Both the position numbers and the translations under genes were made by a program. A stretch of 64,000 nucleotides of DNA from an uncultured Anaeroplasmatales bacterium. Its GTDB lineage: Bacteria > Bacillota_I > Bacilli_A > Acholeplasmatales > JAEDCM01. Numbering within the stretch: the stretch's first letter is position 1; each line of letters starts with the position of its first letter. This document shows, piece by piece, positions 1 through 64,000 of this stretch. The DNA is taken from positions 784 to 64,783 of the forward strand of contig CAZWLD010000003.1 in the NCBI GenBank assembly GCA_964634685.1, read 5' to 3'. Below the pieces are notes generated by a model. It was given only the letters and a program-made list of their open reading frames with translations, had not been told where the DNA came from and did not search any database.

Positions 1-170
1 CAATAATTGCTTCTTTAATCAGGGATTATTTTTTCATTATAATTATTTCGTTAACCCATATTTTAAGATCTGTATAATTATATTATTTCACATAATATAT
101 ATCCATAATCCACAATCATATTATAAGCATCATTTTTGTATAAAAAAAAGTGGCCAAAAAGCCACTATGC

Positions 171-788
171 TTATTTTATTGATTTAAATAATTCCTCAAG
201 CTCTTGCGCGAAGGATGTTTTTTCCTCATCTGTCATATCTTCATAGATATATTCTCTTGTGACATAGCCTAAAACCTTGCCATTTTTAATCGCAAAAGCG
301 GTCGGAACGTGTAAATTAGGAATTTGTTTACCATCTGATCCTAAAACAAATTCATCATTGACCTTAACATATTCTTCACTAGTATAGCCTAAAGCCTTAA
401 CAATTGTTTCCCACATTAAGGTTTGCTTCTCATCATTGCATTTACGAATATCAAGCTCTTTTGATTTATTATCTAAACGCGTATCAAAATTATAAACGGT
501 CTTAATTCCAACCTTTTTAGCCGCATCATTGATAAATGGAACTGCACATTGACAGTTTGGACACCAGCTTCCACCTAAATAAATAATATAGGCTTCATCA
601 TCGTCACTAATCATCCCTAAAAGCTCAGAATAATTGATTGATTGGAAAACATGATTCTTATCATTTAAATATTTATAATTCTCCATATAATAATTATAGC
701 CTTTCTTTTCATTACTACTACATCCCACTACACCAACACTTAATAAGACAAGCATTATCATAGTAAAGTATTTAAAAATCTTCTTCAT
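171..788 (-). CDS. Thioredoxin-fold lipoprotein
   Basis: Lipoprotein signal ending VVGC; WCPNC (CxxC) motif after a beta-strand (YIIYLGGSWCPNC). Confidence 0.65.
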   Translation of the reverse strand: MKKIFKYFTMIMLVLLSVGVVGCSSNEKKGYNYYMENYKYLNDKNHVFQSINYSELLGMISDDDEAYIIYLGGSWCPNCQCAVPFINDAAKKVGIKTVYNFDTRLDNKSKELDIRKCNDEKQTLMWETIVKALGYTSEEYVKVNDEFVLGSDGKQIPNLHVPTAFAIKNGKVLGYVTREYIYEDMTDEEKTSFAQELEELFKSIK

Positions 789-852
789 TAAATCATCTCC
801 TAAGATTAATTATATCATAAAATAAAAAAATACTATAAAAAAATTAAGATTG

Positions 853-861
853 TGGTACAAT
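853..861 (+). promoter_or_regulatory. Extended -10 promoter element for ansA
   Basis: TG-G-TACAAT at 853-861, upstream of RBS GGAG (877-880). Confidence 0.45.
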
Positions 862-888
862 AATTTATGGAATAATGGAGTGATGAAT

Positions 889-1863
889 ATGAAGCGTGTT
901 CTTGTCATTTTTACCGGAGGAACTATTTCGATGGAGCGATGCACTAATCAAAGTGTTGTTATCTCTAATGGACCAGAAGAGGTCTTAAATTTAATTAACA
1001 ATTCAAAATCAGATATTCAAATTGAATCGAAGGAATTATTTATGAAGCCTTCACCATCAATTACCTTAGATGATATGTTAACAATCGCTAAATTTGTGGA
1101 AGAAAGCCTCAAAGACGATAAATATGATGGTATCGTTATTACGCATGGGACTGATACCCTTGAGGAGACAGCCTATTTTCTTGATTTATATATCAAAAGC
1201 GAAAAGCCGGTTGTCTTAACCGGATCAATGCGTAATATCAGTGAATTAGGCTATGATGGTCCTGCCAACTTAGCTTCTTCGATTTTAGTGGCAGCGAGCA
1301 AATATGCAATGAATAAAGGTGTTCTATTAGTGATGAACGGAGAAATCAACTCCGCCCGGGAGGTTACAAAAACCCACACCGTCGCTTTGGATACCTTCAA
1401 ATCTTTAGAGTTTGGACCACTTGGGGTTGTCGATAGCGATAATGTTATCTTCTATCGAGATATTCATCTAAAGGGTAACCATATTCATCCTGAGCATATT
1501 GAAAAAAATGTTGAAATTGTCAAAGCCTATTCAAATGCCGATTCAAAAATCATCAATTTTCTCGTTTGTGAAGGTGTCAAAGGAATCATCATCGAAGGTC
1601 TTGGGCGTGGCAATGTTCCGCCGATGATGCTCGATGGAATTAAAAATGCCATTTCAAATGATATTCCGGTTATCTTAACAAGCCGTTGTGTTAAAGGACG
1701 CGTTCTTGATACCTATGGCTATCCTGGCGGTGGTCATAATCTAAAGGAGCTTGGCGTTGTCTTTGGGGAAAATCTTAATAGTCAAAAAGCTAGAATCAAA
1801 TTGGTTCTAGCCTTAGGAATATCTAACGATATTGATTATTTAAAAAAAATCTATGAATTGTAG
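889..1863 (+). CDS. ansA: L-asparaginase (type I-like, cytoplasmic)
   Basis: TGGTI and HGTDT catalytic-Thr motifs; start moved to ATG 889 after GGAG. Confidence 0.9.
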   Translation: MKRVLVIFTGGTISMERCTNQSVVISNGPEEVLNLINNSKSDIQIESKELFMKPSPSITLDDMLTIAKFVEESLKDDKYDGIVITHGTDTLEETAYFLDLYIKSEKPVVLTGSMRNISELGYDGPANLASSILVAASKYAMNKGVLLVMNGEINSAREVTKTHTVALDTFKSLEFGPLGVVDSDNVIFYRDIHLKGNHIHPEHIEKNVEIVKAYSNADSKIINFLVCEGVKGIIIEGLGRGNVPPMMLDGIKNAISNDIPVILTSRCVKGRVLDTYGYPGGGHNLKELGVVFGENLNSQKARIKLVLALGISNDIDYLKKIYEL

Positions 1864-1872
1864 TCTGGCTAT

Positions 1873-2727
1873 TTAGCTGGACTTTTTTTTGAGCGTCACA
1901 TTGATTAGCTGATTGTTGCAATTGACGCGCAAATCGATCTCACTAGTTCCTAAGCCCCGCGAAACATACATTACGGTATCGCCTATCTCATATCTTCCAT
2001 CAACGTATTTTGGAAACAAGCCTTGGTTTACCGTAGCTATCGTGCCAATCAGAGGTAATCGTAGCTGTCCACCATGCGCATGGCCGGAAAAAATCAAATC
2101 GATATTGTATTTTTGATAAATATTTATTAATTCAGGTCGATGCGATAATAAAATATTATAGCCATCCAAATCCTTCATTAAATCGTCTAAAACCTCTTCT
2201 GTCTTTCCTTTATTAGGCATAATAAAGAAATCTCTTTCCGTAAAGCAAGGATCATTTAAGCCGATAATATTAATTGTCTTCCCCATATAAGAAATAGTCC
2301 TAACCTCATCTATTAAAACATTAACACTGTATTCCATTAATAAATCATAAAATTCTTCCCTAATATAAGCATTAGATTCGTGATTGCCATTAACAAAATA
2401 GATGGGATAGATTGATATTTCATCCAATAACGCCCTCACATCATCTAAATTATTGGTTTTTTTATCAACCATATCACCGGTAATAAAAATTAAATCGGGA
2501 TTAAATTTTCGAATTTCCTCACCAAGATTGTTATTATCATATAAAAGACCATGGGAATGATAGTCAGATAAATGGGAGATTTTTAAGCCATCAATACTTT
2601 GATTAATTTCCTCATAATTATCAACATCTAGTTTATCACTTGCACAAAGCATCAAGATAAATAAAGAAAACGAGATAAATATGATAAAGCATCCAAAGAC
2701 AATAGAAAAAATTTTAAGCCTTCGCAT
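1873..2727 (-). CDS. Calcineurin-like metallophosphoesterase (YkuE-like) with N-terminal TM helix
   Basis: SDYH, TGDMVD, GNHE, SHRP and GHAHGGQ motifs. Confidence 0.85.
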   Translation of the reverse strand: MRRLKIFSIVFGCFIIFISFSLFILMLCASDKLDVDNYEEINQSIDGLKISHLSDYHSHGLLYDNNNLGEEIRKFNPDLIFITGDMVDKKTNNLDDVRALLDEISIYPIYFVNGNHESNAYIREEFYDLLMEYSVNVLIDEVRTISYMGKTINIIGLNDPCFTERDFFIMPNKGKTEEVLDDLMKDLDGYNILLSHRPELINIYQKYNIDLIFSGHAHGGQLRLPLIGTIATVNQGLFPKYVDGRYEIGDTVMYVSRGLGTSEIDLRVNCNNQLINVTLKKKSS

Positions 2728-3271
2728 AATATCCCTCAATATATTTAATCACCATTTCAATCGCCTTGATAGCCTTATCCTTTGATATCGTTTTATCGCT
2801 AAAACTCGGCAAGTGAACAAATAAAGCTCTATTATGCATTTTGAATAAATCATAATAATAAACGGTATTACAAATATATCCTCCTGCGGATAGGCTAAGA
2901 TAGCATGGAACACTAGAATTAACGAGATCAACCAATTCTTCCACATCCAAATCCGATTCGAGGGCTAAAGGCCCATCAATTATTTTCCCTTTCTTTAACA
3001 AAACGCCATCATTATCACAAATACTAGCCCGCGTATAATTAAGGGCAATCTTTTCAATGCGGACCATTTTATCTAAAACAGCTTGTCCTAGTGACAAAAT
3101 AAAATCGGGTTGATATTTATTAAGAGCCTTCTTTAGCTCTTCCTTTGATCTTTGATATGATACTGGCAAAATAACCTTAGGGTAATCGGTTTTTAATTCC
3201 TCTAAGGTATCTAAGCTTGAATTTATACAGTCTCCTCCAAACGGTTCAAAGGCTGTTAATAAAATCCTCAT
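2714..3271 (-). CDS. pcp: Pyroglutamyl-peptidase I
   Basis: ILLTAFEPFGG N-terminus, RIEKIA, AGGYICN (catalytic Cys) and FVHLP (catalytic His). Confidence 0.85.
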   Translation of the reverse strand: MRILLTAFEPFGGDCINSSLDTLEELKTDYPKVILPVSYQRSKEELKKALNKYQPDFILSLGQAVLDKMVRIEKIALNYTRASICDNDGVLLKKGKIIDGPLALESDLDVEELVDLVNSSVPCYLSLSAGGYICNTVYYYDLFKMHNRALFVHLPSFSDKTISKDKAIKAIEMVIKYIEGYYAKA

Positions 3272-3317
3272 CCAAAACCACTTCCCTAAAATAAATGAGG
3301 TGCTAGGCACCTCAATT

Positions 3318-3851
3318 TTAGTAATTTTCTTTTCTTACTTCAAAATAGCTTTGCTCGTGATTACAAACAGGACAAACAGCAGGAGCCTTCTTTCCCATTA
3401 CTAAATGACCACAGTTACGGCATTCCCACATTGTTTCTTCAGCTTTTTCAAATACTGCTTGCATTTCAACGTTATTTAATAATTTACGATAACGCTCTTC
3501 ATGAGCCTTTTCAATTTTTCCAACAGCTCTGAATTGATAAGCTAAGCGAGTGAAGCCCTCTTCCTCAGCATCCTTTGCGAAACGCTCATACATATCAGTC
3601 CACTCATAGTTTTCACCCTCAGCGGCATGTAATAGGTTAGTCGCAGTATCTCCTAATTCACCTAAAGCCTTGAACCAAAGCTTAGCATGCTCCTTCTCGT
3701 TATTGGCTGTTTCTTCAAAAATAGCCGCGATTTGTTGATAGCCTTCTTTTTTCGCAACACTAGCAAAATAAGTGTATTTATTTCTTGCTTGTGATTCTCC
3801 AGCAAAAGCCTCTAATAAATTTTTTTCAGTTTTACTTCCTTTTAATTCCAT
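3318..3851 (-). CDS. rbr: Rubrerythrin
   Basis: [12 protein letters not shown] and EKAHEERY di-iron motifs; C-terminal CRNCG...CPVC rubredoxin-like domain. Confidence 0.93.
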
Positions 3852-3907
3852 AAAATTACTTCCTCCTTACTAGTTTTATTATACCACGATTTTCTTAAAA
3901 ATGTGCA

Positions 3908-4606
3908 TCACTTTTTTAAATATTTATCGATATAATCAAAAATATCAATAGTTGGGTTAAAAAATTTTTTCTTAAGCATTTCCTTCTTTTTTTCGAAATA
4001 AGGAACCTTCAATTCCTGTTGATACATCATATAGGGGTAGATGTCTTGATTGATTATTCCTCTTTTATAATAGTCTTCCAAATCAAATTTTAAACCATTA
4101 TCACAAGAAATAATCGCAAAATCGGTCGCAATTTCATCATCCATATTCTGATAAATTGTATTCATTATTTTCTTAAAGGTTACATCATCAATCATATCAT
4201 TCACATGGACAAGGCTTAAGCAATCGAGACCAATACTCCTTACAGCCTGGGGAATCTTTTTATCACAAATAAAATTCACAAGCAAGCTGTTGCAGGTTTC
4301 ATCATTATAATAAACATTAGCTAAAGCTCTTTGAATAACCTCAAAAAAGGCATATCCTAAAAGGCTATTTAAATAAATAGGTTCATTATATAATAATTTC
4401 AAAATCAAAGGAAAAAGCCACTCATTTTTCTTACTTGATTCAATTAATATCGATAAAACAACCTCACTACCAAAAAAACCAGGAGTGACTGCATTGATAA
4501 TGACATCCATCATTGAAATGTCATTGTCTAAAATATACCTAACCGCATCCTTAACATCGTTATTATTATCGCTATTTAATAATTTTATAATTTCCTTTTT
4601 TTCCAT
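3908..4606 (-). CDS. Hypothetical all-helical protein, possibly DUF1186-like
   Basis: 232-aa ORF with HEAT-like amphipathic helices; the family resemblance is from memory and weak. Confidence 0.4.
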   Translation of the reverse strand: MEKKEIIKLLNSDNNNDVKDAVRYILDNDISMMDVIINAVTPGFFGSEVVLSILIESSKKNEWLFPLILKLLYNEPIYLNSLLGYAFFEVIQRALANVYYNDETCNSLLVNFICDKKIPQAVRSIGLDCLSLVHVNDMIDDVTFKKIMNTIYQNMDDEIATDFAIISCDNGLKFDLEDYYKRGIINQDIYPYMMYQQELKVPYFEKKKEMLKKKFFNPTIDIFDYIDKYLKK

Positions 4607-4668
4607 TTATCTCACCGAAAGTATTATATATTATTTGTCGATATTTTTCTAGATATGATAAAATAATA

Positions 4669-6276
4669 ATGGTGATAAAATTGAAAAACTTATTAATTGG
4701 TATTAATGCTAAATACATTCATACAAACCTTGCCATTCGATTATTAAAGAAAAATACAACCTATCCTTGTAGTATCATTGAATTCAACATCAAGGATGCA
4801 AAGGAAAAAATTATCAATTACATCAAAGAAGGAAACTACGATACTGTGGGCTTTTCCTGCTATATTTGGAATATTACCTTAGTTAAGGAGGTTATCAAGG
4901 AAATTAGAAATTTACCTTGTAAAATTATATTAGGCGGGCCTGAGGTAAGCTATAACGCTTCCTATTATCTTGATAATAATTTAGCTGATTATGTTATCAA
5001 AAACGAAGGAGAGGAAAGCTACCACTATCTATTAGAATACCTTGATAATAAAAGAACAATCGAAAGTGTTCCTAATTTGTATCATAAAAATGGCTTTACC
5101 TTTGATAAGCTAGTTGATTTAGATAAGATAAAAATGGCTTACGATTTAATTGATGATTATCAATCAAGAATCATCTATGTGGAAACTTCAAGAGGTTGTC
5201 CCTATAAGTGTTCCTATTGTATGGCCTCATTAGATAATAAGGTTCGCTTCTTCAATATTGAGGAAATCAAAAAACAAATTCTCTTTCTGATAAACAAAGG
5301 CACCAAGACCTTTAAATTTCTGGATCGAACCTTTAACGCCAACAAAAAGAACTTTTTATCATTAATTGATTTTATCATTGAAAATCATAAAGAAGGCAAT
5401 TCCTTCCAATTTGAAATAACCGGCGACCTCTTAGATCAAGATGTCATTCAATATATCAATGATAAAGCGCCCAAAAACCTCTTTCGCTTTGAGATTGGAA
5501 TCCAATCAACAAATATCGAAGCGAACCGTCTAGTTGGCCGAATTCAAAATAATGAGAAGCTTTTTTCCAATATAAGACTAATTCAAGATGGTCAAAAAAT
5601 TGATCTACATTTGGATTTGATTGCTGGTCTTCCGAAGGAGGACTATAAATCCTTTGAAAAAACCTTCAATGATGTTTTGTCGCTAAGACCTAAGGAATTG
5701 CAGCTAGGATTTTTGAAGCTTCTCTATGGAACAAAGCTCAAGGATGATGCCGAAAAATTTAATTATCGCTATAGCCAAGACCCACCCTATGAGATTATAT
5801 CAAATGATTCCCTATCAATTGAAGATATTCAAAAAATCCATATTGTCGAAGATGCGTTTGAAACCTATTATAATTCCTCATATATGAAAAAAGCCATTAA
5901 TTTTATTTTAGATAATATCGATAATCCTTATCAATTCTTCTATAATTTTGGGCTTCATCGAAAAAAAGAAAAAGGGCTAGATAAGGTCTTTTTCGAATTA
6001 GACAGCTATTTACAGGATATTAATTTTGAAAAATATGATGAGGCTCATATTCTTCTCTTAGCTGATTATTTTAATTATTTCAATCAAAAGCCGAAGTTTT
6101 GGTGGCATTGTGATAAAGAAAAAAGGACATCACTATTACGAAATGTCCATAATATGAATATCGGTTATAATTTAGACCAATTATATCGCTATGCAAGTAT
6201 TGTCGAGTACAAAAGCACATACATTCTAGCAATCTATTTACCAAACAAAAAAGAAGTATTAATTCTTAATAAGTAA
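4669..6276 (+). CDS. B12-binding-domain radical SAM protein (DUF4080-type C-terminus)
   Basis: N-terminal cobalamin-binding region (FSCYIWN, LGGPEVS) and CPYKCSYC motif; probable TTG start at 4681. Confidence 0.88.
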   Translation: MVIKLKNLLIGINAKYIHTNLAIRLLKKNTTYPCSIIEFNIKDAKEKIINYIKEGNYDTVGFSCYIWNITLVKEVIKEIRNLPCKIILGGPEVSYNASYYLDNNLADYVIKNEGEESYHYLLEYLDNKRTIESVPNLYHKNGFTFDKLVDLDKIKMAYDLIDDYQSRIIYVETSRGCPYKCSYCMASLDNKVRFFNIEEIKKQILFLINKGTKTFKFLDRTFNANKKNFLSLIDFIIENHKEGNSFQFEITGDLLDQDVIQYINDKAPKNLFRFEIGIQSTNIEANRLVGRIQNNEKLFSNIRLIQDGQKIDLHLDLIAGLPKEDYKSFEKTFNDVLSLRPKELQLGFLKLLYGTKLKDDAEKFNYRYSQDPPYEIISNDSLSIEDIQKIHIVEDAFETYYNSSYMKKAINFILDNIDNPYQFFYNFGLHRKKEKGLDKVFFELDSYLQDINFEKYDEAHILLLADYFNYFNQKPKFWWHCDKEKRTSLLRNVHNMNIGYNLDQLYRYASIVEYKSTYILAIYLPNKKEVLILNK

Positions 6277-6699
6277 ATAGGTTTGAATATCATCATCATT
6301 TATTAAAACAAAGCCAATTCTTTTAAGTAACCGACTTGATGCTAGATTTTCTCTAAAGCATCGAGCGGTTATTTTTTTATCCTTTACCTTGTCAACAAAA
6401 GCCTTAACAGATTCATAGGCATATCCTTGATGCCAGTAGCTTGGATTAAATATAAAGCCTAATTCTAATCCATATTCAGAATTTCCATAATAAATACTAC
6501 CAATCATTTTTTCATTCAAACAAACAGCAAAGAATTCTCCGCAAATAGCTCGTACCATCGTTTCTTCCTTGCATTCCTCATAGGTTAAAGTATCGTAAAG
6601 CTCATATTTAACGGCTTCTTCATTGCTTAATATTTCATATAAATCATCACAATCAGAAAATAGATAAGGCCTAATCGTTAAATTTTCGGTTTTAATCAT
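6259..6699 (-). CDS. GNAT N-acetyltransferase (RimJ/RimL family)
   Basis: ELGFIFNPSYWHQGYAYE acetyl-CoA motif and ENLASSRLLKRIGF. Confidence 0.8.
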   Translation of the reverse strand: MIKTENLTIRPYLFSDCDDLYEILSNEEAVKYELYDTLTYEECKEETMVRAICGEFFAVCLNEKMIGSIYYGNSEYGLELGFIFNPSYWHQGYAYESVKAFVDKVKDKKITARCFRENLASSRLLKRIGFVLINDDDIQTYLLIKN

Positions 6700-6802
6700 T
6701 ATATCACCCTTCACCCTATTTTATATCGAGTTTACCCAAAAAGCAACAAAAAGGAATTTAAAGATTCCTCTTAATCTTTAAATTCCTTTAAATGTTTTTG
6801 AT

Positions 6803-7645
6803 TTATTTTTTATTTCTTAAATCAATTTGTGAAGATGAATCACAAGTGATAGCTCCATTATATTTTGTTTTAACATAATCAGCAACTTCTTGTGAAAGGA
6901 TGGCATCAACTAAAGCATCAATTTTTGCACGATATTTTTCATTATTATTATAGTCATCTAATCGAGCAGCAATAATGTTAGCCTTAAGGGCAACTTGAGC
7001 TGGATCATCCTCTTTAGCTACTTGTTCATTTTTAACATTACCAGTGATTGCGGTATTACAAGGAAGACATGCAAAATCATAATCAGGCAAACTGCTTACT
7101 AATAATTCTTCGGCAATTAATGTTACCTTTACACCATTTTCTGATGTCCAAGTAGAACCAGTAAATGTTAATTCAGTTCCTTCTTCATTAACAGGGATTT
7201 CGGTTAAAACACCTTTAGCTTGTAATAATTGGAATGCACGAATAGCATTAGATACATCATTACAAATTTCAAATGATTTTCCGTCAGTTAAGCTTCCAGT
7301 TGCTTTTCCACGATAAATTCCTAGTGGCTCATAATGAACCTTACAAGCAGCGAATAATTTAGTTTTTCCATCATAAGTTTCAAGATATGGAACATGTTGG
7401 AAATAGTTGGCATCATAATCTTTATTCGCAACGCCATCATTTTGCATTGTCCATTCCAAAACAGTGACCTTTAAAGTATAACCCTCTTCTTTTAATAAAT
7501 CCTTAACAACATTATTCAAAATATCAGCATGAGGCAATTTACTTGCGGCAACGCGAATAACCTTATCGTTATTTCCGCAAGCAGCTAATCCTAGTGTTAC
7601 TACACATGTAAATAATAAAACAAATAATAATTTAATTTTTTTCAT
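6803..7645 (-). CDS. metQ: Methionine ABC transporter substrate-binding lipoprotein (MetQ/NlpA)
   Basis: LAAC lipobox, ANYFQHVPYL and VHYEPLGIY motifs; third gene of a T-box-led ABC operon. Confidence 0.88.
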   Translation of the reverse strand: MKKIKLLFVLLFTCVVTLGLAACGNNDKVIRVAASKLPHADILNNVVKDLLKEEGYTLKVTVLEWTMQNDGVANKDYDANYFQHVPYLETYDGKTKLFAACKVHYEPLGIYRGKATGSLTDGKSFEICNDVSNAIRAFQLLQAKGVLTEIPVNEEGTELTFTGSTWTSENGVKVTLIAEELLVSSLPDYDFACLPCNTAITGNVKNEQVAKEDDPAQVALKANIIAARLDDYNNNEKYRAKIDALVDAILSQEVADYVKTKYNGAITCDSSSQIDLRNKK

Positions 7646-8313
7646 TTTAAAACTCTCCTTCTATCTATTTTTTTTGATATATATAATCCAAGCTCTTGAA
7701 TGAGCTGAACTATCGCAATTACTACAATAATTAACACCCAAAAATATATTGATGTTAAATAGCTTCCCGTATTTCCAGCGTAATAATCCCAAATGCCACT
7801 AATCAATCCACCCGCACCAATGTTGTAGGCAAAGGACGTATATCCTAGAATTGAGACAAGGGAAACTGCTAAGCCTGAAACAAGAGATGAGCGGGCTTCT
7901 GGAAGCAGAACCTTATATACTAATTGCCAATTTGAAGCTCCAAGTGATTTCACTGCTTCTAATTCTCCAGCTGGAACCTCAGCTAACGATTGCTCGACCA
8001 TACGAGCTACAAAGCCAAAAGCCGCCACCGATAAAGGAATGATAATTGTTTGCCATTCACCGGTAGCTATTCCAAAGATGGCTCTTGTTACTGGCATACA
8101 CAACAAAACCAAAATCAAGCAAGGAATGGAACGGAGGATATTAACAATCAATCCTACAACCAAATTAACCCACCGATTAGGTCTCAACCCATTTTTTGAA
8201 GTTATATTAAGTAATACACCAATTGGCAAGCCGACTAAATACGCTAGAAAGGTTGAAATAAAGGTCATACCAATTGTAATGAAGGTCATACTTATAATAC
8301 TACTCCAATCCAT
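7642..8313 (-). CDS. metI: Methionine ABC transporter permease
   Basis: NILRSIPCLIL and EAA-like loop (ELEAVKSLGAS); start after GAGGAGG. Confidence 0.88.
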   Translation of the reverse strand: MDWSSIISMTFITIGMTFISTFLAYLVGLPIGVLLNITSKNGLRPNRWVNLVVGLIVNILRSIPCLILVLLCMPVTRAIFGIATGEWQTIIIPLSVAAFGFVARMVEQSLAEVPAGELEAVKSLGASNWQLVYKVLLPEARSSLVSGLAVSLVSILGYTSFAYNIGAGGLISGIWDYYAGNTGSYLTSIYFWVLIIVVIAIVQLIQELGLYISKKIDRRRVLK

Positions 8314-9271
8314 TAGGATCAACCTCCTCATATTTAATGCCCTTTAGCTTAAGGTATTTCTTTAATTTTTCAATATCCTCTTGATAATAAGGAAGCTTGA
8401 AAATCATCTGTCCATAAACCTTTTCATTGACGGTTTTACTATCAGCATAGACAATTGAAACTAAAATATTACAATCCTGAATGATATTACAAATAATTGG
8501 TGAATCAACCTCACCATTAAAGATAAGCTTGATTAATTTATTGTCATTGAGCTTAGTATTTAGATGTCCTGAATAAATAAGCTTCTTGGCAATTTCATTT
8601 TGCGGTGAAAGGAATACATCATACATCAATCCGTTTTCTACAATCCTTGAATTATCAATGATTGCGACCTTATTACAAATAGCTTCAATTACTGACATTT
8701 GATGGGAAATAATGATGATTGTCAATCCTAATTCTTTATTTAATTCCTTTAATAAATTCAAAATTGATTTTGTTGTATCCGGGTCTAAGGCACTAGTTGC
8801 CTCATCACAAAGCAACACCTCAGGCTTTGTCATCAAAGCCCTAGCGATGGCAACTCTTTGTTGTTGGCCTCCGGATAGGGTTGATGGATAGGCATTGAGC
8901 TTATCACCTAAACCAACAAGATTTAACAATCTAATTGCCTCTTCCTTTTTTGATTTATCCTTTATCAACTCACCAGCCAATTCAACATTTTTTAAAACGG
9001 TCCTTTGCTGGAGCAAATTGAATGATTGGAAAATCATCGCTACCTTTCTTCGATAGCTTCGATCAAAGCTTGCAGGCTCTCCATTATATAATAATTCACC
9101 AGAATCAAATTTTTCTAAACCATTAATACATCTAACAAGAGTCGATTTACCAGCTCCAGATAATCCAAGAACGCCGTAAACATCACCAGCCTCAATGCTT
9201 AAATTGATATCAGATAAAACCATATGCTCGCCATAGCTTTTACTGACATTTTTTAATTCAATAAGACTCAT
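8300..9271 (-). CDS. metN: Methionine ABC transporter ATP-binding subunit with NIL domain
   Basis: GLSGAGKST, LSGGQQQRVAIARAL, LLCDEATSALDP and a C-terminal NIL-like domain. Confidence 0.92.
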   Translation of the reverse strand: MSLIELKNVSKSYGEHMVLSDINLSIEAGDVYGVLGLSGAGKSTLVRCINGLEKFDSGELLYNGEPASFDRSYRRKVAMIFQSFNLLQQRTVLKNVELAGELIKDKSKKEEAIRLLNLVGLGDKLNAYPSTLSGGQQQRVAIARALMTKPEVLLCDEATSALDPDTTKSILNLLKELNKELGLTIIIISHQMSVIEAICNKVAIIDNSRIVENGLMYDVFLSPQNEIAKKLIYSGHLNTKLNDNKLIKLIFNGEVDSPIICNIIQDCNILVSIVYADSKTVNEKVYGQMIFKLPYYQEDIEKLKKYLKLKGIKYEEVDPNGLE

Positions 9272-9294
9272 TAAATGCACCTCCTTAAAAATAT

Positions 9295-9565
9295 AAAAAC
9301 TCGCCCCTAATATAAGGACGAGTGTATCTCGTGTTACCACCTTACTTTATTATTATCCTTGCGAATAATAATCTCACTAGCTACTATCATAGCATATCGC
9401 TTTAACGGGCGAACTCGTTATACCCTAATCATATTGACTCGAATATACAACTCCAAGGCCATGTTCAATTAGCTTTCCTATGCTTGCTTTCACCTTTCCA
9501 AGCTCTCTAAAATAGTATTTCTAATTTACTCTTCTCTTCAACGTCTTTAATTGGTTTATTAAATT
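9295..9565 (-). ncRNA. T-box riboswitch, Met specifier
   Basis: Minus strand: stem I AG-bulge/GGTGAAAGC, specifier GAAC-ATG-GCC (ATG at 9462-9460), T-box AAGGTGGTAACACG (9343-9330), then terminator hairpin 9323-9299 and U-run. Confidence 0.88.
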
Positions 9566-9572
9566 TGACTCT

Positions 9573-9601
9573 ATTATAAAAGACTATTTCTCTTTTGTCA
9601 A
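9573..9601 (-). promoter_or_regulatory. Sigma-70/A promoter of the met T-box leader
   Basis: TTGACA (9601-9596), 17 nt, TATAAT (9578-9573). Confidence 0.8.
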
Positions 9602-9710
9602 GACAAATATTTAAAAAAATTTATGATAGCTTTTTCATTTTATTTTTTTGGATAATCTCTTATTTACAATGAATGTATTATTAAATCGATCGAAAAATGT
9701 CTATAAAGAG

Positions 9711-9762
9711 AAAAAAGTCCTACGAGATGTAGGACTCCTGCCCTACGAGATGTAGGACTCCT
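9711..9762 (-). terminator. Tandemly duplicated terminator hairpin after the S8 proteinase
   Basis: CCTACGAGATGTAGGACTCCT at 9719-9739 and 9742-9762; the distal copy forms AGTCCTAC/GTAGGACT followed by a U-run on minus. Confidence 0.75.
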
Positions 9763-9773
9763 TTACAAATCTA

Positions 9774-12700
9774 TTAGTTTGCTTTTTTAAATTTCACAAA
9801 TACTAATGCAGCACCACCAGCAATAGTTAATACCATAAATACAATTGATACAACCATACATACTTGAGCAGTATTAGCTTTGGCAGTAGCGGCTTTTAAT
9901 GCAGCCTCGGCAGCAGCTTGGGCAGCTTCAGCCTTAGCTTGAGCATCAGTTGCAGCAGCTTTATCAGCATCAGTAGCATTTTGAGAAGCTTCAGCAGCAT
10001 TCTTAGCAGCAAGAGCAGCATCCTTTAATGTATTAGCTTCATTGCGAGCAACCTCAGCAGCAGCTTGAGCAGCAAGAGCTTGAGTTCTTAAGCTTTCCGC
10101 ATCAGCCTTGGCAGCCTCGGCAGCAGTTTGAGCAGCAAGAGCTTGAGCTTTTAGAGTTTCTGCTTCATTCTTGGCAGCAAGAGCAGCAGCCTTTAATACA
10201 GCAACCTCTTCTTTTGTTGCAGTAGCACTTGCTAAAGCAGCTTCAGCAGCAGCTTGGGCAGTTTCAGCAGCTGTTTGAGCTTCTTCAGCAGCAGTTTGAG
10301 CGGCAACAGCTTTGGCTTGAGCCTCTTCAGCGGCTGTTTGAGCGGCAGCAGCTTGAGCTTTTAAGGTTTCTGCTTCAGTCTTGGCAGCTTCAGCAGCTTC
10401 TTGAGCAGCTTCGGCAGCAGCTTGGGCAGCAAGAGCAGCAGTTTTGGCTTCTTCAGCAGCAGCTTTTTCAGCTTGAGCTTCAGCTAAAACACCTAATACA
10501 GTAATATAATTCTCCGCAAATTCAAGATAATGAATATTCGTAATTGATGCTTTTTGGGTTTCAGTTAATGATTCATAATGAGCACGAATAGTCGCAACTA
10601 CTTCTTTATCAGCTAAAGTAAGAGATGTGTAATCCTTGCATGAATTAACTTCCTCTTGAACCTTTGCAATATCTAAATCCTCACCATCATAAACAACTAA
10701 TTCGTCTGGAGCAAATGTACCAGCAGGGAATTGTCCGGCTAAAACGTCAGTAAAGTCTGCCATCCAATGAGCTCCAACCTCATAGTTTTGAGGAAGGTTA
10801 GTATTAAAATCTTTGACATAATCGGTTGTTAATACATCTTTGGATACGAATAAATCATATGATGGATTAGTCTTAAGATCTTTTAACATTACAAATTTAA
10901 CATTTCCAATTGATTTAGTTTCTTCTGATGGACTTACAAATTCAGTTGTGCTATTTGTGAATGTTGTATATGCTAAATATCCGTTTTCAGTGAATGTACC
11001 ACCAACTAAAACTGGAACGGCATCACCTTTACAAACTACATAACGTAAATTTGGACAATTATTGAAGGCATTTTCACCAATACGCTTTAAGCTTGCAGGT
11101 AAAGTAACTGAACCAAGTGTTTCATTTCCAGCAAAGACACCATTTGCAATCGCAACAACACCATCTGGGATAACAACATTTCCACCTTCACCATTGTAAG
11201 CTGTTAAAACATTTGAAGCGTTAACAACAAATTCAGGAGCACCTGGATCTGGAGTACCTTCTGCTGTTGTAACATTTACTGTGTTTTGATTTAACGCATA
11301 TGAAGTAGGTTCAGCTTCGGCACCAATCTCAATAACATAATCGTTTTCATTGAATGCATAATCAACGAATCCTAGATAGAATCCACCATTTGCGGCAGCA
11401 TCATCATAAATATCAGTAATATCAATCTTTTGAGTTACTACTTGATTCTTTTCAGTAGCTGTACTTGCAACATCAAAATATGAATTGAATTCAGCATCAT
11501 AAAGGCAAATTGCTTGAACATAGTAATTATCCCAATATGTTACTTCTAAATAATATTTATCACCCTCTTGGGTAATCTTGTGATCTAACATTGTTGATAA
11601 TTCTTGGTCAACAACGATATCAATGCTTTGAGAATCAGAATAAGTAAGACCATCTGATCCAGTCCACTCTGCATCCATAACAACTTCGAATTCCATATTA
11701 TTCTTCATATAATCTGGTAAAAATTTATTCATATTGGCATAGAAATTACTATATGTATATGAGTTAAAAGCACTATATTGTGGTAAGAAATATGATTGTC
11801 GTAAGAAATAATTATAATCGAAAGGTGATAAATTCTCTCCTGTTACCTTATCATAAACACTAAATTCTTGATAATCAACATTCTTTAGCATTGAGAATTG
11901 ATATGAATATATTCCATAGAAGGTTCCAAAATTGCTATTTTGATTTACAGCACCATTAATGACGAAGGTACCATCAAATGGAGCAGGCTCATATCCTTTC
12001 TTGAAATTGAAAACCTCTTCAGCAAAAGTTGATTGATCTATCGTATAGAATTTACCATTTTGAAGGAATAATGAAGTAACAGTTAATCCATCTTTACTAA
12101 TGAAATCTTGACCAAAATCCATTACCTCTTCCCATGGAGCAATATCAAAGGCTGGGCTTGCATCATAATCACCATAGAAGGCAAGGAATGGAACACTTAA
12201 TGTTACATCACCAGTTAATGAAACAAATCCTTCAATATATGTACCATATTTGAAGATGAAATCATATGATTCCTTATCCTCATCACTAAGGGTTACTGTT
12301 ACTGTTACCTTAGCAGTACCATTAGCATTAACAGTGACAACTGAACCAGCTAAAGATCCAGCACCAGCTACGCTATATTCAACTAATGAATCAGATAAAA
12401 CACAATCAAATTCCTCTAATGACACGCCATAGTTAGTATCTAATCCCATAACTAATGTCGAAATATCAAAGCTTGCAGCATTAGCTTCATCCATATTAAC
12501 TAGGTTGAAGGTCATTTCATAAACACCAGTTTTAGAAGCATCCTTTCCAAGCTCTAGCTTAACACGGTCAGTTCCATCAACAGTGATATATTGCTTTGTT
12601 GTTGTCGCAGCTGCTAGGTTAACTAAACCAGCACCTTGTTTACGTGGTGAATAAACATTACCATCTTCATTAGCAACAACAGTAGCTGTACCCATTAATA

Positions 12701-14765
12701 ATTGATATGTTAATGTGTTTGCCGCAACAGGATCAACTACACCTAAGACTTCACGAACATATTGCTTAACAACAACAGTTGAACCGGCAGTATTAGGAGA
12801 AGCCATTGAGGTACCACTCATTAATACATACTTATTACTTTCAGCATCAGCATATGGATATGAACTCCAGACTTCTCCACCAGGAGCGGTAATTTCTGGT
12901 TTTAATTTAAGGTTAACATCACCCCAAGATGAGAAGATTGACATATCAGGGATTGTTTTTTGATTAGCAGGATCAACAGTTAATGTTTTTGTATCTGCAG
13001 CTGCTAAAGCATCTCCATATTCCTTTGTAACGGCACAAATAGGGAATGTAGCAAGCCTAGAATATTCAGTAACAACATTTCCTTCTTCATCAGTAACATC
13101 GATTGCTTCTGCTACAGGGCTTAGTGCACCAGCTGCATTGTTATAAATTACACAAGCGATAGCTCCAGCATTTAAAGCATTGAAAGCTTTATCTTGGAAA
13201 GAAAGTGATCCACGTTGAACTAAGGCAATTTTTCCTGTAACATCAACAGCAGCAAATTCTTCGGCTGAACCAAGACCACAATCAACATATTCATAAGTTC
13301 CTTTACCATTGGCATTACAGAAATCACGCATAAAGTCACCATAAACATTGTTAGTTTGGTCTTTTACAGACTCATTATAATACATTTCAGTTCCATCAGC
13401 GCTAACTAGCTTATATGCTGCAACATTTAAGGTATCAATACTTGCGACTGTAAGTGATGCTGGATAACTACTTGGAGAACCGATTGAACCGATATTATAG
13501 CCACTAGTTGTACCATAGTTTCCATACATACCACCATATGAAGAGCTATATGAGTTTCCTGCTGAAACACATAAAGCGATACCTTGAGCTACAGTAGCCT
13601 CATAAATAGCATCAATTGGTGTAAATGTATCAGTATCATAATCTACCATTGGCTCATAGAAGCTAAATCCAGATGCTGAACCTAAGCTCATATTGATAGT
13701 ATCAACACCAAGCAAAGTTGCATCCTCAATAGCAGCTAAGATATCAACGGTAGCCGCACCATTGTCGTTATCAGAGAAAACCTTGAAAATAGCTAATTGC
13801 GCATCCTTAGCAATACCAAAGAAATCAACACCGTTGTTTCCGGCAACAGTACCAGCAACGTGAGTTCCGTGACCATTTCCAAATTCCTCTAATGTTTCAA
13901 AGCATGGAGTTACATTGCAATCATTATCAGCATAGTCGAAGGCATAAGCAACCTTATTACCAACAACAACATCAGCAACAGCAAGAGTTCTTGCTTCTTC
14001 TCCTTCGCCAACAGTTTCATATCTTTCCTTAGCATTTAAACTAGCAAGAACAGCTTCAACATCAGAAGATGTAAGAGCAGGTGTTCCTGTATAGAATTCA
14101 TCACTGAAGGCCTCATGATCAACCATTAATCCGGTATCAATGATAGCCGCAACCATACCTGAACCAGTATATTCAAGATCGGTACCATTCATCTCACCAC
14201 GACCAGTGCTTGTACCATTTGCATCGTAGGATACAACATCACTAGCATCAAGGCTATAGATTTGAGATAGATAGACACCTTCAACTCCACTAATCTTGGA
14301 AATTGACTTGATATCCTTAACTTTAACAGTCATTGCAAAACCGTTAAATAAATTTGTATAAGAATACTTATATTCAGGCTTATAGGCTAAACCTAATTTA
14401 TTAATTGAATTTTTAACCTTTGTTTGAGTTGCTAATATTTCACCAACGGCCTTAACGCCATCAGTTGTATTAACATATTCAGACAATTTTTTGTTTACTG
14501 ATACCTTTGAAACCAAAGCGTCACCTTTTGTTTTAACAATTACATCAACAAAAGAATCTTCATCAAGCTCAACGATATCATCATCGGCAACAACACTAGC
14601 ATTTAAAAGATTCGCAAAGATATCTCTTTCCTTGTCTCTTTCAACTTGAGTGGCTGTCGAAGCGATTGTTTTAACATTTTTCGCAAGAACACCAGTTGTC
14701 GCTAAGGTCATAACACCAAGAGCAACTGCTGTCAATGCGGTTGTTAATTTTTTCAAAACTTTCAT
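9774..14765 (-). CDS. Cell-surface S8 serine proteinase (lactocepin/C5a-peptidase-like) with PA domain, short BspA-LRR insert, Ala-rich coiled-coil stalk and C-terminal TM anchor
   Basis: Signal peptide; triad IIDTG / HGTHVAGT / GTSMASP; PA insert (GKIALVQRG); IPDGVVAIANGVF LRR; about 200 aa of A/E/Q/K heptads; hydrophobic C-tail ending KFKKAN. Confidence 0.9.
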   Translation of the reverse strand: MKVLKKLTTALTAVALGVMTLATTGVLAKNVKTIASTATQVERDKERDIFANLLNASVVADDDIVELDEDSFVDVIVKTKGDALVSKVSVNKKLSEYVNTTDGVKAVGEILATQTKVKNSINKLGLAYKPEYKYSYTNLFNGFAMTVKVKDIKSISKISGVEGVYLSQIYSLDASDVVSYDANGTSTGRGEMNGTDLEYTGSGMVAAIIDTGLMVDHEAFSDEFYTGTPALTSSDVEAVLASLNAKERYETVGEGEEARTLAVADVVVGNKVAYAFDYADNDCNVTPCFETLEEFGNGHGTHVAGTVAGNNGVDFFGIAKDAQLAIFKVFSDNDNGAATVDILAAIEDATLLGVDTINMSLGSASGFSFYEPMVDYDTDTFTPIDAIYEATVAQGIALCVSAGNSYSSSYGGMYGNYGTTSGYNIGSIGSPSSYPASLTVASIDTLNVAAYKLVSADGTEMYYNESVKDQTNNVYGDFMRDFCNANGKGTYEYVDCGLGSAEEFAAVDVTGKIALVQRGSLSFQDKAFNALNAGAIACVIYNNAAGALSPVAEAIDVTDEEGNVVTEYSRLATFPICAVTKEYGDALAAADTKTLTVDPANQKTIPDMSIFSSWGDVNLKLKPEITAPGGEVWSSYPYADAESNKYVLMSGTSMASPNTAGSTVVVKQYVREVLGVVDPVAANTLTYQLLMGTATVVANEDGNVYSPRKQGAGLVNLAAATTTKQYITVDGTDRVKLELGKDASKTGVYEMTFNLVNMDEANAASFDISTLVMGLDTNYGVSLEEFDCVLSDSLVEYSVAGAGSLAGSVVTVNANGTAKVTVTVTLSDEDKESYDFIFKYGTYIEGFVSLTGDVTLSVPFLAFYGDYDASPAFDIAPWEEVMDFGQDFISKDGLTVTSLFLQNGKFYTIDQSTFAEEVFNFKKGYEPAPFDGTFVINGAVNQNSNFGTFYGIYSYQFSMLKNVDYQEFSVYDKVTGENLSPFDYNYFLRQSYFLPQYSAFNSYTYSNFYANMNKFLPDYMKNNMEFEVVMDAEWTGSDGLTYSDSQSIDIVVDQELSTMLDHKITQEGDKYYLEVTYWDNYYVQAICLYDAEFNSYFDVASTATEKNQVVTQKIDITDIYDDAAANGGFYLGFVDYAFNENDYVIEIGAEAEPTSYALNQNTVNVTTAEGTPDPGAPEFVVNASNVLTAYNGEGGNVVIPDGVVAIANGVFAGNETLGSVTLPASLKRIGENAFNNCPNLRYVVCKGDAVPVLVGGTFTENGYLAYTTFTNSTTEFVSPSEETKSIGNVKFVMLKDLKTNPSYDLFVSKDVLTTDYVKDFNTNLPQNYEVGAHWMADFTDVLAGQFPAGTFAPDELVVYDGEDLDIAKVQEEVNSCKDYTSLTLADKEVVATIRAHYESLTETQKASITNIHYLEFAENYITVLGVLAEAQAEKAAAEEAKTAALAAQAAAEAAQEAAEAAKTEAETLKAQAAAAQTAAEEAQAKAVAAQTAAEEAQTAAETAQAAAEAALASATATKEEVAVLKAAALAAKNEAETLKAQALAAQTAAEAAKADAESLRTQALAAQAAAEVARNEANTLKDAALAAKNAAEASQNATDADKAAATDAQAKAEAAQAAAEAALKAATAKANTAQVCMVVSIVFMVLTIAGGAALVFVKFKKAN

Positions 14766-14809
14766 TCTTTATTCCTCTCTTTCGGTTTAATACAAAAGTA
14801 TTTAAAAGT

Positions 14810-14838
14810 ATTATACAACTGGAAAATATTAGATACAA
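14810..14838 (-). promoter_or_regulatory. Promoter of the S8 proteinase
   Basis: TTGTAT (14838-14833), 17 nt, TATAAT (14815-14810), with a TG extension. Confidence 0.65.
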
Positions 14839-14850
14839 GCAAAAATAGAA

Positions 14851-14864
14851 AGAAATCGTTTACA
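14851..14864. promoter_or_regulatory. cre-like (LacI/CcpA-type) operator
   Basis: TGTAAACGATTTCT on minus, 13 bp upstream of the -35 box. Confidence 0.45.
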
Positions 14865-15056
14865 AAAATGAAAAAAATTCAATTGTAATTAAAATAAAAT
14901 AAATAAAAGACCATTAAAACATTTTTTCAAGAAATTAAGTTCGAAATTTGATGCTATTTTTCGAATACTTTACTAGTGTAAAGAACAATTTTCTTTTACT
15001 ATTGGATAAAGCAAAAGATAAAAAAAGTAGTAAATTATCGATCAACCAATAATTCA

Positions 15057-15491
15057 CTACTTTTCTAGAATAAAATGATTTAATTTATTGATAAGGTCAA
15101 CCTTTTTTTCCCCAATGACATTTCCATCTTCGTCCAAAATGTATTTATTATTAACAGAATCATGAAGCTGAAAAACATTACCGAATGGATCCTTGATGAT
15201 AGCTCTTCTTCCATCCTTGGTATCAAATGGATCCTTGATGACAGATCCTCCCATCATCGTTAGCTGATCAATGACCTTATATACATCATCACATTCAAAA
15301 CAAAGATTGCTCTCAAGCGGATCTGTTTGTAAAATTACCTCGGTAATATCCTCTTCAATTCCCAAGCCTGCTTGGCAATCAGTTTTCCATAAAAGCTGTA
15401 ATCCCTTAAAAGATTTATAGAAGCTTATACCGTGCTCAAGGTCATCAACATAAAAATAAATACAATTTATTGAGCGCAACAATTTAATCAC
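15057..15491 (-). CDS. VOC/glyoxalase family protein
   Basis: YFYVDDLEHGISFY and LCFECDDV...AIIKDPFGNVFQL signature. Confidence 0.8.
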   Translation of the reverse strand: MIKLLRSINCIYFYVDDLEHGISFYKSFKGLQLLWKTDCQAGLGIEEDITEVILQTDPLESNLCFECDDVYKVIDQLTMMGGSVIKDPFDTKDGRRAIIKDPFGNVFQLHDSVNNKYILDEDGNVIGEKKVDLINKLNHFILEK

Positions 15492-15576
15492 CTTATTTCA
15501 AAATAATTATATACCATATTAATGTCGATTTATATCCATTTATAATTCTCAAAAAAAATCATCCCGAGGATGACCT

Positions 15577-16215
15577 TTATTGGATTTCACCAACATCATG
15601 GCATGCATCATCACAGGATGAAGCTAATTCAATCTCATAGCGCAAAAGCTTTTGAACAAAAACATTCTTGATATCGCCCTTTAAAAGATTACTAGCTAAA
15701 TTGATGCAATCATTAAACAAACGAGCTCGTCGATACATATCCACAACAATCAAGAAATTATCGATTGTATCAAAATCCTTAAAATGTGGACGTAATATTT
15801 CGATAGCTTTTTTTCGATGCTCAATAGCTCGAATCGGGCGCTTTCCATCATCGCAAGCCCAAGCTGCACTTAAATAATAATATGATTCACGCATATAATC
15901 GCCAACATTATGCATTAAAAAGGCATGTAACAAATACTTTCTTTCGTCACCACTAGTTGACAAAAAGATAACGGTATATTCTTCCTCATTGATAATATTT
16001 GGATCTAATCCTTCAATTAAGGTAGAAACATCGGTATTTGCATAATGACATTTAGGGCATTCTTGCATTTTAATTGATAAATCATGACGCATACTGCCAG
16101 CCGGTCTCGTATCTAAATCCATAAAACCCGAGCTATCTGATTTTTCTAATTCCAAAAAATCGTTAACTTCGCCGCAGCAGCAGCATTTTTTCGAAACGCG
16201 AGCAATTTTCGACAT
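15577..16215 (-). CDS. DUF2225-like protein (Zn-finger plus TPR-like helices)
   Basis: CCCCG...DLDTRP...CPKCHYA, then YLSAAWACDD helical repeats. Confidence 0.6.
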   Translation of the reverse strand: MSKIARVSKKCCCCGEVNDFLELEKSDSSGFMDLDTRPAGSMRHDLSIKMQECPKCHYANTDVSTLIEGLDPNIINEEEYTVIFLSTSGDERKYLLHAFLMHNVGDYMRESYYYLSAAWACDDGKRPIRAIEHRKKAIEILRPHFKDFDTIDNFLIVVDMYRRARLFNDCINLASNLLKGDIKNVFVQKLLRYEIELASSCDDACHDVGEIQ

Positions 16216-16267
16216 AAATCACCACTCCTTCTATTTATTATATATTATAAATACATTTCAAGCAATA

Positions 16268-16762
16268 TTATTTCATATAATTTAGGATATTTCCAACAAA
16301 AAAATCCATAGCCGCATCCAACCCATACTGATTAAAAATGCAACCCATAATTGATTCAACAGCCGTTGCATAAGCCTTATAGCAATCAAGGTCCCTTTTT
16401 ATTTTAAACAAATATTTATCTAAATTCAAGATATTTTCCCCAATTTCATTCAAAAATTCATTGCAGCCAAGCCGTTTTTTCATATCGGATATCATACCTT
16501 TTTTTGTCGAGCTATCATTATCATAAAAATATTTACATATGCACAAGCCCAAAACACTATCACCCAAGGTAGCTAAATTATCATTATCAATAATATTCAT
16601 TTGATGAACATCCATAAAAACCTTCGCATAGCCCGGAAGAGTCAGGGAATGGACATATTCATCGATATTATTCATATCAACTTGTAATCCCAAAATTCTT
16701 TCATAAAACATTATCGTTTTCGTTATCATCTTATCATATTCAATAATCATCATTATCACCAA
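16268..16762 (-). CDS. Stand-alone RNase III-fold domain protein without dsRBD
   Basis: NLATLGDSVL and ATAVESIMG signatures; 164 aa. Confidence 0.7.
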   Translation of the reverse strand: MVIMMIIEYDKMITKTIMFYERILGLQVDMNNIDEYVHSLTLPGYAKVFMDVHQMNIIDNDNLATLGDSVLGLCICKYFYDNDSSTKKGMISDMKKRLGCNEFLNEIGENILNLDKYLFKIKRDLDCYKAYATAVESIMGCIFNQYGLDAAMDFFVGNILNYMK

Positions 16763-16812
16763 AAAAAACGACTACAGGTATAAACTGGTAGTCGCTTTAA
16801 CCTTTAAAATGC

Positions 16813-17109
16813 TTAAATTCTTTCAATGTCACTGTTGTTTTCAACATTAATTGAAACAGCACTAACATCTAAATTGAACATAACCTCTAAAAGTCTCTTC
16901 ACATCATCAACATAAACCACCTTGACATCACTAGGAATTTCATTGTAAACAATAGGATCAGGAATCGAAAAGCCATATCCTCTTGCCTTGACAAATAGTC
17001 TTTCACGGCGAGCCTGTGATTCACATAAAACTGGAATGTTGTTTTCAGCGCTCATTTGTAAAATTTTTTTCGTTTTACCACTACCAGGATTTCCTAAAAT
17101 AATTTTCAT
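16813..17109 (-). CDS. 98-aa minimal P-loop protein, function unknown
   Basis: GNPGSGKT at residues 6-13, VYVDD Walker-B-like strand, GGAGG RBS. Confidence 0.7.
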   Translation of the reverse strand: MKIILGNPGSGKTKKILQMSAENNIPVLCESQARRERLFVKARGYGFSIPDPIVYNEIPSDVKVVYVDDVKRLLEVMFNLDVSAVSINVENNSDIERI

Positions 17110-17189
17110 ATGCTACCTCCACGAATTGATCTCTTTGCCTTTATTATACAACATAAAAATCTAAAAAGATAGACCTAAATTGTAAACGC

Positions 17190-17693
17190 TTACCAAATAT
17201 TTTTAAGGAGGACCTCAAGAGCCATTTGATCTCTTTTGTGGATGATCAAGCCAACATTTTGGGGATTCTTTTCTTGATAGAAATGATTAATATCTTTAAT
17301 TGGAATCCAAACTACTTCTTTAAAAAGAGTTTTCTCCATCTCCGTATAATGATTACCAACATAATTAGTTGCCCGGGCAACAAAATAATGCGCAACATCA
17401 CATCGATTTATCAAATAATAATTATTTGAGACAATTCCAACTTCTTCAATATTTTCAATTTCATATCCTAATTCTTCAATAATTTCTCGCCTAAGGCACG
17501 TAACAAAATCTTCATCCTCAACACCGCCACCCGGCGTTTCATAGTGATCCCTTTTTCCAAAGTCATCTTCACCAACAACGTGAATTAGAGCTATTTTGTC
17601 ATCCTTGATAATAAAGCCTCGACTCGTATTTCTAATTTTTATAATCGGTGCATTTTCATAAATAAAATCATTTACATGTCCAATCATTCGCAT
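17190..17693 (-). CDS. NUDIX hydrolase
   Basis: Nudix box GGGVEDEDFVTCLRREIIEELG. Confidence 0.88.
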   Translation of the reverse strand: MRMIGHVNDFIYENAPIIKIRNTSRGFIIKDDKIALIHVVGEDDFGKRDHYETPGGGVEDEDFVTCLRREIIEELGYEIENIEEVGIVSNNYYLINRCDVAHYFVARATNYVGNHYTEMEKTLFKEVVWIPIKDINHFYQEKNPQNVGLIIHKRDQMALEVLLKNIW

Positions 17694-19321
17694 ACTGATA
17701 CCTCCTTATATAATTCTTCAATTTCTTCAAAAATTGGAGTTAATACTTCTTTGATATTTCCCTTTTCTAAGGGATTTTTCAAATCCACAAGCTTTAGCAT
17801 TTCATAAAAATTATATCTTTTTCCAATTGGCAATAGTCTTTTATATTTATCCATTCCTAATTCAAAATCAGCCTTTAGATTATTCCTTAATTCAAAGGCA
17901 CAAATTTGAGATAATGAATAATCAATTCCATAAAAGGGATGTTCATAGATATGACTAATATCATGAAGCATTAATCCTGATTCCAATTCATTTTTATAGT
18001 TAACCCACGGCATATACATCTTTTCTAGTCTTCGATATTCCAAACGCCGCTTTTCATAATCATATTCCGGATGCTCATATAAAATATGCTGGTAAGCATC
18101 AATCATCGTTGAAAAGCACAAAAGCGTTAAAGCATTCATCAAATGAATAAATTGGAATTTTTGATAATCCTTATCTTCCAAAAAATCCATTTTTAAAGCA
18201 AAAATTTCTTCAAAGGTCATCGAATGAATTTCGGCAATATCAAAGGGTGAAGGAATATTTTGAAAAAGATTATTCTTTGAAGAAAAGTAAAAGGCTAAGG
18301 CATGACCAAATTCATGAGATAAAATGCGAATACCCGCAATATCTCCGGTTATAAAAGCATGGATATATGGCAATTTTACATCAGAAAGATAGGTTGTATA
18401 GCCCGCCTCAAGCTTATGTTCAAAAATGCCTAGCTTTAAAAGCTTATGCTCTTGCATTTTTTGAAAAAGATTAAAAAAATCAATATCAATCTTCGATAAC
18501 ACTTCGCTAAAATGCTTTAAAAATCTTGGCAAGCTAAAATGAATGTCGGGATTTGATTTCAAAATTATTTCATTATTGTAATAATCATCACTAAGACCTA
18601 ATTGCTTTCCGATTCTTTTTTTCATCGTATAAATAAAGGGCACAACAACCTTTAATATTTGCCTTCGAAATAACAAAATGTCATCTTTTTTATAACAGCG
18701 ATCAAACAAGGAATATGACTCCTCCATATAATTTTTAAAGCCGTGAATATGACTTTGTTTATCCCGAAGCCTTACTAATTTATCTAGAAGCTTATCATAG
18801 ACTAAAGCATTATCAACGTGATATTTTGTCAATGAATCGAAGGATTTTTTTCTTTCATCTAAATCATTGCTTGAAAGATAGTTCTTTACCTCTTGTTTAT
18901 TATACAAATCGCCATCAAATAAAACCTTGGCATTTGAAACAAGAGTTTGATATTTCTTAACATATTTCATCTCTTTTAAATAAAGTAATAATCCTTTATC
19001 TTCTTTATTATTTTTGGATAATATTTCATCAACAAAGGAAGCTCCAAAATCTTTCTTCAAGCTATGATGAAAAGCACAATTCTTAATCAATTTTTCATAT
19101 TTCGATAAAGGCGATATCATTAAAATTGATTTAACCTGAGCTTTTTTTAATTGCTTTATAACATTAATATCCTCAAGATTTAGATAGTGCTCGATTGTTA
19201 ATCTTGTAATATCATTCGATATTATTTCCATTCCTTCATTGACCTTGATAATTCCCTCTTTAAAATCTTGATAATCATCCGCCCTTTCCATCAAGAAAAG
19301 ACCTTTTTTTATCTTATCCAT
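17684..19321 (-). CDS. M3-family oligoendopeptidase
   Basis: HEFGH zinc motif, AEIHSMTFE, and HIYEHPFYGIDY. Confidence 0.85.
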   Translation of the reverse strand: MDKIKKGLFLMERADDYQDFKEGIIKVNEGMEIISNDITRLTIEHYLNLEDINVIKQLKKAQVKSILMISPLSKYEKLIKNCAFHHSLKKDFGASFVDEILSKNNKEDKGLLLYLKEMKYVKKYQTLVSNAKVLFDGDLYNKQEVKNYLSSNDLDERKKSFDSLTKYHVDNALVYDKLLDKLVRLRDKQSHIHGFKNYMEESYSLFDRCYKKDDILLFRRQILKVVVPFIYTMKKRIGKQLGLSDDYYNNEIILKSNPDIHFSLPRFLKHFSEVLSKIDIDFFNLFQKMQEHKLLKLGIFEHKLEAGYTTYLSDVKLPYIHAFITGDIAGIRILSHEFGHALAFYFSSKNNLFQNIPSPFDIAEIHSMTFEEIFALKMDFLEDKDYQKFQFIHLMNALTLLCFSTMIDAYQHILYEHPEYDYEKRRLEYRRLEKMYMPWVNYKNELESGLMLHDISHIYEHPFYGIDYSLSQICAFELRNNLKADFELGMDKYKRLLPIGKRYNFYEMLKLVDLKNPLEKGNIKEVLTPIFEEIEELYKEVSVCE

Positions 19322-19354
19322 ATTAGCCTCCAAAAAAAGGCCCTTAAAAAGAGC

Positions 19355-21700
19355 CTATTTTATTCTGTAAATAACGCATCCCGTCACAAGCAACATTTTC
19401 AATGCTTCAAAATCATAGCTATTCGCATAAATTGTAAGCTTTTTATCAAAGGTACCACGCGCTTTAATATTGATGGCATTTCCGCCAATTAAAATATTTT
19501 TCTTACGTAAGGTATCAATTGTGACAAATTCACCATCATCAAAGGCCCGAGCAATATCATCAAGATAGACATCATAATACCTTACCTCTAATGCTCTTGT
19601 CCCAACGATAATTGGAATCTTATCATCAACCTCCATCGGAATATCTAATATATCCGTATCCGAAACACGATCACGTAAAAGATTTTCTAAACCCATTGAT
19701 TCAAGAATAGCTCCACCATCAATTTGAAGATTAGCCTCATAAGGAACATATTCAAAATTTCTCTTTGGCTTAAGTCCTCTTACTCCCATAATAATATCAA
19801 TCAACTCTAAGGCAAGACCCAAGGCCCGATCACTCGTAATTCGAATCATCGTCGGGATATAGGTATATTGCTTCTTGTTAGAAACATCACGATGATGATA
19901 TTTCTTTTGATCAATGGAATTTGGGTCAATCGCAAGATAAACCTTTAATCTTTTTCCACCTAAGCTAATTCGACCAATTAAGCCACGATTACGGAAGGAC
20001 TCTCCCTTTCTTGATAAACGATCATGACAACGATAAAGCATAAAACGATTCTTTAGCTTTGAATAATAAACCTTCGTCTTCTCATCTAAAAATTTAATCT
20101 TATTCAAGAAATTTTGGCGAATCGGCGCATTGTTTATAATTTCAGAATCCGACAATTCCACGGCTTCATCCTCGTCGATATCATCATCTTCCTCTTGTTC
20201 CTCCTCGGGAGCTTCTCGCTTTTCATCAAATTCAAAGAAGCGCTCAAAGGGATTAACAGGATTATCACCTAAGCTTGGAGTATCATTTTGATCATAGCTC
20301 GCAATCATATCATCATCAAGGCTCGGAGCACTATCAGTATCTAAAATTTCGTCTAAAACATGATTATCGTATCCGAAATTTCTTTGATTGAAGTAGGAAT
20401 CCTGAACGATATTTTGACGGTTTCTTTTTTCCTCAAGATATTTTTCATATTCTTCCTTTGTATATGGATTTGAGCCTTGAACATTATCATATTCTAAGAC
20501 AGCCTTGCCAAAGCCCTTTTCATAAACCTCAATTCGGATAATTGTTAAAACACCCGCAACGGCAAAAATTAATAAAGCAATTACAAGTTTATAATTCCTA
20601 AATTGATAAAGCGGATAAGCAAAGGATAAAATCGCAAATAAATCTAAGGATATTAACCAGAAATCCAAAGGACGAATATCCTTTTGTTTAATGTCAAAGC
20701 AAGTAATAACAATTCCTATAACTACCAAGGTCACAGCTAAGAGTATCATTAAGACCAACACAAAGGTACCAAGATTATTGAATCCAGCATAATCAAAAAG
20801 AAAGATTAAAGCAAATAATGATAAAGCCACGATAAAAGCCGGAGTTAAATGATACTTCAAGGCTAAGTTGCTATAATAACGATTAATTTTAAAACGGCAA
20901 CGCTTTGGAATCTTACCCTTATAGAAAATTGAACGAATAATGATCAAAACCACTAGCAAAATGAAGCCAACACTATATGCCAAGAAATACGTAACCTTAA
21001 AGCTTCTTAAGAAATAAATACTAATAGGGCATAACATGAAGATCACAAACCAAACCAAGTGGTCAAATATCGAAATGCTTGTCCTTCTTCCAAAAATTGA
21101 TTCAAATAAAATTGAAACAAAAATACTAAAGGCAACGCCTAAAAACAAAAGGATAGTTTGAACAACCTTAACATCAAAAAAGATATTTTTCATTACTGCT
21201 AAAGCAATAAAGCCAACAGAAAGTCCCAAAACAGCAGTCACTAAATAAATTGGCTTTGATAAAATCGTTCCAAAATAAATCTTTGAACCAACCGGTATTG
21301 ATAATCCACTCGTAAAGAAAACACTTCTTAAAACGAAATAAACAATAAACCCAATCACCGCTAGAATAAAGAAAATAAGCTTTGCCAAATCAAAAATGAC
21401 AATTCCATTGCCTATCAAGCAAACAATCGTAAAGAAGGCTGATGTTAACATCAAAAAATCCACGCCCGAAATCTCATCGGTTTTTATTTTTATAAAGCCC
21501 AAAAATAAAACAAAGATGACAACACCGGCAATGATTCCATCATATAATGGATTAGCGTACACGGCAAAACGATTTCCTAATCTACTAAAAATATCAAGAT
21601 AATTTATAAAAAAAGTGAAAAGACCTAAAATTCCACCCATCAAAAAGGCTTGAAAGCCATCAAAAGTCTTAAATAATCGATAAATATAGCCCTTATTCAT
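19355..21700 (-). CDS. Polytopic membrane protein with acidic linker, conserved unknown domain and C-terminal uL15-like domain
   Basis: About 390 aa of hydrophobic helices, D/E-rich linker, KVYLAIDP domain, and a C-terminus matching the L15 C-terminal pattern. Confidence 0.7.
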   Translation of the reverse strand: MNKGYIYRLFKTFDGFQAFLMGGILGLFTFFINYLDIFSRLGNRFAVYANPLYDGIIAGVVIFVLFLGFIKIKTDEISGVDFLMLTSAFFTIVCLIGNGIVIFDLAKLIFFILAVIGFIVYFVLRSVFFTSGLSIPVGSKIYFGTILSKPIYLVTAVLGLSVGFIALAVMKNIFFDVKVVQTILLFLGVAFSIFVSILFESIFGRRTSISIFDHLVWFVIFMLCPISIYFLRSFKVTYFLAYSVGFILLVVLIIIRSIFYKGKIPKRCRFKINRYYSNLALKYHLTPAFIVALSLFALIFLFDYAGFNNLGTFVLVLMILLAVTLVVIGIVITCFDIKQKDIRPLDFWLISLDLFAILSFAYPLYQFRNYKLVIALLIFAVAGVLTIIRIEVYEKGFGKAVLEYDNVQGSNPYTKEEYEKYLEEKRNRQNIVQDSYFNQRNFGYDNHVLDEILDTDSAPSLDDDMIASYDQNDTPSLGDNPVNPFERFFEFDEKREAPEEEQEEDDDIDEDEAVELSDSEIINNAPIRQNFLNKIKFLDEKTKVYYSKLKNRFMLYRCHDRLSRKGESFRNRGLIGRISLGGKRLKVYLAIDPNSIDQKKYHHRDVSNKKQYTYIPTMIRITSDRALGLALELIDIIMGVRGLKPKRNFEYVPYEANLQIDGGAILESMGLENLLRDRVSDTDILDIPMEVDDKIPIIVGTRALEVRYYDVYLDDIARAFDDGEFVTIDTLRKKNILIGGNAINIKARGTFDKKLTIYANSYDFEALKMLLVTGCVIYRIK

Positions 21701-21847
21701 AATAACCACCTCCAAATGTCTAAAAAGACATTATATAAATATTTTAAAATATTTATTGAATAATCTCAATAGAAAACGTGAAAAAAAGTCGCTTTTTTTC
21801 AATAAAACGACTTCAATTCTTAAATATTTATGAATTTTTTTATAAGT

Positions 21848-22411
21848 CTATTCTTTATTTTCGAATTTTTCATTCAATTTGTTAATTCCATCGTTAATCG
21901 AAACAAGTAATTCATGGTCGGTTATTTCGGGTTTCTTTTCTTCAATCTCATCCTTAAAATATTCTGGGTATTTAGCCTTCAAGGATTCATAAAGAACAGC
22001 TCCCGGCTCATCATCCTCATCAAATAATTCGGGATGTTCTTTTTTGAGCTTCTTTAAATACTTTATTTTTTGCTTTGTATAGCGATTCTTAAGACCCGAA
22101 ATTACCCTAATTGTGACAAAAATGGAAAAGGCAATAATAAAGAAATCTAAGACACTTTGTAAAAAGGTTCCATATTGTAAAATAATTGCATCCTTAACTA
22201 CTTCACCATTTTCTACTACCTCTTGTACCAAAACTAAAGAACCACTTTTAATATTAAATCCACATAACGATGATATAAGCGGCATAATGATATCATTAGC
22301 TAAGCTTTTAACAATCGCTTGAAAGGACGCACCGATAATGATACCGATAGCTAAATCGATAATATTTCCGCGATTAATAAATTTTGCAAAATCCTTAAAA
22401 AACTTTTTCAT
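21848..22411 (-). CDS. mscL: Large-conductance mechanosensitive channel, copy 1 (long C-terminal insert)
   Basis: FAKFINRGNIIDLAIGIIIG and YGTFLQSVLDFFIIAF. Confidence 0.88.
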   Translation of the reverse strand: MKKFFKDFAKFINRGNIIDLAIGIIIGASFQAIVKSLANDIIMPLISSLCGFNIKSGSLVLVQEVVENGEVVKDAIILQYGTFLQSVLDFFIIAFSIFVTIRVISGLKNRYTKQKIKYLKKLKKEHPELFDEDDEPGAVLYESLKAKYPEYFKDEIEEKKPEITDHELLVSINDGINKLNEKFENKE

Positions 22412-22461
22412 ATAACCCTCCATCATAAACAAAGCCTCTTATGAAATAAGAAGCCTTGATT

Positions 22462-22959
22462 TTAAAGCTGTTCTGTTTTTACAACCTTGACCTCATTATT
22501 GTCAAATAGGAAGCCAATTCCATTAACAATAGCGATAACACCAATAATGATGAAAATCCAATTGACAGCCGCAAAGGTATTAACAATTAGTAATAGTCCA
22601 ACTGCCATTTCACAAATTGGTTTTAAAATTGCAATAATCTTCTTTCCAAGGCTAAGCCCTGCAAGATTATTTAGAGAAACAAAATTCTTAATTCCTAAGG
22701 CCGTAATACAAATACCCGCAATTACTAAGGCAACCTCAGTTAAAAGCCACCCAAAAATCAAAATCACCGCACCCGAAATAAGTTCAATCAAAGCCTGTTG
22801 GTTTTTCTTATTAACAAGATCCATAACGGCTAAAATGATTAAGAGAACGCCCACAATGGTTAAAATCCAGCTAAGGATTTTTGATTGAAAAATACAAAAT
22901 AAAATTCCAATTAAGATAAAAGAAATTGCTGCAATTAAGTTATCCTTTCTTATGTTCAT
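22462..22959 (-). CDS. DUF308/HdeD-like membrane protein
   Basis: Two repeats of a three-helix hydrophobic unit with G-x-x-x-I-x-x-G patterns. Confidence 0.6.
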   Translation of the reverse strand: MNIRKDNLIAAISFILIGILFCIFQSKILSWILTIVGVLLIILAVMDLVNKKNQQALIELISGAVILIFGWLLTEVALVIAGICITALGIKNFVSLNNLAGLSLGKKIIAILKPICEMAVGLLLIVNTFAAVNWIFIIIGVIAIVNGIGFLFDNNEVKVVKTEQL

Positions 22960-23047
22960 ATAAAAACCTCCAATACAAAACATATTATAGCACGAATATT
23001 TTTCAATATTTAAAATATAGAAAAAATTACATAATTATGGTAAAAAC

Positions 23048-24586
23048 TCATTTTGATAATATTTCTAAGCCTTTATCTGTTACTAAAACCGTGTATTCAA
23101 ACTGCGCTGACAAGGAATAATCATCAGTATAAATGGTCCATTCATTATCCGAATCTAAAAAAACATCGTGAGTTCCAGCATTGATCATCGGCTCAATTGT
23201 AAAAACCATTCCCGGGGTAATAAGCATTCCGGTGTGTCGTCTTCCATAATGAACAACATCTGGTTCCTCGTGAAATAAAAGTCCGACCCCATGGCCCGTG
23301 CATTCTCTGACAACACTATATCCATTTTTATGAGCATGCTCGGTGATTATTCCCGAAATATCACCTAAGCGCATATAGGGCTTAACCAAAGAAACGGCCA
23401 AATCAAGGCACTCATGCGCCACTCTTACAAGTCGCTTCGCCTCTTTGGTCGGATTACCAATTATAAAGGTTCGCGATGCATCCGCAAAATAGCCATCCAC
23501 AATCGTCGTACAATCAACATTGATAATATCACCATTTTTTAAAATAACCCTTTTACTTGGAATACCATGACACACCTGCTCATTAACCGATGTACAGACA
23601 CTTTTCGGAAAACCTTCATAATGAAGGGGAGCTGGAATTCCCCCTAATTCTAGGGTTTTTTGATAAACCATTTGGTTAATATCCTCCGTTTTAAGGCCCA
23701 ATTTGATATTTGCCTCGACATAATCTAAGACAGCTGTGTTAATAATACCAGCCTTTCTTATTCCTTCAATTTGTTTTTCATTTTTTATCATATTATGTGG
23801 TGGAATGCCAATCCCCCGATTTTTATATTCATTTGCCTTGATATCATATTTATGATGACATTCGATATATGGCTTATTAGATCCACACCAACATAAATCA
23901 AGCTTGGGCAATTTATCTAAAAATTCTGATAGCTTCGATAAATTACCTTGATAGGTGGGATTAAAGGGAACATTTTTACTATTAATTAAAGTATCCGTTC
24001 GAATAAAGGCCTTGATACCTAATTCTTCGATTACCAAATCCTCCAAGGCATCATTCCCAACCATTAATATCTCTTCTTTATTGAGAGAAAACTTATTAAT
24101 TACTTCTAAAAAATATTCTTTGTTCGGCTTCGTAAAATGGCTATTTTCGTATGTTGTAATATGTTCAAAAAGTCCCGGATATAATCCTGCCCATCGGATT
24201 CTTTCATAGGTTGCGATTTGAGGAAAAATTGGATTTGTTAATAAAAACAAACGATAGCCCTTATCCTTCAAATTCATTAGGCTGTTATATATCGATAGGC
24301 TAGCACTGCACGCTTCCTTCGTTTTTAAGAATTCATTAATATAAAAATCTGTGAAAAATCCTTCTAAATGATAGGTATTTTGATCATCAAAAAAAGCTTT
24401 TTTGTTAGTGACTTTTCCGTCATTTTGATACATTGCTCGAATGCCGCTATCAACAATTTCGGAAATATTTTGAATATTTTCTAATTGGGCTTTCTTTTCA
24501 ATTTCTTCATAATAAATTCGTAAAAATTCCTTAACATCCATATTGAGTAAAGTTCCATCAAGGTCAAAAAAGATATTCTTAATCAT
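23048..24586 (-). CDS. map: HAD hydrolase - SEC-C - type I methionine aminopeptidase fusion
   Basis: FDLDGT and MVGND (HAD); CWCGSNKPYIECH (SEC-C); VCHGIP, INVDCT, FADASRT, GHGVG, FHEEP, TIEPM, AQFE (MetAP); one open frame. Confidence 0.85.
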   Translation of the reverse strand: MIKNIFFDLDGTLLNMDVKEFLRIYYEEIEKKAQLENIQNISEIVDSGIRAMYQNDGKVTNKKAFFDDQNTYHLEGFFTDFYINEFLKTKEACSASLSIYNSLMNLKDKGYRLFLLTNPIFPQIATYERIRWAGLYPGLFEHITTYENSHFTKPNKEYFLEVINKFSLNKEEILMVGNDALEDLVIEELGIKAFIRTDTLINSKNVPFNPTYQGNLSKLSEFLDKLPKLDLCWCGSNKPYIECHHKYDIKANEYKNRGIGIPPHNMIKNEKQIEGIRKAGIINTAVLDYVEANIKLGLKTEDINQMVYQKTLELGGIPAPLHYEGFPKSVCTSVNEQVCHGIPSKRVILKNGDIINVDCTTIVDGYFADASRTFIIGNPTKEAKRLVRVAHECLDLAVSLVKPYMRLGDISGIITEHAHKNGYSVVRECTGHGVGLLFHEEPDVVHYGRRHTGMLITPGMVFTIEPMINAGTHDVFLDSDNEWTIYTDDYSLSAQFEYTVLVTDKGLEILSK

Positions 24587-24767
24587 TATTACCCTCCTTA
24601 AATTGGTTTAAAGAGGATGAATAAAAATATCCTTCTTTATTTAATATTTCGTTTATTTCATCCTTTGATTCATCTAAATCATCGCATAAAGCATCAAGAC
24701 TATCATATTGATCGCGAAGCTTCATATTTAAAACGCTTAATAGCATTATTGGATTTTTTGGCAACAT
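24579..24767 (-). CDS. DUF4250-family small protein
   Basis: MLPKNPIMLLSVLNMKLRDQYDSLDALCDD pattern. Confidence 0.75.
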   Translation of the reverse strand: MLPKNPIMLLSVLNMKLRDQYDSLDALCDDLDESKDEINEILNKEGYFYSSSLNQFKEGNND

Positions 24768-24808
24768 AAAAATTCCTCCCTCATTAAAAAACGGCCTAGA
24801 TAGACCGT

Positions 24809-25567
24809 TTAATCTCTGTTATTAGCAAATAAGATAATTAAGATGCGTAATATTTGATAATATAAATAGATGATTGAAACCATTAAGCCTAAAGCTGAAA
24901 CCCATTCATATCGTTTATCAGCTCCACCTCTAACAACACTTGCCGCATCATCAAAATCAATAATCAAACAGAACGCTGCAACAAAGACACAGAATATTGA
25001 TACCAAAATGGAAACTAAACCGTATCCATAGAATAGCTCAGCTAATACAAAATTACCAAAGAAGCTAGCAATAGTCGCAACCAAGGATATTACCATGATA
25101 CTTACTAATGATATTAAAACAAATTTACGCATACGACCGCTTGCCCGAACTAAGCCCGTTGCATAAAAGAACAATGATACACCGAAAACAGTGATTGTCG
25201 CAAGAATAGCCGCCGAAGCAATCCCTGGATATACAGCATCACACAATGCGGTGATAACTCCTAGGCTAAGTCCTTCCGCCATCGAATAAATAATACTACA
25301 AGGCATCGCTGCTTTTAAGCTTCTGATACCAATCATCGCAGAAATGAAAGCCGCAATTGGCCCAATAATCAATAAAACATATAATAGCTTAACCGGAATA
25401 AATAAAGCTGCGACTCCAGTTGCTATAGATAAAAGAAAGCAAAGAAAGGTTTTTAAGCTAATTCCACCATAGGTTGCTCTTTCTCCACTATATTCAGATG
25501 AAGCTGTTTCTTCACCTACAACAATACTTCTAAACGCTGGATTTGATTTTTCATTCATAAATAACAA
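24809..25567 (-). CDS. Bax inhibitor-1/YccA family membrane protein
   Basis: Seven TM helices, LIIDFD and EWVSALGLMVSIIYLYYQILRIL. Confidence 0.8.
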   Translation of the reverse strand: MLFMNEKSNPAFRSIVVGEETASSEYSGERATYGGISLKTFLCFLLSIATGVAALFIPVKLLYVLLIIGPIAAFISAMIGIRSLKAAMPCSIIYSMAEGLSLGVITALCDAVYPGIASAAILATITVFGVSLFFYATGLVRASGRMRKFVLISLVSIMVISLVATIASFFGNFVLAELFYGYGLVSILVSIFCVFVAAFCLIIDFDDAASVVRGGADKRYEWVSALGLMVSIIYLYYQILRILIILFANNRD

Positions 25568-25631
25568 CTCCTTTTCATTTCATTATTAGTATATCATTAT
25601 TTTATGTGTTTTCTATGTGATAATTATAAAA

Positions 25632-26135
25632 TTAATCATTTAGATATTTTTGATATTGTTGATTTATTATTTTGATTATCGGCTTATATAGCCAAATGAT
25701 ACTCAAATATGTCGAAATCACCAAAATCAAGGTAAAAGGAATATCCGCAAGAAAATAAGCCAAAATATCAATTTCTAGAAAGAAAGCATTGGTAATTAAA
25801 AAGGATAAGGAATAAACAATAGCCCCTAATGATCCAAGTAAACCAATGATATATACATTATCTTTATGATAAGCTTTTTTTATAAGAATAGTGATTATAT
25901 ACCCAACAAGCATCGGGATAACAACAATCAGACTTAGGCTTCCCATTACCAAATTATCTAATAGGACATGAGCAAAAACAATCAAGGATGTCTTTCTAAA
26001 GCCTAAGCAATCGACATAACAAATTAATAATAGAAAAGTAAATTGAATATTAGGAAGAAAGGATAATGCCTCTTCTTGGACAAAAAGGACACAGGCAAGA
26101 AGGGCTAACAAAACAAGTATTTTTAAATTCTTCAT
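25632..26135 (-). CDS. ECF transporter S-component, CbrT (cobalamin)-like
   Basis: About 170 aa, highly hydrophobic, LPNIQ motif after TM1; co-transcribed with a DUF4430-like gene. Confidence 0.6.
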   Translation of the reverse strand: MKNLKILVLLALLACVLFVQEEALSFLPNIQFTFLLLICYVDCLGFRKTSLIVFAHVLLDNLVMGSLSLIVVIPMLVGYIITILIKKAYHKDNVYIIGLLGSLGAIVYSLSFLITNAFFLEIDILAYFLADIPFTLILVISTYLSIIWLYKPIIKIINQQYQKYLND

Positions 26136-26494
26136 ATTCTTGTCACCTTGAATTTTATTACATCCTTATCCTTTAATTCAATTTGTCTTATTCCCTTATT
26201 AGCATATAAATCATTTATATAAATGGCAATATAATCATTAACAAAATCGGTTTTGACATCATCAATCGAAAGAATAACATTTCCATCCATAACAATCGTA
26301 AAATTTTCATTCATTAGCTCAAATAAGGTTTGACCCTTTTGGAAGTTTAATTTTTTTTCATAAACTAATTCTTCATCATAAACCAAAATCAAGCATTGAC
26401 CATCATCATTAGCCTTAGGATTAATGGAAACAAAAACCACTAAGCCAACTAATAAAGAGACTCCTACGATTGTGATAATAATCTTTTTAAGCAT
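26132..26494 (-). CDS. Membrane-anchored DUF4430 (transcobalamin beta-domain-like) protein
   Basis: N-terminal TM, then TLFELM...ILSIDDV...YIAIYINDLYANKGIRQIELKDKDVIKF. Confidence 0.65.
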   Translation of the reverse strand: MLKKIIITIVGVSLLVGLVVFVSINPKANDDGQCLILVYDEELVYEKKLNFQKGQTLFELMNENFTIVMDGNVILSIDDVKTDFVNDYIAIYINDLYANKGIRQIELKDKDVIKFKVTRI

Positions 26495-27266
26495 AATATT
26501 GATAATAACAAAGCATTAAAAAGGCTTGAGGAGAGGCATAGTTATAATCAAAATCCTCATTATCTAGATTTCTAAAGGCTTTGTTTTCATAATAATGATA
26601 TATTTCTTCTAAATCGATTTTGTCCTTATTATCTGTTAATAGATAGCCTAAATAGGCAAAGCTCAACGAACAACAATTTTTCCCTGACCATGAGCTTGGA
26701 AAATTGTTTTTGATTTCATCGTCAATAAATGAAACAATATTTGATAAATCAATTTGATAATGAGCTAAGGCTAGAGCGCACATCCCTGCATAATCGCAAT
26801 CCTTATAGGTGGCATTATCAAAATCCTTGACATAATTGATATAGTCTTCATCTTCAATATCAAGTAAAGCTAAAGCCCACAAGGTAAAAGCCATTCCGTA
26901 ATCGTAGCTTGGCTTTTCCTTTGTTAAGATGATGTCCTTGATATTTGATTCAAGGGAAAAGGCATCATAAATAATCGCGATTTTTGACAATAAATAAATA
27001 TCGGCATCCGCAATTAACGGATCGTAATAATCCTTGATTTGAAGCTTTAGCTCTTCATTCTTTAAAACACTTTCGTTTCCAATCATTTTTAAGCCTTGAA
27101 CGTAATAACAATCCGTATTATAATAGCCGGATTCATTGTAAACCATGATATATTTATCAGATTCACTAACCATTTCTTCAATTATCGTTTCATATTTTTC
27201 CGTTTTCTTGGTGGCACATCCACCCAATAGTATCAAGAAAAATAAACAGAGAATTATTTTTTTCAT
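26487..27266 (-). CDS. Lipoprotein with alpha/alpha-barrel (prenyltransferase/transcobalamin alpha-domain-like) repeats
   Basis: LGGC lipobox; helical repeats DYAGMCALALAHY, NCCSLSFAYLG, NYASPQAFLML. Confidence 0.5.
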   Translation of the reverse strand: MKKIILCLFFLILLGGCATKKTEKYETIIEEMVSESDKYIMVYNESGYYNTDCYYVQGLKMIGNESVLKNEELKLQIKDYYDPLIADADIYLLSKIAIIYDAFSLESNIKDIILTKEKPSYDYGMAFTLWALALLDIEDEDYINYVKDFDNATYKDCDYAGMCALALAHYQIDLSNIVSFIDDEIKNNFPSSWSGKNCCSLSFAYLGYLLTDNKDKIDLEEIYHYYENKAFRNLDNEDFDYNYASPQAFLMLCYYQYYA

Positions 27267-27351
27267 TTTTACTTCACCATAAAATATTTTACACTAAATA
27301 AAATATTAATTCTAGACAAATATGATATAATTGATTACGAGGTGAATATTT

Positions 27352-29157
27352 ATGCCTTTTTTACCAATGACAATCGCGGAAATCAAAGACCTTGGATGGG
27401 ACATGCCTGATTTCATCTATATTACAGGCGATGCCTATATCGATCATCCAAGCTTTGGTCCAGCAATTATTACGCGCGTTTTAGAAAATTTTGGCTATAA
27501 ATGTGCCATTATTAGTCAACCCGACATCAATAACGATGATGATTTTACAAAATTAGGAAAGCCAAGGCTTGCCTTTTTAGTGTCGAGCGGTAATATCGAT
27601 TCGATGGTTAATCATTATTCTGTTTCTTTAAAAAGACGAAAAAAAGACTTTTATACCCCTAATGGTGAAATGGGAAAACGTCCCGACCGAGCCGTAATCA
27701 AATACTGCAATAAGCTAAGAGATCTTTATCCTGATAGTGATATTATCATTGGCGGAATTGAGGCCTCCTTGCGAAGACTTGCCCATTATGATTATTGGGA
27801 TAATAAGGTCCGAAAATCGATTTTAATTGATTCAAAGGCGGATTTATTATTATATGGAATGGGTGAAAAAACAATTGTTAGTGTTGCGGATTGCCTTTCG
27901 GGTGGTCTAAGAGCCAAGGATATTATCTTCATTCGTAATTCTGTTTATAAAACTAATGATAAAGATTATTTACCAAGTGATGGTATCTATCTTCCAAGCT
28001 TCAAGGAAACCAAAACGGATAAGCTAAAATATGTTAAATCCTTCCAAATCCAATATGAAAATACCGATTGTTTCCACAGTAAGCCCTTGATTGAGGAATA
28101 TGATGATTGCTATATCGTTCAAAATCAACCCGAATTTCCCTTGTCACAGGAGGAAATGGATATGACCTATGCTCTTCCCTATATGCGAGCAGTCCATCCT
28201 TCTATTGAAGCGAAGGGACATGTTCCGGCTATCGATGAGGTTAAATTTTCCATTATCGCCAATCGTGGTTGCTTTGGTGGCTGTCACTTCTGCGCCTTAA
28301 CCTTCCATCAAGGACGAATCATTCAATCAAGATCGAAGGAATCGATCGTAGAGGAAGCCAAATTATTAACCGAGGATAAAGACTTTAAAGGCTATATTCA
28401 TGATATTGGTGGCCCAACCGCAAATTTCTATAATCCGGCTTGTAAAAAACAGCTTAAGCATGGAATCTGTACAAATAAAAGCTGTCTTGGCTATAATCCT
28501 TGTAAAAATTTAGAGGTAAGCCACGAGCAATATCTAGATATTTTAAAGGAAGTGCGCAATCTCCCGAAAATCAAAAAGGTTTTTATTAGGTCTGGTCTTC
28601 GCTATGACTATATTATGTATGATAAAAACAAAGAATTTTTTGAGGAATTAGTCAAAAATCATATTTCTGGTCAATTGAAGGTAGCGCCGGAGCATATTGA
28701 TGATCGCGTTTTAGTTCGGATGGGCAAGCCCTCCCGCGAGCTCTATGATGAATTTGTTAAAACCTATCACGAGATTAATCAAAAATTCCATAAGGATCAA
28801 TATCTTGTGCCTTATTTAATGAGCAGTCACCCCGGATCAACCTTAGACTGCGCCATCAATTTAGCTTGTTATTTAAAGGAGACTGGTTATATTCCCGAAC
28901 AGGTCCAGGATTTTTATCCAACCCCGGGTACCGCTTCAACCTGCATGTACTATACGGGAATTGATCCCTTTACAATGGAAAAAGTTTATGTGCCCAAAAA
29001 TCCTCACGAAAAAGCGATGCAAAGAGCCCTCATTCAATTCAATAATCCAAGAAACTACGATTTAGTTTACGAAGCTTTACAAAAAGCCAACCGAATGGAT
29101 TTAGTTGGCTATGGGAAGCATTGCTTAATTCCACCACGAAAACCATCAAATAAATAA
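27352..29157 (+). CDS. ygiQ: YgiQ/UPF0313 radical SAM protein
   Basis: [12 protein letters not shown]-terminus, CFGGCHFC motif, and [12 protein letters not shown]. Confidence 0.92.
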
Positions 29158-29182
29158 CCCCAGTCTAACAAACTGGGGTTTT
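29156..29182 (+). terminator. Rho-independent terminator
   Basis: AACCCCAGT / ACTGGGGTT stem followed by Ts. Confidence 0.75.
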
Positions 29183-29297
29183 ACTTATCAAAAATAATAA
29201 AGCATATCACTTAATTATTTTAAGCCAATTAGATATATGATTATTCATTCCAATATTCTTGGTAGCTTCCCAATAAAATAGGAATCTATTCTTCCAT

Positions 29298-30140
29298 TTA
29301 TTTTATGTTTTTTAATAACATCTCAGGCGTTATATCTTCTAATTTAGAAATAGTAAATCTTTTCTTTCCTATACTATTAAAGGAAGTTCCCATAGTGTAG
29401 GTTGTATTATCAATAATGATATACCTATCATGAAATACATCAGTATGAAATACTATAATATTATTTTTCACTTCACATTTATTTAAATATGAAGTTGAAG
29501 ATGTATATATAGAAACCGGAACGGTAATATTGACTAGCATATCAAGCAAAAACTGATCTGCATAATTATCAATTATTACAATTTGTTCCTTTGCCAAAAA
29601 GAATAACTTAATTAAAAAGGAATATGGCTTTAATATTTCCCCTTCAAATACAATTATGTTATTATCCGCATATATAGTTTGTTCAATATTCTTTATTCTG
29701 TTTTCAATATTAATATAATTAGCTTCTAATCTAAGAATATTTGATTGATAAGCTAATATTCTGTCATTGTTTATAGCATAGCCATTTAAAAGGTATTGCT
29801 TAAGAACACAATTAGCCCATTTTCTAAATAATATCCCCCTTTTGGATTTTACTCTATAACCAACGGAAATAATCATATCTAAATTATAGATTTTTGTCTT
29901 ATATTTTTTACCATCAGACGCAGTAATCGAGTATTCCTCGATAACTGAGTTATCCAACTCATTATCTGTGATTATGTTTTTAATATGAAGACTAATGTTA
30001 TCTACAGATACATTAAACAATTGAGACATTTGTTTTTGAGTTAACCAAACTGTATCTTCCTCAGGTGAAACATTTACATCCAAAGTAAAATCACCATCCT
30101 CAAATTTTATTAATTCATAAGTTTTCTTTTGATTATTCAA
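29298..30140 (-). CDS. RhuM-family protein with C-terminal PLD-like domain
   Basis: TVWLTQKQMSQLF and YNLDMIISVGYRVKS (RhuM); HDRYIIID...GTSFN (PLD-like); TTG start after GGAGG. Confidence 0.8.
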   Translation of the reverse strand: MNNQKKTYELIKFEDGDFTLDVNVSPEEDTVWLTQKQMSQLFNVSVDNISLHIKNIITDNELDNSVIEEYSITASDGKKYKTKIYNLDMIISVGYRVKSKRGILFRKWANCVLKQYLLNGYAINNDRILAYQSNILRLEANYINIENRIKNIEQTIYADNNIIVFEGEILKPYSFLIKLFFLAKEQIVIIDNYADQFLLDMLVNITVPVSIYTSSTSYLNKCEVKNNIIVFHTDVFHDRYIIIDNTTYTMGTSFNSIGKKRFTISKLEDITPEMLLKNIK

Positions 30141-30162
30141 TATTGATTCCTCCTATTTTTAT

Positions 30163-30300
30163 CAAAAAGATAAGGTCATCTGCGTTTTGCAAATGACCTT
30201 GAAAAGTATTATATTAAGTTGTAAAATTAATTGAATTATTAACACAACTTCCACCAACCTTATATACATCAATTATATCAGATTTTATATTATTTGAGAA
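30163..30300 (-). promoter_or_regulatory. Promoter plus structured leader/attenuator of the RhuM gene
   Basis: TTCTCA (30300-30295), 17 nt, TG-A-TATAAT (30277-30272); hairpin 30250-30216; 12-bp hairpin 30200-30172 followed by ATCTTTTT. Confidence 0.55.
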
Positions 30301-30327
30301 TAATAAAATTAAATATGCCAATTTTCA

Positions 30328-30756
30328 TGTTACAGTTCAGTCGTGAAAGAATCGAAAAACGAGAATTAATTAAGACCTAAAAAAATATTTTCAATGAAAA
30401 TGCATCTTTTTTAGACTTTTTTTCAATTTTCTTTGAGAAAAAATGTTTTTCGATAATTTATGTACCTTTTTCTGGAGCTTGAGGGGATTTACATTATGAT
30501 ATTATATGTAATATAATAAACTTAGAAATAACCAAGAAGGTGCTTCATATGGCTACTAATTACGTTAAGCTTCGCGAAAAACAAATGGATAAATTAATTG
30601 AACAAAATGAATATCTCTGTGATTGGATCCATAAAAATATATTATTAGGCCGGTCTGTCCTATCAAAATAAAATCCAACGGATTATTTGCACATCATTTG
30701 CGTGAAATTATTCCGTTGGATTTATTTTTTTACCTAATCACGACTGAACTGTAACA
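30328..30756. mobile_element. MITE-like non-autonomous element or invertible segment, 429 bp
   Basis: Perfect 19-bp terminal inverted repeats TGTTACAGTTCAGTCGTGA (30328-30346 and 30738-30756); TCA on both flanks as a possible 3-bp TSD; no transposase inside. Confidence 0.7.
30549..30671 (+). CDS. 40-aa cargo ORF inside the IR element (MATNYVKLREKQMDKLIEQNEYLCDWIHKNILLGRSVLSK)
   Basis: Translated by hand; AAGGTG RBS 6 nt upstream, TTTACA-18-TATAAT promoter, terminator right after the stop. Confidence 0.55.
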   Translation: MATNYVKLREKQMDKLIEQNEYLCDWIHKNILLGRSVLSK

Positions 30757-30760
30757 TCAT

Positions 30761-31213
30761 TTATTTTAAATTAACCTGCTTTAAGGCTTTTTTCATTCTT
30801 CTGTTCATATCCTTTTCCTTTAAGGCGTCACGTTTATCATGAAGCTTTTTACCCCGACAAACGCCAACCTCGAGCTTGCATAAGCCTTGATTTAAATAAA
30901 TCTTCAAAGGAATCAAGGTTAAGCCATCTCTTTCAACATAGCCTCCAAGCTTAAGGATTTCCTTTTTATGTAATAAAAGCTTTCTTTCTCTCGTTTCCTC
31001 ATGATTATGAATATTTCCTTGGGCAAATTTCGCAATATTCATATTGATGACAAAGGCTTCACCATTTTTAATTCGAACATACGAATCGTTAATATTAACC
31101 TTTCCTAAACGAATTGATTTAATTTCGGTTCCGGTCAAAACTAAACCACATTCGTATTTATCCTCAATAAAATATTCAAACCCGACCTTTTTGTTTTGAG
31201 CGATGATTTTCAT
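30761..31213 (-). CDS. smpB: SsrA-binding protein
   Basis: IAQNKK...ECGLVLTGTEIKSIR...RKLLLHKKEI...GKKLHDKR. Confidence 0.96.
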   Translation of the reverse strand: MKIIAQNKKVGFEYFIEDKYECGLVLTGTEIKSIRLGKVNINDSYVRIKNGEAFVINMNIAKFAQGNIHNHEETRERKLLLHKKEILKLGGYVERDGLTLIPLKIYLNQGLCKLEVGVCRGKKLHDKRDALKEKDMNRRMKKALKQVNLK

Positions 31214-33341
31214 GTTTCCCCCCCTTTTTCTTTTTTCCCTTAACATGGTTATCTATACTTTTTACCAAACCAAAATCAATTGTTTTTGCGGCTTTACTTG
31301 CATTTGTAACCTTAACCTTAACGCGATCACCTAATTGGAAATAGCGTCTGCTAATTTCACCAATAATAATCATTCTTTGTTCATCAAAGGAATAATAATC
31401 AAAATCAATTTTGCTAATGTGGATTAAGCCTTCAACGCCATTAGGTAATTCCACAAACATTCCAAAATTAGTTAGTGATGAGATTATTCCCTCAAATACT
31501 TCACCAATATGTCCCTCCATATATTCCGCTGCCTTCATCGAAATAACATCCCGCTCACAATCAACAGCGGTTTTTTCACATTGGGACGTATATAAGGCAA
31601 ATTCCGGCAAATGGTTAATCCAATAATTAATATTTTCTTGATTTGTTTTCTTTTCAAACAAAAATTCATGAAGCATTCGATGAACAAGAGTATCTGGATA
31701 TCGTCTAATTGGCGAGGTAAAATGCGTATAATATTTTAAAGCTAAGCCATAATGGCCTAAGCATTCCTCACTGTAGCGCGCCTTCATCATTGATCTAAGC
31801 ATTAAAATATTGATTCCTTCGGCTCCTGGCTTTCCCTCTAAGGATAAAAGTAAGCTTTGGCAATCATGCGGCGTAATCTCATCGCTTAAAAAGCCAGCCT
31901 TATAGCCCATATTTTTGATAACATTCAAAACTGCATTGATTTTCTTTTTATCTGGAGCTTCGTGAACACGATAAATAAATGGCAAATTCATTTGATTTAT
32001 CGTTCTTGCGACCGTTTCATTAGCCATTAGCATAAATTCTTCAATAATGCCTTCCGCAACGCCCCGCGGCTTGATATATATTTCTAAAGGATAACCCTTT
32101 TCATCAACCTTAAATTTCGGTTCCTTGGTTTCAAAATCAATAGCACCTCTTAGGTAACGTGCATCCGATAGAATCGAAGCTAAATCCGCCATATCATCGA
32201 AGAAGCTCTTTAAATATTGGTAGCGAGCTACCATAATTTCATCATTATCTAAGATCGCATTAACAGCCGTATATGTCATTCGTTCATTCGAATTAATGAC
32301 ACTCGGGAAAATATGCGAATTAACAACATGACCATTTTGATCAATTTCCATTTCACAAGCAATTACTAAACGATCAACATGTGGATTAAGTGAACAAATA
32401 CCGTTACATAAACGCTCTGGAAGCATTGGAATAACGCGATCAACTAAATAAACAGATGTTCCTCGCAAATAAGCCTCTTGGTCAATTTTGGAGTCTCTTT
32501 TAACATAATGACTAACATCCGCAATATAAACGCCTAAAAAGAAATTGCCATTATCGAGCCTTTTTACGCTTACAGCATCATCTAAATCCTTAGCGTCCTC
32601 GCCATCAATTGTCACAACCGTATAATCTCTTCTGTCAATTCTTCCTTCGATTTCACTTTCATCAATCGTATCACTAATCGAGGCTGCCTCTTGATACACC
32701 TCATCACTAAACTTTGTCTCTAAATCATATTTATAGCAAACGGATAAGATGTCAATTCCTGGATCATTAATTGAACCCAAAATTTTCGTAACGGTCGCAT
32801 AAACATAATTAGGTCCATATTCGCTGATAAAGGCCTTTACCTTATGATCATTCATTGCGCCTAATGAATCTTCATCCTTAACTAAGATGTTAAATTTATC
32901 ATTTGGATTATCACTAATAATCAAATTGAAGCCTTGTCCACGCTTAAAGGTTCCAACAATCGTATGAGCTCCCCGCTCAATGATCCTGATGACATCGCCC
33001 TCACTCCTGAGCTCATCATCATATTCATAACAAACCTGCACTAAAACAATATCACCCGAAAAAGCGCCATTAACATTATTTTTGGGAATAAAAACATCAT
33101 CATGTCCTTCAATGGTCACAAAGCCATAGCCTTTATCCTTTACTTGGATTTGTCCTCGAAAAATATTATAAAGGCTTGGCTTACAATAGAAATTTTTCTT
33201 TTTTAATAAATACCCCTCTTCAACTAATTGATCAAGAGCCTTTTTTAAACCCTCTTGTTCACCAACAATATTTAAAAAGGCATTATATTGAAGCATTGTA
33301 AAGCTTTGATCATTAATGATTTCCATTATTTTTTCTTTCAC
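31176..33341 (-). CDS. rnr: Ribonuclease R
   Basis: RNB motif TIDGEDAKDLDDA, YTHFTSPIRRYPD, C-terminal S1 domain; secG-rnr-smpB synteny. Confidence 0.95.
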   Translation of the reverse strand: MKEKIMEIINDQSFTMLQYNAFLNIVGEQEGLKKALDQLVEEGYLLKKKNFYCKPSLYNIFRGQIQVKDKGYGFVTIEGHDDVFIPKNNVNGAFSGDIVLVQVCYEYDDELRSEGDVIRIIERGAHTIVGTFKRGQGFNLIISDNPNDKFNILVKDEDSLGAMNDHKVKAFISEYGPNYVYATVTKILGSINDPGIDILSVCYKYDLETKFSDEVYQEAASISDTIDESEIEGRIDRRDYTVVTIDGEDAKDLDDAVSVKRLDNGNFFLGVYIADVSHYVKRDSKIDQEAYLRGTSVYLVDRVIPMLPERLCNGICSLNPHVDRLVIACEMEIDQNGHVVNSHIFPSVINSNERMTYTAVNAILDNDEIMVARYQYLKSFFDDMADLASILSDARYLRGAIDFETKEPKFKVDEKGYPLEIYIKPRGVAEGIIEEFMLMANETVARTINQMNLPFIYRVHEAPDKKKINAVLNVIKNMGYKAGFLSDEITPHDCQSLLLSLEGKPGAEGINILMLRSMMKARYSEECLGHYGLALKYYTHFTSPIRRYPDTLVHRMLHEFLFEKKTNQENINYWINHLPEFALYTSQCEKTAVDCERDVISMKAAEYMEGHIGEVFEGIISSLTNFGMFVELPNGVEGLIHISKIDFDYYSFDEQRMIIIGEISRRYFQLGDRVKVKVTNASKAAKTIDFGLVKSIDNHVKGKKKKGGKHENHRSKQKGRV

Positions 33342-33416
33342 AGTATCACCACCTAACTATATTGTTTACAAATTTAATTATTTTAGAAAATAAAAAGGCT
33401 TCCAAGGAAACCTTTT

Positions 33417-33650
33417 TTATCTAGGAAAAACATTAAACCAATTCAATACTAATAATGTAAGAAAGCATACAGACACTACTAATGTTGTCATTGTTAAAAT
33501 AAATTCAAAACCACGTTGCTTTTGATTTTTAAACAATTCTGATTTTTCTCCACTAAAAGCGTCTGCTATATCATCTTGGCTTGATTGTAAAGCCACAAGT
33601 ACAATTAAGATTATTGATAGTATTAATATTAGCCAATCTGCCCAAATCAT
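33417..33650 (-). CDS. secG: Preprotein translocase subunit SecG
   Basis: Two TMs flanking LQSS...AFSG...LF...QRG; GGAGG RBS; upstream of rnr. Confidence 0.88.
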   Translation of the reverse strand: MIWADWLILILSIILIVLVALQSSQDDIADAFSGEKSELFKNQKQRGFEFILTMTTLVVSVCFLTLLVLNWFNVFPR

Positions 33651-33771
33651 TTCATTTCCTCCTAACAATGCTATAATCAAGCATATATTTGCTATTGAAA
33701 AAGTATCCATATAAAATTATATCATTTATCAAGAAAATATGCAATAGAAATTTTATCTATAAATCAGAAAA

Positions 33772-34038
33772 TTATTTCACTTCAATTATTTTGTCAAGAT
33801 AATCTTCCAATTCATCGATAGTCCATCCTTTTCGCCTTGCCATTCTATCTTTCTCAATTTCAAGAAGCTCTTCCCTTAGCTTCAACATTTTCTCCCGACG
33901 ATTGTAAGTTTCAATATCCATAACAACCAAATCACCCTCACCATTTTTTGTGAGAAAAACCGGTTCTTTTGTTTTGCGACACATCTCTGCAATCTCCTTA
34001 TAATTCCTTCGAATTGCCGCTGATGGACGGATGATCAT
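33772..34038 (-). CDS. Phd/YefM-family antitoxin (no adjacent toxin)
   Basis: IRPSAAIRRNY...EPVFLTKNGEGDLVVMDIETY. Confidence 0.85.
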   Translation of the reverse strand: MIIRPSAAIRRNYKEIAEMCRKTKEPVFLTKNGEGDLVVMDIETYNRREKMLKLREELLEIEKDRMARRKGWTIDELEDYLDKIIEVK

Positions 34039-34308
34039 CGAAACACCTTCTCATATAGTATCGATATTCTAACTATAATATATTCAAATTCTACATTATT
34101 GTCAAGAAATAAAGAATTTAATAATAATTGAAATTTCATCTATCGAATTATTTATAATCTGCATATTATCAATCTTTATCTGCATATTTTTTTAAGAAAA
34201 GTATGCACAAAGAACATATATAATAATTAACTAACAATCATTAATCATTCAAAGTCAACCTATATTATATATGAATTGTTCATTTGTTATTCTTAGATTT
34301 ATTATATA

Positions 34309-34350
34309 AAAATCCAATGGATTATTTATGATTTTCCATTGGATTTATTT
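34309..34350 (-). terminator. Terminator hairpin of the ABC exporter operon
   Basis: AAATCCAATGGA / TCCATTGGATTT stem directly after the TAG stop. Confidence 0.65.
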
Positions 34351-36147
34351 CTAAATTTCTTCTTTAAATTGAAGACGATATAAATTATAATATTGACCCT
34401 TTTTCTTTAATAATTCCTGATGATTTCCTTGTTCAATAATTTCTCCATGCTTGATAAGAATAATATTATCCGCATGTTGAATTGTTGATAAACGATGGGC
34501 AACAATGAGCATTGTTCCAATATTCATCATATGCTCGAGAGAGTCTTGAATTAAGACTTCCGTTTCCGTATCAATATTAGCCGTAGCCTCATCAAGAATC
34601 ATAATTTTAGGCTTATGCACAATCGTACGGGCAAAGCTTAATAATTGTCTTTGTCCAGCCGAGAAATTATTTCCTCGCTCCCGTACCGGCTCCTCATATT
34701 TATTCGCTAATTTTTCAATAAAATGATTTGCATTAACATATTTACAAGCCTCTTCAACATCATTAAAGGTTATGCTTTCATCACGCATAACAATATTAGA
34801 ATAAATACTACCGCTGAAAAGGAAAACATCCTGAAGCATTTGACCGATGCTTTTGCGAAGGGATGATATCTTAATATCCTTGATATTTATTCCATCAATG
34901 AAAATATCTCCCTTTTGGATATCATAATTTCTTACAATCAAATTCAAAATTGTCGATTTACCTGAGCCTGTTGCGCCGACAAAGGCCACCGTTTGTTTTG
35001 GTAAAACCTTAAATGAAACATCCTTTAAGATCCATTCACCCTCTTTATATGCAAACCAAACATTTTTAAATTCAATTTCTCCCTTAACGTCAGTTAATTC
35101 AATCGCATCCTCTTTATCAACAATGATTGGCTTCGTATCTAAAACCTCGAAAATTCTTTCACTTGAGGCAAAGGCTGATTGTAAAACATTAAATTGATCA
35201 GCTAGCTGTTGAATTGGGTCAAAGAATTTGGATATATATTGATAGAAAACGACAACCGTAGCCCCGGTAACAATTCCTCCATTCATTCCACTCTTAGCCC
35301 CAAAATATAAAACTAAAATCGTCGCCACAAGATACAAGGCATAAATGGAAGGTCTAAAGATGGCGAAGGTATACATTTGTCGTAATGTACATTTCTTTAA
35401 ATCTTTGTTTTTCTCGTCAAATTCACGACCCTTTTTTTCTTCCTGATTGAAGATTTGGGTTATCTTCATACCGTAAATATTCTCCGATAAAAAGCCATTC
35501 ATTTCACTATTGCTTCCCCTTACCTCACGATGGGCTTTTCGTGAAAACTTTCGAAAAACAATACTAAAAACAATTACAAATGGACAAATAGCCAAAACAT
35601 ACAAGGTTAAGGTCCAATTGACCATAAACATAAAAACTAACACAAAAATCAAGGTTGCGCAGCTTTTAAATAAATTAATAACTGTTCTTGTAAATAAATC
35701 ATTAATAGCATTTGTATCATTAGTTACTCTCGTTACGAGTTTTCCAACAGGAACGGCATTTAGCTGTTCAATTGATAATGATTCAAGATGAGTGAAAACC
35801 TCTTCCCTAACATCAAACATAACATTTTGACCAGCCCTTTGTAAGGTCATCGTTTGATTGTAGGTCAGAAAAGCAATAACTAAAATGCAAAGCAAATATA
35901 AAACTACCAAAACGACAATCGGCCAAAATTCTCCGGTTTGGTTTAAAAAAGGAATCGGAATTTCTCTTCCACTCAATAAATCAATAACATAACCCATTAA
36001 TAAGGGTAAGCAAACATCAATTAAAACAATTAGGATGGCTAAAACAACCGCAAGCGCAAATTTTTTCTTTTGCGGAATAGCATATTTAATTAATCTTTTG
36101 ATAATGTCCATGTCCTTCATGGAACGTCCTTGTTTATCCTGAATCAT
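34351..36147 (-). CDS. Heterodimeric type IV ABC exporter, subunit with consensus Walker B
   Basis: Six TMs plus GATGSGKST, FSAGQ, ILDEA; TAAATG coupling to the upstream gene. Confidence 0.9.
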   Translation of the reverse strand: MIQDKQGRSMKDMDIIKRLIKYAIPQKKKFALAVVLAILIVLIDVCLPLLMGYVIDLLSGREIPIPFLNQTGEFWPIVVLVVLYLLCILVIAFLTYNQTMTLQRAGQNVMFDVREEVFTHLESLSIEQLNAVPVGKLVTRVTNDTNAINDLFTRTVINLFKSCATLIFVLVFMFMVNWTLTLYVLAICPFVIVFSIVFRKFSRKAHREVRGSNSEMNGFLSENIYGMKITQIFNQEEKKGREFDEKNKDLKKCTLRQMYTFAIFRPSIYALYLVATILVLYFGAKSGMNGGIVTGATVVVFYQYISKFFDPIQQLADQFNVLQSAFASSERIFEVLDTKPIIVDKEDAIELTDVKGEIEFKNVWFAYKEGEWILKDVSFKVLPKQTVAFVGATGSGKSTILNLIVRNYDIQKGDIFIDGINIKDIKISSLRKSIGQMLQDVFLFSGSIYSNIVMRDESITFNDVEEACKYVNANHFIEKLANKYEEPVRERGNNFSAGQRQLLSFARTIVHKPKIMILDEATANIDTETEVLIQDSLEHMMNIGTMLIVAHRLSTIQHADNIILIKHGEIIEQGNHQELLKKKGQYYNLYRLQFKEEI

Positions 36148-37878
36148 TTACTTCACCTCATCCTCAAGCCTTTGAAGGTCAAACATTTCCTTATAGAGGC
36201 TACATCTTGACATCAATTCATCATGGGTACCATAGTCAACAATTTTTCCTTCATCAAGCAATAAAATCTTATCTAAATCCTTAACGGTCGATATACGATG
36301 AGCAATTAAAATAGTCGTTTTATTTTTACGAGATGACCTTAGATTATTAATAATCGTTTCTTCTGTTTTGGTATCAACAGCGGAAACCGAATCATCTAAA
36401 ATTAAAATTTTAGGATCCTTAATAACCGCCCGAGCAATGCTAATTCTTTGTTTTTGTCCACCCGATAGAGTAACTCCTCGTTCTCCAACCATCGTTTCAT
36501 ATTGATCCTTAAATTCCATAATGTTTTCATCGACATCACTGAAGATGGCAGCCTTTTTGATTTCCTCATCACTATAATCACCAGAGAAGCCAATGTTTTT
36601 ATTTACTGTCGCCGAGAACAAGAAATTATCCTGCGGAACATATCCAATCGCATCTCTAACCTTTTTAAATTCCAAATCCATAATATCATTGCCATCTAAA
36701 AAGATCGAATGCTTATCAATATTATAAATACGAAGAATGGAATTAACTAATGTTGTTTTACCGCAACCGGTTTTTCCAATAATTCCTACCATTTCGCCTT
36801 TTTTAATATCAAAGGAAATATTATCTAAGGCCTTTGTTTTGGCATTAGGATAGGTAAAGCTAAAGTTTTTAAAGCTAATAGCTCCTTCAATGTCCGCTTT
36901 GATTGGATTTTCATCCTTTATTTCGATTGGCTCATTCATCATCGCATTTATTCGCTTCAAGGAGGCACTAGCCTGACTATGCATATTAATTAATTGAGCA
37001 ATCGCCATCATCGGCCAAGTTAAACTTCCAAAGTAAGCAAAAAAGGTTGCGAGCTCACCAACTGATAAATCACCCTTATAGACAATATATCCACCATAGC
37101 CTAAAATAATGGCGCCAATTGAACTAATAAAAATGGTAACACAAATATCTAGGATTGTGGAATAACGGGCAAAGGCAATGTTTTTATCAACGTTATTTTT
37201 ATTGATTTTTCGGAATTCGTGAAGCTCTAGGGCCTCTTTAACAAAGGCCTTAACAACGGAAATTCCGGAAAAATTTTCTTGAGTGAAATCCGAAAGATCC
37301 TCGAAAGCCTTTTGTCTTTCGTCCCATTTCGCATCCATAAATTTTCCAATCACTCCACCCGAAGCAGCTAATGCCAATAAAGGAATCGAAGATAACAAAG
37401 TTAGCTTCCAATTCAATTGAAACATAAAGGTGAAGGCTAGTCCACCTAAAACAACCGCATCAATAAGCATAACGGTTCCCATTCCAAAAGCATCCTTAAT
37501 GGTAAATAAATCATTTGTATAAAGAGCCATCAACGCGCCCGTTTTATTCTCGTTATAATATTTTTGCGATAGATTTTCTGAATAATAGAACATATCACGA
37601 CGCATATTTGCTTCTATTCGCGCACTACAGCCAAAGATACAAACACGCCATGTGAAACGACCAACGAACATTACAACTAAAACCGCCAAAAGCGTGTATA
37701 AAATAGTTTGTAATGAGGCTTCGGTTAAGGTACTATCCTTAAGTCCATCGATGATTTGCCCTGTTACCTTTGGTAATAACAATTGAAAATAATCAACGGC
37801 CACTAAGGCAAGAATTCCTAACAAGAAAAAGTACCAGTATTTGAGATAATATTTATTAACATTTTTTCCAAAAATCAT
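36148..37878 (-). CDS. Heterodimeric type IV ABC exporter, subunit with degenerate Walker B
   Basis: Six TMs plus GKTGCGKTT, LSGGQ, ILDDS (E replaced by D). Confidence 0.9.
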   Translation of the reverse strand: MIFGKNVNKYYLKYWYFFLLGILALVAVDYFQLLLPKVTGQIIDGLKDSTLTEASLQTILYTLLAVLVVMFVGRFTWRVCIFGCSARIEANMRRDMFYYSENLSQKYYNENKTGALMALYTNDLFTIKDAFGMGTVMLIDAVVLGGLAFTFMFQLNWKLTLLSSIPLLALAASGGVIGKFMDAKWDERQKAFEDLSDFTQENFSGISVVKAFVKEALELHEFRKINKNNVDKNIAFARYSTILDICVTIFISSIGAIILGYGGYIVYKGDLSVGELATFFAYFGSLTWPMMAIAQLINMHSQASASLKRINAMMNEPIEIKDENPIKADIEGAISFKNFSFTYPNAKTKALDNISFDIKKGEMVGIIGKTGCGKTTLVNSILRIYNIDKHSIFLDGNDIMDLEFKKVRDAIGYVPQDNFLFSATVNKNIGFSGDYSDEEIKKAAIFSDVDENIMEFKDQYETMVGERGVTLSGGQKQRISIARAVIKDPKILILDDSVSAVDTKTEETIINNLRSSRKNKTTILIAHRISTVKDLDKILLLDEGKIVDYGTHDELMSRCSLYKEMFDLQRLEDEVK

Positions 37879-38913
37879 TTATTTCCCTCCAATCATATCT
37901 AATAGATTAATGCTTAACAAATCAAGCATTGAGCTATTAAGCTGATAATATACGCGTTTATTATCAATTGAGTCAACACAGGTTTCAACTAACCCTGCCT
38001 TTTTTAAAATATCAATGTGATGAAGAATTGTTGCGGGCGATAGCTCTAAGGTGTTCGCTATTTGCTGGACATACATTTTCTTTTTGATTGACAAAATCTT
38101 GACGAGCTTATACCGATTTTTATCACCTAAGGCCTTAAAGGCTAAAACCGCAAGCTCTTCCGTTTTTTTCTTATCGTCATTGATTTTTTTAATGATGTGA
38201 TACATATAATTTAGACCTAAATAATTGTCATCTAATTCATCATAGCTCCACACAGAATATTCAAAAATATTTAGAAAAACCTTGATGTTTTCATTTGGTA
38301 ATCGTCGTTCCTCTAGAAATTGATTGACATAGTCACTATTTAAAAGTGATTGCAGCTCAATAACCTTATCAGATACTAAATAATAATATTTAAATAATAA
38401 ATTTTTGACAATGGCTAAAGGCTCCTTTATTTTTTGTAAATAGCCTTCATAATTGCTATAAAAGCTCATCGAGGTCATTTTTTCATTATCAGTAAATTGA
38501 AAATTATTCATTTCATTAATTAAATCACTAATACAGCTGACATTTCTTCTTTTCTCACCCATCGGCTGGTAATATGATAAAAGCATTGAAAAAAAGAAAT
38601 TGATATCTTGTGATTTTGTCATATCATAAAACTTATAAAAGGCCTCTAAAAGACTACAATTTTTGAACATTGGTTCTACTAGCCGATTTAAATCAAAATC
38701 AAAATAGGAAGCAAAATTGATTTTATCTAAATCGCAAAAAATTTTATCCATATATAAATCATAATTTCTATAAATCTCTTTAATCTCATCTTTATCAACC
38801 CGAAACCTTGATAAATATGTGACCATTCGATTTTTATCAAGTCTTTTATAAAAATATCTTGTAATAATGATGGATGCTTCATAATTCCAATTTATTTCCT
38901 TTAGTATCTCCAT
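37879..38913 (-). CDS. ArsR/SmtB-family regulator with long N-terminal sensor domain
   Basis: C-terminal FKALGDKNRYKLV...ATILHHIDILKKAGLV wHTH; first gene of the ABC operon. Confidence 0.82.
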   Translation of the reverse strand: MEILKEINWNYEASIIITRYFYKRLDKNRMVTYLSRFRVDKDEIKEIYRNYDLYMDKIFCDLDKINFASYFDFDLNRLVEPMFKNCSLLEAFYKFYDMTKSQDINFFFSMLLSYYQPMGEKRRNVSCISDLINEMNNFQFTDNEKMTSMSFYSNYEGYLQKIKEPLAIVKNLLFKYYYLVSDKVIELQSLLNSDYVNQFLEERRLPNENIKVFLNIFEYSVWSYDELDDNYLGLNYMYHIIKKINDDKKKTEELAVLAFKALGDKNRYKLVKILSIKKKMYVQQIANTLELSPATILHHIDILKKAGLVETCVDSIDNKRVYYQLNSSMLDLLSINLLDMIGGK

Positions 38914-38929
38914 GTAATCACCGAATAAG

Positions 38930-38958
38930 ATTATATAATTTTATTTGATAAATGTCAA
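38930..38958 (-). promoter_or_regulatory. Promoter of the arsR-ABC operon
   Basis: TTGACA (38958-38953), 17 nt, TATAAT (38935-38930). Confidence 0.8.
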
Positions 38959-39143
38959 ATATTTTTTTATTCTTTATATTTAATAAATGTAATAAATAGA
39001 AAAAAAAGAAAAAGCGTCATTGACGCTAATTCATATAGTCTAAAAGATGTGGAAAGGTAGAAATTACTCTACACCTAAAGTATACACCAAAATCAAGTAT
39101 CTTTATCATAAATAATATTTATATGGGTATATAAAAAATTGAC

Positions 39144-39168
39144 AAAAAAAAGGATGCCGAGGCATCCT
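39144..39168 (-). terminator. eno terminator
   Basis: AGGATGCC / GGCATCCT stem with a U-run on minus. Confidence 0.75.
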
Positions 39169-39175
39169 CTTGAAA

Positions 39176-40510
<1,335 letters not shown>

Positions 40511-40583
40511 TTATTATATACTATTTCTTTTTTAAAATAAATAGAAAAATATAAATATTAGAAAAAGTAAGCGTTTTGCAAAG

Positions 40584-40616
40584 AAATAGGAACACCATAG
40601 AGATGTTCCTATTTTT
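40584..40616. terminator. Terminator after the giant LRR gene
   Basis: AAATAGGAACA / TGTTCCTATTT stem. Confidence 0.7.
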
Positions 40617-40654
40617 AGTAAGAAATACAGATTTTGAATTTTGTTATTTAAAAT

Positions 40655-43600
40655 CTATCCTAGAATTTGTTCTTTTGTTTTTGCATAAACAACATTAGCA
40701 TTAATTTGATTAACAACATTTACGCTTGTTGATGTGATGTTTCCAACTTGAGCGCTTGTCATTCCACCGGTAATGGTATTAATAGTCGTGATTTCACCAG
40801 TCGATCCATTATATTCAAATACTGACCAAAGACAGCCATTACCGCTTGGCGCATCAAATTCTTGAACTAAGGCTCCATTAATGTATAATGCAACATGAGC
40901 ATCAGAGGTTGAAATTCCATTTGAAGTTGTACTTCCACCATGGGTATAATCATAAACACTATAGCGATAGATTCCTTCTTGAAGTTCAAGAACTGTAATA
41001 ACCTCAGGGCCAAAGCTTGTTGTATCATCAATATCTAAATTTGTTCCTGTAGTTGGATCAACCTTGTTATAGTAATAAATATGATATGAATCAGTGCCAT
41101 TTGTATATGTCATATGTGAATCTAAATCCTTTGGATTTTCTCCCCATGTTAACACTACAATCATTTCACGGTCACTAAATTGATCAAGGATATCCATTTC
41201 AAGACTATTTAAGATAATTTCTTCATCACCATCAACTTCAATCTCAATTTGTTTTGAATAGCTACCGCTCGTAACATTTAAAACGTATGTTTCATTTGGA
41301 ATATTTTCAAAGCCAGCGCCGTAATATGTGCTAAGACCGCTATATAAAACATTACCAAATTCATCATTTAAGGTTGCTACGACCTCTAATCTTTCATTAT
41401 CACTGCCTAAAACTGTTACTCTTACAAGGTTTCCATCAACAAATCGAATTTCATAGCTACCAGCATTGTTATTCCAATTTGTTGCCTTTGTAATAGCATT
41501 CCATTCGGTTTCTAATCCGCGGAAGTAAATTAATTCAAGATTACTTGCCCCTGAGATAACATTGTCCCCAATGTTTTCCAAAGAAGCTGGTAAAGATATT
41601 TCTTTGATAGTTGTCAAATTACTAAATGCACCATATAAAACATCGGTTGCTCCTGAAATAATTTCAATTCTTTCTAAACCTGAAGGAATATAATAAGTTA
41701 CTGATTGTGTATCTGTGTATGATTGACTAACGGCAACACTTCCTGTATATGAGGTTTTACCAAAGATTACGCCAAATAATGTTGCGGCAGTTGGTGTAAT
41801 TGAATAACCATCAATTCCAACAAATGGCAATGAAATCTTTGTAACAGAACTACAGCCTTTAAACATTCCTTCTGCTAAAACCATTACCGTTGATGGAACT
41901 CTAATTTCATTAGCGTTACTACAATTTACAAAGGCATTAGATCCGATGGTCATTAAGCCTTCCTTCATAATGATTTCTTCAAGTGAAGAACAATTATAGA
42001 AGGCATATTCTGCGATTGTTAACACATTTCCAGGAATATCAAATTCCTTCAATGCAGTACAATTATAGAAAGCATAATCAGCAATTGTTTTGACTCCATC
42101 TCCACCTGTTACATATTGTAAGCTTGTACAATTATAGAACATTTTTGTTCCTATTAGACTTAAGCTATTTCCTAGATGGATACTTACTAATCCAGATCCT
42201 TCAAACACATTATTTCCAACATTCGTAATTGAATCAGGAATTGTTATACTCTTAATTGCTTTACAATTATAGAAGGCATAATCTCCTAAAGTAAGAAGAT
42301 TTTCATTTAAAATCACATTTTCAAGCTTTGTACAGCCATAGAAGGTGTATGCTCCAATTGCGGTTAGAGTTGAAGGAATTTCAATTCTTTCAAGTGATGT
42401 ACAGCCTCTAAAAGCACTAGCACCTAAATCAGTAATTTCTCCTAATTCAATATAGGTTAATTTTGTACAACCGTAGAAGGCTTCAGCGCCAATAATTTGA
42501 GCGGTTGAAATTGATAATCCTGTCAAAGCTGTACAATTTTTAAATGCACCAGTACCAATTGATTTAACATTACCAAGGGTTACATTGGCTAATTTATTAC
42601 AGCCTAAGAATACATAATTTCCTAGCTTTTCAATTCCTGAACCAATTTCTACTGATGCTAAAGAAGTACATCCATTAAATGCATAATCTCCAAGAGCAGT
42701 AATACCATTTCCAATTCTTATTCCTGTTAAGGAAGCACACTTAGCAAAAGCATAATTTCCAATTGTTTTAAGTGAATCAGCTATTCTAACTGAGGTAATC
42801 TTTGTATTATAGAACGCATATTGACCAATGCTTTCAATACTACTACCAAATTTAATTCCAGATAAATTTGTACAACCATAGAAAGCTCTATTCGCAATAC
42901 TTTGAACATTATCAGGTATTACAATTTGTGTGAAATTAGTACAACCTTCAAAGGCACTTTCACCAATACTTAATAATCCATTAGATAATGTTATCGATGA
43001 TATACCTGTACAACCATAGAAAGCATTTGCGCCGATCGTTGTTACATATTCTGGTAAAGTAAGACCAGTTAACTTCGAACATTTATAGAAAGCATATGTT
43101 CCAATTGTATTCAATTTTGAGCCAAAAGTAACAGTTCCTAAATTTGAACAGCCATTAAACGCATAATCTCCAATCGTTTTAAGGTTTTCGCCCAAACTAA
43201 CAGTAACTAAACCACTACAATTATTGAATGCGTAGCTACCTAATGTTGTGACACTATCGGGAATTGTAAATGAGGTTAAACCAGTGCATCCATCAAATGC
43301 ATAGGAACCGATACTTGTAATTTCGCCTCTACATTCAACTGTTCTTAAATTTGATAATCCACTAAACATACTATTAGGTATTGAAGTAATTCCACTACCC
43401 AAAACAATAGTTTCTAAACCGCTACATCCTCTTAATGCAGTTGAATCAATTGATGTAACACTATCAGGAATAACTAAATTAATAATATTTTTACAATTCA
43501 TAAATGCTCGTTCTCCTATACTTGTAATTGAATCAGAGAAGGATAAACTTGATAAATTTGTACAACCATCAAATGCATAGCTTGAAATTTTCGTAGGACC

Positions 43601-46600
43601 CACAACACTAATATTTGTTAAATTTGAGCAATTTTGGAACAAGTAGTCTGACATCGTTCCGTTTCCTGTTAAATTAACAATTCTTAAAGAAGATGGTACA
43701 TAATAAGTTGTATAATTCTGCACAGTGGATGTACCACCAGTATAGCTAGTTGTACCAAAAATATATCCAAAAGTATTCCCATTTAAAAGTGACAACGGTA
43801 ATGATAATTCATTTAAACTTGTGCATCCTTTGAGAGCTCCACTTATTTCACTACTAGTTGCGCCAACATACTTAACACTTTCAGGAATAATGATTTTTGT
43901 CAAGTAAGAACAATCTCTAAATGCATCAGAATAATATATTTGATTTGTTGTATCCTTTAATTCAAATGCTCCGGTATTATCTGTTGGTTTACCAAAATAT
44001 ATTTTGTTATTAATTAAATAATCATCCACAATTAAATTACTTGAAATTAATGTATCAACAATAACATCATTATTGTCTCCTATATATCCCAAAAGAGTAT
44101 CTTCACTTATATGTATTTCTATTAAATTTACACATCCATTAAATGCAGATGAACCAATATAGTTTACACTAGTTGGGATTTCCATGCTTATTCCTTTATA
44201 TCCACTAAATGCATATTCTCCTATGCTTGTTATTGTTGGATTATCCCATACTATATCACAAGTACAATTATAGAATACATATTCTCCTATGCTTGTTACA
44301 CTAGTTGGGATTTCTATACTTGTTAAACCGCTACAACCTTCAAATGCATAGTTTCCAATACTCGTTACACTTGAAGGAATTGTTATACTTGCTAATCCAC
44401 TACAATCATAGAATGCATGATCTCCTATACTTGTACAGCCTTCTAATATTTTTACTGTTTTCAAGCAGCTTGGAACATAATCCGCATTACGAAAAGAGCT
44501 GCTAGCACCAAATATATATCCTAAATATGATTCGTAGAAACCATTTCCGATAAATGGTAAAGTAATACTTTCCAAACTACAGCCACTAAATGCACTAATT
44601 CCTATTTCTGTTACACTTGATGGAATTACAATGCTTGTTAAACTACTACAATTCCTAAAAGCATAGTTTCCTATACTTTTTACGCTTGTTGGGATATCTA
44701 TGCTTGTTAATCCACTACAACCACTAAATGCACATTCTCCTATGCTTGTTACGCTTGTTGGGATTTCCATACTTATTCCTTTATATCCACTAAATGCATA
44801 TTCTCCTATATTTGTTATTGTTGGATTATCCCATACTATATCGCAAGTACAATTATAGAATGCACATTCTCCTATGCTTGTTACATTCTCTGAAACAGTA
44901 ATATTTACTAAATCACTACAATTATAGAACGAACCATACAATAAACTTCCTCCTAATACTGTTACACTAGTTAATGTTGATGGTATGTAATAAGTATCAG
45001 TTCTTGTACTTAAACCATAGTAATATTGTTCTGTGGCAACTCCTCCATCATAACTAATAGTACCAAATATATATCCAAATGGATATTGATAAGTGTCACT
45101 TGATGTTTTTATTCTTTCACCTATAAATGGTAATGTTATTGAAACTAAGCTACTACAACCACTAAATGCATATTCTCCTATGCTTGTTACGCTTGATGGG
45201 ATATCTATACTTGCTAAGCCACTACAACCTTTAAATGCATAATTTCCTATCCTTGTTACGCTTGATGGAATGTCCACACTGGTCAATCCTGTACAATTAT
45301 AGAATGCATAATTTCCTATGCTTGTTACGCTTGTTGGGATTTCCATACTTATTCCTTTATATCCACTAAATGCATATTCTCCTATACTTGTTATTGTTGG
45401 ATTATCCCATACTATATCGCAAGTACAATTTTTAAATGCATATATTCCTATGCTTGTTACACTAGTTGGGATATCTATGCTTGTTAATCCACTACAACCA
45501 CTAAATGCATATTCTCCTATACTTGCTACACTTGAAGAAATTACTACGGTTGATAAGTTACTACAACCACTGAATGAATACCCCTCTATACTTGTTACGC
45601 TATTTGGGATTTCTATGCTTGTTATACTACTACAACCACTAAATGCATATTCTCCTATGCTTGTTACACTAGTTGGGATATCTATTCTTGTTAATCCACT
45701 ACAACCACTAAATGCATATTTTCCTATGTTTGTTACGCTTGATGGAATGTCCACACTGGTCAATCCTATACAATTATAGAATGCATAATTTCCTATGCTT
45801 GTTACATTCTCTGAAACAGTAATATTTACTAAATCACTACAATTATAGAACGAACCATACAATAAACTTCCTCCTAATACTGTTACACTAGTTAATGTTG
45901 ATGGTATGTAGTATGTTCCAGATGTTATGCTACTAGTACTTGAACCATAGTAATATTGTTCTGTGGCAACTCCTCCATCATAACTAAAAGTACCAAATAT
46001 ATATCCAAATGGATATTGATAAATGTCACTTGATGTTTTTATTCTTTCACCTATAAATGGTAATGTTATTGAAACTAAGTTACTACAACCAATAAAGGCT
46101 GATTTTCCTATGCTTGTGACTCTTGTTGGAATTTCTATATTTGATAAATTACTGCAATATGCAAATGCATAATTTCCTATCCTTGTTACGCTTGATGGAA
46201 TTGTTATACTTGCTAATCCACTACAACCATAGAATGTATGATCTCCTATGCTTGTTACACTTGTTGGAATATCTATGCTTGTTAATCCACTACAACCTTC
46301 AAATGCAGAATTTCCTATGCTTGTTACACTTGATGGAATATCTATGCTTGTTAATCCACTACAACCTTTAAATGCGTAATTTCCTATGCTTGTTACATTA
46401 TCTGAAACAGTAATATTTACTAAATCACTACAATTATAGAACGAACCATACAATAAACTTCCTCCTAATACTGTTACACTAGTTAATGTTGATGGTATGT
46501 AATAAGTACTACTTTCTCTACTTGTTGTACTTGAACCATAGTAATATTGTTCTGTGGCAACTCCTCCATCATACCTAATAGCACCAAATATATATCCAAA

Positions 46601-48337
46601 TGGATATTGATAAGTGTCACTTGATGTTTTTATGCTGTCGCCTATAAATGGTAATGTTATTGAAACTAAGCTACTACAACCACTAAAGGCTGATTTTCCT
46701 ATGCTTGTTACACTAGTTGGGATTTCTATACTTGTTAAACCGCTACAACCTTCAAATGCATAGTTTCCAATACTCGTTACACTTGAAGGAATTGTTATAC
46801 TTGCTAATCCACTACAACCACTAAATGCTGATTCTCCTATACTTGTACAGCCTTCTAATATCTTTACTGTTTTCAAACCACTTGGAACATATTCATTCTT
46901 AAATGCAGATCCATACGGACCAAATATATATCCTAAATATGATTTGCCGGAACCATTTCCGATAAATGGTAAAGTAATACTTTTTACTCCACTACAACCA
47001 CTAAGTGCATATTCTCCTATACTTGTTACGCTATTTGGGATTTCTATGCTTGTTAAACTAGTACAATCAGCGAATGCATATACTCCTATACTTGTTACGC
47101 TATTTGGAATTTCTATGCTTGTTATACTACTACAACCACTAAATGCATGATTTCCTATACTAGTACAGCCTTCTAATATCTTTACTGTTTTCAAACCACT
47201 TGGAACACATTCACTATTAAGTCCAGTTCCAGACGAACCAAATATATATCCTAAATATGATTTGCCGGAACCATTTCCGATAAATGGTAAAGTAATACTT
47301 TCTAAACTACTACAACCATAGAATGCATGATCTCCTATACTTGTTACGCTATTTGGGATTTCTATGCTTGTTATACTTCTACAACCACTAAATGCATATT
47401 CTCCTATACTTGCTACACTTGAAGAAATTACTACGGTTGATAAGTTACTACAACCACTGAATGAATACCCCTCTATACTTGTTACGCTATTTGGGATTTC
47501 TATGTTTATTAACTTACTACAGTTATAGAATACATATTCTCCTATACTAGTTACACTTGATGGGATTTCTATACTTGTTAAACTACTACAATTATAGAAT
47601 GAATACCCCTCTATACTTGTAACTCCCTCAGGGATTGTTATACTTGTCAATGAACTACAATTTTTAAATGCCAACCTTTCTATGCTTGCTACACTTGAAG
47701 AAATTACTACGGTTGATAAGTTACTACAACCAGAAAATGCACCTTCTCCTATGCTTGTAACGCTTGATGGAATTTCTATACTTGTTAAACTAGTACAATC
47801 AGCGAATGCAAAACCTCCTATTTTTGTTATGCTAGTTGGAATAGTTATACTTATTAAGTTACTATAATCAACGAATGCAGAACGTCTAATTTCAGAAACA
47901 GGTAGTCCATGTACAGTAGATACTATGTTGAGAGAAAAACTAGCTTCATTCCATAAATTACATCCCACTACAACATAATAACTACTGTCTGCACTTAATG
48001 TATACCACACATTATCTATAAGCACACTATCACTATTGTTAGATTTTTCATATCCACAAACAGCACAAACACCATCCTCAAATTGATGTTTCTCTGAATC
48101 TTTGATTTCATTTACATGCTCGCAAGTTGCCGCATGCCAATGATAGACATCATTATAACTCCATTCACTCGAGTAGCTATGTGAATGAGTTGTCTGATTG
48201 TTATTAGTTGTCTGATCATTATTAGTATCAACAGGATAATCCGGTCTCACTGCTGTACCGCATGATGTTAATAAAAATGACACACTAATCATTAACATCA
48301 AAAGACAAATAATTGATAATCTTTTCCCTCTCCTCAT
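40655..48337 (-). CDS. 2560-aa BspA-type (LRR_5) surface lipoprotein with C-terminal YfaP/DUF2135-like domain
   Basis: LLTSC lipobox; His/Cys motif HWHAATCEH...CAVCG; dozens of IPxSVTSIGxxAFxxCxxL repeats; C-terminal VLTWGENPKDLDSH...DDTTSFGPE. Confidence 0.9.
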   Translation of the reverse strand: MRRGKRLSIICLLMLMISVSFLLTSCGTAVRPDYPVDTNNDQTTNNNQTTHSHSYSSEWSYNDVYHWHAATCEHVNEIKDSEKHQFEDGVCAVCGYEKSNNSDSVLIDNVWYTLSADSSYYVVVGCNLWNEASFSLNIVSTVHGLPVSEIRRSAFVDYSNLISITIPTSITKIGGFAFADCTSLTSIEIPSSVTSIGEGAFSGCSNLSTVVISSSVASIERLAFKNCSSLTSITIPEGVTSIEGYSFYNCSSLTSIEIPSSVTSIGEYVFYNCSKLINIEIPNSVTSIEGYSFSGCSNLSTVVISSSVASIGEYAFSGCRSITSIEIPNSVTSIGDHAFYGCSSLESITLPFIGNGSGKSYLGYIFGSSGTGLNSECVPSGLKTVKILEGCTSIGNHAFSGCSSITSIEIPNSVTSIGVYAFADCTSLTSIEIPNSVTSIGEYALSGCSGVKSITLPFIGNGSGKSYLGYIFGPYGSAFKNEYVPSGLKTVKILEGCTSIGESAFSGCSGLASITIPSSVTSIGNYAFEGCSGLTSIEIPTSVTSIGKSAFSGCSSLVSITLPFIGDSIKTSSDTYQYPFGYIFGAIRYDGGVATEQYYYGSSTTSRESSTYYIPSTLTSVTVLGGSLLYGSFYNCSDLVNITVSDNVTSIGNYAFKGCSGLTSIDIPSSVTSIGNSAFEGCSGLTSIDIPTSVTSIGDHTFYGCSGLASITIPSSVTRIGNYAFAYCSNLSNIEIPTRVTSIGKSAFIGCSNLVSITLPFIGERIKTSSDIYQYPFGYIFGTFSYDGGVATEQYYYGSSTSSITSGTYYIPSTLTSVTVLGGSLLYGSFYNCSDLVNITVSENVTSIGNYAFYNCIGLTSVDIPSSVTNIGKYAFSGCSGLTRIDIPTSVTSIGEYAFSGCSSITSIEIPNSVTSIEGYSFSGCSNLSTVVISSSVASIGEYAFSGCSGLTSIDIPTSVTSIGIYAFKNCTCDIVWDNPTITSIGEYAFSGYKGISMEIPTSVTSIGNYAFYNCTGLTSVDIPSSVTRIGNYAFKGCSGLASIDIPSSVTSIGEYAFSGCSSLVSITLPFIGERIKTSSDTYQYPFGYIFGTISYDGGVATEQYYYGLSTRTDTYYIPSTLTSVTVLGGSLLYGSFYNCSDLVNITVSENVTSIGECAFYNCTCDIVWDNPTITNIGEYAFSGYKGISMEIPTSVTSIGECAFSGCSGLTSIDIPTSVKSIGNYAFRNCSSLTSIVIPSSVTEIGISAFSGCSLESITLPFIGNGFYESYLGYIFGASSSFRNADYVPSCLKTVKILEGCTSIGDHAFYDCSGLASITIPSSVTSIGNYAFEGCSGLTSIEIPTSVTSIGEYVFYNCTCDIVWDNPTITSIGEYAFSGYKGISMEIPTSVNYIGSSAFNGCVNLIEIHISEDTLLGYIGDNNDVIVDTLISSNLIVDDYLINNKIYFGKPTDNTGAFELKDTTNQIYYSDAFRDCSYLTKIIIPESVKYVGATSSEISGALKGCTSLNELSLPLSLLNGNTFGYIFGTTSYTGGTSTVQNYTTYYVPSSLRIVNLTGNGTMSDYLFQNCSNLTNISVVGPTKISSYAFDGCTNLSSLSFSDSITSIGERAFMNCKNIINLVIPDSVTSIDSTALRGCSGLETIVLGSGITSIPNSMFSGLSNLRTVECRGEITSIGSYAFDGCTGLTSFTIPDSVTTLGSYAFNNCSGLVTVSLGENLKTIGDYAFNGCSNLGTVTFGSKLNTIGTYAFYKCSKLTGLTLPEYVTTIGANAFYGCTGISSITLSNGLLSIGESAFEGCTNFTQIVIPDNVQSIANRAFYGCTNLSGIKFGSSIESIGQYAFYNTKITSVRIADSLKTIGNYAFAKCASLTGIRIGNGITALGDYAFNGCTSLASVEIGSGIEKLGNYVFLGCNKLANVTLGNVKSIGTGAFKNCTALTGLSISTAQIIGAEAFYGCTKLTYIELGEITDLGASAFRGCTSLERIEIPSTLTAIGAYTFYGCTKLENVILNENLLTLGDYAFYNCKAIKSITIPDSITNVGNNVFEGSGLVSIHLGNSLSLIGTKMFYNCTSLQYVTGGDGVKTIADYAFYNCTALKEFDIPGNVLTIAEYAFYNCSSLEEIIMKEGLMTIGSNAFVNCSNANEIRVPSTVMVLAEGMFKGCSSVTKISLPFVGIDGYSITPTAATLFGVIFGKTSYTGSVAVSQSYTDTQSVTYYIPSGLERIEIISGATDVLYGAFSNLTTIKEISLPASLENIGDNVISGASNLELIYFRGLETEWNAITKATNWNNNAGSYEIRFVDGNLVRVTVLGSDNERLEVVATLNDEFGNVLYSGLSTYYGAGFENIPNETYVLNVTSGSYSKQIEIEVDGDEEIILNSLEMDILDQFSDREMIVVLTWGENPKDLDSHMTYTNGTDSYHIYYYNKVDPTTGTNLDIDDTTSFGPEVITVLELQEGIYRYSVYDYTHGGSTTSNGISTSDAHVALYINGALVQEFDAPSGNGCLWSVFEYNGSTGEITTINTITGGMTSAQVGNITSTSVNVVNQINANVVYAKTKEQILG
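44890..46501. repeat. Three DNA-identical 100-bp blocks within larger repeated LRR modules
   Basis: CTGAAACAGT...GATGGTATGTA is identical at 44890-44989, 45811-45910 and 46402-46501. Confidence 0.9.
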
Positions 48338-48489
48338 TTTTCTTTGGAATAATCCTATTGTACTTAAGATTATTCTCCTCCTTCATTACTAAATTAAAGC
48401 GATATTATGAGTACAACATAATCAAATATCTTACATACTTTTAACCTTAAAATTAAGTTTTAATATATATAATATATTTATCCATTTTC

Positions 48490-48516
48490 ATTTTAACCCC
48501 CCCCGACCTTTGTCAA
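48490..48516 (-). promoter_or_regulatory. Candidate promoter of the giant LRR gene with a G8 tract in a 15-nt spacer
   Basis: TTGACA (48516-48511), AAGGTCGGGGGGGGT, TAAAAT (48495-48490). Confidence 0.6.
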
Positions 48517-48668
48517 GATTTTTGGAAAATATTGTTATATTTTGTCTAAATTTCGATTCAAAGTCCCTGTTATATTGTAGTTGTAATATAAAGAAGACAA
48601 TAGAGAGTATAAATAAAAAAAGTCTCTTTATTAAAAAGAGAACTCAAATATTTCTAAACAAATCTAAA

Positions 48669-48845
48669 TTAATTTTTTTTGTAAAATGAAACAATGATTT
48701 TATTTGCTTCCTTAAAGCTTATCTCACCATTCATTGCCCTTGCAAGGATTTCTTTTACACGATTCTCAACAATACATCCTTCTTGCTCAACCATTCCAAT
48801 AGCTGATCTTAAAATTACTTCCTTTGTCGCCTTTTTTTCTTCCAT
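48669..48845 (-). CDS. VbhA-like antitoxin (58 aa, below the ORF-track cutoff)
   Basis: Hand translation MEEKKATKEVILRSAIGMVEQEGCIVENRVKEILARAMNGEISFKEANKIIVSFYKKN; EG and GEIS motifs; AAAGGTG RBS. Confidence 0.7.
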   Translation of the reverse strand: MEEKKATKEVILRSAIGMVEQEGCIVENRVKEILARAMNGEISFKEANKIIVSFYKKN

Positions 48846-48964
48846 AAATTATTCACCTTTCTTTGCCTTTCTTATACATATATTATAACATATTTATATA
48901 TATAAATCTACTCAAATCAGGGCTTTCAGAAAAAAAGGCCTATTTTTTTTAGGCCTTTTAAGAA

Positions 48965-50461
48965 CTATTTAATCAATACTTTTCCTGTCATTTCCTTTGG
49001 AATCTCAACACCCAATAAAGTTAACATTGTTGGAGCTAAATCGGCTAAAGTTCCATCGCTTACTTCATAGTCTGGAGAAGTGACAATTAATGGTACTTTG
49101 TTTGTTGTATGAGCAGTGAATGGCTTACCATTTTCATCAATTAGCTTTTCAGCATTTCCATGGTCAGCGGTAATTAAACAAACACCACCTAATGAAACAA
49201 CCATATCAACAACCTTCATTAAGCAATCACCAACGGCTTCTACTGCTTTAACAGCCGCATCAAAGACTCCAGTGTGTCCAACCATATCACAGTTGGCATA
49301 ATTTAAAATAATGGTATCTGGACAATCATTTTGTAACTCGTATAATACCTTTTCTGTTACCTCATAAGCGCTCATTTCAGGTTGTAAATCATAAGTCGCA
49401 ACCTTTGGTGAATTGACTAAAACACGCTTACTTCCAGGAATATCTTTATCTTCTCCTCCATCAAAGAAGAAGGTTACATGCGCATATTTTTCCGTTTCCG
49501 CAATTCGAAGCTGAGTCAAACCAGCCTTAGATACTACTTCGCCATAGGTATTTGATAAATCCTGTAAGCCAAATGCTAAATCACCCTTTACAGAATCAGC
49601 ATAAAGCATCATTGAAACAAAGTAAATGTCATGTGGTCCCTTTGATGTATCAACACCATTAGCTCCTGGATTAGAGAAAGCAGTCGCAATTCTAATTGCA
49701 CGGTCAGGTCTAAAGTTCGCAAAAATAATTGAATCGCCATCGGTAATCATACCATTTTCATCAGTGATGAATGGCACAACAAATTCATCCGTTACATCCT
49801 TTTCATATGAAGCCTTTAAGCCACAAATTGGGCAAGCAAATTTTTCACCAACGCCAATTGTCATCGCATCATAGGCCTTTTGAAGACGATCCCAGTTATT
49901 ATCACGATCCATTGCATAATAACGACCAGAAACAGTCGCGATTTTTCCACCCTTATCCATAATTGCTTGTAAATATTTTTCAGCTGATTTAGGTGGTACG
50001 TCACGTCCATCAAGGAAAGCATGGACATAAACATTCTCAACACCTTGTTGCTTCGCTAAATCAAGTAAAGCAAAAATATGATTCATATGGGAGTGAACTC
50101 CACCATCGCTACATAAAGCAAAAATATGTAATTTTGAATTGTTCTTCTTAACACGGTCGGTAGCCTTTAGGAATGCTGGATTTGTAAAAAAGCTTCCATC
50201 CTTAATTGCTACATTGATTCTTGTTAATGATTGATAAACCGTACGACCAGCTCCAAGTGTTAAATGGCCAACCTCCGAATTACCCATTTGGCCATCTGGA
50301 AGACCTACAGCCTCACCACTAGCCTCTAAGGTCGCATGGGGATAAGCCTCATAAAGCATATCATAATTTTTCTTATTTGCTGCCATAATGGCATTTCCTT
50401 CTTTAGAATCTGATAAACCAAAACCATCCATTATGATTAATGCAACAGGTTTTTTACTCAT
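48965..50461 (-). CDS. gpmI: 2,3-bisphosphoglycerate-independent phosphoglycerate mutase
   Basis: IMDGFG, QMGNSEVGH, AETEKYAHVTFF, DMVGHTG, TADHGNAE. Confidence 0.97.
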   Translation of the reverse strand: MSKKPVALIIMDGFGLSDSKEGNAIMAANKKNYDMLYEAYPHATLEASGEAVGLPDGQMGNSEVGHLTLGAGRTVYQSLTRINVAIKDGSFFTNPAFLKATDRVKKNNSKLHIFALCSDGGVHSHMNHIFALLDLAKQQGVENVYVHAFLDGRDVPPKSAEKYLQAIMDKGGKIATVSGRYYAMDRDNNWDRLQKAYDAMTIGVGEKFACPICGLKASYEKDVTDEFVVPFITDENGMITDGDSIIFANFRPDRAIRIATAFSNPGANGVDTSKGPHDIYFVSMMLYADSVKGDLAFGLQDLSNTYGEVVSKAGLTQLRIAETEKYAHVTFFFDGGEDKDIPGSKRVLVNSPKVATYDLQPEMSAYEVTEKVLYELQNDCPDTIILNYANCDMVGHTGVFDAAVKAVEAVGDCLMKVVDMVVSLGGVCLITADHGNAEKLIDENGKPFTAHTTNKVPLIVTSPDYEVSDGTLADLAPTMLTLLGVEIPKEMTGKVLIK

Positions 50462-50533
50462 AATATACGCTCCTTTTTTTATAATATTTATATCACTTAT
50501 TTTAATTATACAAGAAAAAAAATAATACCGTTA

Positions 50534-50593
50534 AGTAAAGCGTTTTTATTAATATTTTTGAAAACGTTTTCTTGTTATTTTAGGTAACCGTTA
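50534..50593. promoter_or_regulatory. Cluster of cre/LacI-type operators upstream of the GH13 gene
   Basis: TTGAAAACGTTTTCT (50558-50572) fits the cre consensus; AGTAAAGCGTTTTTA (50534-50548) and GGTAACCGTTAC (50583-50594) are related. Confidence 0.6.
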
Positions 50594-50663
50594 CTCTAAT
50601 AAAAAAGATATTTTCATATGGTATAATTGACTTGTAAATAATAAAATAGGAGGCACATAAATT

Positions 50664-52754
50664 ATGAATAAAGAAGATTCTAAATTATTGAAACTCTTAA
50701 GCGTTCTTGAAGCAGAAAACAATGATCATGGATACAATTATGTCGTACCTGATTTATGGAATGCTTGGAGCTATAATGGGGAAGAAAAACAATTTTTACC
50801 TAATGGTGAAATCATTGTTAATCCATATTCTTTCTATGCTTCTGTGATTAAGGATTACATCCTTCCACAAGCAAAAAAAGACAAAAACTATTCACAATCA
50901 TTATCACAAATTAAACAAGCAAAGCATGCCGCAAGCTATAAAGGCGGAGATTGGGTTAAAAAATCCGTTTTATATTCAACAATGGTCAGAACATCAACCT
51001 CTTGGGACCATGACCGAAACGGCAAAATTGATGATGCTAACGTTTATCATTTAAAGGAAACTGGTACCTTTGTTAAATCCCTAGCATTACTTCCATTATT
51101 AAAGAAAATGGGTGTTGATGTTGTCTATCTTTTACCAATTTCTAAATTCTCTTTAAAAGACAAAAAAGGAGAATTAGGTTCACCTTATGGTGTATCTAAC
51201 ATCTTTGAAATTGACCCTAATTTAAAGGATCCAATCACTAAGGATCATATGACTGTTGATGAGGAATTCCAAGCCTTCGTTGAAGCTGTTCATATTCTTG
51301 ATATGCGTATCACTATCGATATCATTCCTCGTACCAATGCTGTTGAAAATGATTTAATCATCGATCATCCTGATTGGTTCTATTGGATCAACGCCAAGGA
51401 TATGCCTAAATATCATACTCCTCATGTTGAGGGTGTTGGCGATTGTAAATCACCACTTCCAGAATATATGCCATTCGTATATAAATCACCTGAGGTTTTA
51501 AAGCACATTGCTTTATTCCAAAAAAATCCACTTGAAGCTGACCCAGCTAAATGGAAGGAATTAAAGAAGGAATACAATAAGAAATCAAATCAAAAATCGA
51601 TTTGTGAGCTTATTGAAGAATACTATGGTCTAAAGGTAGCACCGGCCTTCTCCGATTGTATCAATGACCCTCAGCCTCCATGGACTGACGTAACGTTCTT
51701 CCGTATGTTCTTAGATAACCCTGAATTAACCGCTGATTTAGCTCCAAAGGACGCTAATCCATACATTTTATTTGATACAATTAAATCAAATATCTTCCAA
51801 GGAAAGAAGCCTAATCAAGGATTATGGGATACCTTATCTGATATCGTTCCTTACTATCAAAGACATTATGGAATTGATGGTGCTCGTATTGATATGGGTC
51901 ATGCTCTTCCAAGTAAATTATTGGACCAAATTATTTCAAAAGCTCGCGAAATCGACCCTGATTTCTGCTTCATCGCTGAAGAATTAAATCCAGATAACGC
52001 TCCAAAAGCCAAAGAAAACGGATATAACTGTATCATCGGAAATGGCTTTATGATGGAAACTCGTTTATGGGATCCAAAGCTAAAGGAATTTATGCTTGGC
52101 ACTGCCAATTTAGCTCTTCCATCATTCGCTTGTGGTGAAACTCACGATACACCACGTCTAGCTGCTCGTGATGGTGGTAGAAACTTTGCGAAAATGCTTG
52201 CGGTTATGAATATGTTTGTTCCTAACGGAATTCCTTTCATTAACTCTGGACAAGAGGTATATGAAACTCAACCAATGAACACTGGTCTTGATTGCCGTCC
52301 AAACGAAGCCTATATGCTTGATCCAAGCGATCCATATTATGGAAAATTAGCATTATTCGATAAATTTGCTATTCACTATCTAAACCATATGCGTTGGGAT
52401 ATTCCTGATAACCTTGAGAAGGTTAAGAACATTCGTAATGAATACCTAACAACAATTACTAATGTTAAAAACTATATGCCAGTTAATTTTGAAAACAACA
52501 ATACCTTTGGATTTGCCTATAAGCTTCCTAATAAACAAATCCTCTTAATTGTTGCGAATGCCAATCCATATGAGCCTTCTTCCACAAAAGCTTTAGTTTA
52601 TGATTTACGTAAGAAATGCAAAAATGATTCAATCGTTGGTGAATTATTATACGGAATGCATGAACGTGGAGCTCGTCGCTTCCTTGAATTCGATGAATGG
52701 AAAAATCCATACTTCTTCATGGGACCTGGCGAAGTAAAAGTAATCAAATTCTAA
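50664..52754 (+). CDS. GH13 alpha-amylase-family enzyme, maltosyltransferase-like
   Basis: YLLPISK...GSPY; catalytic RIDMGHA, IAEE, ETHDTPR. Confidence 0.8.
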   Translation: MNKEDSKLLKLLSVLEAENNDHGYNYVVPDLWNAWSYNGEEKQFLPNGEIIVNPYSFYASVIKDYILPQAKKDKNYSQSLSQIKQAKHAASYKGGDWVKKSVLYSTMVRTSTSWDHDRNGKIDDANVYHLKETGTFVKSLALLPLLKKMGVDVVYLLPISKFSLKDKKGELGSPYGVSNIFEIDPNLKDPITKDHMTVDEEFQAFVEAVHILDMRITIDIIPRTNAVENDLIIDHPDWFYWINAKDMPKYHTPHVEGVGDCKSPLPEYMPFVYKSPEVLKHIALFQKNPLEADPAKWKELKKEYNKKSNQKSICELIEEYYGLKVAPAFSDCINDPQPPWTDVTFFRMFLDNPELTADLAPKDANPYILFDTIKSNIFQGKKPNQGLWDTLSDIVPYYQRHYGIDGARIDMGHALPSKLLDQIISKAREIDPDFCFIAEELNPDNAPKAKENGYNCIIGNGFMMETRLWDPKLKEFMLGTANLALPSFACGETHDTPRLAARDGGRNFAKMLAVMNMFVPNGIPFINSGQEVYETQPMNTGLDCRPNEAYMLDPSDPYYGKLALFDKFAIHYLNHMRWDIPDNLEKVKNIRNEYLTTITNVKNYMPVNFENNNTFGFAYKLPNKQILLIVANANPYEPSSTKALVYDLRKKCKNDSIVGELLYGMHERGARRFLEFDEWKNPYFFMGPGEVKVIKF

Positions 52755-52756
52755 TT

Positions 52757-52790
52757 AAAAGAGGTTGACTTTATTGTCAACTTCTTTTTT
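52757..52790 (+). terminator. Terminator of the GH13 gene
   Basis: AAAAGAGGTTGAC / GTCAACTTCTTTT stem with a T-run. Confidence 0.75.
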
Positions 52791-52839
52791 ACATTGTGTA
52801 AAAAAAAGAACCTTTCGGTTCTTTAAACATTGAGGTTCT

Positions 52840-54396
52840 TTAGTCCTCTAGATATTTTGAAACAATTCTTACAGCCGTATCTAAATCAGTTAAAAAGACA
52901 GGACCTTGGTCAGAATTTCCAATGATTTTTAAATCCACAAGCTTATTTAAAATCGCATTAGCTCGTGATTGACCTAAATAAAATTCACTTTGAAGCTTGT
53001 TTGAGGAAATAACCTTGTTATTCATCAAAAAGATAACTGCTTCTAAAAGAAGCTCATCCTTCTTCTCAAAAGTCTTTGGAGTTTCCTTTACTTGTGGCTT
53101 TTCTTCAACCTTTTTTTCTTCCTCAATTGGCTTCTCATCATCAAGCTTTGGATCATTTCTTCCTAAATATTTATCGAGCTCTTCCTTCATATTTTTCGGA
53201 ATACTTCTTTCAACAGGGAAGGTATGACTATTAACAACACGATTACTAAATTCCTTTAAAAAAGAAATTGTGTTATCTAAATATTCAGGCGTTATAAAAT
53301 CAATGACATCCTTTCTTGTGTGAATTTCAGCGCCACCATTAGCGGAAATACGAGCAAAGGATACCGCTGGAATTCCATTATCCGCAAATGGCGTTGAATC
53401 GGAAGAATAAACGCCTTGACGAACGCGAATTGGGAATCCAATTTCCTTTCCCATATAATCGATATAATTAACTAAAGAATTTTCAGCTGTACAAACAGCG
53501 ATGTCTTTTCCTAAAACAACGCCAGTCATATCAAGATTGATATTGAGGACAATTTTATCTAGGATATCCTTATGGTCTTTAACATAAGCCTTAGAGCCTA
53601 ATAATCCCATCTCTTCACTACCACACCAAATAAAACGAACGGTACGCTTTGGTTTGTTCATAACAAAGTAGCGAAGTAATTCCATTATCGTAACACTACC
53701 GGTACCATTATCATAGGCCCCGCTTGAAAATTCAACCGAATCATAATGAGCGGTAAAGCAAACAACCTCATCAGGAATTGTACTACCCTTAATTTCACAA
53801 ATCAAATTACGACTCTTAGTTTTTCCTTCATTTTGAACTAACGTCAAGCGAACCTTTTTCGGATTTGATAAAAAAAACTCCTCCGCATCCTTAATTCGCA
53901 TCGTAACGCCTGGTATTTTACCATATCGATATTGACGCTCACGCAAGCTTCTTGTCTCTAAATCGGTTTTATCAAAATCATCATATAATGATCCTGATGT
54001 CGAAATAAAGCCCGCAACCTTACTGTCAACTAATCTCTTATAGGTTGGGACATCAAAGCGATTATTAATTAAAACAATTTTGCCCTTAGCCTGATATAAA
54101 TTAACTGGAAGTCCATCCTCGACATATAGGAAATGACCCTCAATTCCTCTTGGGTCAGTTGAACCACTCATCTTATAGCCAGTAACGTTATAATTGCGAT
54201 AGTAAGGCTCTAAAACCTCTAACCTACAATCCTTGATTTCTGATGAATCAATATCGAATTCCTCAGTGTAGGACTTTACCCCTAGGGCTTCAATTTCCGA
54301 TTGTAAAATCGCAATACAATCAAGCTCCTCAGTTGTTCCTCCCCGTCTTTCAAAGCTGATTTTTTTTAATAAATCATAAGCTCTACTTTGTGCCAT
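52840..54396 (-). CDS. M28-family aminopeptidase with PA domain and C-terminal FtsK-gamma-like winged helix
   Basis: AHYDS, GAYDNGTG, GSEEMGL, NLDM and HTRKD ligands; C-terminal EAVIF...LQSEFYLGQSRANAIL. Confidence 0.8.
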   Translation of the reverse strand: MAQSRAYDLLKKISFERRGGTTEELDCIAILQSEIEALGVKSYTEEFDIDSSEIKDCRLEVLEPYYRNYNVTGYKMSGSTDPRGIEGHFLYVEDGLPVNLYQAKGKIVLINNRFDVPTYKRLVDSKVAGFISTSGSLYDDFDKTDLETRSLRERQYRYGKIPGVTMRIKDAEEFFLSNPKKVRLTLVQNEGKTKSRNLICEIKGSTIPDEVVCFTAHYDSVEFSSGAYDNGTGSVTIMELLRYFVMNKPKRTVRFIWCGSEEMGLLGSKAYVKDHKDILDKIVLNINLDMTGVVLGKDIAVCTAENSLVNYIDYMGKEIGFPIRVRQGVYSSDSTPFADNGIPAVSFARISANGGAEIHTRKDVIDFITPEYLDNTISFLKEFSNRVVNSHTFPVERSIPKNMKEELDKYLGRNDPKLDDEKPIEEEKKVEEKPQVKETPKTFEKKDELLLEAVIFLMNNKVISSNKLQSEFYLGQSRANAILNKLVDLKIIGNSDQGPVFLTDLDTAVRIVSKYLED

Positions 54397-54400
54397 TATA

Positions 54401-55399
54401 TCACTCCTCGTATGCTTTAATAATATTTTGAGCTATTCTTAAATATTCTTGACCATTATAATCATTCTCTTCAAAAATCGAATGATAATTTCCGCTTGGT
54501 TGACCGATGGCAATTTGACCTAGCAATTTGGTATTAAGCTTCATACTAACTAAAGCTCCCCCTCCACGGCCAAAAATATATTCCTTTTCCCCATTAACAG
54601 GGTTAATGAAATAGGCCATGTTTTCAACTACACCCAAAATACTTTGGCCTAATTGCATCGCTCCATAGCCAGCCTTAACGGCAATATTCGCTGCCCCCAT
54701 ATGCGGAGTCGTCACAACAATCATCTTCGCATCAGGCGCAAATTGCTTCATATCAATTGCCACATCACCAGTACCTGGAGGCAAATCAACTAATAAATAT
54801 TCTAAATCCTCGCTCCATAATACATCATTAAAGAAATGGTTTAGCATTTTACCAAGCATTCCCCCGCGCCACATAATTGGCGATTCATGATCGGTAAAAT
54901 ATTCCGTTGACATAACTTCAATTCCATCCTCATTAAATGGCAACATTTTGTTATTCTCATCAGCCATAACATTTTTAAGCTCGAGCTCCATAACATTAGG
55001 AATTGATGGTCCATAAATATCCGCATCAATGATTCCGACATGCTTTCCTAATCGCTTAAGCGCAACGGCAATATTGGCGGTAACAGTTGATTTTCCAACT
55101 CCACCCTTACCACTTCCAATGATAATAATTTTTCTTTCAACAATTGGACGAATATTATTAATATCCACAAATTTTACTTTAATTCCCGGATATCCTAAAT
55201 TAAGCTTAACTAAACGAATTAAGGCGGTTTTAAAGTGCTCCTTTTCTTCGCCATCAACCTTACCTAAGGCAATCGTAAGATTTAAAACGCCATCCTCCTC
55301 TTTTATTTCATATAAACCATTAGTTTCTCTTAAAGTTCGATTTAGGCTTGTATCAACTAAATCTAAAATTCTTTCTTTTGTTTCTTCTAAATTAATCAT
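54401..55399 (-). CDS. Mrp/NBP35 (ApbC/SalA-like) P-loop ATPase
   Basis: GSGKGGVGKST, DADIYGPS, MWRGGML, DLPPGTGD, GVVENMAYF. Confidence 0.9.
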   Translation of the reverse strand: MINLEETKERILDLVDTSLNRTLRETNGLYEIKEEDGVLNLTIALGKVDGEEKEHFKTALIRLVKLNLGYPGIKVKFVDINNIRPIVERKIIIIGSGKGGVGKSTVTANIAVALKRLGKHVGIIDADIYGPSIPNVMELELKNVMADENNKMLPFNEDGIEVMSTEYFTDHESPIMWRGGMLGKMLNHFFNDVLWSEDLEYLLVDLPPGTGDVAIDMKQFAPDAKMIVVTTPHMGAANIAVKAGYGAMQLGQSILGVVENMAYFINPVNGEKEYIFGRGGGALVSMKLNTKLLGQIAIGQPSGNYHSIFEENDYNGQEYLRIAQNIIKAYEE

Positions 55400-55521
55400 T
55401 TTATATCACCATAGATAATTGTATCATAGATTAGTTTTCTTTTCCATAAAAAAAAGAAATCGTGGCCACAAAACCACGAAAATCTTTTAGTATATTAAAA
55501 CAATCGGGGTATAATTTTACA

Positions 55522-55859
55522 TTATTTCAAAACATTCCAATAACCTGTTTTGTTAGATCCAATTCTCTTCAATAATCCTTTGCTTTTTAATGTGTCTTAT
55601 TAATTACTTCTTCTTTTAAAGCCTTTTTATTTGCTTTATACACATTTAAAACAGCAATTTCTTCTTTGGATAATTCGCCATTTATTTCGCCATTTATTTC
55701 GCCGTTTCTGTCGATTCTTGAAAATTCAATCGTAAAATCATTTTCGTTGTTAATATACGAAATCTCTACATTTGATTCCTTGCAAAGATTGTATTCATCT
55801 TCAAAAACACATTTAAAGTGCATACTATTACGTTGGCCTTGAATATTAATTCTTCGCTA
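55522..55859 (-). pseudogene. 3' remnant of an ATPase/wHTH regulator (Fic- or AlbA-associated type), frameshifted
   Basis: LCKESNVEISYINNENDFTIEF and NGEINGEINGEL repeats, then in another frame LKSKGLLKRIGSNKTGYWNVLK-stop at 55522. Confidence 0.55.
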
Positions 55860-55865
55860 CAAAAT

Positions 55866-56003
55866 TTAATCTTTGATAATTCCAAGAAGCTCTTCAACAT
55901 CGTTAATATCAACATAACCTTTTTCTTTTGTTGAAGCTTCTCCTTTTTCAAGCTCGCGCAAAAGCTCAAGCGTTGCTTGTTCTTCTATAATAGCCTTTGG
56001 CAT
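55866..56003 (-). pseudogene. 45-aa fragment resembling the C-terminal half of a Phd-type antitoxin
   Basis: MPKAIIEEQATLELLRELEKGEASTKEKGYVDINDVEELLGIIKD; no RBS; in-frame TGA three codons upstream. Confidence 0.4.
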
Positions 56004-56037
56004 AATAATTTCTCATTAAATTTTTTTCAAAAAGCAT

Positions 56038-57333
56038 TTATTCAACATATTTTGCTTTCTTAATTACACGTTTTAGCTTTTGGATTAATGATCCTTCAGA
56101 ATAATCCAAAATTGAAGCTTTATATAAAGGCATTCCAAAATAGATTATGAGGAAAGTCGTAATCGCAAGAATTACAAACGAAATAATGATTTCTAATAAA
56201 CCATAGCTTCCACTTAGGAATAATATTGGCGCAAGAATTGGACTAAAGAACGGAATATAGCCTAATATCTTTAAGAAAACCGCACCATCAAACTGGATTC
56301 CAAAAATAGCCGCATAAAATCCAACGAGCAATAAAAGCATTACTGGTGTTTGATAGCTTTGAAAATTATCCATTGATGTGGCCATTGAGCTTAAAACTGC
56401 AGTTAATACTAAATACATTGTATATCCAACTAAAATAAATAATAAAAGTGTAATAATAGTAACTGGCAATTTGGCTAAAATATGGCTCATAATATTGCTG
56501 GTAATGCCTAATTGTGCCATAACTCCCGAGTCAATGCTGGCGTTTGCTCCACCACCGATTAAGAAGGCTAAGAAGCCACCAATTCCAGCATAAGCAATTA
56601 GTAAGCCGCCTTGAATAATCATAAAAATAACCGTCGAAACAATCTTTGACGCAAAATGGGAACCCGAAGGTACATTGGAAATAATAACTTCAATCGATCT
56701 ACTTGATTTTTCTTCAATAATATCAATTCCAATAAATTGAATTAGGAAAATCAAAAGCATGAAGGTTGGGATAACAATAAACATTGAAAGAACGGTTGTG
56801 ATGGTTTTCTCAATGGCCGTTTCATCGTTTTCTGAACGCAAATAATTAATCGTTTCACTTTGATTAAATTCTGTTAATTCGGATTGAAGCTCAGGATTTT
56901 CAATTAACCAATAATGATATTTAACGCTCGAAACCGTATTAGTTAATGCCATTTCATTCGTCAAAGAAATCTCATTGACATAAGCATCCGCATAGACATA
57001 GCCCTTCTCATTAACCTTGAGGATGACTAAAGCCTCAGCTTCCTTTAACATCTCATCCTTTTTACTTTCGTCAAAGCTATCCTTGACTGTTATTTCAAAA
57101 TTACAATCACGACTATATTCCTTAAAGACTTCACTGGCATTTTGACCAGTTTCATCATATAAATAAACGATAACCGCTTCATCAAAATCGCCACCAAAGA
57201 AATTAATAATATTTCCTAAATTCGTTAACAAAACAATCAAAACAAATAAAATAATATTAACAATTAAAAAAGATTTTTTCGCTACTCTTTTCTTCAAGGA
57301 ATAGCCAACTAAATATTTAAATTTATTATCCAT
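56038..57333 (-). CDS. ABC-2 type permease (NatB/YhaP-like)
   Basis: IIEEKSSRSIEVIISNV motif; one N-terminal TM plus five C-terminal TMs. Confidence 0.85.
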   Translation of the reverse strand: MDNKFKYLVGYSLKKRVAKKSFLIVNIILFVLIVLLTNLGNIINFFGGDFDEAVIVYLYDETGQNASEVFKEYSRDCNFEITVKDSFDESKKDEMLKEAEALVILKVNEKGYVYADAYVNEISLTNEMALTNTVSSVKYHYWLIENPELQSELTEFNQSETINYLRSENDETAIEKTITTVLSMFIVIPTFMLLIFLIQFIGIDIIEEKSSRSIEVIISNVPSGSHFASKIVSTVIFMIIQGGLLIAYAGIGGFLAFLIGGGANASIDSGVMAQLGITSNIMSHILAKLPVTIITLLLFILVGYTMYLVLTAVLSSMATSMDNFQSYQTPVMLLLLVGFYAAIFGIQFDGAVFLKILGYIPFFSPILAPILFLSGSYGLLEIIISFVILAITTFLIIYFGMPLYKASILDYSEGSLIQKLKRVIKKAKYVE

Positions 57334-58225
57334 TATAAGCTGCACCTACCTTTTCAATGAAGATTTCATTCAAGGATGGCTTTTCAACTAAAAATTCCTC
57401 GATATCATCACAAGTTTTGACATAATCAAAAACCTTCTTCGTAATTGAAGGATCGGCAACCGACACAACAATTTCATTGGCATTTGGTGTGACATTGATA
57501 ACGCCATCAATCATTTTAATCTTTTCACAATCAACCAAGCCCTTAATGCGAATGGTTTTGCGCTTAAAATCATCCTTTATTTTCTCAATATAGCCATCAA
57601 TAACGGCCTTACCATTGACTAAGACAATAAGCTTTTCACAGAAAAGCTCCACATGGTCAATACGGTGGGTGGAGAAAATGATACAACAGCCTTTCTTTTG
57701 AAATTCACGAATTATTTCAATAAACATCTCAATATTTATTGGGTCTAATCCACTAAATGGTTCATCTAAAATTAAAAGCTTTGGTTCATTAATGATAGCA
57801 CTAATAAATTGAATCTTTTGTTGGTTTCCCTTTGATAATTCCTTGATCTTCTTGTTTTTGTAATCCTTGATATCTAAGCGTTCAAGCCAATAATCTAGGC
57901 GTTTATCAATCTCACTAACAGATAAGCTTTTCAATCTTCCATAATGCATAATTTGTTCATAGACCGTCATCTTCGTCATCAACGATCTTTCCTCAATCAA
58001 AAAGCCAATTTCATCGGTGCATGAATAATCGATTTTTTTTCCTTTCCATAAAATTTCACCCTGTGTAGGTGATAATAACCCCATAATCATTCTAAATGTT
58101 GTCGTTTTACCGGCACCATTCGTTCCTAAAAGGCCAAATATTTCGCCTTCATTAACATTAAAGCTAATATTATTTACGGCCACAAGCTCACCAAAATTTT
58201 TGGTGACGCCCTTTACCTCAAGCAT
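57326..58225 (-). CDS. ABC transporter ATP-binding protein (NatA/YhaQ-like)
   Basis: GTNGAGKTT, LSKGNQQK, ILDEPFSGLDP. Confidence 0.9.
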   Translation of the reverse strand: MLEVKGVTKNFGELVAVNNISFNVNEGEIFGLLGTNGAGKTTTFRMIMGLLSPTQGEILWKGKKIDYSCTDEIGFLIEERSLMTKMTVYEQIMHYGRLKSLSVSEIDKRLDYWLERLDIKDYKNKKIKELSKGNQQKIQFISAIINEPKLLILDEPFSGLDPINIEMFIEIIREFQKKGCCIIFSTHRIDHVELFCEKLIVLVNGKAVIDGYIEKIKDDFKRKTIRIKGLVDCEKIKMIDGVINVTPNANEIVVSVADPSITKKVFDYVKTCDDIEEFLVEKPSLNEIFIEKVGAAYNG

Positions 58226-58309
58226 AAAAAATTCCTCCCTTGCATATTAATTATACAACAAAATTAATTATAATGCAATAAAATTATTTTAAATTATTTT
58301 TAATTACAA

Positions 58310-58343
58310 AAAAGCAGTATCGATAATTTTCAATACTGCTTTT
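58310..58343. terminator. Terminator after thrS-mscL
   Basis: AAAAGCAGTAT / ATACTGCTTTT stem. Confidence 0.7.
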
Positions 58344-58368
58344 CTTAAACTCTAATTTTTATTAAGAA

Positions 58369-58905
58369 TTAGTTAGCTTCTTTTTTTTCTTTTAAAAGCT
58401 CAACAATCTCTGCTAATAATTCTTCAGTTGTTGGCTTAACAACCTCAGGCTCTGGTTCTGGTTCAACTGCCTCAACGACAACTTCCTCTTCCTTTTGCTT
58501 TTTCAATTTTTCTTCGAATTCTTTACGCTTTTTAGCAAATCCATTTGCGACCTTTAAAATGATAAATAAAGTCAATGCGATAAAGAAGAAATTGATGATT
58601 GACTCAAAGAAGGCACTCCAATTGATGTAATTTAAGACAGTATAAGACTTACCATTAGGTCCTAAAACTGTCGCAGCGCCATTTGCAATATCCTCGGCAG
58701 TTGCTAAAACACTATTTGGCATAATTGTGTATAAGCATTCACCATCAGTAATGTAAGATAGTGCCCAGTTAACAACTGGCATCAAAATTTGTTTATTTAA
58801 GGTTGTGACGATGGTATTGAAGGCACCTCCGACAATAACACCGACAGCCATATCAAGAATGTTTCCTCTTGTAATAAATGCTTTAAATTCTTGAACTAAT
58901 TTCAT
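58369..58905 (-). CDS. mscL: Large-conductance mechanosensitive channel, copy 2 (long extracellular loop)
   Basis: EFKAFITRGNILDMAVGVIVGGAF and SIINFFFIAL. Confidence 0.88.
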   Translation of the reverse strand: MKLVQEFKAFITRGNILDMAVGVIVGGAFNTIVTTLNKQILMPVVNWALSYITDGECLYTIMPNSVLATAEDIANGAATVLGPNGKSYTVLNYINWSAFFESIINFFFIALTLFIILKVANGFAKKRKEFEEKLKKQKEEEVVVEAVEPEPEPEVVKPTTEELLAEIVELLKEKKEAN

Positions 58906-58918
58906 TTTTTAATCTCCT

Positions 58919-60820
58919 CTACTTTAAATCTTTGATTTGTTCTTTAATCATTGCGACAAATTCATCCACTGGAACATTAATTTGTTCTTGTTTGCCATAA
59001 CAACGATAGGTTACCGTATTGGTATTAACCTCATTATCACCAATTACTAATTGATAAGGAATTTTCTTGGTTTGGGCCTCACGAATCTTATATCCAAGCT
59101 TTTCATCACGATAATCGTCCTCAAAACGAATACCAGCCTCAAAGAAAACCTTATTAAGCTTTTCACAATAATCCTTGTGTAAGCTCATATTAACAGGAAT
59201 TATTTTTACTTGAACTGGCGCAAGCCATGTTGGGAAGGCACCCGCATAGTTTTCAATAATAATTCCGATGAATCTTTCTAAAGATCCGAAACAAGCACGG
59301 TGAATCATTACTGGGGTTTTCTTCGTTCCATCCTCGGCTACATATGTACAATCAAAACGACCTGGCAATTGCATGTCTAGTTGCACTGTTCCACATTGCC
59401 AAATACGATTCATTGAATCCCGAAGCTTGAAGTCAAGCTTTGGGCCATAGAAGGCACCATCACCTGGATTGATTTTAAAATTATGACCAGTCGCTAGACA
59501 AGCTTTTTTAAGAGCCTCTTCAGCCTCATCCCAAACCTCAATTGATCCGATGAAATTATCCTCAGGACGAGTCGATAATTCAATTGAATAATCAAGACCG
59601 AAAACCGAATAAACGTAATCGTATAATGATAAAATACGCGCAACCTCTTCTCCAACCTGATCCTCACGTAATAAAATATGAGCATCATCTTGGGTAAAGC
59701 CACGAACTCTAAATAAACCGCTTAAAGCACCACTTGCCTCATAACGATGAACATTTCCTAATTCTGAATATCGAAGTGGCAAATCCTTATAGGAATGAAG
59801 TTCATTTTTATAAACCAAAATAGCTCCTGGACAGTTCATTGGCTTAATGGCATAGGTTCCATCCTCCACATCAATTGTGAACATATCATCCTTATAATGA
59901 TCCCAGTGTCCTGATGTCTCCCATAATTGACGATTAAGCATAATTGGCGTATTGATTGTTAAATATCCACGCTCCTTATGTAATCTTAACCAGAAATCCT
60001 CTAATGTACGTCTTAAAGTATAGCCATTAGGAAGCCAGAATGGTAAACCTGGACCATAATCAGAAATCATAAATAAACCAAGCTCACGGCCAATCTTACG
60101 GTGATCTCTTTTCTTTCTTTCCTCAAGATTAGTCAAATGATTTTTTAATTCATCGGCAGTATAGAAGCTTGTGCCATAAATACGTGTCAATTGTTTGTTT
60201 TTGGAATCTCCTCGCCAGTAGGCTCCGGCAATTGATAATAGCTTGAAGTTTTTGATTTCCTTCGTATTTAATAAATGAACACCACGGCATAAATCTCTAA
60301 ATTCACCTTGTTCATAAATGGTAATTGTACCTTCTAGCTCATTAATCAATTCAACCTTATAAGGATTATCCTTGAAAAGCTCTAAAGCCTCTTCCTTAGA
60401 AACCTCGCGACGATTGATATCAACAGCCTCACTTGAAATATTAGCCATTGTCTTTTCAATTTTAGCTAAATCATCAGTTGATAAAACAACATCACCAAAA
60501 TCAATGTCATAATAGAAGCCCTCCTCAATAGTTGGACCAATTCCAAATTTAGCATTTGGATATAATCTTTTAACAGCTTGAGCAAGAAGGTGAGCTGTAC
60601 TATGATTTAAAACATCAAAGGCAATCGGATTTTCCTTCGTAATTAATTCTAAGCAACAATCATTTACAATCGGGCGATTTAAATCATATAGCTCATCATT
60701 AACCTTTGCACACACCGTTTTCTTTCGCAAATTTGGTGAAATCATAGCCGCAATCTCGGCAGCTGTAATTTGTTCCTGATATTCCTTTACTGAATTATCA
60801 GGAAAAGTAACCTTAATCAT
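58919..60820 (-). CDS. thrS: Threonine--tRNA ligase
   Basis: TGS domain, HSTAHLL, RDHRKIG, KPMNCPG, MIHRA; Thr T-box upstream. Confidence 0.98.
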   Translation of the reverse strand: MIKVTFPDNSVKEYQEQITAAEIAAMISPNLRKKTVCAKVNDELYDLNRPIVNDCCLELITKENPIAFDVLNHSTAHLLAQAVKRLYPNAKFGIGPTIEEGFYYDIDFGDVVLSTDDLAKIEKTMANISSEAVDINRREVSKEEALELFKDNPYKVELINELEGTITIYEQGEFRDLCRGVHLLNTKEIKNFKLLSIAGAYWRGDSKNKQLTRIYGTSFYTADELKNHLTNLEERKKRDHRKIGRELGLFMISDYGPGLPFWLPNGYTLRRTLEDFWLRLHKERGYLTINTPIMLNRQLWETSGHWDHYKDDMFTIDVEDGTYAIKPMNCPGAILVYKNELHSYKDLPLRYSELGNVHRYEASGALSGLFRVRGFTQDDAHILLREDQVGEEVARILSLYDYVYSVFGLDYSIELSTRPEDNFIGSIEVWDEAEEALKKACLATGHNFKINPGDGAFYGPKLDFKLRDSMNRIWQCGTVQLDMQLPGRFDCTYVAEDGTKKTPVMIHRACFGSLERFIGIIIENYAGAFPTWLAPVQVKIIPVNMSLHKDYCEKLNKVFFEAGIRFEDDYRDEKLGYKIREAQTKKIPYQLVIGDNEVNTNTVTYRCYGKQEQINVPVDEFVAMIKEQIKDLK

Positions 60821-60835
60821 CTTTTTTTCCTCCTT

Positions 60836-61050
60836 TATAAAAAAAAGACATCCTTATATATAAGGACGTCATTAACGCGGTACCACCTTAGTTCTAGAAT
60901 AAATCTAGCTCTTGAATCTTTAACGCAGACCTACGGATTTCCATTTCTGGTTCTACTCCATGGGAGTAATTATAAAACAGTATATAGCAGCTTCCACCAT
61001 CTCTGCCTCGCTTGATATCTTCATCTTATAATCATATCCACTTCATCGTA
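60836..61050 (-). ncRNA. T-box riboswitch, Thr specifier
   Basis: AAGGTGGTACCGCG (60889-60876), terminator 60870-60838, AGTAGA-ACC-AG with ACC at 60951-60949. Confidence 0.88.
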
Positions 61051-61056
61051 CAATTT

Positions 61057-61085
61057 ATTTTATTACTAATTTTTTTAAATGTCAA
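61057..61085 (-). promoter_or_regulatory. Promoter of the thrS T-box leader
   Basis: TTGACA (61085-61080), 17 nt, TAAAAT (61062-61057). Confidence 0.78.
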
Positions 61086-61101
61086 TATAAGGTCGGCGTT
61101 T

Positions 61102-64000
61102 TCACCACAATTTTGGAAGATTGTTATCAAAGTACCAATATCCATCTTGCTTGGATTGCGAATAATAATAAAGATTAGCTTCTAGTAATGATTTATTATT
61201 GTCTTCGACATTGATATTATTCCATTCCTCTTCCGTTCCAGAATAACAGATATTTCTTAAGTTAGGACAATAACTAAAAGCTCCAGAGCCAATATCAGTT
61301 AAACCTTTTGGTAAAACAATGCAAGTCAAATTGTTGCAAAAAGCAAAGGCATTATACTCAATCGTCTTAACATTTTCAGGAATAGTAATCATCCTTAAGC
61401 TTTTACAAGCTTCGAAAGCAAATAAACCTACATATTCAATACTATTAGGAAGATTAACATTTTTTAAGTTATGACAATTCCTAAAGGTCGAATCCTCAAT
61501 TCTTTGGATACTAGAAGGAATCGTAATACTTTCAAGCTCATAACAAGAATCAAAGGCACTACTGCCAATATATGTTACTGAATCAGGAATCACTATTCTC
61601 TTTAGCTTAACGCAGCCACTAAATGCGGAGCCAGAAATCGTATTAACGCTATTAGGAAGAATAATTTCCTCTAATTCCGAACAATTACTAAAAGCTGAGT
61701 ATCCAATTGATGTTATATTATTATGAAGTTCAATCGACTTAAGCTTACAGCCCATAAATACTTCATCGCCAATACTTGTTACACTATCAGGTATTTGAAT
61801 ATTAGTTAAATTTTCACAAAAAGCAAAGGCCCTATTTCCAATTTCCTTTACTCCGTAAGGAATCGTAATACTTACCAAATTCGTATTTTTATAAAAGGCA
61901 CTTTCATAAATACTATAATTATTACCCAAAATATTATCTGGCAAAATAAGATTTGAAGCATTACCAACGTATTGAATTAAATAATATTCTGAATTATCAT
62001 CACAAATAAAGATACATCCATCTATGGTTTCAATTATACTATCACCCAAGGAATTATGAATAGCCTTTGCATAATAGCCAACGTAACCATTCGAATTATC
62101 ATTTCTTTTAATTGATAAAGATGGTGATAAATTATAAACCTCCACTAATCTTATACAACCATAAAAGGCTTGCCCTTGGATTGATGTGACTCCTTCCGGA
62201 ATTGTAATACTTAAAAGTGATGAACATGAATTAAAGGCTTTATCCTTAATCAAGGTTACAGTCTTTGGCAATTCAATCTCCGACAAGGAAGTACAACAAA
62301 GGAAAGTCCCTTCTTCAATACACGTTATGCCTTGAGGTAAGCTAACACTCTTAAGATTCTCACAATTAGAAAAGGCATATGCGCCAATTTCCTTAACTGA
62401 ATTCGGAACAATTATTTCTTCAATCAAGCTACCAGAAAAAGCATATGGGTAAATTGAATAATCCTGTCCTTGGAAGGAATCTGGTAAGGTAATTATTTTA
62501 TCATCACCAAGATATTGGAATAAATAAGGTTTATCTAAATCAAGGAAAATATAATCGCCTACAACTTCAATAATGCTTTCCTCATCTAAAGATTGATGAA
62601 TAGCCTTGGCATAATATCCTATATAGGTATCATCATAAGAATCAATACTTATATTCGATAAATTATACACCTCTACTAAACGAGTACAGCCATAAAAAGC
62701 ACCTCTATCAATCGTATTAACACTTTCAGGTATTATAATCTTTTTTAGATTAATACAATTGCTAAAAGCCCCAAATTCAATTACCTTTACATCTCCGCCA
62801 AGAATAATATTACTAAGCTTCACGCAATCAGAAAAAGCTCTTTCACTAATCTTATAAACTCTATCCTCAATGGTTACACTTTCTAGATTACAGCATCGAC
62901 TAAAGGCTCCTTGGCCGAAATAATAAACACTTCCAGGTATAATTATTTCCGATAAATTCTGACAATTGGAAAATGCATATTCACCAATGTTTGTTAAAGA
63001 ATTAGGCAAATCGATATTGATTAATGATTCATTTCTTGAAAATACACCTTCACCAATCTCTTTTATTGAGGAAGGTAAATTCACTTGTGATAATCTTCGA
63101 CATTCACTAAAGGTGTAATTCTCAATTTTCGTAATACTATTTGGAATAGTTATCTCCTTTAAGCCACTACAAGAAAAAGCATATTTACCGATACTAGTAA
63201 TACTATCAGGTAAAGCTATTCTTTCGGCATCGCACCCATAAAAGGCATAAGGACAAATGGTTGTGCAGCCATCTTGGATTTCAATTTCCTTAATCTTTGT
63301 ATATTTAAAGGTATATGGTGCAATGTATTTCACTGATGAAATAACTAATTTCTCATCGTTTATTTCCTGGCAATTGGTAAAGGCACCACCACAAATCACT
63401 TGGGTTCTCTCATCGAGATCAAAGCTCGTAATCATATTATTAACGGGTCTAATTAAGGCAAGGCCTCCATTTGATAATGGCAAATATAAATTTTGATTGA
63501 TTTTTTGATAACATAAACGATTATCGCCATCAAAGGTCTGATAGCCTAAATATTCTAAAGCACCAGGTAATTTAATATAGCTTAAGCGATAACAATTAAG
63601 AAAAGCAGAATCCTCAATTATCTTTACGCCCTCCCCTACTTCAACCTTAATTAAATCCTTACAATTTTTAAAGGCTCCATTGCCAATTATTTCAATCGAA
63701 TCAGGAAGATAAACATATTTTATTTTCGCATCTAAAAAGGCCTCGCTAGCTATTTCTGTGACCTGATAGCCATCAATATATTCAGGAATTCTGACATTTG
63801 CTTCTTTTCCATGATATTTCATTATTCTTGCTTTTTCTAAATCGATTGGTTGAATTTCAAACAAGAAATCAAATGAATCTTCACTTAAAGTAAAATCCTT
63901 ATATAAAGCGATATTATCATAATCTGCTTCTTTGAAAAAATCTTCAGTAATCAAATATGTATCATTTAATTCAATAGAATCCTTGGCAGGTTGATAAGCG
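61102..64000 (-). CDS. Second BspA-type LRR surface protein, 5' end beyond the window
   Basis: Frame stays open to the window edge; IPxSVxxIGxxAFxxC repeats; two YAKAIH...YL(F/I)QY modules. Confidence 0.88.
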   Translation of the reverse strand, partial: AYQPAKDSIELNDTYLITEDFFKEADYDNIALYKDFTLSEDSFDFLFEIQPIDLEKARIMKYHGKEANVRIPEYIDGYQVTEIASEAFLDAKIKYVYLPDSIEIIGNGAFKNCKDLIKVEVGEGVKIIEDSAFLNCYRLSYIKLPGALEYLGYQTFDGDNRLCYQKINQNLYLPLSNGGLALIRPVNNMITSFDLDERTQVICGGAFTNCQEINDEKLVISSVKYIAPYTFKYTKIKEIEIQDGCTTICPYAFYGCDAERIALPDSITSIGKYAFSCSGLKEITIPNSITKIENYTFSECRRLSQVNLPSSIKEIGEGVFSRNESLINIDLPNSLTNIGEYAFSNCQNLSEIIIPGSVYYFGQGAFSRCCNLESVTIEDRVYKISERAFSDCVKLSNIILGGDVKVIEFGAFSNCINLKKIIIPESVNTIDRGAFYGCTRLVEVYNLSNISIDSYDDTYIGYYAKAIHQSLDEESIIEVVGDYIFLDLDKPYLFQYLGDDKIITLPDSFQGQDYSIYPYAFSGSLIEEIIVPNSVKEIGAYAFSNCENLKSVSLPQGITCIEEGTFLCCTSLSEIELPKTVTLIKDKAFNSCSSLLSITIPEGVTSIQGQAFYGCIRLVEVYNLSPSLSIKRNDNSNGYVGYYAKAIHNSLGDSIIETIDGCIFICDDNSEYYLIQYVGNASNLILPDNILGNNYSIYESAFYKNTNLVSITIPYGVKEIGNRAFAFCENLTNIQIPDSVTSIGDEVFMGCKLKSIELHNNITSIGYSAFSNCSELEEIILPNSVNTISGSAFSGCVKLKRIVIPDSVTYIGSSAFDSCYELESITIPSSIQRIEDSTFRNCHNLKNVNLPNSIEYVGLFAFEACKSLRMITIPENVKTIEYNAFAFCNNLTCIVLPKGLTDIGSGAFSYCPNLRNICYSGTEEEWNNINVEDNNKSLLEANLYYYSQSKQDGYWYFDNNLPKLW

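Follow-up and report, generated by a model that had tools for sequence, protein, structure and literature searches.

The three-gene operon described here probably encodes a system with which a gut-dwelling, low-GC bacterium scavenges and takes up corrinoids (vitamin B12), each gene acting in the role proposed below. It lies in a 64,000-nucleotide stretch of DNA (hereafter the window) from a wall-less-type relative of the Bacillota that is Anaeroplasma/Acholeplasma-like, and it adds a new example to a predicted, little-studied class of B12-scavenging systems, with precedents in the work of Burroughs, Balaji, Iyer & Aravind (2007) and in Lsa1836-1840 of Lactobacillus sakei. The operon and its divergent neighbor ygiQ are laid out as follows.

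26487..27266, minus strand: lipoprotein gene, first in the operon (259 aa; ORF read from the sequence)
26132..26494, minus strand: CbrS-like, membrane-anchored DUF4430 gene, middle of the operon (120 aa)
25632..26135, minus strand: predicted ECF S-component gene, last in the operon (167 aa)
27267..27351, no strand: divergent intergenic region of 85 bp, with the putative promoters of the operon and ygiQ
27352..29157, plus strand: ygiQ, a TIGR03904 radical SAM gene

The lipoprotein and DUF4430 genes overlap by 8 bp and the DUF4430 and S-component genes by 4 bp; these overlaps and the open reading frames agree with the preliminary description of this DNA, which had reported three overlapping genes lying 85 bp from a divergent ygiQ. 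A scan of positions 24700-27500 for promoter-like and terminator signals found no excess over the shuffled expectation and is thus uninformative on the operon boundaries.

The third gene is predicted, on the strength of distant sequence homology, to encode an ECF S-component of a remote, corrinoid-specific CbrT-like family. Its AF2 model (pLDDT 94.6) has six TM helices and aligned with RibU, FolT, ThiT, BioY, and PanT in Foldseek (prob ~1, TM up to 0.74). When the family profile was searched against 177,635 PDB sequences, the sole match was CbrT (6fnp_A, E=0.0017, full length), and hhalign paired the family with the CbrT family alignment at 97.8% probability (E=9.8e-13, 169 columns), so that CbrT, as first proposed for this gene, is the one solved S-component detectable by sequence. 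Identity to CbrT is about 19%, and the protein matched neither of the Pfam ECF models PF12822 and PF07155, though CbrT homologues do. No family in Pfam or NCBIfam was assigned to it, and single-sequence PDB searches with all three operon proteins were uninformative; the JGI label on its homologues is "ECF substrate-specific component." Helix 1 of S-components carries a small-residue, AxxxA-type motif for docking to EcfT. In the window protein this helix reads A11-L-L-A14-C15, with A at i and C at i+4; both positions are A in the family consensus. ECF-CbrT itself is an experimentally shown importer of B12 and cobinamide (PMC5997447).

The middle protein matched PF14478 over residues 54-118 (E=1e-8, 35.9 bits against a cutoff of 23.8) and has a single N-terminal hydrophobic anchor at residues 1-28, consistent with the earlier reading of a TM-anchored, DUF4430-like protein. 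Transcobalamins carry DUF4430 as their C-terminal domain (PMC4350170); there, a domain of this type contacts B12, and a conserved hydrophobic residue in a beta-hairpin insert stacks on the base of B12 (PMC1796856). The S-component gene is immediately preceded by a small DUF4430 gene in nearly all of the 71 genome loci that we compared, and also in L. helveticus, where the order is nrdJ-DUF4430-cbrT-pduO; the position of this DUF4430 gene between nrdJ and cbrT identifies it as the cbrS of the published nrdJ-cbrS-cbrT-pduO cluster (PMC5997447). This small, S-adjacent CbrS class occurs in nearly every locus, whether a barrel is present or absent, and nearest-neighbor analysis placed the window protein with it, not with the DUF4430 domains fused to receptors. 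Fission of a fused receptor is therefore rejected as the source of the window DUF4430 gene, and the "split" receptor of the preliminary description has to be qualified: the barrel and DUF4430 are indeed separate genes, but the DUF4430 protein is of the CbrS type, so no evolutionary split took place. A single ORF encodes both DUF4430 and the S-component in 7 loci, the two being joined through an additional TM helix; this fusion provides a Rosetta-stone argument for their direct cooperation. The pair occurs without a barrel in about 27 loci, indicating that the barrel is dispensable for the core mechanism. Together, DUF4430 and the S-component are the conserved core of the uptake system.

The first gene encodes a lipoprotein whose N-terminus, MKKIILCLFFLILLGGC, includes the lipobox LGGC. 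Its AF2 model (pLDDT 92.8) shows about 12 helices arranged as an alpha/alpha barrel, the fold that had been suggested for it. In Foldseek searches of the PDB, the best solved likenesses were intrinsic factor (3kq4_A and 2pmv_B) and transcobalamin (8ixt and 8ixu), with prob 0.99-1.0, TM about 0.5, and weak E values (0.03-0.1), non-B12 toroids (squalene cyclase, C3d, and prenyltransferase beta) scoring nearly as high. From this modeled structure, we predict an alpha/alpha barrel of the transcobalamin/intrinsic-factor alpha-domain type. Neither the lipoprotein nor 17 relatives had a Pfam match at E<=1, PF01122 (Cobalamin_bind) included, and the lipoprotein matched no NCBIfam family; against the PDB, its sequence gave no meaningful match and the barrel family profile gave only signal-peptide-driven noise. 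A word-indexed search returned 3 close relatives and an exhaustive HMMER scan 15 representatives. About 25 related loci encode a homologous barrel domain joined to DUF4430 in a single protein, and in most relatives the barrel bears its own cis DUF4430 domain, in the order beta then alpha. Barrel-only genes, by their locus coordinates, overlap or abut cbrS.

Beyond these folds and homologies, we observed a B12-specific genomic context among the orthologues. A cobalamin riboswitch lies directly upstream of the operon in 47 of the 71 genome loci, or 47 of the 64 with enough upstream sequence (nhmmer), and is present in 5 of the 6 loci that have the barrel-only architecture of the window. Rfam placed RF00174 immediately before the first operon gene in all 18 nhmmer-positive loci tested. 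The operon is adjoined by metH in 12 of 72 non-redundant loci, with an adjacent MetH activation domain in 10 loci and MTHFR in 9. With orthologous operons standing behind cobalamin riboswitches and beside metH, B12, the ligand named in the preliminary description, is likely the ligand of this system. Other recurrent neighbors were set aside: rpsB, tsf, pyrH, frr, uppS, and cdsA, downstream in Izemoplasma loci, reflect housekeeping synteny and are not functional partners, and MatE-cytidylate kinase, a glycosyltransferase, FabA/KAS, and a response regulator are unconnected to B12.

The window copy stands apart from this context. Pfam scans of the large ORFs in the 64-kb window detected no EcfA/EcfT pair, and the only ABC ATPases there are MetN, two exporter half-transporters, and a DrrA-like protein. 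Rfam detected no cobalamin riboswitch in the whole window at gathering thresholds and none in 25400-27600 at E<=10; a cobalamin aptamer, at about 170-200 nt, would not fit into the 85-bp gap at 27267-27351. Both scans agree with what had been reported from first inspection, namely that no ECF ATPase or T-component gene and no cobalamin riboswitch is visible. RF00174 is absent from the closest relative, L001, as well, and no B12-dependent gene adjoins the operon in either L001 or the window. The usual riboswitch has been lost in the window lineage, so expression is presumably constitutive or driven from the divergent promoter region of 85 bp. As a rule, group II S-components rely on an ECF module encoded elsewhere. 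Such use of a remote module is credited to Rodionov 2009 in the citation given by PMC5997447.

For the mechanism, we propose that the CbrT-like S-component docks onto a shared EcfA/A'/T module encoded elsewhere, whose presence in the genome we assume, and that together they would carry B12 across the membrane. The CbrS-like protein would display a transcobalamin-beta-type (DUF4430/SLBB) domain on the outer membrane face, tethered by one N-terminal helix, and would work directly with the S-component, most likely by passing on captured corrinoid. The lipid-anchored barrel would most likely contribute, at the cell surface, the other face of a B12 clamp built from two chains, or else a first capture site. 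B12 binding, the pairing of the barrel with CbrS, and the hand-over to the S-component are steps that we infer. In its fullest form the proposal is tentative, possible though short of probable: the barrel and CbrS would close round one corrinoid as a two-chain bacterial "transcobalamin," and CbrS would then dock with the S-component and release B12 into it.

The window DUF4430 protein lies outside the barrel-fused class, which weakens the idea of a clamp formed in trans, and the main alternative, which we consider rather unlikely, starts from the same comparison. Here the core transporter would consist of CbrS and the S-component, and the barrel would act independently, with no heterodimeric clamp; it could be a separate surface store, a B12 binder that sequesters the vitamin from competitors, or a receptor for carrier-bound B12. 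The DUF4430-S-component pair does occur both barrel-less (about 27 loci) and fused (7 loci), and the cis DUF4430 domains that most relatives' barrels possess form a subclass distinct from CbrS, all of which fits an independent barrel. The barrel-only loci, however, have exactly one DUF4430 per barrel, the two genes being translationally coupled, and in transcobalamin and intrinsic factor the barrel alone covers only one face of B12 (PMC1796856). The same alpha/beta two-gene layout in L. sakei (10.1101/864751) likewise argues for a barrel that works with a partner.

Several known systems are close to the window operon. ECF-CbrT of Lactobacillus delbrueckii (6FNP; Santos et al. 2018, PMC5997447) resembles it in that the S-component gene is of the group-II style, lacks an ECF module next to it, and follows a short gene for an anchored DUF4430 protein (cbrS), all in a B12-linked genomic context, whereas the window adds the barrel lipoprotein and is missing the nrdJ and pduO neighbors; that study characterized the S-component, the role of CbrS being outside its scope. 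The proteins described by Burroughs et al. (PMC1796856) share with the window surface SLBB (DUF4430-type) domains and an alpha/alpha toroid, and their systems include a second, paralogous SLBB protein in the same operon and a link to ECF-type (CbiO/CbiQ) transport. There, the toroid/SLBB proteins of low-GC Gram-positives were predicted to be B12 scavengers; the toroid and SLBB domains are fused and the ATPase and T genes lie in the operon, whereas the window encodes the toroid as a lipoprotein of its own and, of the transporter, only the S-component. By its description, Lsa1836-1840 of L. sakei (Verplaetse et al., 10.1101/864751) is like the window in having separate secreted proteins, Lsa1839 and Lsa1840, which resemble the beta and the alpha domain of transcobalamin, respectively, together with an ECF S-component, and a two-chain capture-and-hand-over model has already been proposed for it. 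The L. sakei operon, however, also encodes A-A' and T components, and the role assigned to it is heme uptake, whereas the window family is tied to cobalamin through riboswitches and metH.

Among more distant systems, the animal carriers transcobalamin, intrinsic factor, and haptocorrin share with the window an alpha/alpha barrel and a DUF4430 beta domain, the elements that sandwich B12. They are single soluble chains with the alpha domain before the beta, whereas the window has two membrane-tethered chains and its fused relatives run beta then alpha. A functional analogy exists with BtuG and BtuH of Bacteroides, surface lipoproteins that capture gut corrinoids for a membrane transporter, although their folds are unrelated to the window proteins and they feed a TonB-dependent outer-membrane protein, not an ECF importer.

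ECF vitamin transporters are the textbook case of import that needs no extracytoplasmic binding protein. If the two-chain clamp is real, the ECF importers of a widespread Acholeplasma/Anaeroplasma/Erysipelotrichales/Izemoplasma family do use such binders. B12 is contested in gut communities, its capture by Gram-positive and wall-less auxotrophs is poorly known, and the biochemistry so far concerns the S-component CbrT only. This locus and its 70-odd relatives make a comparative case that CbrS (DUF4430) and the barrel assist an ECF B12 importer as accessory proteins for capture, and they render three questions testable: whether ECF transporters have extracellular binders, how ligand is transferred from a beta-grasp/barrel clamp to an S-component, and whether this bacterial system was ancestral to animal transcobalamin.

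The linkage to the divergent gene ygiQ had been taken as a hint that YgiQ uses cobalamin. It is quite improbable that ygiQ is functionally coupled to the operon, with YgiQ a cobalamin-using radical SAM enzyme supplied by the transporter. YgiQ matched TIGR03904 (E=5.7e-252), and its Pfam domains are Radical_SAM_N, Radical_SAM, and DUF3362 only, with no match to the B12-binding domain PF02310; its weak matches to NCBIfam B12-dependent radical SAM families are confined to the CX3CX2C Fe-S core at residues about 295-344. What speaks for coupling is that ygiQ-cbrS-cbrT is the sole block kept across five lineages in which the other flanking genes have turned over, and that ygiQ and the operon are directly adjacent and co-oriented in L017. 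The gene adjoins the operon, however, in only six loci (L001, L017, L034, L040, L065, and L075), all of one clade with YgiQ identities of 75-89%. Four of these (L034, L040, L065, and L075) have the riboswitch downstream of ygiQ, in the stretch that separates it from cbrS, which leaves ygiQ outside B12 control. Nor does the linkage recur more widely: none of 80 ygiQ-anchored metagenome loci had a DUF4430 gene, S-component, barrel, or riboswitch within 5 kb. The cobalamin-dependent "YgiQ" listed in PMC8950095 is SD_1168, which clusters with canonical B12-domain enzymes (PMC9204698), as given by these two reviews only. The link between operon and ygiQ looks incidental, ygiQ being a conserved neighbor in one clade that probably plays no functional role in uptake, and a tempting inference about this orphan enzyme is removed as unsupported. 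The gene at 4669-6276, which the preliminary description called a second B12-domain radical SAM gene, does encode a protein with B12-binding (PF02310), Radical_SAM, and DUF4080 domains; calling it "second" was imprecise because YgiQ lacks the domain, and it is the only such gene detected.

Import of heme or another tetrapyrrole in place of B12 is very improbable. The heme-uptake role reported for the similarly composed operon lsa1836-1840 of L. sakei (10.1101/864751) would favor it, as would the missing riboswitch that elsewhere ties the operon to B12. Cobalamin riboswitches nonetheless control 47 of the 71 orthologous operons, metH is a neighbor in 12 loci, the B12 transporter CbrT is the nearest relative among solved S-components, and no heme-related genes recur in the homologous neighborhoods.

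The operon sequence is present in gut metagenomes; a search for RNA-seq runs containing the locus found none, the matching runs appearing to be gut metagenomic DNA. That the operon genes are chance neighbors or a decayed, non-functional remnant in the window genome is disfavored to the point of being scarcely credible: the riboswitch is gone and the ECF module is not local, but the overlapping frames are intact, the order of barrel, DUF4430, and S-component is kept as in the window in L010, L019, L026, L045, and L078, and dN/dS against the L001 orthologues (72-78% identical) is 0.13-0.20 for the three genes. The lipoprotein gene stands at 0.13, and these values, which reflect purifying selection, mark all three as real genes and not chance ORFs.

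The operon and the divergently transcribed ygiQ comprise the following genes:

27266..26487, minus strand: lipoprotein, 259 aa, N-terminus MKKIILCLFFLILLGGC, lipobox
26494..26132, minus strand: DUF4430 protein, 120 aa, one N-terminal hydrophobic anchor, Pfam DUF4430
26135..25632, minus strand: polytopic membrane protein (S-component), 167 aa
27352..29157, plus strand (divergent): ygiQ, TIGR03904 (E=5.7e-252)

The operon genes overlap by 8 bp and 4 bp, and 85 bp separate them from ygiQ; the three ORFs lie exactly where they stand in the preliminary description. Its TM-anchored DUF4430-like protein was likewise borne out, with a Pfam match of 35.9 bits (cutoff 23.8) and a single N-terminal anchor. 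Comparison with an orthologous locus (72–78% identical) gave dN/dS of 0.13–0.20 for all three genes, indicating purifying selection, and the sequence is present in gut metagenomes, bovine and pig ones among them. In line with the initial description, no EcfA or EcfT turned up when nearly all large ORFs of the window were scanned with Pfam, and Rfam found no cobalamin riboswitch there at gathering thresholds, nor any in 25400–27600 at E<=10.

No match to the 167-aa protein came from Pfam, NCBIfam or a direct PDB search. We collected 66 homologues, mainly from Acholeplasmatales, Anaeroplasmataceae and Erysipelotrichaceae, some of them named ECF substrate-specific components by JGI. A profile built from 42 of these gave a full-length match (E=0.0017) to a single entry in the whole PDB, chain A of 6FNP, the structure of ECF-CbrT, through which L. 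delbrueckii imports vitamin B12 and cobinamide (PMC5997447). Alignment of the two families by hhalign gave 97.8% probability (E=9.8e-13, 169 columns, 19% identity), and both share an (L/I)PN(I/V)Q loop motif. The AF2 model (pLDDT 94.6, six helices) resembles solved riboflavin, folate, thiamin, biotin and pantothenate S-components with probability about 1. The profile match, the family alignment and the fold of the model together place the product of the last gene in a distant CbrT-like family of ECF S-components, as had been proposed.

DUF4430, the C-terminal domain of transcobalamins (PMC4350170), is the B12-contacting SLBB beta-grasp of the transcobalamin type (PMC1796856). An nrdJ-cbrS-cbrT-pduO cluster is noted by Santos et al. 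(PMC5997447). In L. helveticus, the class II ribonucleotide reductase gene and cbrT flank a gene for a 136-aa DUF4430 protein, with a PduO-type adenosyltransferase gene after cbrT; because the DUF4430 gene fills the cbrS position, the middle and last genes of the window are a cbrS-cbrT-like pair. Probing with the S-component family, we retrieved 71 genome loci and several metagenome contigs and mapped them with HMMs of the three proteins. DUF4430 plus S-component forms a near-universal core, and in seven loci the two are joined in one ORF of 365–375 aa, in which an added TM helix (about residues 168–200) between the anchored DUF4430 and the S-component restores topology:

Natural CbrS-CbrT fusions
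L008:7389-8495
L009:7386-8504
L012:7395-8501
L013:7392-8501
L018:7383-8483
L023:5881-6978
L035:7362-8489

By a Rosetta-stone argument, these fusions suggest that CbrS acts directly on the S-component.

For the lipoprotein, a word-indexed search returned only 3 close homologues; an exhaustive HMMER scan recovered 15 among 1.8 billion representatives, none with a Pfam family. Their alignment shows conserved DxDYAG, SxWGxxNSxST and TPQAF motifs. The AF2 model (pLDDT 92.8) is nearly all-helical, with about 12 helices past the signal peptide, and its top matches among solved structures were intrinsic factor (3kq4_A, 2pmv_B) and rat transcobalamin (8ixt, 8ixu), followed by other alpha/alpha toroids (squalene-hopene cyclase, complement C3d/TED, geranylgeranyltransferase beta). 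The model thus gives solid grounds for the alpha/alpha barrel first suggested for this protein; the matches themselves are modest (E 0.03–0.1, TM about 0.5), and any specific kinship with B12 binders is argued from context.

About 25 of the loci encode an upstream secreted protein of 390–480 aa, with a DUF4430 domain followed by a barrel domain, and a small CbrS and S-component downstream; these receptors are single chains like transcobalamin, but have their two domains in the opposite order. The window's arrangement of a barrel-only lipoprotein, CbrS and S-component is also found in L010, L019, L026, L045 and L078, L023 combines a barrel-only lipoprotein with a CbrS-S fusion, and about 27 loci lack the barrel altogether. 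In a nearest-neighbour analysis of 96 DUF4430 domains, the window protein fell with the small S-adjacent class, and receptor-fused domains formed their own group (28 of 29 had a fused domain as nearest neighbour). This distinction rules out a transcobalamin-like gene cut in two: the "split" receptor of the preliminary description stands as separate alpha-like and beta-like genes but not as a gene fission, and the window holds the constant CbrS plus a barrel without the cis beta domain of its relatives.

We propose that the S-component pairs with a shared ECF module encoded elsewhere in the genome, the norm for dispersed S-components, and that CbrS, tethered beside it, would pass the corrinoid on. 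Alternatively to a clamp, the barrel lipoprotein may be an independent capture site, given that the cis DUF4430 partner of the barrel is of a different subclass from CbrS and that many species dispense with the barrel. A two-chain clamp, in which the lipoprotein would supply the alpha face opposite CbrS, is favoured by the 1:1 ratio of barrels to DUF4430 domains where loci are of the barrel-only kind, the translational coupling of the barrel and CbrS genes, the cis pairing of barrel and DUF4430 in relatives, and the same two-gene layout in L. sakei.

Heme has been proposed as the ligand of that compositionally similar L. sakei operon (10.1101/864751). In our family, 18 loci carry an Rfam-detected RF00174 cobalamin aptamer (65–108 bits, cutoff 31.5) immediately before the first gene of the operon. 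An nhmmer profile seeded from four Rfam-positive loci, which agreed with Rfam wherever both were run, detected the riboswitch in 47 of 71 genome loci (47 of 64 counting only those whose upstream sequence reaches 300 bp or more), each time in the operon's orientation and close upstream of it; five of the six genome loci with the window's architecture are among them. Among 72 non-redundant loci (the 71 plus L002), the B12-dependent methionine synthase MetH lay within a few kb of the operon in 12, its activation domain in 10 and MTHFR in 9; no other recurring neighbour function was found in the operon neighbourhoods. The riboswitch and metH association tie the family to cobalamin rather than heme. 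The riboswitch has been lost in the window and its close relative L001. The window also encodes a methionine ABC importer at 6803-9550 (minus; metN with NIL domain, metI and the NlpA lipoprotein metQ), preceded by a T-box leader (9311-9550); the organism probably imports methionine, which would bear on its need for MetH and B12. A class-B-type radical SAM protein at 4669-6276 (plus; PF02310, Radical_SAM, DUF4080) has the genuine B12-binding domain initially noted, and is a plausible consumer of imported B12, 20 kb from the operon.

The suggestion that YgiQ itself uses cobalamin found no support. ygiQ adjoins the operon in L001, L017, L034, L040, L065 and L075, which form one clade (YgiQ identity 75–89%). 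Their sole common block is ygiQ-cbrS-cbrT, the remaining flanking genes having turned over, which hints mildly at linkage. However, the riboswitch of four of these loci separates ygiQ from cbrS, placing ygiQ outside the B12-controlled unit. Pfam found no B12-binding domain in YgiQ, and its weak NCBIfam matches to B12-rSAM models span the Fe-S motif only. None of 80 YgiQ-retrieved loci (61–75% identity, 682 kb) carried DUF4430, S-component, barrel or riboswitch, the last confirmed absent by Rfam in 12. [quoted passage not shown] Between ygiQ and smpB lies a RhuM-family gene (29298-30140, minus), replaced by an APH-family gene in L001; the unrelated locus L024 has a close homologue (8581-9459, minus; E=3e-111) immediately after its S-component gene. 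This may point to a mobile or defence-island gene with repeated insertions beside the operon.

A 2007 study (PMC1796856) predicted transcobalamin-like SLBB+toroid proteins on bacterial surfaces, second SLBB paralogues of them, and an association of both with ECF-type transport. The pair cbrS-cbrT already has its name (PMC5997447), and in L. sakei alpha-like and beta-like proteins have been described as separate chains together with an ECF S-component (10.1101/864751). The locus therefore belongs to a known though biochemically unexplored kind of system. Our analysis contributes the assignment of CbrS to DUF4430, the fusions of CbrS with the S-component, the CbrT-like S and barrel families, both without Pfam entries, and a quantified riboswitch and metH association. 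In Limosilactobacillus reuteri, an AraC-type HTH+DUF4430 fusion (L080:6768-7376) is encoded close to cbrT and to a PduO adenosyltransferase gene; it is a candidate one-component regulator that would sense B12, of a kind predicted by Burroughs et al. 2007 (PMC1796856).

Elsewhere in the window we observed:

9774-14765, minus: very large predicted protein, a 1663-aa S8 subtilase with PA, Fn3 and LRR_5 domains (surface-type)
21848-22432, minus: MscL mechanosensitive channel with a long charged C-terminal extension, one of two paralogues in the 64 kb
23048-24586, minus: unusual 512-aa fusion of N-terminal HAD hydrolase, SEC-C zinc motif and M24 (methionine-aminopeptidase-type)
40655-48337, minus: very large predicted protein of 2560 aa with 21 BspA-type LRR_5 stretches (surface-type)
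58369-58905, minus: second MscL paralogue
58919-61055, minus: threonyl-tRNA synthetase behind a second T-box leader (60859-61055)
61102-63954, minus: very large predicted LRR_5 protein (surface-type) of 950 aa, which may run off the window end

Follow-up and report, generated by a model that had tools for sequence, protein, structure and literature searches.

The ISBst12 group of ISs is described as single-ORF. MITEs and mobile insertion cassettes (MICs), exemplified by the Correia elements and by the IS231-derived MICs of Bacillus cereus, are short, carry IS-type terminal repeats without a transposase, and contain promoter or terminator signals able to affect neighboring genes; numerous dispersed copies, with target duplications, are what define such families. 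Invertible promoter switches, such as fimS and the flgB and cwpV switches of Clostridioides difficile, consist of short inverted repeats around a segment of a few hundred base pairs that contains a promoter-like site. The locus described here has likenesses to each of these systems.

The window (the whole 64-kb stretch of DNA that was analyzed, from an uncultured Anaeroplasmatales bacterium) contains an inverted-repeat element directly after smpB. With the ISBst12-group ISs, namely, ISDge4 and four uncharacterized full-length copies of gut-metagenome and IMG/VR origin (L046 to L049) discussed below, the element has in common ends of the form GT(T/A)AC(T/A)G(T/C)TCA, a hairpin at the right end, and a long leader followed by a short ORF, but it has no transposase and no 8-bp duplication, it measures 427 bp versus ~2.25 kb, and its interior is not detectably similar to that of the sampled members. 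Relative to MITEs and MICs, the element is single copy and lacks a duplication (that is, it looks like a fossil and not like a family). In contrast to invertible promoter switches, it is seen in a single orientation, has no recombinase recognized nearby, is predicted to terminate transcription internally, and has repeats that derive from an IS. Taken together, we estimate a probability of about 0.7 that this element is an internally deleted, transposase-less derivative of an ISBst12-like IS of the IS66 family and that it is now an immobile relic. Because it has no DDE_Tnp_IS66 transposase gene, we file it as a derivative and not as an IS. The features of the region, in order of position, are the following.

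29156 to 29255, unstranded: far boundary of the variable cassette, ~75 nt common to the LRR allele and then a bidirectional terminator
29296 to 30312, minus strand: rhuM-like module, abutting the left end of the element
30140 to 29298, minus strand: gene of the rhuM-like module
30200 to 30172, minus strand: leader hairpin of the rhuM-like module
30300 to 30272, minus strand: extended -10 promoter of the rhuM-like module
30329 to 30346, plus strand: left terminal inverted repeat, GTTACAGTTCAGTCGTGA; the perfect repeat runs 2 nt outward to 30327
30347 to 30487, plus strand: AT-rich noncoding leader from the left end to the promoter, with no ORF of at least 30 aa
30488 to 30517, plus strand: promoter-like site TTTACA-18-TATAAT (11 of 12 matches), overlapped by TTACAT...ATGTAA
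30536 to 30542, plus strand: RBS GAAGGTG, 6 nt upstream of the ATG at 30549
30549 to 30671, plus strand: 40-aa ORF from the ATG at 30549 to the stop; an alternative GTG start at 30540 would give 43 aa
30665 to 30729, unstranded: imperfect hairpin found by repeat search and folding, with 28-nt arms, 82% complementary, and T-runs on both strands
30738 to 30755, minus strand: right terminal inverted repeat; the perfect repeat runs outward to 30757
30761 to 31213, minus strand: smpB (Pfam SmpB, PF01668)

Identity of the terminal repeats

An earlier note on this DNA, made from the sequence alone, had reported an inverted-repeat element just after smpB, and this element is real. A repeat search of the window places the arms at 30327 to 30346 and 30738 to 30757; they are 20 nt long (19 had been claimed), are 100% complementary, and have 391 nt between them. 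No other spaced perfect inverted repeat in the 64 kb is as long as 16 nt, and a 20-nt repeat was reached in none of 100 first-order Markov simulations of the window, the largest being 17 nt. When up to 3 mismatches are allowed, the 19-mer TGTTACAGTTCAGTCGTGA has two sites in the window, both of which are the arms, whereas 100 shuffles predict 0.

To which family, if any, do these arms belong? Exact searches with the 19-mer gave two matches in the JGI metagenomes (L024 and L025) and one among 185,579 species genomes. The species-genome match is due to chance, as is the match in L024, which sits within a GC-rich coding region. A 19-mer search alone gives a few chance matches in collections this large, and since two of the three matching loci are of this kind, the family argument depends on the context of the third. 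There, and likewise in L026 and L027, the 19-mer (20 nt when the next inner base of the left arm is included) lies 84 nt 3' of the stop codon of a transposase remnant, and in all three contigs the end beside the remnant is identical to the right end of the window element. The remnant is a transposase C terminus, which covers positions 327 to 384 of the 387 positions of NCBIfam transpos_IS66 (E of 3e-8).

An exhaustive HMMER search with the remnant as the query gave 542 relatives, of which many are short fragments. The similarity of L044 (76% identical) and L045 (52%) to L027 passes the hairpin and stops at ...TGAAC(A/T)GTAAC; because relatives of the remnant elsewhere lose similarity exactly there, we take the L027-type match to be a true IS terminus. 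A profile search of IMG/VR then added the four full-length copies, L046 to L049, which have GTTACTGTTCA(G/C)A.. at both ends, 2,238 to 2,272 bp apart. Perfect 8-bp target duplications flank three of the four (AATATTGA in L046, GTCAACCG in L047, and TAAATGGA in L049), and eight other termini of the clade begin GTTAC(T/A)(G/A)TTCA. Positions 1 to 5 and 7 to 12 of the window end match those of L046 to L048. ISDge4, of the ISBst12 group, has ends GTAACTGCTCAGCA and GTGACTACTCAGCA with an 8-bp direct repeat (PMC12898284). Given that the end adjoining the remnant is identical to that of the window and that the ends of L046 to L049 and of ISDge4 are alike, these sequence comparisons identify the arms GTTACAGTTCAGTCGTGA as the ends of an ISBst12-like clade within the IS66 family. 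More generally, the ends define a poorly described, gut-associated clade of ISBst12-like elements of ~2.25 kb, with GTTACTGTTCA ends, 8-bp duplications, and a short upstream ORF.

Because the arms match the ends of this clade, the true element runs from 30329 (GTTAC) to 30755 (GTAAC), a length of 427 bp, and the outer AT of each arm belongs to the flank. The smpB stop codon lies 4 bp from the TGT...ACA end and 5 nt from the IS-type end. This identification also corrects the family assignment made earlier, which had been to IS3/IS30-type elements with TG...CA ends and duplications of 2 to 4 bp; the ends begin GTTAC, and the duplication of the family is 8 bp. The trinucleotide TCA is indeed present on both flanks (30325 to 30327 and 30757 to 30759), but its reading as a 3-bp duplication fails, since 3 bases is not the duplication length of the family, and one base of each copy belongs to a palindromic extension of the repeat. 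The 8 nt on either side, ATTTTCAT and ATCATTTA, differ, and thus there is no 8-bp target duplication at the window element.

When the remnant and protein P0059 were used in tblastn searches of plasmids, only distant matches were returned, 26 to 44% identical, in Bacillus, cyanobacteria, and Deinococcus. One plasmid match, L032, was set aside because it is nested in other ISs and offers no usable ends. Nesting is also seen at the metagenomic remnants, where a canonical three-ORF IS66 with ends GTAAACGG lies within the ISBst12-like transposase (L026, 875 to 3600; L027, 70 to 2810). The same three-ORF IS66 is present in L025 (13380 to 13695) in the opposite orientation, ~70 nt away. These nested copies suggest repeated insertion of IS66 into an older ISBst12-like element.

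Interior of the element and its descent

All of the parts that had been listed inside the arms (the TTTACA-18-TATAAT site, the RBS, the 40-aa ORF, and the bidirectional hairpin) are present. By consensus matching, TTTACA-18-TATAAT is the best predicted promoter-like site in 29000 to 32000, an interval in which the number of such sites is not above that of shuffles (16 versus 18.6). We gave no weight to the overlapping TTACAT/ATGTAA "operator," as its arms are just 6 nt and the DNA is AT-rich. The element contains no ORF longer than 43 aa. AlphaFold predicts that the product of the 40-aa ORF forms one long helix (residues 2 to 41; pLDDT of 89.4), and a ribbon-helix-helix autorepressor was rejected on the basis of this single helix. 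The peptide has no homologs beyond its own cluster among 5.8 billion proteins and no match in Pfam or NCBIfam. A resemblance of its N terminus, MATNY..KQ, to MATDY....KQ in a clade transposase (P0092) is unsupported; the best phmmer hit (E of 0.03) is an unrelated fragment.

The hairpin at 30665 to 30729 is absent from the list of a simple terminator scan; when folded on the smpB strand, it has a z-score of -2.9, and 0 of 200 shuffles fold as well. Rfam searches, of the window at the gathering score and of 29100 to 30900 at an E of ≤1, place no RNA family in the element, and blastn of the element against plasmids and phages gave nothing. Among strains, the small ORF is nearly invariant (one D-to-H change, together with a change of the upstream GTG to ATG in L004 and L031), in a strain sample too small to show selection on it. 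The differences between strains cluster in the leader at ~30445 to 30456, where SNPs and indels are found among L004, L031, and L011.

The clade has a recurrent layout: a left end, a leader of 200 to 310 nt, a short upstream ORF, a transposase of 556 to 584 aa, a hairpin, 9 to ~30 nt, and the right end. Short upstream ORFs of 54 to 63 aa are found in L045 (142 to 333), L046 (1290 to 1454, overlapping the transposase frame), and L048 (IS coordinates 296 to 469); those of L046 and L048 start ~300 to 310 nt from the left end. The upstream ORF of L049 is longer (102 aa) and starts ~200 nt from the left end. Judged by eye, the upstream ORFs of the clade look like heptad-repeat helices. A strong hairpin lies inside the right end in L027, L044, L045, L046, L048, and L049, as it does in the window, with a gap to the right end of 9 to ~30 nt in the family members, whose sequences were read by eye. 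For the window element, these distances are 220 nt from the left end to the start of the ORF and 8 nt from the end of the hairpin to the right end.

How far can this shared architecture be taken? The sampled clade transposases are just 41 to 54% identical to one another, and their short ORFs are also unalike; with relatives this distant, the likeness in architecture could be partly coincidental. The interior of the window element has no significant similarity by blastn to the sampled clade ISs, and the 40-aa peptide has none to transposases or to the short ORF of L045. We infer that the leader and accessory ORF of the IS itself gave rise to the promoter and the 40-aa ORF, and because the interior lacks similarity to the sampled ISs, this proposal rests on position and predicted structure. 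In the model that we favor, an internal deletion would have removed only the transposase gene from a parent ISBst12-like IS, and the product would have kept both terminal repeats, the 5' leader with its promoter, the short helical ORF, and the right-end hairpin. An intact parent IS with exactly these ends was not found in the searches described above; its 3' remnant alone is known. The unit that had been interpreted as a "cargo" peptide or RNA probably fits better as the leader, short upstream ORF, and 3' hairpin of the parent IS. As for the intact members of the clade, the short upstream ORF of ISBst12-like copies may be an unrecognized accessory ORF or a frameshift-fused N-terminal segment.

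The smpB/radical-SAM interval

Exact-protein look-ups with SmpB variants retrieved ~35 gut-metagenome contigs, which carry three alleles of the region. In the "empty" allele, the smpB stop codon (TAG) is followed by 5 nt and then by a bidirectional terminator common to the convergent radical-SAM gene, and this terminator corresponds to 29156 to 29180 in the window. Allele B (L006 and L007) has an LRR_5 lipoprotein cassette between smpB and the radical-SAM gene. Allele A (the window, L001, L002, L004, L011 to L013, and L031) has the inverted-repeat element plus the rhuM-like gene. From comparison of window positions 29156 to 30760 with L005, L006, L014 to L023, and L034 to L043, the smpB/radical-SAM interval is a strain-variable cassette site with at least three alleles.

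On the smpB side, alleles A and B have the same sequence as far as the end of TAAATGAT, so that the base before GTTAC is the last one in common. They also share ~75 nt on the far side, and a stretch of allele A seems to be left over from the LRR gene (the final 20 to 50 nt of its 3' end). The rhuM module, at 87% identity, occurs in two other contexts without the element (L028 to L030 and L033), which means that the element and rhuM are separable; at the smpB locus itself, rhuM without the element was seen in none of the ~35 loci. The flank opposite smpB turns homologous to the element-free rhuM module within ~25 nt. By both flank comparisons, the element sits precisely where two blocks of different ancestry meet. 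We infer that this junction between the rhuM module and the smpB locus was formed with the participation of the relic or of its parent. The mismatched flanks would fit a rearrangement at the element ends: copies of the element may have recombined, a deletion may have occurred next to it, or rhuM may have been brought in by an end-mediated joining. Two further repeats, a possible imperfect direct repeat (AAAATAAATG) with one copy at each of the smpB and rhuM ends and an inverted repeat of 11 nt (AAATAAATGAT/ATCATTTATTT) on either side of the LRR cassette, were judged too weak in DNA of 33% GC to carry weight.

The rhuM module has several features of its own. Its leader, conserved over ~125 nt (window 30141 to 30312, minus strand; L028, 1134 to 1310; L033, 166 to 340), has a terminator-like hairpin directly before the RBS, a layout that could be that of an attenuator or riboregulator. 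The 280-aa protein (29298 to 30140, minus strand) matches Pfam Virulence_RhuM over residues 65 to 152 only, and weak matches link its C-terminal part to the PLD active-site motif and to the VPA1262 N-terminal domain (E of 3e-7). The protein may thus have two domains and be of a defense or nuclease type.

What does the element do at present? Read on the smpB strand, the hairpin has UUUUAUUUU after it, ~30 nt beyond the stop codon, and in allele A it takes the place of the terminator that smpB and the radical-SAM gene have in common in "empty" strains. Because the hairpin folds better than 200 of 200 shuffles and replaces this shared terminator, it probably terminates smpB transcription, in agreement with what had been proposed from the sequence. 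With T-runs on both strands, the hairpin likely terminates transcription of the small ORF (plus strand) as well as that of smpB (minus strand). The relic would possibly also express the 40-aa coiled-coil-like peptide, as an incidental effect. In this way, a housekeeping gene can come to use a terminator that derives from IS debris. The window has the gene order secG-rnr-smpB, and ssrA is not beside smpB in this organism; neither a tmRNA (ssrA) gene nor a tRNA gene is present in the 64 kb (ARAGORN, with Rfam for tmRNA).

Mobility, rival readings, and other features of the window

The element could in principle be an active MITE or mobile insertion cassette whose cargo, an unrelated peptide or small RNA, is moved by a cognate transposase elsewhere in the genome. 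Several observations would suit this reading: the ends are perfect, identical, and unchanged in strains with interior differences of 2 to 3%; the interior has no detectable similarity to sampled ISs; the ORF has good predicted expression signals; and the element is placed in a variable hot spot. We nevertheless regard such activity as unlikely. The 8-bp duplication is missing; the window has a single copy; in three large collections, exact searches produced no further true copy, with the species genomes giving one chance match, the JGI metagenomes giving one chance match and one IS remnant, and IMG/VR giving 0; the GTDB species representatives are without any copy of the end; and a precise empty site was found at none of the ~35 related smpB loci, all of which are empty, have the LRR cassette, or have the relic with rhuM. 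The absence of copies is judged here from exact-match searches and from the 64-kb window. In agreement with the earlier note, no transposase or recombinase was recognized in the window: tblastn queries with two IS66-family transposases gave no hit in it, and 38 further ORFs of at least 110 aa that were scanned against Pfam (E of ≤1e-8; the 2,560-aa ORF at 40655 to 48337 was left out) include neither. The lack of a target duplication in particular makes immobility the most likely state of the element, which would thus be a relic as opposed to an active MITE, and the claim that it mobilizes a cargo is not borne out by the copy searches, the empty-site comparison, or the flanks. What survives of the MITE label is structural: the element is MITE-like because its repeats are transposon ends and a transposase is absent, but its copy number, missing target duplication, and apparent immobility do not fit the term. 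Somewhat less probable still is that the relic has been co-opted by the host, with a peptide of host or defense function and with the hairpin as the smpB terminator, or that it marks the capture of rhuM into the smpB hot spot mediated by IS66-type ends. Were the co-opted reading true, the promoter, the 40-aa gene, and the hairpin would be kept by function, for example, with the divergent rhuM-like gene.

The remaining two readings leave transposition aside. An invertible switch, in which a site-specific recombinase flips the 391-bp segment and so turns the direction of the promoter and terminator, could account for a 20-nt perfect inverted repeat enclosing a promoter-like site, and two Logan contigs from different samples (L001 and L002) break off at an identical position within the element, a hint of a branch in the assembly graph. 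We consider it very improbable, and the earlier suggestion of an invertible segment is unsupported. The repeats are already accounted for as IS termini. One orientation is seen in all eight assemblies, of which three span the element (the window, L004, and L031) and five enter it from smpB (L001, L002, L011, L012, and L013). The Logan break lies 89 nt inside the repeat and not at the repeat; Pfam recombinases were absent from the scanned ORFs of the 64-kb window, although an invertase could be encoded elsewhere in the genome; and the predicted transcript from the promoter ends at the hairpin within the segment, and thus flipping would not redirect transcription outward. That an ordinary small gene merely acquired an inverted repeat locally, by chance or as a regulatory palindrome with no link to mobile DNA, strikes us as the most far-fetched proposal. 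It would agree with a single-copy, self-contained gene that has no duplication, but the 20-nt repeat was beyond the reach of all 100 simulated windows, and the repeat is identical to an IS end and fits the clade motif. The two Logan contigs (SRR6824180 and SRR6824197) end at window position 30649, just past the hairpin, and this common end may be an assembly-graph branch that arises from strain variation.

On the reading that we favor, that of a decayed derivative of an ISBst12-like IS, the implications are chiefly for annotation. A transposase-less IS leftover is an ordinary kind of genomic fossil, and a feature that resembles a cargo MITE or a phase switch would here be a decayed IS66-family element. 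Such a reading brings no change to the current understanding of transposition or gene regulation.

Elsewhere in the window, two T-box leaders score above the Rfam gathering score (9311 to 9550 and 60859 to 61055, minus strand), the latter upstream of a threonyl-tRNA synthetase-like gene at 58919 to 60820. There are several very large surface-type ORFs: a BspA-type LRR_5 protein of 950 aa (61102 to 63954), a 1,663-aa subtilase with PA and LRR_5 domains (9774 to 14765), and the ORF of 2,560 aa (40655 to 48337).

What the first reader, a model, noticed from the sequence alone, without database searches (positions are those of the whole stretch)
44300..47400. LRR modules with DNA-identical frameworks flanking hypervariable loops
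Seen: module B occurs three times with a 100-bp identical block (44890, 45811, 46402) and a second identical block ACCATAGTAATATTGTTCTGTGGCAACTCCTCCATCATA. The short intervening segments differ in sequence and length: GSSTTSRESSTYY / GSSTSSITSGTYY / GLSTRTDTYY, and GAIRY / GTFSY / GTISY. Module A behaves the same way: YIFG-SSGTGLNSEC / PYGSAFKNEY / ASSSFRNADY-VP. Inference: identity at silent sites implies recent duplication or gene conversion, and variation focused in Ser/Thr/Tyr loops suggests a diversified binding surface on an LRR scaffold, loosely analogous to variable lymphocyte receptors.
Basis: partly seen in the sequence, partly recalled or inferred. Interest (0 to 1): 0.72.

Follow-up and report, generated by a model that had tools for sequence, protein, structure and literature searches.

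The report
Repeat-homogenised LRR adhesin with variable loops
The repeats lie inside one giant BspA-type leucine-rich-repeat surface lipoprotein gene of a gut bacterium, where gene conversion has made the module frameworks DNA-identical and left short exposed loops different. This is a real but fairly ordinary pattern for a repeat-rich adhesin, not a lamprey-like receptor-diversifying system.

Summary
Three copies of a 101-108-nt block and of a 40-nt block are DNA-identical, and they flank short segments that differ in sequence and length. All of it lies in one 2,560-aa ORF (40655-48337, minus strand). The protein is a lipoprotein with about 70 BspA/TpLRR (Pfam LRR_5) repeats.

"Module B" is a conserved insert found in 2,872 database cluster representatives. 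No Pfam, NCBIfam or PDB entry covers it. AlphaFold2 (pLDDT 97.7) folds it as a helix plus a long beta-hairpin, and the variable loop is the hairpin tip.

Silent-site counts reverse the emphasis of the finding. The B loops (pS 0.57) are about as diverged as neighbouring ordinary repeats (pS 0.27-0.49). It is the frameworks that are unusually uniform (pS 0.02-0.05). Identical 121-126-nt tracts also join ordinary repeats elsewhere in the array. The best reading is intragenic gene conversion (concerted evolution) that skips the loops.

Selection on the loops is possible: the A1/A2 loops differ by 8 nonsynonymous and 0 synonymous changes.

The 64-kb window holds no donor cassettes, reverse transcriptase or recombinase. 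The VLR analogy is therefore not supported as a mechanism.

A G8/G9 tract in the promoter spacer suggests phase-variable expression.

The parts
40655..48337 (-). Single 2,560-aa ORF: a BspA/TpLRR-type (LRR_5) surface lipoprotein that contains the whole finding
   Evidence: ORF list. Pfam LRR_5 scores 1882.8 bits in 22 stretches. The repeat period is 69 nt. There are 29 TpLRR pattern matches and a lipobox LTSC at aa 23-26.
46415..46660 (-). Module B copy 1 (aa 560-641). Loop 1 is AIR (46574-46582). Loop 2 is SSTTSRESST (46505-46534), which forms the hairpin tip and the start of strand 2.
   Evidence: In the AF2 model, aa 592-600 and 607-615 form a beta-hairpin with its tip at aa 601-606; pLDDT 97.7.
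45824..46069 (-). Module B copy 2 (aa 757-838). Loop 1 is TFS (45983-45991). Loop 2 is SSTSSITSGT (45914-45943).
   Evidence: There are 13 nt differences from the B1 loop within 36 nt, and 5 conserved residues use different codons.
44903..45139 (-). Module B copy 3 (aa 1067-1145). Loop 1 is TIS (45053-45061). Loop 2 is LSTRTDT (44993-45013), which is 9 nt shorter.
   Evidence: An exact 225-nt contig in run X3 spans 44870-45094.
47153..47296 (-). Module A copy 1 (aa 348-395). The loop is SSGTGLNSEC (47207-47236).
46835..46978 (-). Module A copy 2 (aa 454-501). The loop is PYGSAFKNEY (46889-46918).
   Evidence: AF2 gives a helix followed by a low-confidence coil (pLDDT 63-74).
44423..44566 (-). 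Module A copy 3 (aa 1258-1305). The loop is ASSSFRNADY (44477-44506).
44186..45430 (-). Three copies of module C (NCTCDIVWDNPTIT[SN]IGEYAFSGYKGIS) at 45347-45430, 44771-44854 and 44186-44269. They are nearly DNA-identical and have no variable loop.
44889..46508 (.). Identical framework blocks: 44889-44996 = 46401-46508 (108 nt) and 45810-45910 = 46401-46501 (101 nt); 40-47-nt blocks at 45013, 45943 and 46534
44285..47504 (.). Further identical tracts between ordinary LRR units: 45492-45617 = 47379-47504 (126 nt) and 44285-44405 = 46697-46817 (121 nt)
   Evidence: Shuffle test p <= 1e-4.
43670..43807 (-). Diverged module-B-like insert (aa 1511-1556, ...FGYIFGTTSYTGGTSTVQNYTTYYVPSSL...)
41660..41836 (-). 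Second diverged module-B-like insert (aa 2168-2226)
   Evidence: It is conserved in P0002, P0010 and L002.
48490..48516 (-). Candidate promoter of the gene: TTGACA (48516-48511), then a 15-nt spacer containing G8 (48504-48497), then TAAAAT (48495-48490)
   Evidence: Sequence. It is the longest G/C run in the window. The tract is G9 in run X1 and G8 in run X2.

Best explanation
The region is the N-terminal repeat array of a giant cell-surface lipoprotein of the BspA/TpLRR (Pfam LRR_5) class. The host is a low-GC gut bacterium, probably from the Erysipelotrichales/Coprobacillaceae.

The LRR solenoid is interrupted by family-wide conserved insert modules. Module B is a roughly 59-aa insert: a short helix followed by a long two-stranded beta-hairpin. 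Module A is a roughly 25-aa insert: a helix followed by a flexible loop.

The array grew by in-frame segmental duplication. It is kept uniform by intragenic gene conversion between repeats (concerted evolution), which produces perfect 100-126-nt tracts. The long, strongly constrained A and B frameworks are the best substrates and are almost DNA-identical. The short loops (the hairpin tip in B, the coil in A) lie between conversion tracts and keep older divergence. Either heterology stops the tracts there, or selection removes events that would erase loop differences.

Shown: the family assignment, the identical tracts, the multi-copy depth, the contrast in silent-site divergence, and the predicted exposure of the loops. 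Inferred: conversion rather than nucleotide-level selection, any adaptive value of loop diversity, and an adhesin/ligand-binding role.
For: Family and architecture.

Identical tracts far longer than chance, including between ordinary LRRs.

Silent-site contrast: framework pS 0.017-0.052; B1/B2 loop pS 0.57; flanking LRRs pS 0.27-0.49. Fisher p = 0.0017.

Incongruent histories:
- Frameworks group B2 with B3, but loop length and sequence group B1 with B2.
- A fourth copy, B4, seen only in run contigs, has a loop 7 nt from B1's. B2's loop is 13 nt from B1's. Yet B4 differs at 3 sites in the inter-loop block where B1 = B2 = B3.

Module B is a conserved sub-domain. There are 113 distinct copies in the top 120 homologues, and 2,872 cluster representatives match at E <= 1e-3, often several copies per protein.

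AF2 pLDDT is 97.7 with the hairpin tip at the variable segment. The module A loop is a coil with pLDDT 63-74.

Possible selection on loops: the A1/A2 loops show 8 nonsynonymous and 0 synonymous differences, against 0 and 1 in 38 framework codons. The two module A copies of the relative L002 show 9 nonsynonymous and 1 synonymous.

Framework depth is 2.4-4.3 times single-copy depth.
Against: No direct observation of a conversion event exists. Only one assembly and fragmented, bubble-popped contigs were available, so the module order and the allele states in other strains are uncertain.

The loop samples are tiny (7-10 codons). The 8:0 ratio alone is not significant (about p = 0.1).

In another species (L001) the module B copies are 12-21% diverged evenly along their length. 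Strong homogenisation is therefore not a general property of the module.

A recent duplication of the module B core followed by loop replacement would give a similar picture.
Confidence: 0.6

Rival explanations
1. Programmed diversification. The identical frameworks serve as homology arms for segmental gene conversion that swaps loop cassettes between modules or from copies elsewhere in the genome. This would give rapid surface variation, like tprK, vlsE or pilE, or loosely like VLR assembly.
For: The architecture is variable segments bracketed by identical sequence. A fourth module B copy exists outside the window at about single-copy depth. The X1 contig path joins the B1 loop 2 to a B3-type loop 1. 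The gene also has a candidate phase-variable promoter.
Against: No exact repeat of 25 nt or more of this gene lies outside the CDS in 64 kb. No recombinase, reverse transcriptase or deaminase is present in any ORF of 150 aa or more. Only 3-4 copies exist, and the three in the window all sit in frame in the expressed gene. In a strain from a different study (X4) the B1 loop differs by a single nucleotide. The X1 loop swap can be an artefact of bubble popping in Logan contigs. Framework-pattern scans of the genome and metagenome collections found nothing.
Confidence: 0.08
2. Recent duplication followed by neutral fast loop turnover. The modules were copied recently, and the Ser/Thr-rich low-complexity loops then changed quickly by replication slippage and relaxed constraint, with no conversion and no selection.
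For: The loops are Ser/Thr-rich and vary in length (a 9-nt indel in B3). At family level the loop tolerates many sequences.
Against: The B1 and B2 loops have the same length but differ at 13 of 36 nt, and 5 conserved residues use different codons. This is not a slippage pattern. It would need a mutation rate more than 10 times higher, confined to 30 nt. Ordinary LRRs flanking the modules are also far more diverged than the frameworks, so the modules are not simply young copies of larger segments.
Confidence: 0.2
3. Assembly artefact. The identical blocks or the module order were created by mis-assembly of a repetitive gene or of mixed strains.
For: Short-read contigs break at every repeat. Runs X1 and X2 hold only 63% of the 31-mers of 44300-47400, although they hold 100% of the unique 3' part of the gene. 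No contig with the B2 loop was seen in any run.
Against: Framework k-mer depth is 2.4-4.3 times single-copy depth. The ORF stays open and in 23-aa register for 2,560 codons. All exact repeats are shorter than 127 nt, so large k-mers or paired reads can resolve them. The B1 and B3 loops with their flanks are confirmed by independent contigs. Logan contigs drop bubble variants by design.
Confidence: 0.07
4. Targeted hypermutation of the loops by a diversity-generating retroelement or a similar mutator.
For: Only the localised clustering of differences.
Against: The window has no reverse transcriptase and no template repeat. The loop differences involve all base types and are not adenine-specific. 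The targets are not C-terminal lectin-fold or Ig-like domains.
Confidence: 0.01

Closest known systems
BspA / TpLRR-type leucine-rich-repeat surface proteins (Pfam LRR_5; Tannerella BspA, T. pallidum TpLRR 6mlx, pneumococcal PcpA 4cp6, gut-bacterial structures 4gt6 and 4fs7)
   Same: The repeat has the same 23-residue unit and matches the TpLRR pattern and the Pfam model. The predicted fold matches these structures. The protein has a secretion/lipoprotein signal and very large, repeat-rich paralogues (pattern from PMC2843621).
   Different: It carries conserved insert modules (A, B, C). The sequence and profile searches of solved chains and the Pfam and NCBIfam scans found nothing covering the module B insert; A and C were not searched against structures. 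No function has been tested.
Concerted evolution or concatenation of repeats inside bacterial surface-protein genes (for example the LRR concatenation model for Protochlamydia lgr genes, PMC2216083; identical tandem repeats of streptococcal alpha C/Rib proteins, from my own knowledge)
   Same: Both show in-frame duplication and homogenisation of repeat units. This gives DNA-identical tracts much longer than expected from the overall divergence.
   Different: Here the homogenised units are dispersed and not strictly tandem. Homogenisation is interrupted at short loop segments, which gives a framework/loop mosaic.
Segmental gene-conversion antigenic variation (T. pallidum tprK, PMC8480903 and PMC7593977; also vlsE, pilE and MgPa, from my own knowledge)
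   Same: Discrete variable regions are bracketed by conserved sequence within a surface protein.
   Different: No silent donor cassettes were found and no within-population hypervariability was shown. The variable segments number only 3-4 per type, and the three copies of each type in the window all lie inside the expressed gene.
Lamprey variable lymphocyte receptors (PMC11160967, PMC6995607)
   Same: Both use an LRR scaffold with variable residues and a protruding variable insert.
   Different: VLRs are assembled somatically from flanking LRR cassettes into an incomplete germline gene. This gene is complete, bacterial and of a different LRR class, and it has no cassette array or deaminase nearby.
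Slipped-strand phase-variable promoters (homopolymer in the -35/-10 spacer, as in Neisseria opc/porA and Mycoplasma vlp; from my own knowledge)
   Same: A G8 tract lies in a 15-nt spacer between TTGACA and TAAAAT. The tract is G9 in another sample of the same strain.
   Different: No expression data exist. Tract length was seen in only two contig sets.

Membership tests
BspA/TpLRR leucine-rich repeat proteins (Pfam LRR_5, PF13306) | Match to the Pfam LRR_5 model above its gathering score | tested here: met
   1882.8 bits against a cut-off of 27.7, in 22 stretches
BspA/TpLRR leucine-rich repeat proteins (Pfam LRR_5, PF13306) | [quoted passage not shown] | tested here: met
   29 pattern matches. 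The dominant start-to-start spacing is 69 nt.
BspA/TpLRR leucine-rich repeat proteins (Pfam LRR_5, PF13306) | LRR solenoid fold like the solved LRR_5 structures | tested here: met
   The AF2 model (pLDDT 97.7) matches 4gt6 (E 2.7e-10), 4fs7 and 6mlx by Foldseek. TM-scores are about 0.5 because of the insert.
BspA/TpLRR leucine-rich repeat proteins (Pfam LRR_5, PF13306) | Export to the cell surface | tested here: inconclusive
   The sequence has a hydrophobic N-terminus and a lipobox LTSC at aa 23-26. No dedicated signal-peptide predictor was run, and localisation is not testable here.
VLR-type combinatorial LRR assembly | Incomplete expressed gene plus arrays of silent donor LRR cassettes | tested here: not met
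   The gene is an uninterrupted 2,560-codon ORF. No repeat of 25 nt or more of it lies outside the CDS in the window. Framework scans of the genome and metagenome collections gave 0 hits.
VLR-type combinatorial LRR assembly | Associated AID/APOBEC-like deaminase or other dedicated enzyme | tested here: not met
   Pfam scans of all 40 other forward ORFs of 150 aa or more in the window found none. The rest of the genome was not seen.
Segmental gene-conversion antigenic variation (tprK/vlsE/pilE type) | Variable regions bracketed by conserved sequence in an expressed surface-protein gene | tested here: met
Segmental gene-conversion antigenic variation (tprK/vlsE/pilE type) | Silent donor cassettes elsewhere in the genome | tested here: inconclusive
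   None lies in the window. One extra module B copy (B4) exists outside it at about 1x depth, in unknown context.
Segmental gene-conversion antigenic variation (tprK/vlsE/pilE type) | Many variants of the variable regions within one population | not testable with these tools
   Only Logan contigs, which drop variants, were available for the runs that hold the strain.
Diversity-generating retroelement | Reverse transcriptase plus a template repeat, with differences at template adenines | tested here: not met
   No reverse transcriptase, no template repeat, and substitutions of all types
Slipped-strand phase-variable promoter | Homopolymer in the -35/-10 spacer whose length varies between cells or samples | tested here: met
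   G8 lies between TTGACA and TAAAAT. The tract is G9 in X1 and G8 in X2, and contigs break at the tract. The effect on transcription is not testable here.

The most novel reading that the evidence does not exclude
The A and B loops are real targets of diversification. Short gene-conversion tracts, primed by the identical frameworks, shuffle loop segments among the modules of this gene and copies such as B4 elsewhere in the genome. A poly-G phase-variable promoter switches the gene on and off. Together these would let a gut commensal vary an exposed beta-hairpin/loop surface on an LRR scaffold, to evade antibody or phage or to change ligand.
Probability: 0.1. Interest if true: 0.65.

Novelty: new member of a known kind. 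Interest (0 to 1): 0.3.

Why it matters
Giant BspA-type LRR proteins are among the largest and least understood surface proteins of gut Firmicutes. This analysis shows three things:
- A very common 64-residue insert (module B) is a distinct beta-hairpin sub-domain that no curated family or solved structure covers.
- Its tip is the variable element.
- Within one gene the frameworks can be homogenised to DNA identity while the tips are spared.

This points to the residues to mutate or graft when looking for ligands. It also warns that short-read assemblies of such genes collapse variants. As evolutionary biology it is a clean but unsurprising example of concerted evolution with islands that escape it.

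Tried and rejected
- **Framework pattern scans.** The gapped pattern CAATATTACTATGG-N{15,45}-TACATACCATCAAC gave 0 hits in both the GTDB species genomes and the JGI metagenomes. The genome is therefore not in either collection, and no genome-wide cassette search was possible.
- **Allele survey from public runs (X1-X8).** Only Logan contigs exist for these runs. They fragment at each repeat and pop bubbles, so the absence of the B2 and B3 loops in X1/X2 and the apparent B1 loop-1 swap cannot be trusted.
- **DGR idea.** Rejected: no reverse transcriptase, no template repeat, and no adenine bias.
- **Curated families for the module B insert.** Pfam and NCBIfam returned nothing. A PDB sequence search and a profile search also returned nothing.
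- **Literature search for the motif strings.** 0 papers.
- **Comparison gene L001 (P0011).** It did not reproduce the DNA-identical frameworks.
- **One mis-framed translation and two mis-framed family scans.** These were discarded.
Full report
**Where the finding lies**

The interval 44300-47400 is inside a single minus-strand ORF, 40655-48337, of 2,560 codons. The product starts with a hydrophobic leader and a lipobox (LTSC, aa 23-26). About 70 repeats of 23 residues follow. They match Pfam LRR_5 (BspA type) at 1882.8 bits and match the published TpLRR pattern 29 times (pattern from PMC2843621). After the repeats comes a C-terminal stretch of about 250 aa (from about aa 2306) that has no LRR_5 match and no other family hit.

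The neighbours are housekeeping genes: enolase just downstream, and phosphoglycerate mutase, ThrRS, SmpB, RNase R and ABC transporters elsewhere. The only related locus found in species-representative genomes is a Coprobacillus sp. MAG, 64% identical over the C-terminal 348 aa queried. The window is 33% GC. A gut member of the Erysipelotrichales is therefore likely, but this is tentative. The runs that contain the sequence are gut and faecal metagenomes, including pig and sheep.

**Checking the observation**

- The long block starts at 44889, 45810 and 46401. It is 101-108 nt long, and 120 nt for the pair 44870/45791.
- The 39-mer occurs three times and never in shuffles.
- Aligning the three module B copies as DNA shows about 320 nt of near identity. 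This is interrupted by one segment of about 30 nt that is almost unrelated and carries a 9-nt length difference, plus a 9-nt segment with 1-3 changes.
- Module A behaves the same way.

The blocks are not an assembly duplication. In run X1 single-copy flanks have word depth of about 80 and loop-bearing contigs 85-104. The shared framework contigs have depth 194-343.

**What the modules are**

Modules A, B and C are not peculiar to this gene.
- Module B has the consensus ITLPFVGxxxKTSSDTYQYPFGYIFG-TSS-YTGGxxTxQYYYG-SSTSSTTSxT-YYIPSSLKSVTV.
- It occurs as 113 distinct copies in the 120 best homologues.
- A profile of its 64-residue core finds 2,872 cluster representatives at E <= 1e-3 and 1,550 at E <= 1e-10, usually with 2-13 copies each.
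- Pfam and NCBIfam have no model for the insert. No PDB chain matches it by sequence or by profile.

AlphaFold2 with a 47-sequence alignment gives a very confident model (pLDDT 97.7, pTM 0.92).
- After the ITLP strand comes a short helix (FGYIF).
- Two nine-residue strands follow, GVATEQYYY and RESSTYYIP, joined by the tip GSSTTS.
- Extended strands then lead back into the solenoid.
The short loop sits just after the helix.

Foldseek places the model with solved LRR_5 proteins (4gt6, 4fs7, TpLRR 6mlx). Module A is predicted as a helix followed by a low-confidence coil (pLDDT 63-74).

**Are the loops hypervariable?**

Nei-Gojobori counts give the key result.

| Region | pS | pN |
|---|---|---|
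| Module B framework (86 codons) | 0.017-0.052 | 0.020-0.030 |
| B1/B2 hairpin-tip segment (10 codons) | 0.57 | 0.35 |
| Ordinary LRRs just upstream (66 codons) | 0.27-0.49 | about 0.18 |

Five residues conserved between the B1 and B2 loops use different codons. The loop DNA is therefore as old as the rest of the array, and the frameworks are anomalously young (Fisher p = 0.0017).

Perfect tracts of 126 and 121 nt also join ordinary LRR units 1.9-2.4 kb apart. The shuffle means are about 15-16 nt (p <= 1e-4).

The histories are incongruent.
- Frameworks pair B2 with B3, while loop length and sequence pair B1 with B2.
- A fourth copy (B4) is visible only in run contigs and is absent from the window.
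- B4's loop is 7 nt from B1's, whereas B2's is 13 nt from B1's. Yet B4 differs at three sites in the inter-loop block where B1 = B2 = B3.

This is the signature of patchy intragenic gene conversion that homogenises the long conserved frameworks and leaves the loops as islands.

The effect is specific to this gene. In the P0011 gene of another organism, six module B copies differ by 12-21%, spread evenly.

**Is there selection on the loops?**

There are hints only.
- A1 and A2 differ by eight single-nucleotide changes in ten loop codons. All eight are nonsynonymous. The 38 framework codons show none nonsynonymous and one synonymous.
- The two module A copies in the Coprobacillus MAG show 9 nonsynonymous and 1 synonymous in the core.
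- B4-like modules in other runs differ mainly in loop 1, hairpin strand 1 and the tip, with invariant flanks.

Against strong hypervariability:
- The family-wide loop has a Ser/Thr-rich consensus and only moderate entropy, similar to the x-positions of ordinary LRRs.
- Some homologues carry identical loops in duplicated modules.
- In a strain from a different study (X4) the B1 loop differs by one nucleotide, giving Glu to Lys.

**Mechanisms excluded or unsupported**

- No ORF of 150 aa or more in the 64 kb encodes a reverse transcriptase, recombinase, transposase or deaminase.
- No fragment of the gene is repeated outside the CDS.
- Loop substitutions are not adenine-specific.
- The framework pattern is absent from the two large collections scanned.
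- The VLR and tprK analogies (PMC11160967, PMC8480903) therefore describe an architecture, not a demonstrated mechanism.
- Contig data cannot show within-population heterogeneity. X1 and X2 carry 100% of the k-mers of the unique part of the gene but only 63% of those in the repeat region, which is consistent with bubble popping.

**A side observation that bears on function**

About 145 nt upstream of the ATG there is a perfect TTGACA, then a 15-nt spacer containing G8, then TAAAAT.
- The G8 is the longest G/C run in the window.
- Run X1 has G9 and run X2 has G8, although both hold every sampled word of the unique 2.8-kb 3' part of the gene. Contigs break at the tract.
- The surrounding 50-70 nt recurs in other contigs at depths (58-80x in X1, 9-11x in X2) close to the single-copy flanks.
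- This looks like a slipped-strand phase-variable promoter, possibly one of a family.

A metatranscriptome (X17) contains contigs about 95% identical to the 3' half of the gene. This is weak evidence of transcription.

**Verdict**

The first half of the interpretation (duplication or conversion) is supported. The second half (a hypervariable, VLR-like surface) is only weakly supported. The feature is a new member of a known kind: a BspA-type adhesin-like lipoprotein undergoing concerted evolution. An unannotated but widespread hairpin module carries the divergent tips.

Noticed in passing
window 48490-48516 (minus strand): TTGACA, then a 15-nt spacer containing G8, then TAAAAT, about 145 nt upstream of the LRR gene ATG. 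The G8 is the longest G/C homopolymer in the window. The tract is G9 in run X1 and G8 in run X2, and contigs break there. The surrounding 50-70 nt recurs in other contigs at similar or somewhat lower depth. This is a candidate slipped-strand phase-variable promoter, possibly one of a family.
   Followed up: partly
run contigs only (X1, X2, X4, X8), laid on window 46476-46608: A fourth module B copy (B4, ...GTNSYDGGVATKQYYYGSSTTSTKNGFYYIPS...) is present at about single-copy depth but is absent from the 64-kb window. Its genomic context is unknown.
   Followed up: partly
window 39176-50461: The 7.7-kb LRR gene sits between the phosphoglycerate mutase gene (48965-50461) and the enolase gene (39176-40507). 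These two are usually adjacent in Firmicutes (from my own knowledge), so this looks like an insertion into the glycolytic gene pair. A terminator-like hairpin follows the mutase gene, and a 57-aa ORF (about 48673-48846, minus strand) lies between it and the LRR gene.
   Followed up: no
window 44186-44269, 44771-44854, 45347-45430: A third conserved insert, module C (NCTCDIVWDNPTITSIGEYAFSGYKGIS), occurs three times with nearly identical DNA and no variable loop. Similar segments occur in homologues (for example P0011 and P0028).
   Followed up: no
window 48050-48187 (aa 51-96): An N-terminal His/Cys-rich motif (HSHSYSSEWSYNDVYHWHAATCEH...CAVCGY). Homologues P0055 and P0084 carry a close copy of it, alongside long tandem arrays of related Cys/His-rich segments (also in P0002 and P0007). 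No family hit.
   Followed up: no
window 40658-41422 (aa about 2306-2560): A C-terminal non-LRR domain (…DLDSHMTY…LDIDDTTSFGPEVITV…) is conserved in P0002, P0010 and the Coprobacillus MAG gene but has no Pfam or NCBIfam match.
   Followed up: partly
window 61102-63954 and 9774-14765: The window holds two more LRR_5 proteins. One is 950+ aa, lacks modules A and B and has a different insert (…VEVYNLS…GYYAKAIH…). The other is a 1,663-aa S8 subtilase with PA, Fn3-like and LRR_5 parts.
   Followed up: partly
L002 5299-5916: In the Coprobacillus sp. MAG, a serine recombinase/resolvase-like ORF (judged by eye from its N-terminal sequence, not scanned) lies directly after the orthologue-like LRR gene. 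The window has no equivalent.
   Followed up: no
L003 2794-2813: The same CTTGACAAAGGTC + poly-G (G9) motif lies upstream of a gene for a signal-peptide protein (possibly TasA-like, judged by eye, not scanned) in an unrelated, higher-GC metagenome contig. This may be chance, since about one random hit is expected.
   Followed up: no

Follow-up and report, generated by a model that had tools for sequence, protein, structure and literature searches.

A poly-G tract of variable length in the candidate promoter of a giant BspA-type lipoprotein gene from an uncultured gut bacterium related to Acholeplasma

Results

The window, the whole stretch of 64,000 nucleotides that was analysed, carries between gpmI and eno the minus-strand gene for a 2560-aa BspA-type leucine-rich repeat (LRR) lipoprotein (40655-48337, with the ATG at 48337), the C-terminal part of which is a CarboxypepD_reg/YfaP-like region. 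The protein begins with MRRGKRLSIICLLMLMISVSFLLTSC, a lipoprotein signal peptide in which a positively charged start, a hydrophobic core and the lipobox MRRGKRLSIICLLMLMISVSFLLTS ahead of the cysteine can be read directly from the translation, and 22 stretches of it match the BspA-type family LRR_5 (Pfam PF13306) with 1882.8 bits against a gathering cut-off of 27.7. The LRR region (44164-47953, minus strand) is composed of 69-nt (23-aa) units and of longer repeated modules with up to 85% identity; such repeats would allow recombination to alter the size of the gene and are the likely cause of breaks in short-read contigs. A homologue search with the N-terminal 161 aa returned one unrelated 154-aa protein (P0001/L084) from a database evidently without giant proteins, which makes this result uninformative with regard to paralogues, and a search with the C-terminal region returned fragments of 63-65% identity, all of them just 3' ends on short promoterless contigs. 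The other LRR_5 protein of the window (9774-14765) is preceded by an ordinary promoter region with no repeat, and a multigene family with repeat-bearing promoters was not encountered within the window.

The gene is part of a strain-variable cassette of approximately 8.0 kb (40578-48609, minus strand), which comprises an upstream region, the promoter, the gene and its terminator and is located between a small open reading frame (ORF) on the gpmI side and the eno promoter. In the strong intrinsic terminator of the giant gene, CUUUGC comes after a stem of 13 bp (40577-40614, minus strand; -17.3 kcal/mol, z = -6.2); this terminator is conserved in a conspecific strain with a different allele (contig L091, see below), and a terminator-like hairpin with a T7 run behind the small ORF (48615-48645, minus strand; -7.8 kcal/mol, statistically weak) is kept in all relatives, including the strain represented by contig L092, in which the cassette is absent. 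The downstream gene eno has its own conserved promoter and ribosome-binding site. With a terminator on each side, the giant gene is predicted to be a self-contained transcription unit that is insulated from gpmI transcription.

The small ORF between gpmI and the cassette (48669-48845, minus strand) encodes 58 aa, has a good ribosome-binding site and is kept in all close relatives, the empty-site L092 included. It has no significant match in Pfam, NCBIfam or PDB, and a resemblance to VbhA-type antitoxins would be speculative. On contig L093, which has a coverage of 3x only, an A7 in place of an A8 at the 3' end extends this ORF to 99 aa. In two related contigs (L003 and L090) gpmI and eno are adjacent, and in more distant relatives gpmI is found next to eno or is separated from it by other small inserts. 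The related contigs are from pig gut. The best match of GpmI in GTDB among the matches listed has 65% identity (Izimaplasma and Acholeplasmataceae metagenome-assembled genomes), and by this measure the species is to be regarded as poorly sampled; exact-pattern scans of JGI metagenome contigs with the left and the right flank gave 0 matches each, and the species is apparently not represented there.

Approximately 150 nt upstream of the lipoprotein gene, the minus strand reads aatcTTGACAaaggtcGGGGGGGGtTAAAATgaaaatgg. Herein, a -35 hexamer of perfect consensus, TTGACA (48516-48511), and a -10 hexamer TAAAAT (48495-48490), which agrees with TATAAT in 5/6 positions, are separated by the 15-nt spacer AAGGTCGGGGGGGGT (48510-48496), which contains a G8 homopolymer (48504-48497), the sole G/C run of at least 8 in the window. 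The initial annotation had described exactly this arrangement, two hexamers 15 nt apart with G8 between them upstream of the 2560-aa lipoprotein gene, and proved accurate when the coordinates were read again. In its immediate context the tract reads GTC-G(n)-TTAAAATG. Because no ORF of at least 20 aa crosses it, the tract is non-coding, which also rules out a switch by translational frameshift.

According to a rough weight matrix of our own, the TTGACA/TAAAAT pair scores higher than any other promoter candidate of the 330-nt region despite the penalty for its 15-nt spacer, and its own score is highest at G10; a simple promoter scan misses the pair because it takes spacers of 16-18 nt only. Further promoter-like pairs are present downstream and are weaker. 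The final G of the tract is found at -14 at every tract length, in partial agreement with an extended -10 element, and could provide basal activity independent of the spacer. By eye, no match to SigB, SigH, SigD or sigma-54 type motifs was recognized at the promoter. An invertible promoter of the fimS or mpl type was likewise rejected, as flanking inverted repeats are at chance level only, the best perfect pair around the promoter having a length of 10 nt in very AT-rich DNA. A second copy of the promoter or of the 5'UTR does not occur within the window. The TTGACA/TAAAAT pair is presumably the promoter that is actually used.

From the start expected for this promoter, the predicted 5'UTR extends over approximately 145 nt (48338-48489, minus strand), and neither in it nor elsewhere in the intergenic region was an Rfam family found. 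The window and L091 agree in 151 of 152 positions of the 5'UTR, compared with 81/89 (91%) directly upstream of the -35 hexamer. Such a distribution, 99% for the core promoter and the UTR versus 91% upstream, points to constraint on the promoter or, alternatively, to recent transfer. Within the 5'UTR, the strong Shine-Dalgarno-like sequence GAAGGAGGAG (48383-48374, minus strand) is located 37 nt 5' of the ATG and lacks a start codon at the usual distance. A hairpin of 11 bp (48375-48347, minus strand; -9.4 kcal/mol, z = -1.5) is predicted between GAAGGAGGAG and the ATG. Folding of this hairpin may bring the Shine-Dalgarno sequence to approximately 10 nt from the ATG and thereby create a structure-dependent ribosome-binding site; the segment that contains both elements (48347-48383) is identical in L091. 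Conservation continues into a 5' coding module (48049-48337, minus strand) that consists of the signal peptide, the lipobox and a Cys/His-rich N-terminal segment and is common to the 1726-aa allele of L091. In columns 120-290 of the coding sequence alignment 167/170 positions are identical, and beyond this module no DNA homology was detected.

Besides the candidate at the G tract, four promoters of the window combine a perfect TTGACA with a -10 hexamer of at least 5/6, and all four (61085, 38958, 34105 and 9601) possess 17-nt spacers, are intergenic and have the same orientation as the downstream gene. Two of the four are directly followed by T-box leaders recognized by Rfam (61055-60859 and 9550-9311), in each case directly downstream of TTGACA-17-TA(T/A)AAT, and these leaders are independent evidence that the two promoters are real. 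One of these two promoters (61085-61057), confirmed by its T-box leader, is TTGACA-17-TAAAAT and has thus the same hexamers as the pair at the G tract. The proposal of the initial annotation that G8, with 15 nt, is suboptimal and that G10 would provide the ideal 17 nt agrees with the 17-nt spacers of all four clear promoters; if 17-nt spacing is canonical in this organism, the spacer with G8 lacks 2 nt, which G10 would supply. As to the genes behind the leaders, the T-box at 60859-61055 (minus strand) precedes a gene for a 633-aa protein with threonyl-tRNA synthetase domains (58919-60820), and that at 9311-9550 (minus strand) precedes a 346-aa ORF (8300-9340).

By itself, a G8 anywhere in 64 kb is not remarkable. 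At least one such run was found in 24 of 100 shuffles of the window (mean 0.32), and G/C runs are not enriched in the window, with just two of at least 6, the G8 tract and a G7 at 31218-31224. What is unusual is the position, as the spacer of the region's best promoter candidate contains the longest G/C run of the entire window; the chance of such a position is well under 1% in a rough post-hoc estimate. The G7 (minus strand) is the ribosome-binding site of smpB within the 3' end of the RNase R gene, and its length is unchanged in contig L085 (92.7% identity).

The corresponding locus was recovered from several assemblies by exact-sequence look-up of window proteins and of members of the GpmI cluster. 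Contig L083 (SRR6824180) is 100% identical to the window over 7.2 kb and has G8; since it represents the window's own strain, this G8 is not independent. Contig L001 (SRR6824197) differs from the window in 1446 bp by one SNP and one extra G, which makes its tract G9, a length that is based on one Logan contig for which coverage is not given. The G tract is the sole indel between the two and, in a homopolymer census, the one of 17 long runs that differs. L091 (ERZ28436104, 27x; approximately 98.5% identical to the window) has G7 between identical hexamers, and L093 (ERZ13405065, 3x; approximately 98.3%) reads GGTC-AGAGGGGGG (AGAG6+), at which point the contig ends. L092 (SRR19897738; approximately 98.6%) lacks positions 48609-40578 and is an empty site, and in L085 (ERZ28436045; 92.7%) all that is left of the cassette is its left end of 110 nt, in which the hexamer reads TTAACA and the run is G5.

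Together, at least four tract alleles are present in five conspecific contigs, four of which are independent, a small sample. The initial annotation had set an invariant tract against its own proposal; the tract varies (G7, G8, G9 and AGAGGGGGG), with hexamers and 5'UTR otherwise conserved. All four gene-carrying strains have the same -35 hexamer, TTGACA, and its variant TTAACA is found in L085, where the gene is absent. The spacers of the alleles seen are all 14-16 nt long, and no G10 allele with a 17-nt spacer was found among the conspecific contigs compared.

Other homopolymers vary as well. Between strains approximately 1.5% apart, 3/24 and 3/16 other long homopolymers differ in length, and for A/T runs of at least 7 the proportion is roughly 10-15%. 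Since A/T runs also differ between strains, the length variation of the G tract is partly ordinary homopolymer instability, and for the same reason the G7 of L091 alone is weak evidence at this divergence. Every other long homopolymer in the compared DNA has at most two states, versus at least four of the G tract. Among further differences in the region, an intergenic A8 (48943-48950) is A7 in three strains, and L091 has gained a 6-nt ACCAGA repeat unit at window position 58450, inside a 178-aa ORF (58369-58905).

Both Logan contigs terminate close to the tract, L001 at window position 48479 and L083 at 48478, in either case 27 nt past the first G, so that the last 31-mer begins at GGTC irrespective of the tract length, G9 or G8. 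De Bruijn graph bubbles created by different tract lengths do not account for this shared end in any simple model; low coverage of the stretch of approximately 10% GC downstream or a second sequence context may account for it. As a sign of length heterogeneity in the population, contig breaks at or near the tract are suggestive only.

The cassette as a whole differs from that of the window in three of the contigs. In L092 (9236-9330) the terminator of the small ORF is joined to the eno promoter at an empty site from which the cassette is absent. In L085 (7782-8207) the cassette is reduced to a 110-nt stub; homology to the window breaks off precisely at the G run and is found again from the eno promoter onwards. 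L085 had hinted at a hybrid promoter created at the insertion junction, which was rejected, as it is evident from the empty site of L092 that the -35 hexamer and approximately 95 nt upstream of it belong to the cassette itself. In L091 (11789-17592) a different LRR_5 protein of 1726 aa is encoded, the LRR region of which is approximately 45% identical, as protein, to that of the window. Promoter, 5'UTR and the first approximately 290 nt of the coding sequence are common to both genes, and past its stop codon L091 has the same terminator, as well as the remains of a 3' end of the window type. In the place of the cassette, L085 (7955-8060) harbours a terminator-like hairpin and a 12-codon ORF, MKYCSQCGKKAD-stop, which looks like a truncated zinc-ribbon start and suggests earlier gene turnover at the site.

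Discussion

The poly-G tract between the -35 and -10 hexamers of the giant lipoprotein gene is probably an on/off or volume switch of a known kind, as far as can be judged from sequence, and the interpretation of the initial annotation as a switch is partly supported. We consider it reasonably likely that slipped-strand mispairing alters the number of G residues and hence the spacer length, which tunes transcription of the lipoprotein gene. The tract would act as a slippage-prone homopolymer in the spacer of a SigA-type promoter from which the LRR lipoprotein gene is transcribed as a monocistronic unit. With each G gained or lost, the distance between the hexamers would shift, from 14 nt (G7) up to 17 nt (G10), and the G number would in this way set promoter strength. 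The states that form the majority in the assemblies would then be off or low for G7 and G8 and intermediate for G9, with G10 as the on state. The expected outcome is a large surface protein with heritable and reversible low/off and on states, in other words transcriptional phase or 'volume' variation. Control of expression by tract length is here extrapolated from the 17-nt spacing of the organism's other promoters, and reversible switching within a lineage is likewise presumed. The type of gene, a surface lipoprotein at a locus subject to presence/absence and allele replacement, would fit such a switch by analogy.

The same tract might also be a neutral or decaying homopolymer that mutates fast without acting as a switch, with transcription from another promoter or from an extended -10 element, or with alleles that have drifted on the way to gene loss. 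We regard this as unlikely, and the observations divide. In its favour, the spacers seen are 14-16 nt and never 17 nt long, other homopolymers vary in length between strains as well, the locus is gone in L092 and decayed in L085, and alternative, weak promoter-like pairs are available. Against mere decay stand the two very long ORFs (2560 aa and 1726 aa), both of which are intact, as well as the hexamers and the 5'UTR, which are better conserved than their flanks. The G tract is moreover multi-allelic where other runs have two states, and its TTGACA/TAAAAT pair is the same as that of a validated promoter of the same genome. Still less probable is it that the length differences are errors of sequencing or assembly and that the tract is really invariant. 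Homopolymers are prone to error, L093 has 3x coverage only and also an A7 for an A8 nearby, and the G8 of L083, from the window's strain, is not independent; three lengths were however obtained from three short-read assemblies produced with different software, L091 at 27x, and the neighbouring A7, A8 and T7 runs agree when L001 and L082 are compared with the window. An explanation of this kind is thus very improbable.

A further reading assigns the G run mainly the role of a breakpoint at which the variable cassette recombines or is deleted, with its promoter-like context being secondary. It draws on the gap in homology between the window and L085, which begins exactly at the G run and extends to the eno promoter, on the two Logan contigs that end at a fixed distance of 27 nt past the first G, and on the contig of L093, which ends inside the run. 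The clean empty site of L092, on the other hand, breaks approximately 105 nt upstream of the tract at 48609, and the allele replacement in L091 begins approximately 290 nt into the coding region; these two endpoints are away from the tract, so that just one of three rearrangements ends at it. As the main role of the tract, a breakpoint is improbable, and it would also be compatible with a switch.

Returning to slippage in the promoter spacer as the preferred reading, its closest models are the porA gene of Neisseria meningitidis and tp0126 of Treponema pallidum, in which a poly-G lies between the -35 and -10 hexamers, expression is best at a 17-nt spacer and lost when the spacer is shorter, and tracts of 7-11 nt occur within and between isolates (PMC7864442). 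As in these systems, the G run of the giant lipoprotein gene separates the hexamers of a promoter of the sigma-70 type, and the product is a surface or outer-membrane protein. In contrast to them, the locus comes from an uncultured, low-GC relative of Acholeplasma and Izemoplasma in the gut, the gene encodes a 2560-aa BspA-type LRR lipoprotein, and the switch is a putative one. In mycoplasmas, a poly-A associated with the vlp genes of Mycoplasma hyorhinis and a dinucleotide repeat associated with vmm of M. mycoides switch transcription from within the promoter or spacer (PMC10502178). Shared with vlp and vmm would be a singly transcribed lipoprotein gene with a repeat in the promoter spacer, here predicted from sequence, and shared with vlp is the junction of a conserved 5' region and signal peptide with a variable repetitive mature region, as seen between the window and L091. 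The locus differs from vlp by a poly-G instead of a poly-A and by a single gene at the housekeeping locus gpmI-eno, with no tandem family as far as the window shows. The LRR protein is also approximately ten times larger than Vlp and shares no sequence homology with it. With respect to the protein family, BspA-like genes of Candidatus Mycoplasma girerdii show phase variation of simple sequence repeats in metagenome reads (PMC5476646). These genes have in common with the locus the BspA-type LRR family and a Mollicutes-type organism; they differ in that the tracts are mostly dinucleotides in the coding region and the switch is a translational frameshift. As the homopolymer of the giant lipoprotein gene is in the promoter spacer, its switch would be transcriptional.

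In a wider and more speculative reading, which is possible but doubtful, the gpmI-eno spacer would serve specifically for the expression of giant LRR lipoprotein cassettes that can replace one another. Recombination would swap or remove the body of the protein and leave in place a conserved module, which in this reading runs from the -35 hexamer through the poly-G, the -10 hexamer and the structured 5'UTR to the signal peptide and N-terminal domain, with the poly-G as on/off switch and fragile breakpoint at the same time. If this holds, antigenic variation of a Vlp-like kind would exist outside the mycoplasmas, in a commensal.

The mechanism of promoter-spacer slippage is already well known, so that the gain would be one of breadth and not of principle. 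If the tract is a working switch, phase variation of surface antigens through slippage in a promoter spacer would extend beyond the classical pathogens, among them Neisseria, Treponema and Mycoplasma, to uncultured gut bacteria related to Acholeplasma and Izemoplasma, where its target would be an adhesin-like lipoprotein of the BspA type and of very large size. The length of the tract, the presence or absence of the cassette and the allele that it carries constitute a simple marker readable from metagenomes, with which the population heterogeneity of this lineage and its interaction with the host could be tracked in vivo.
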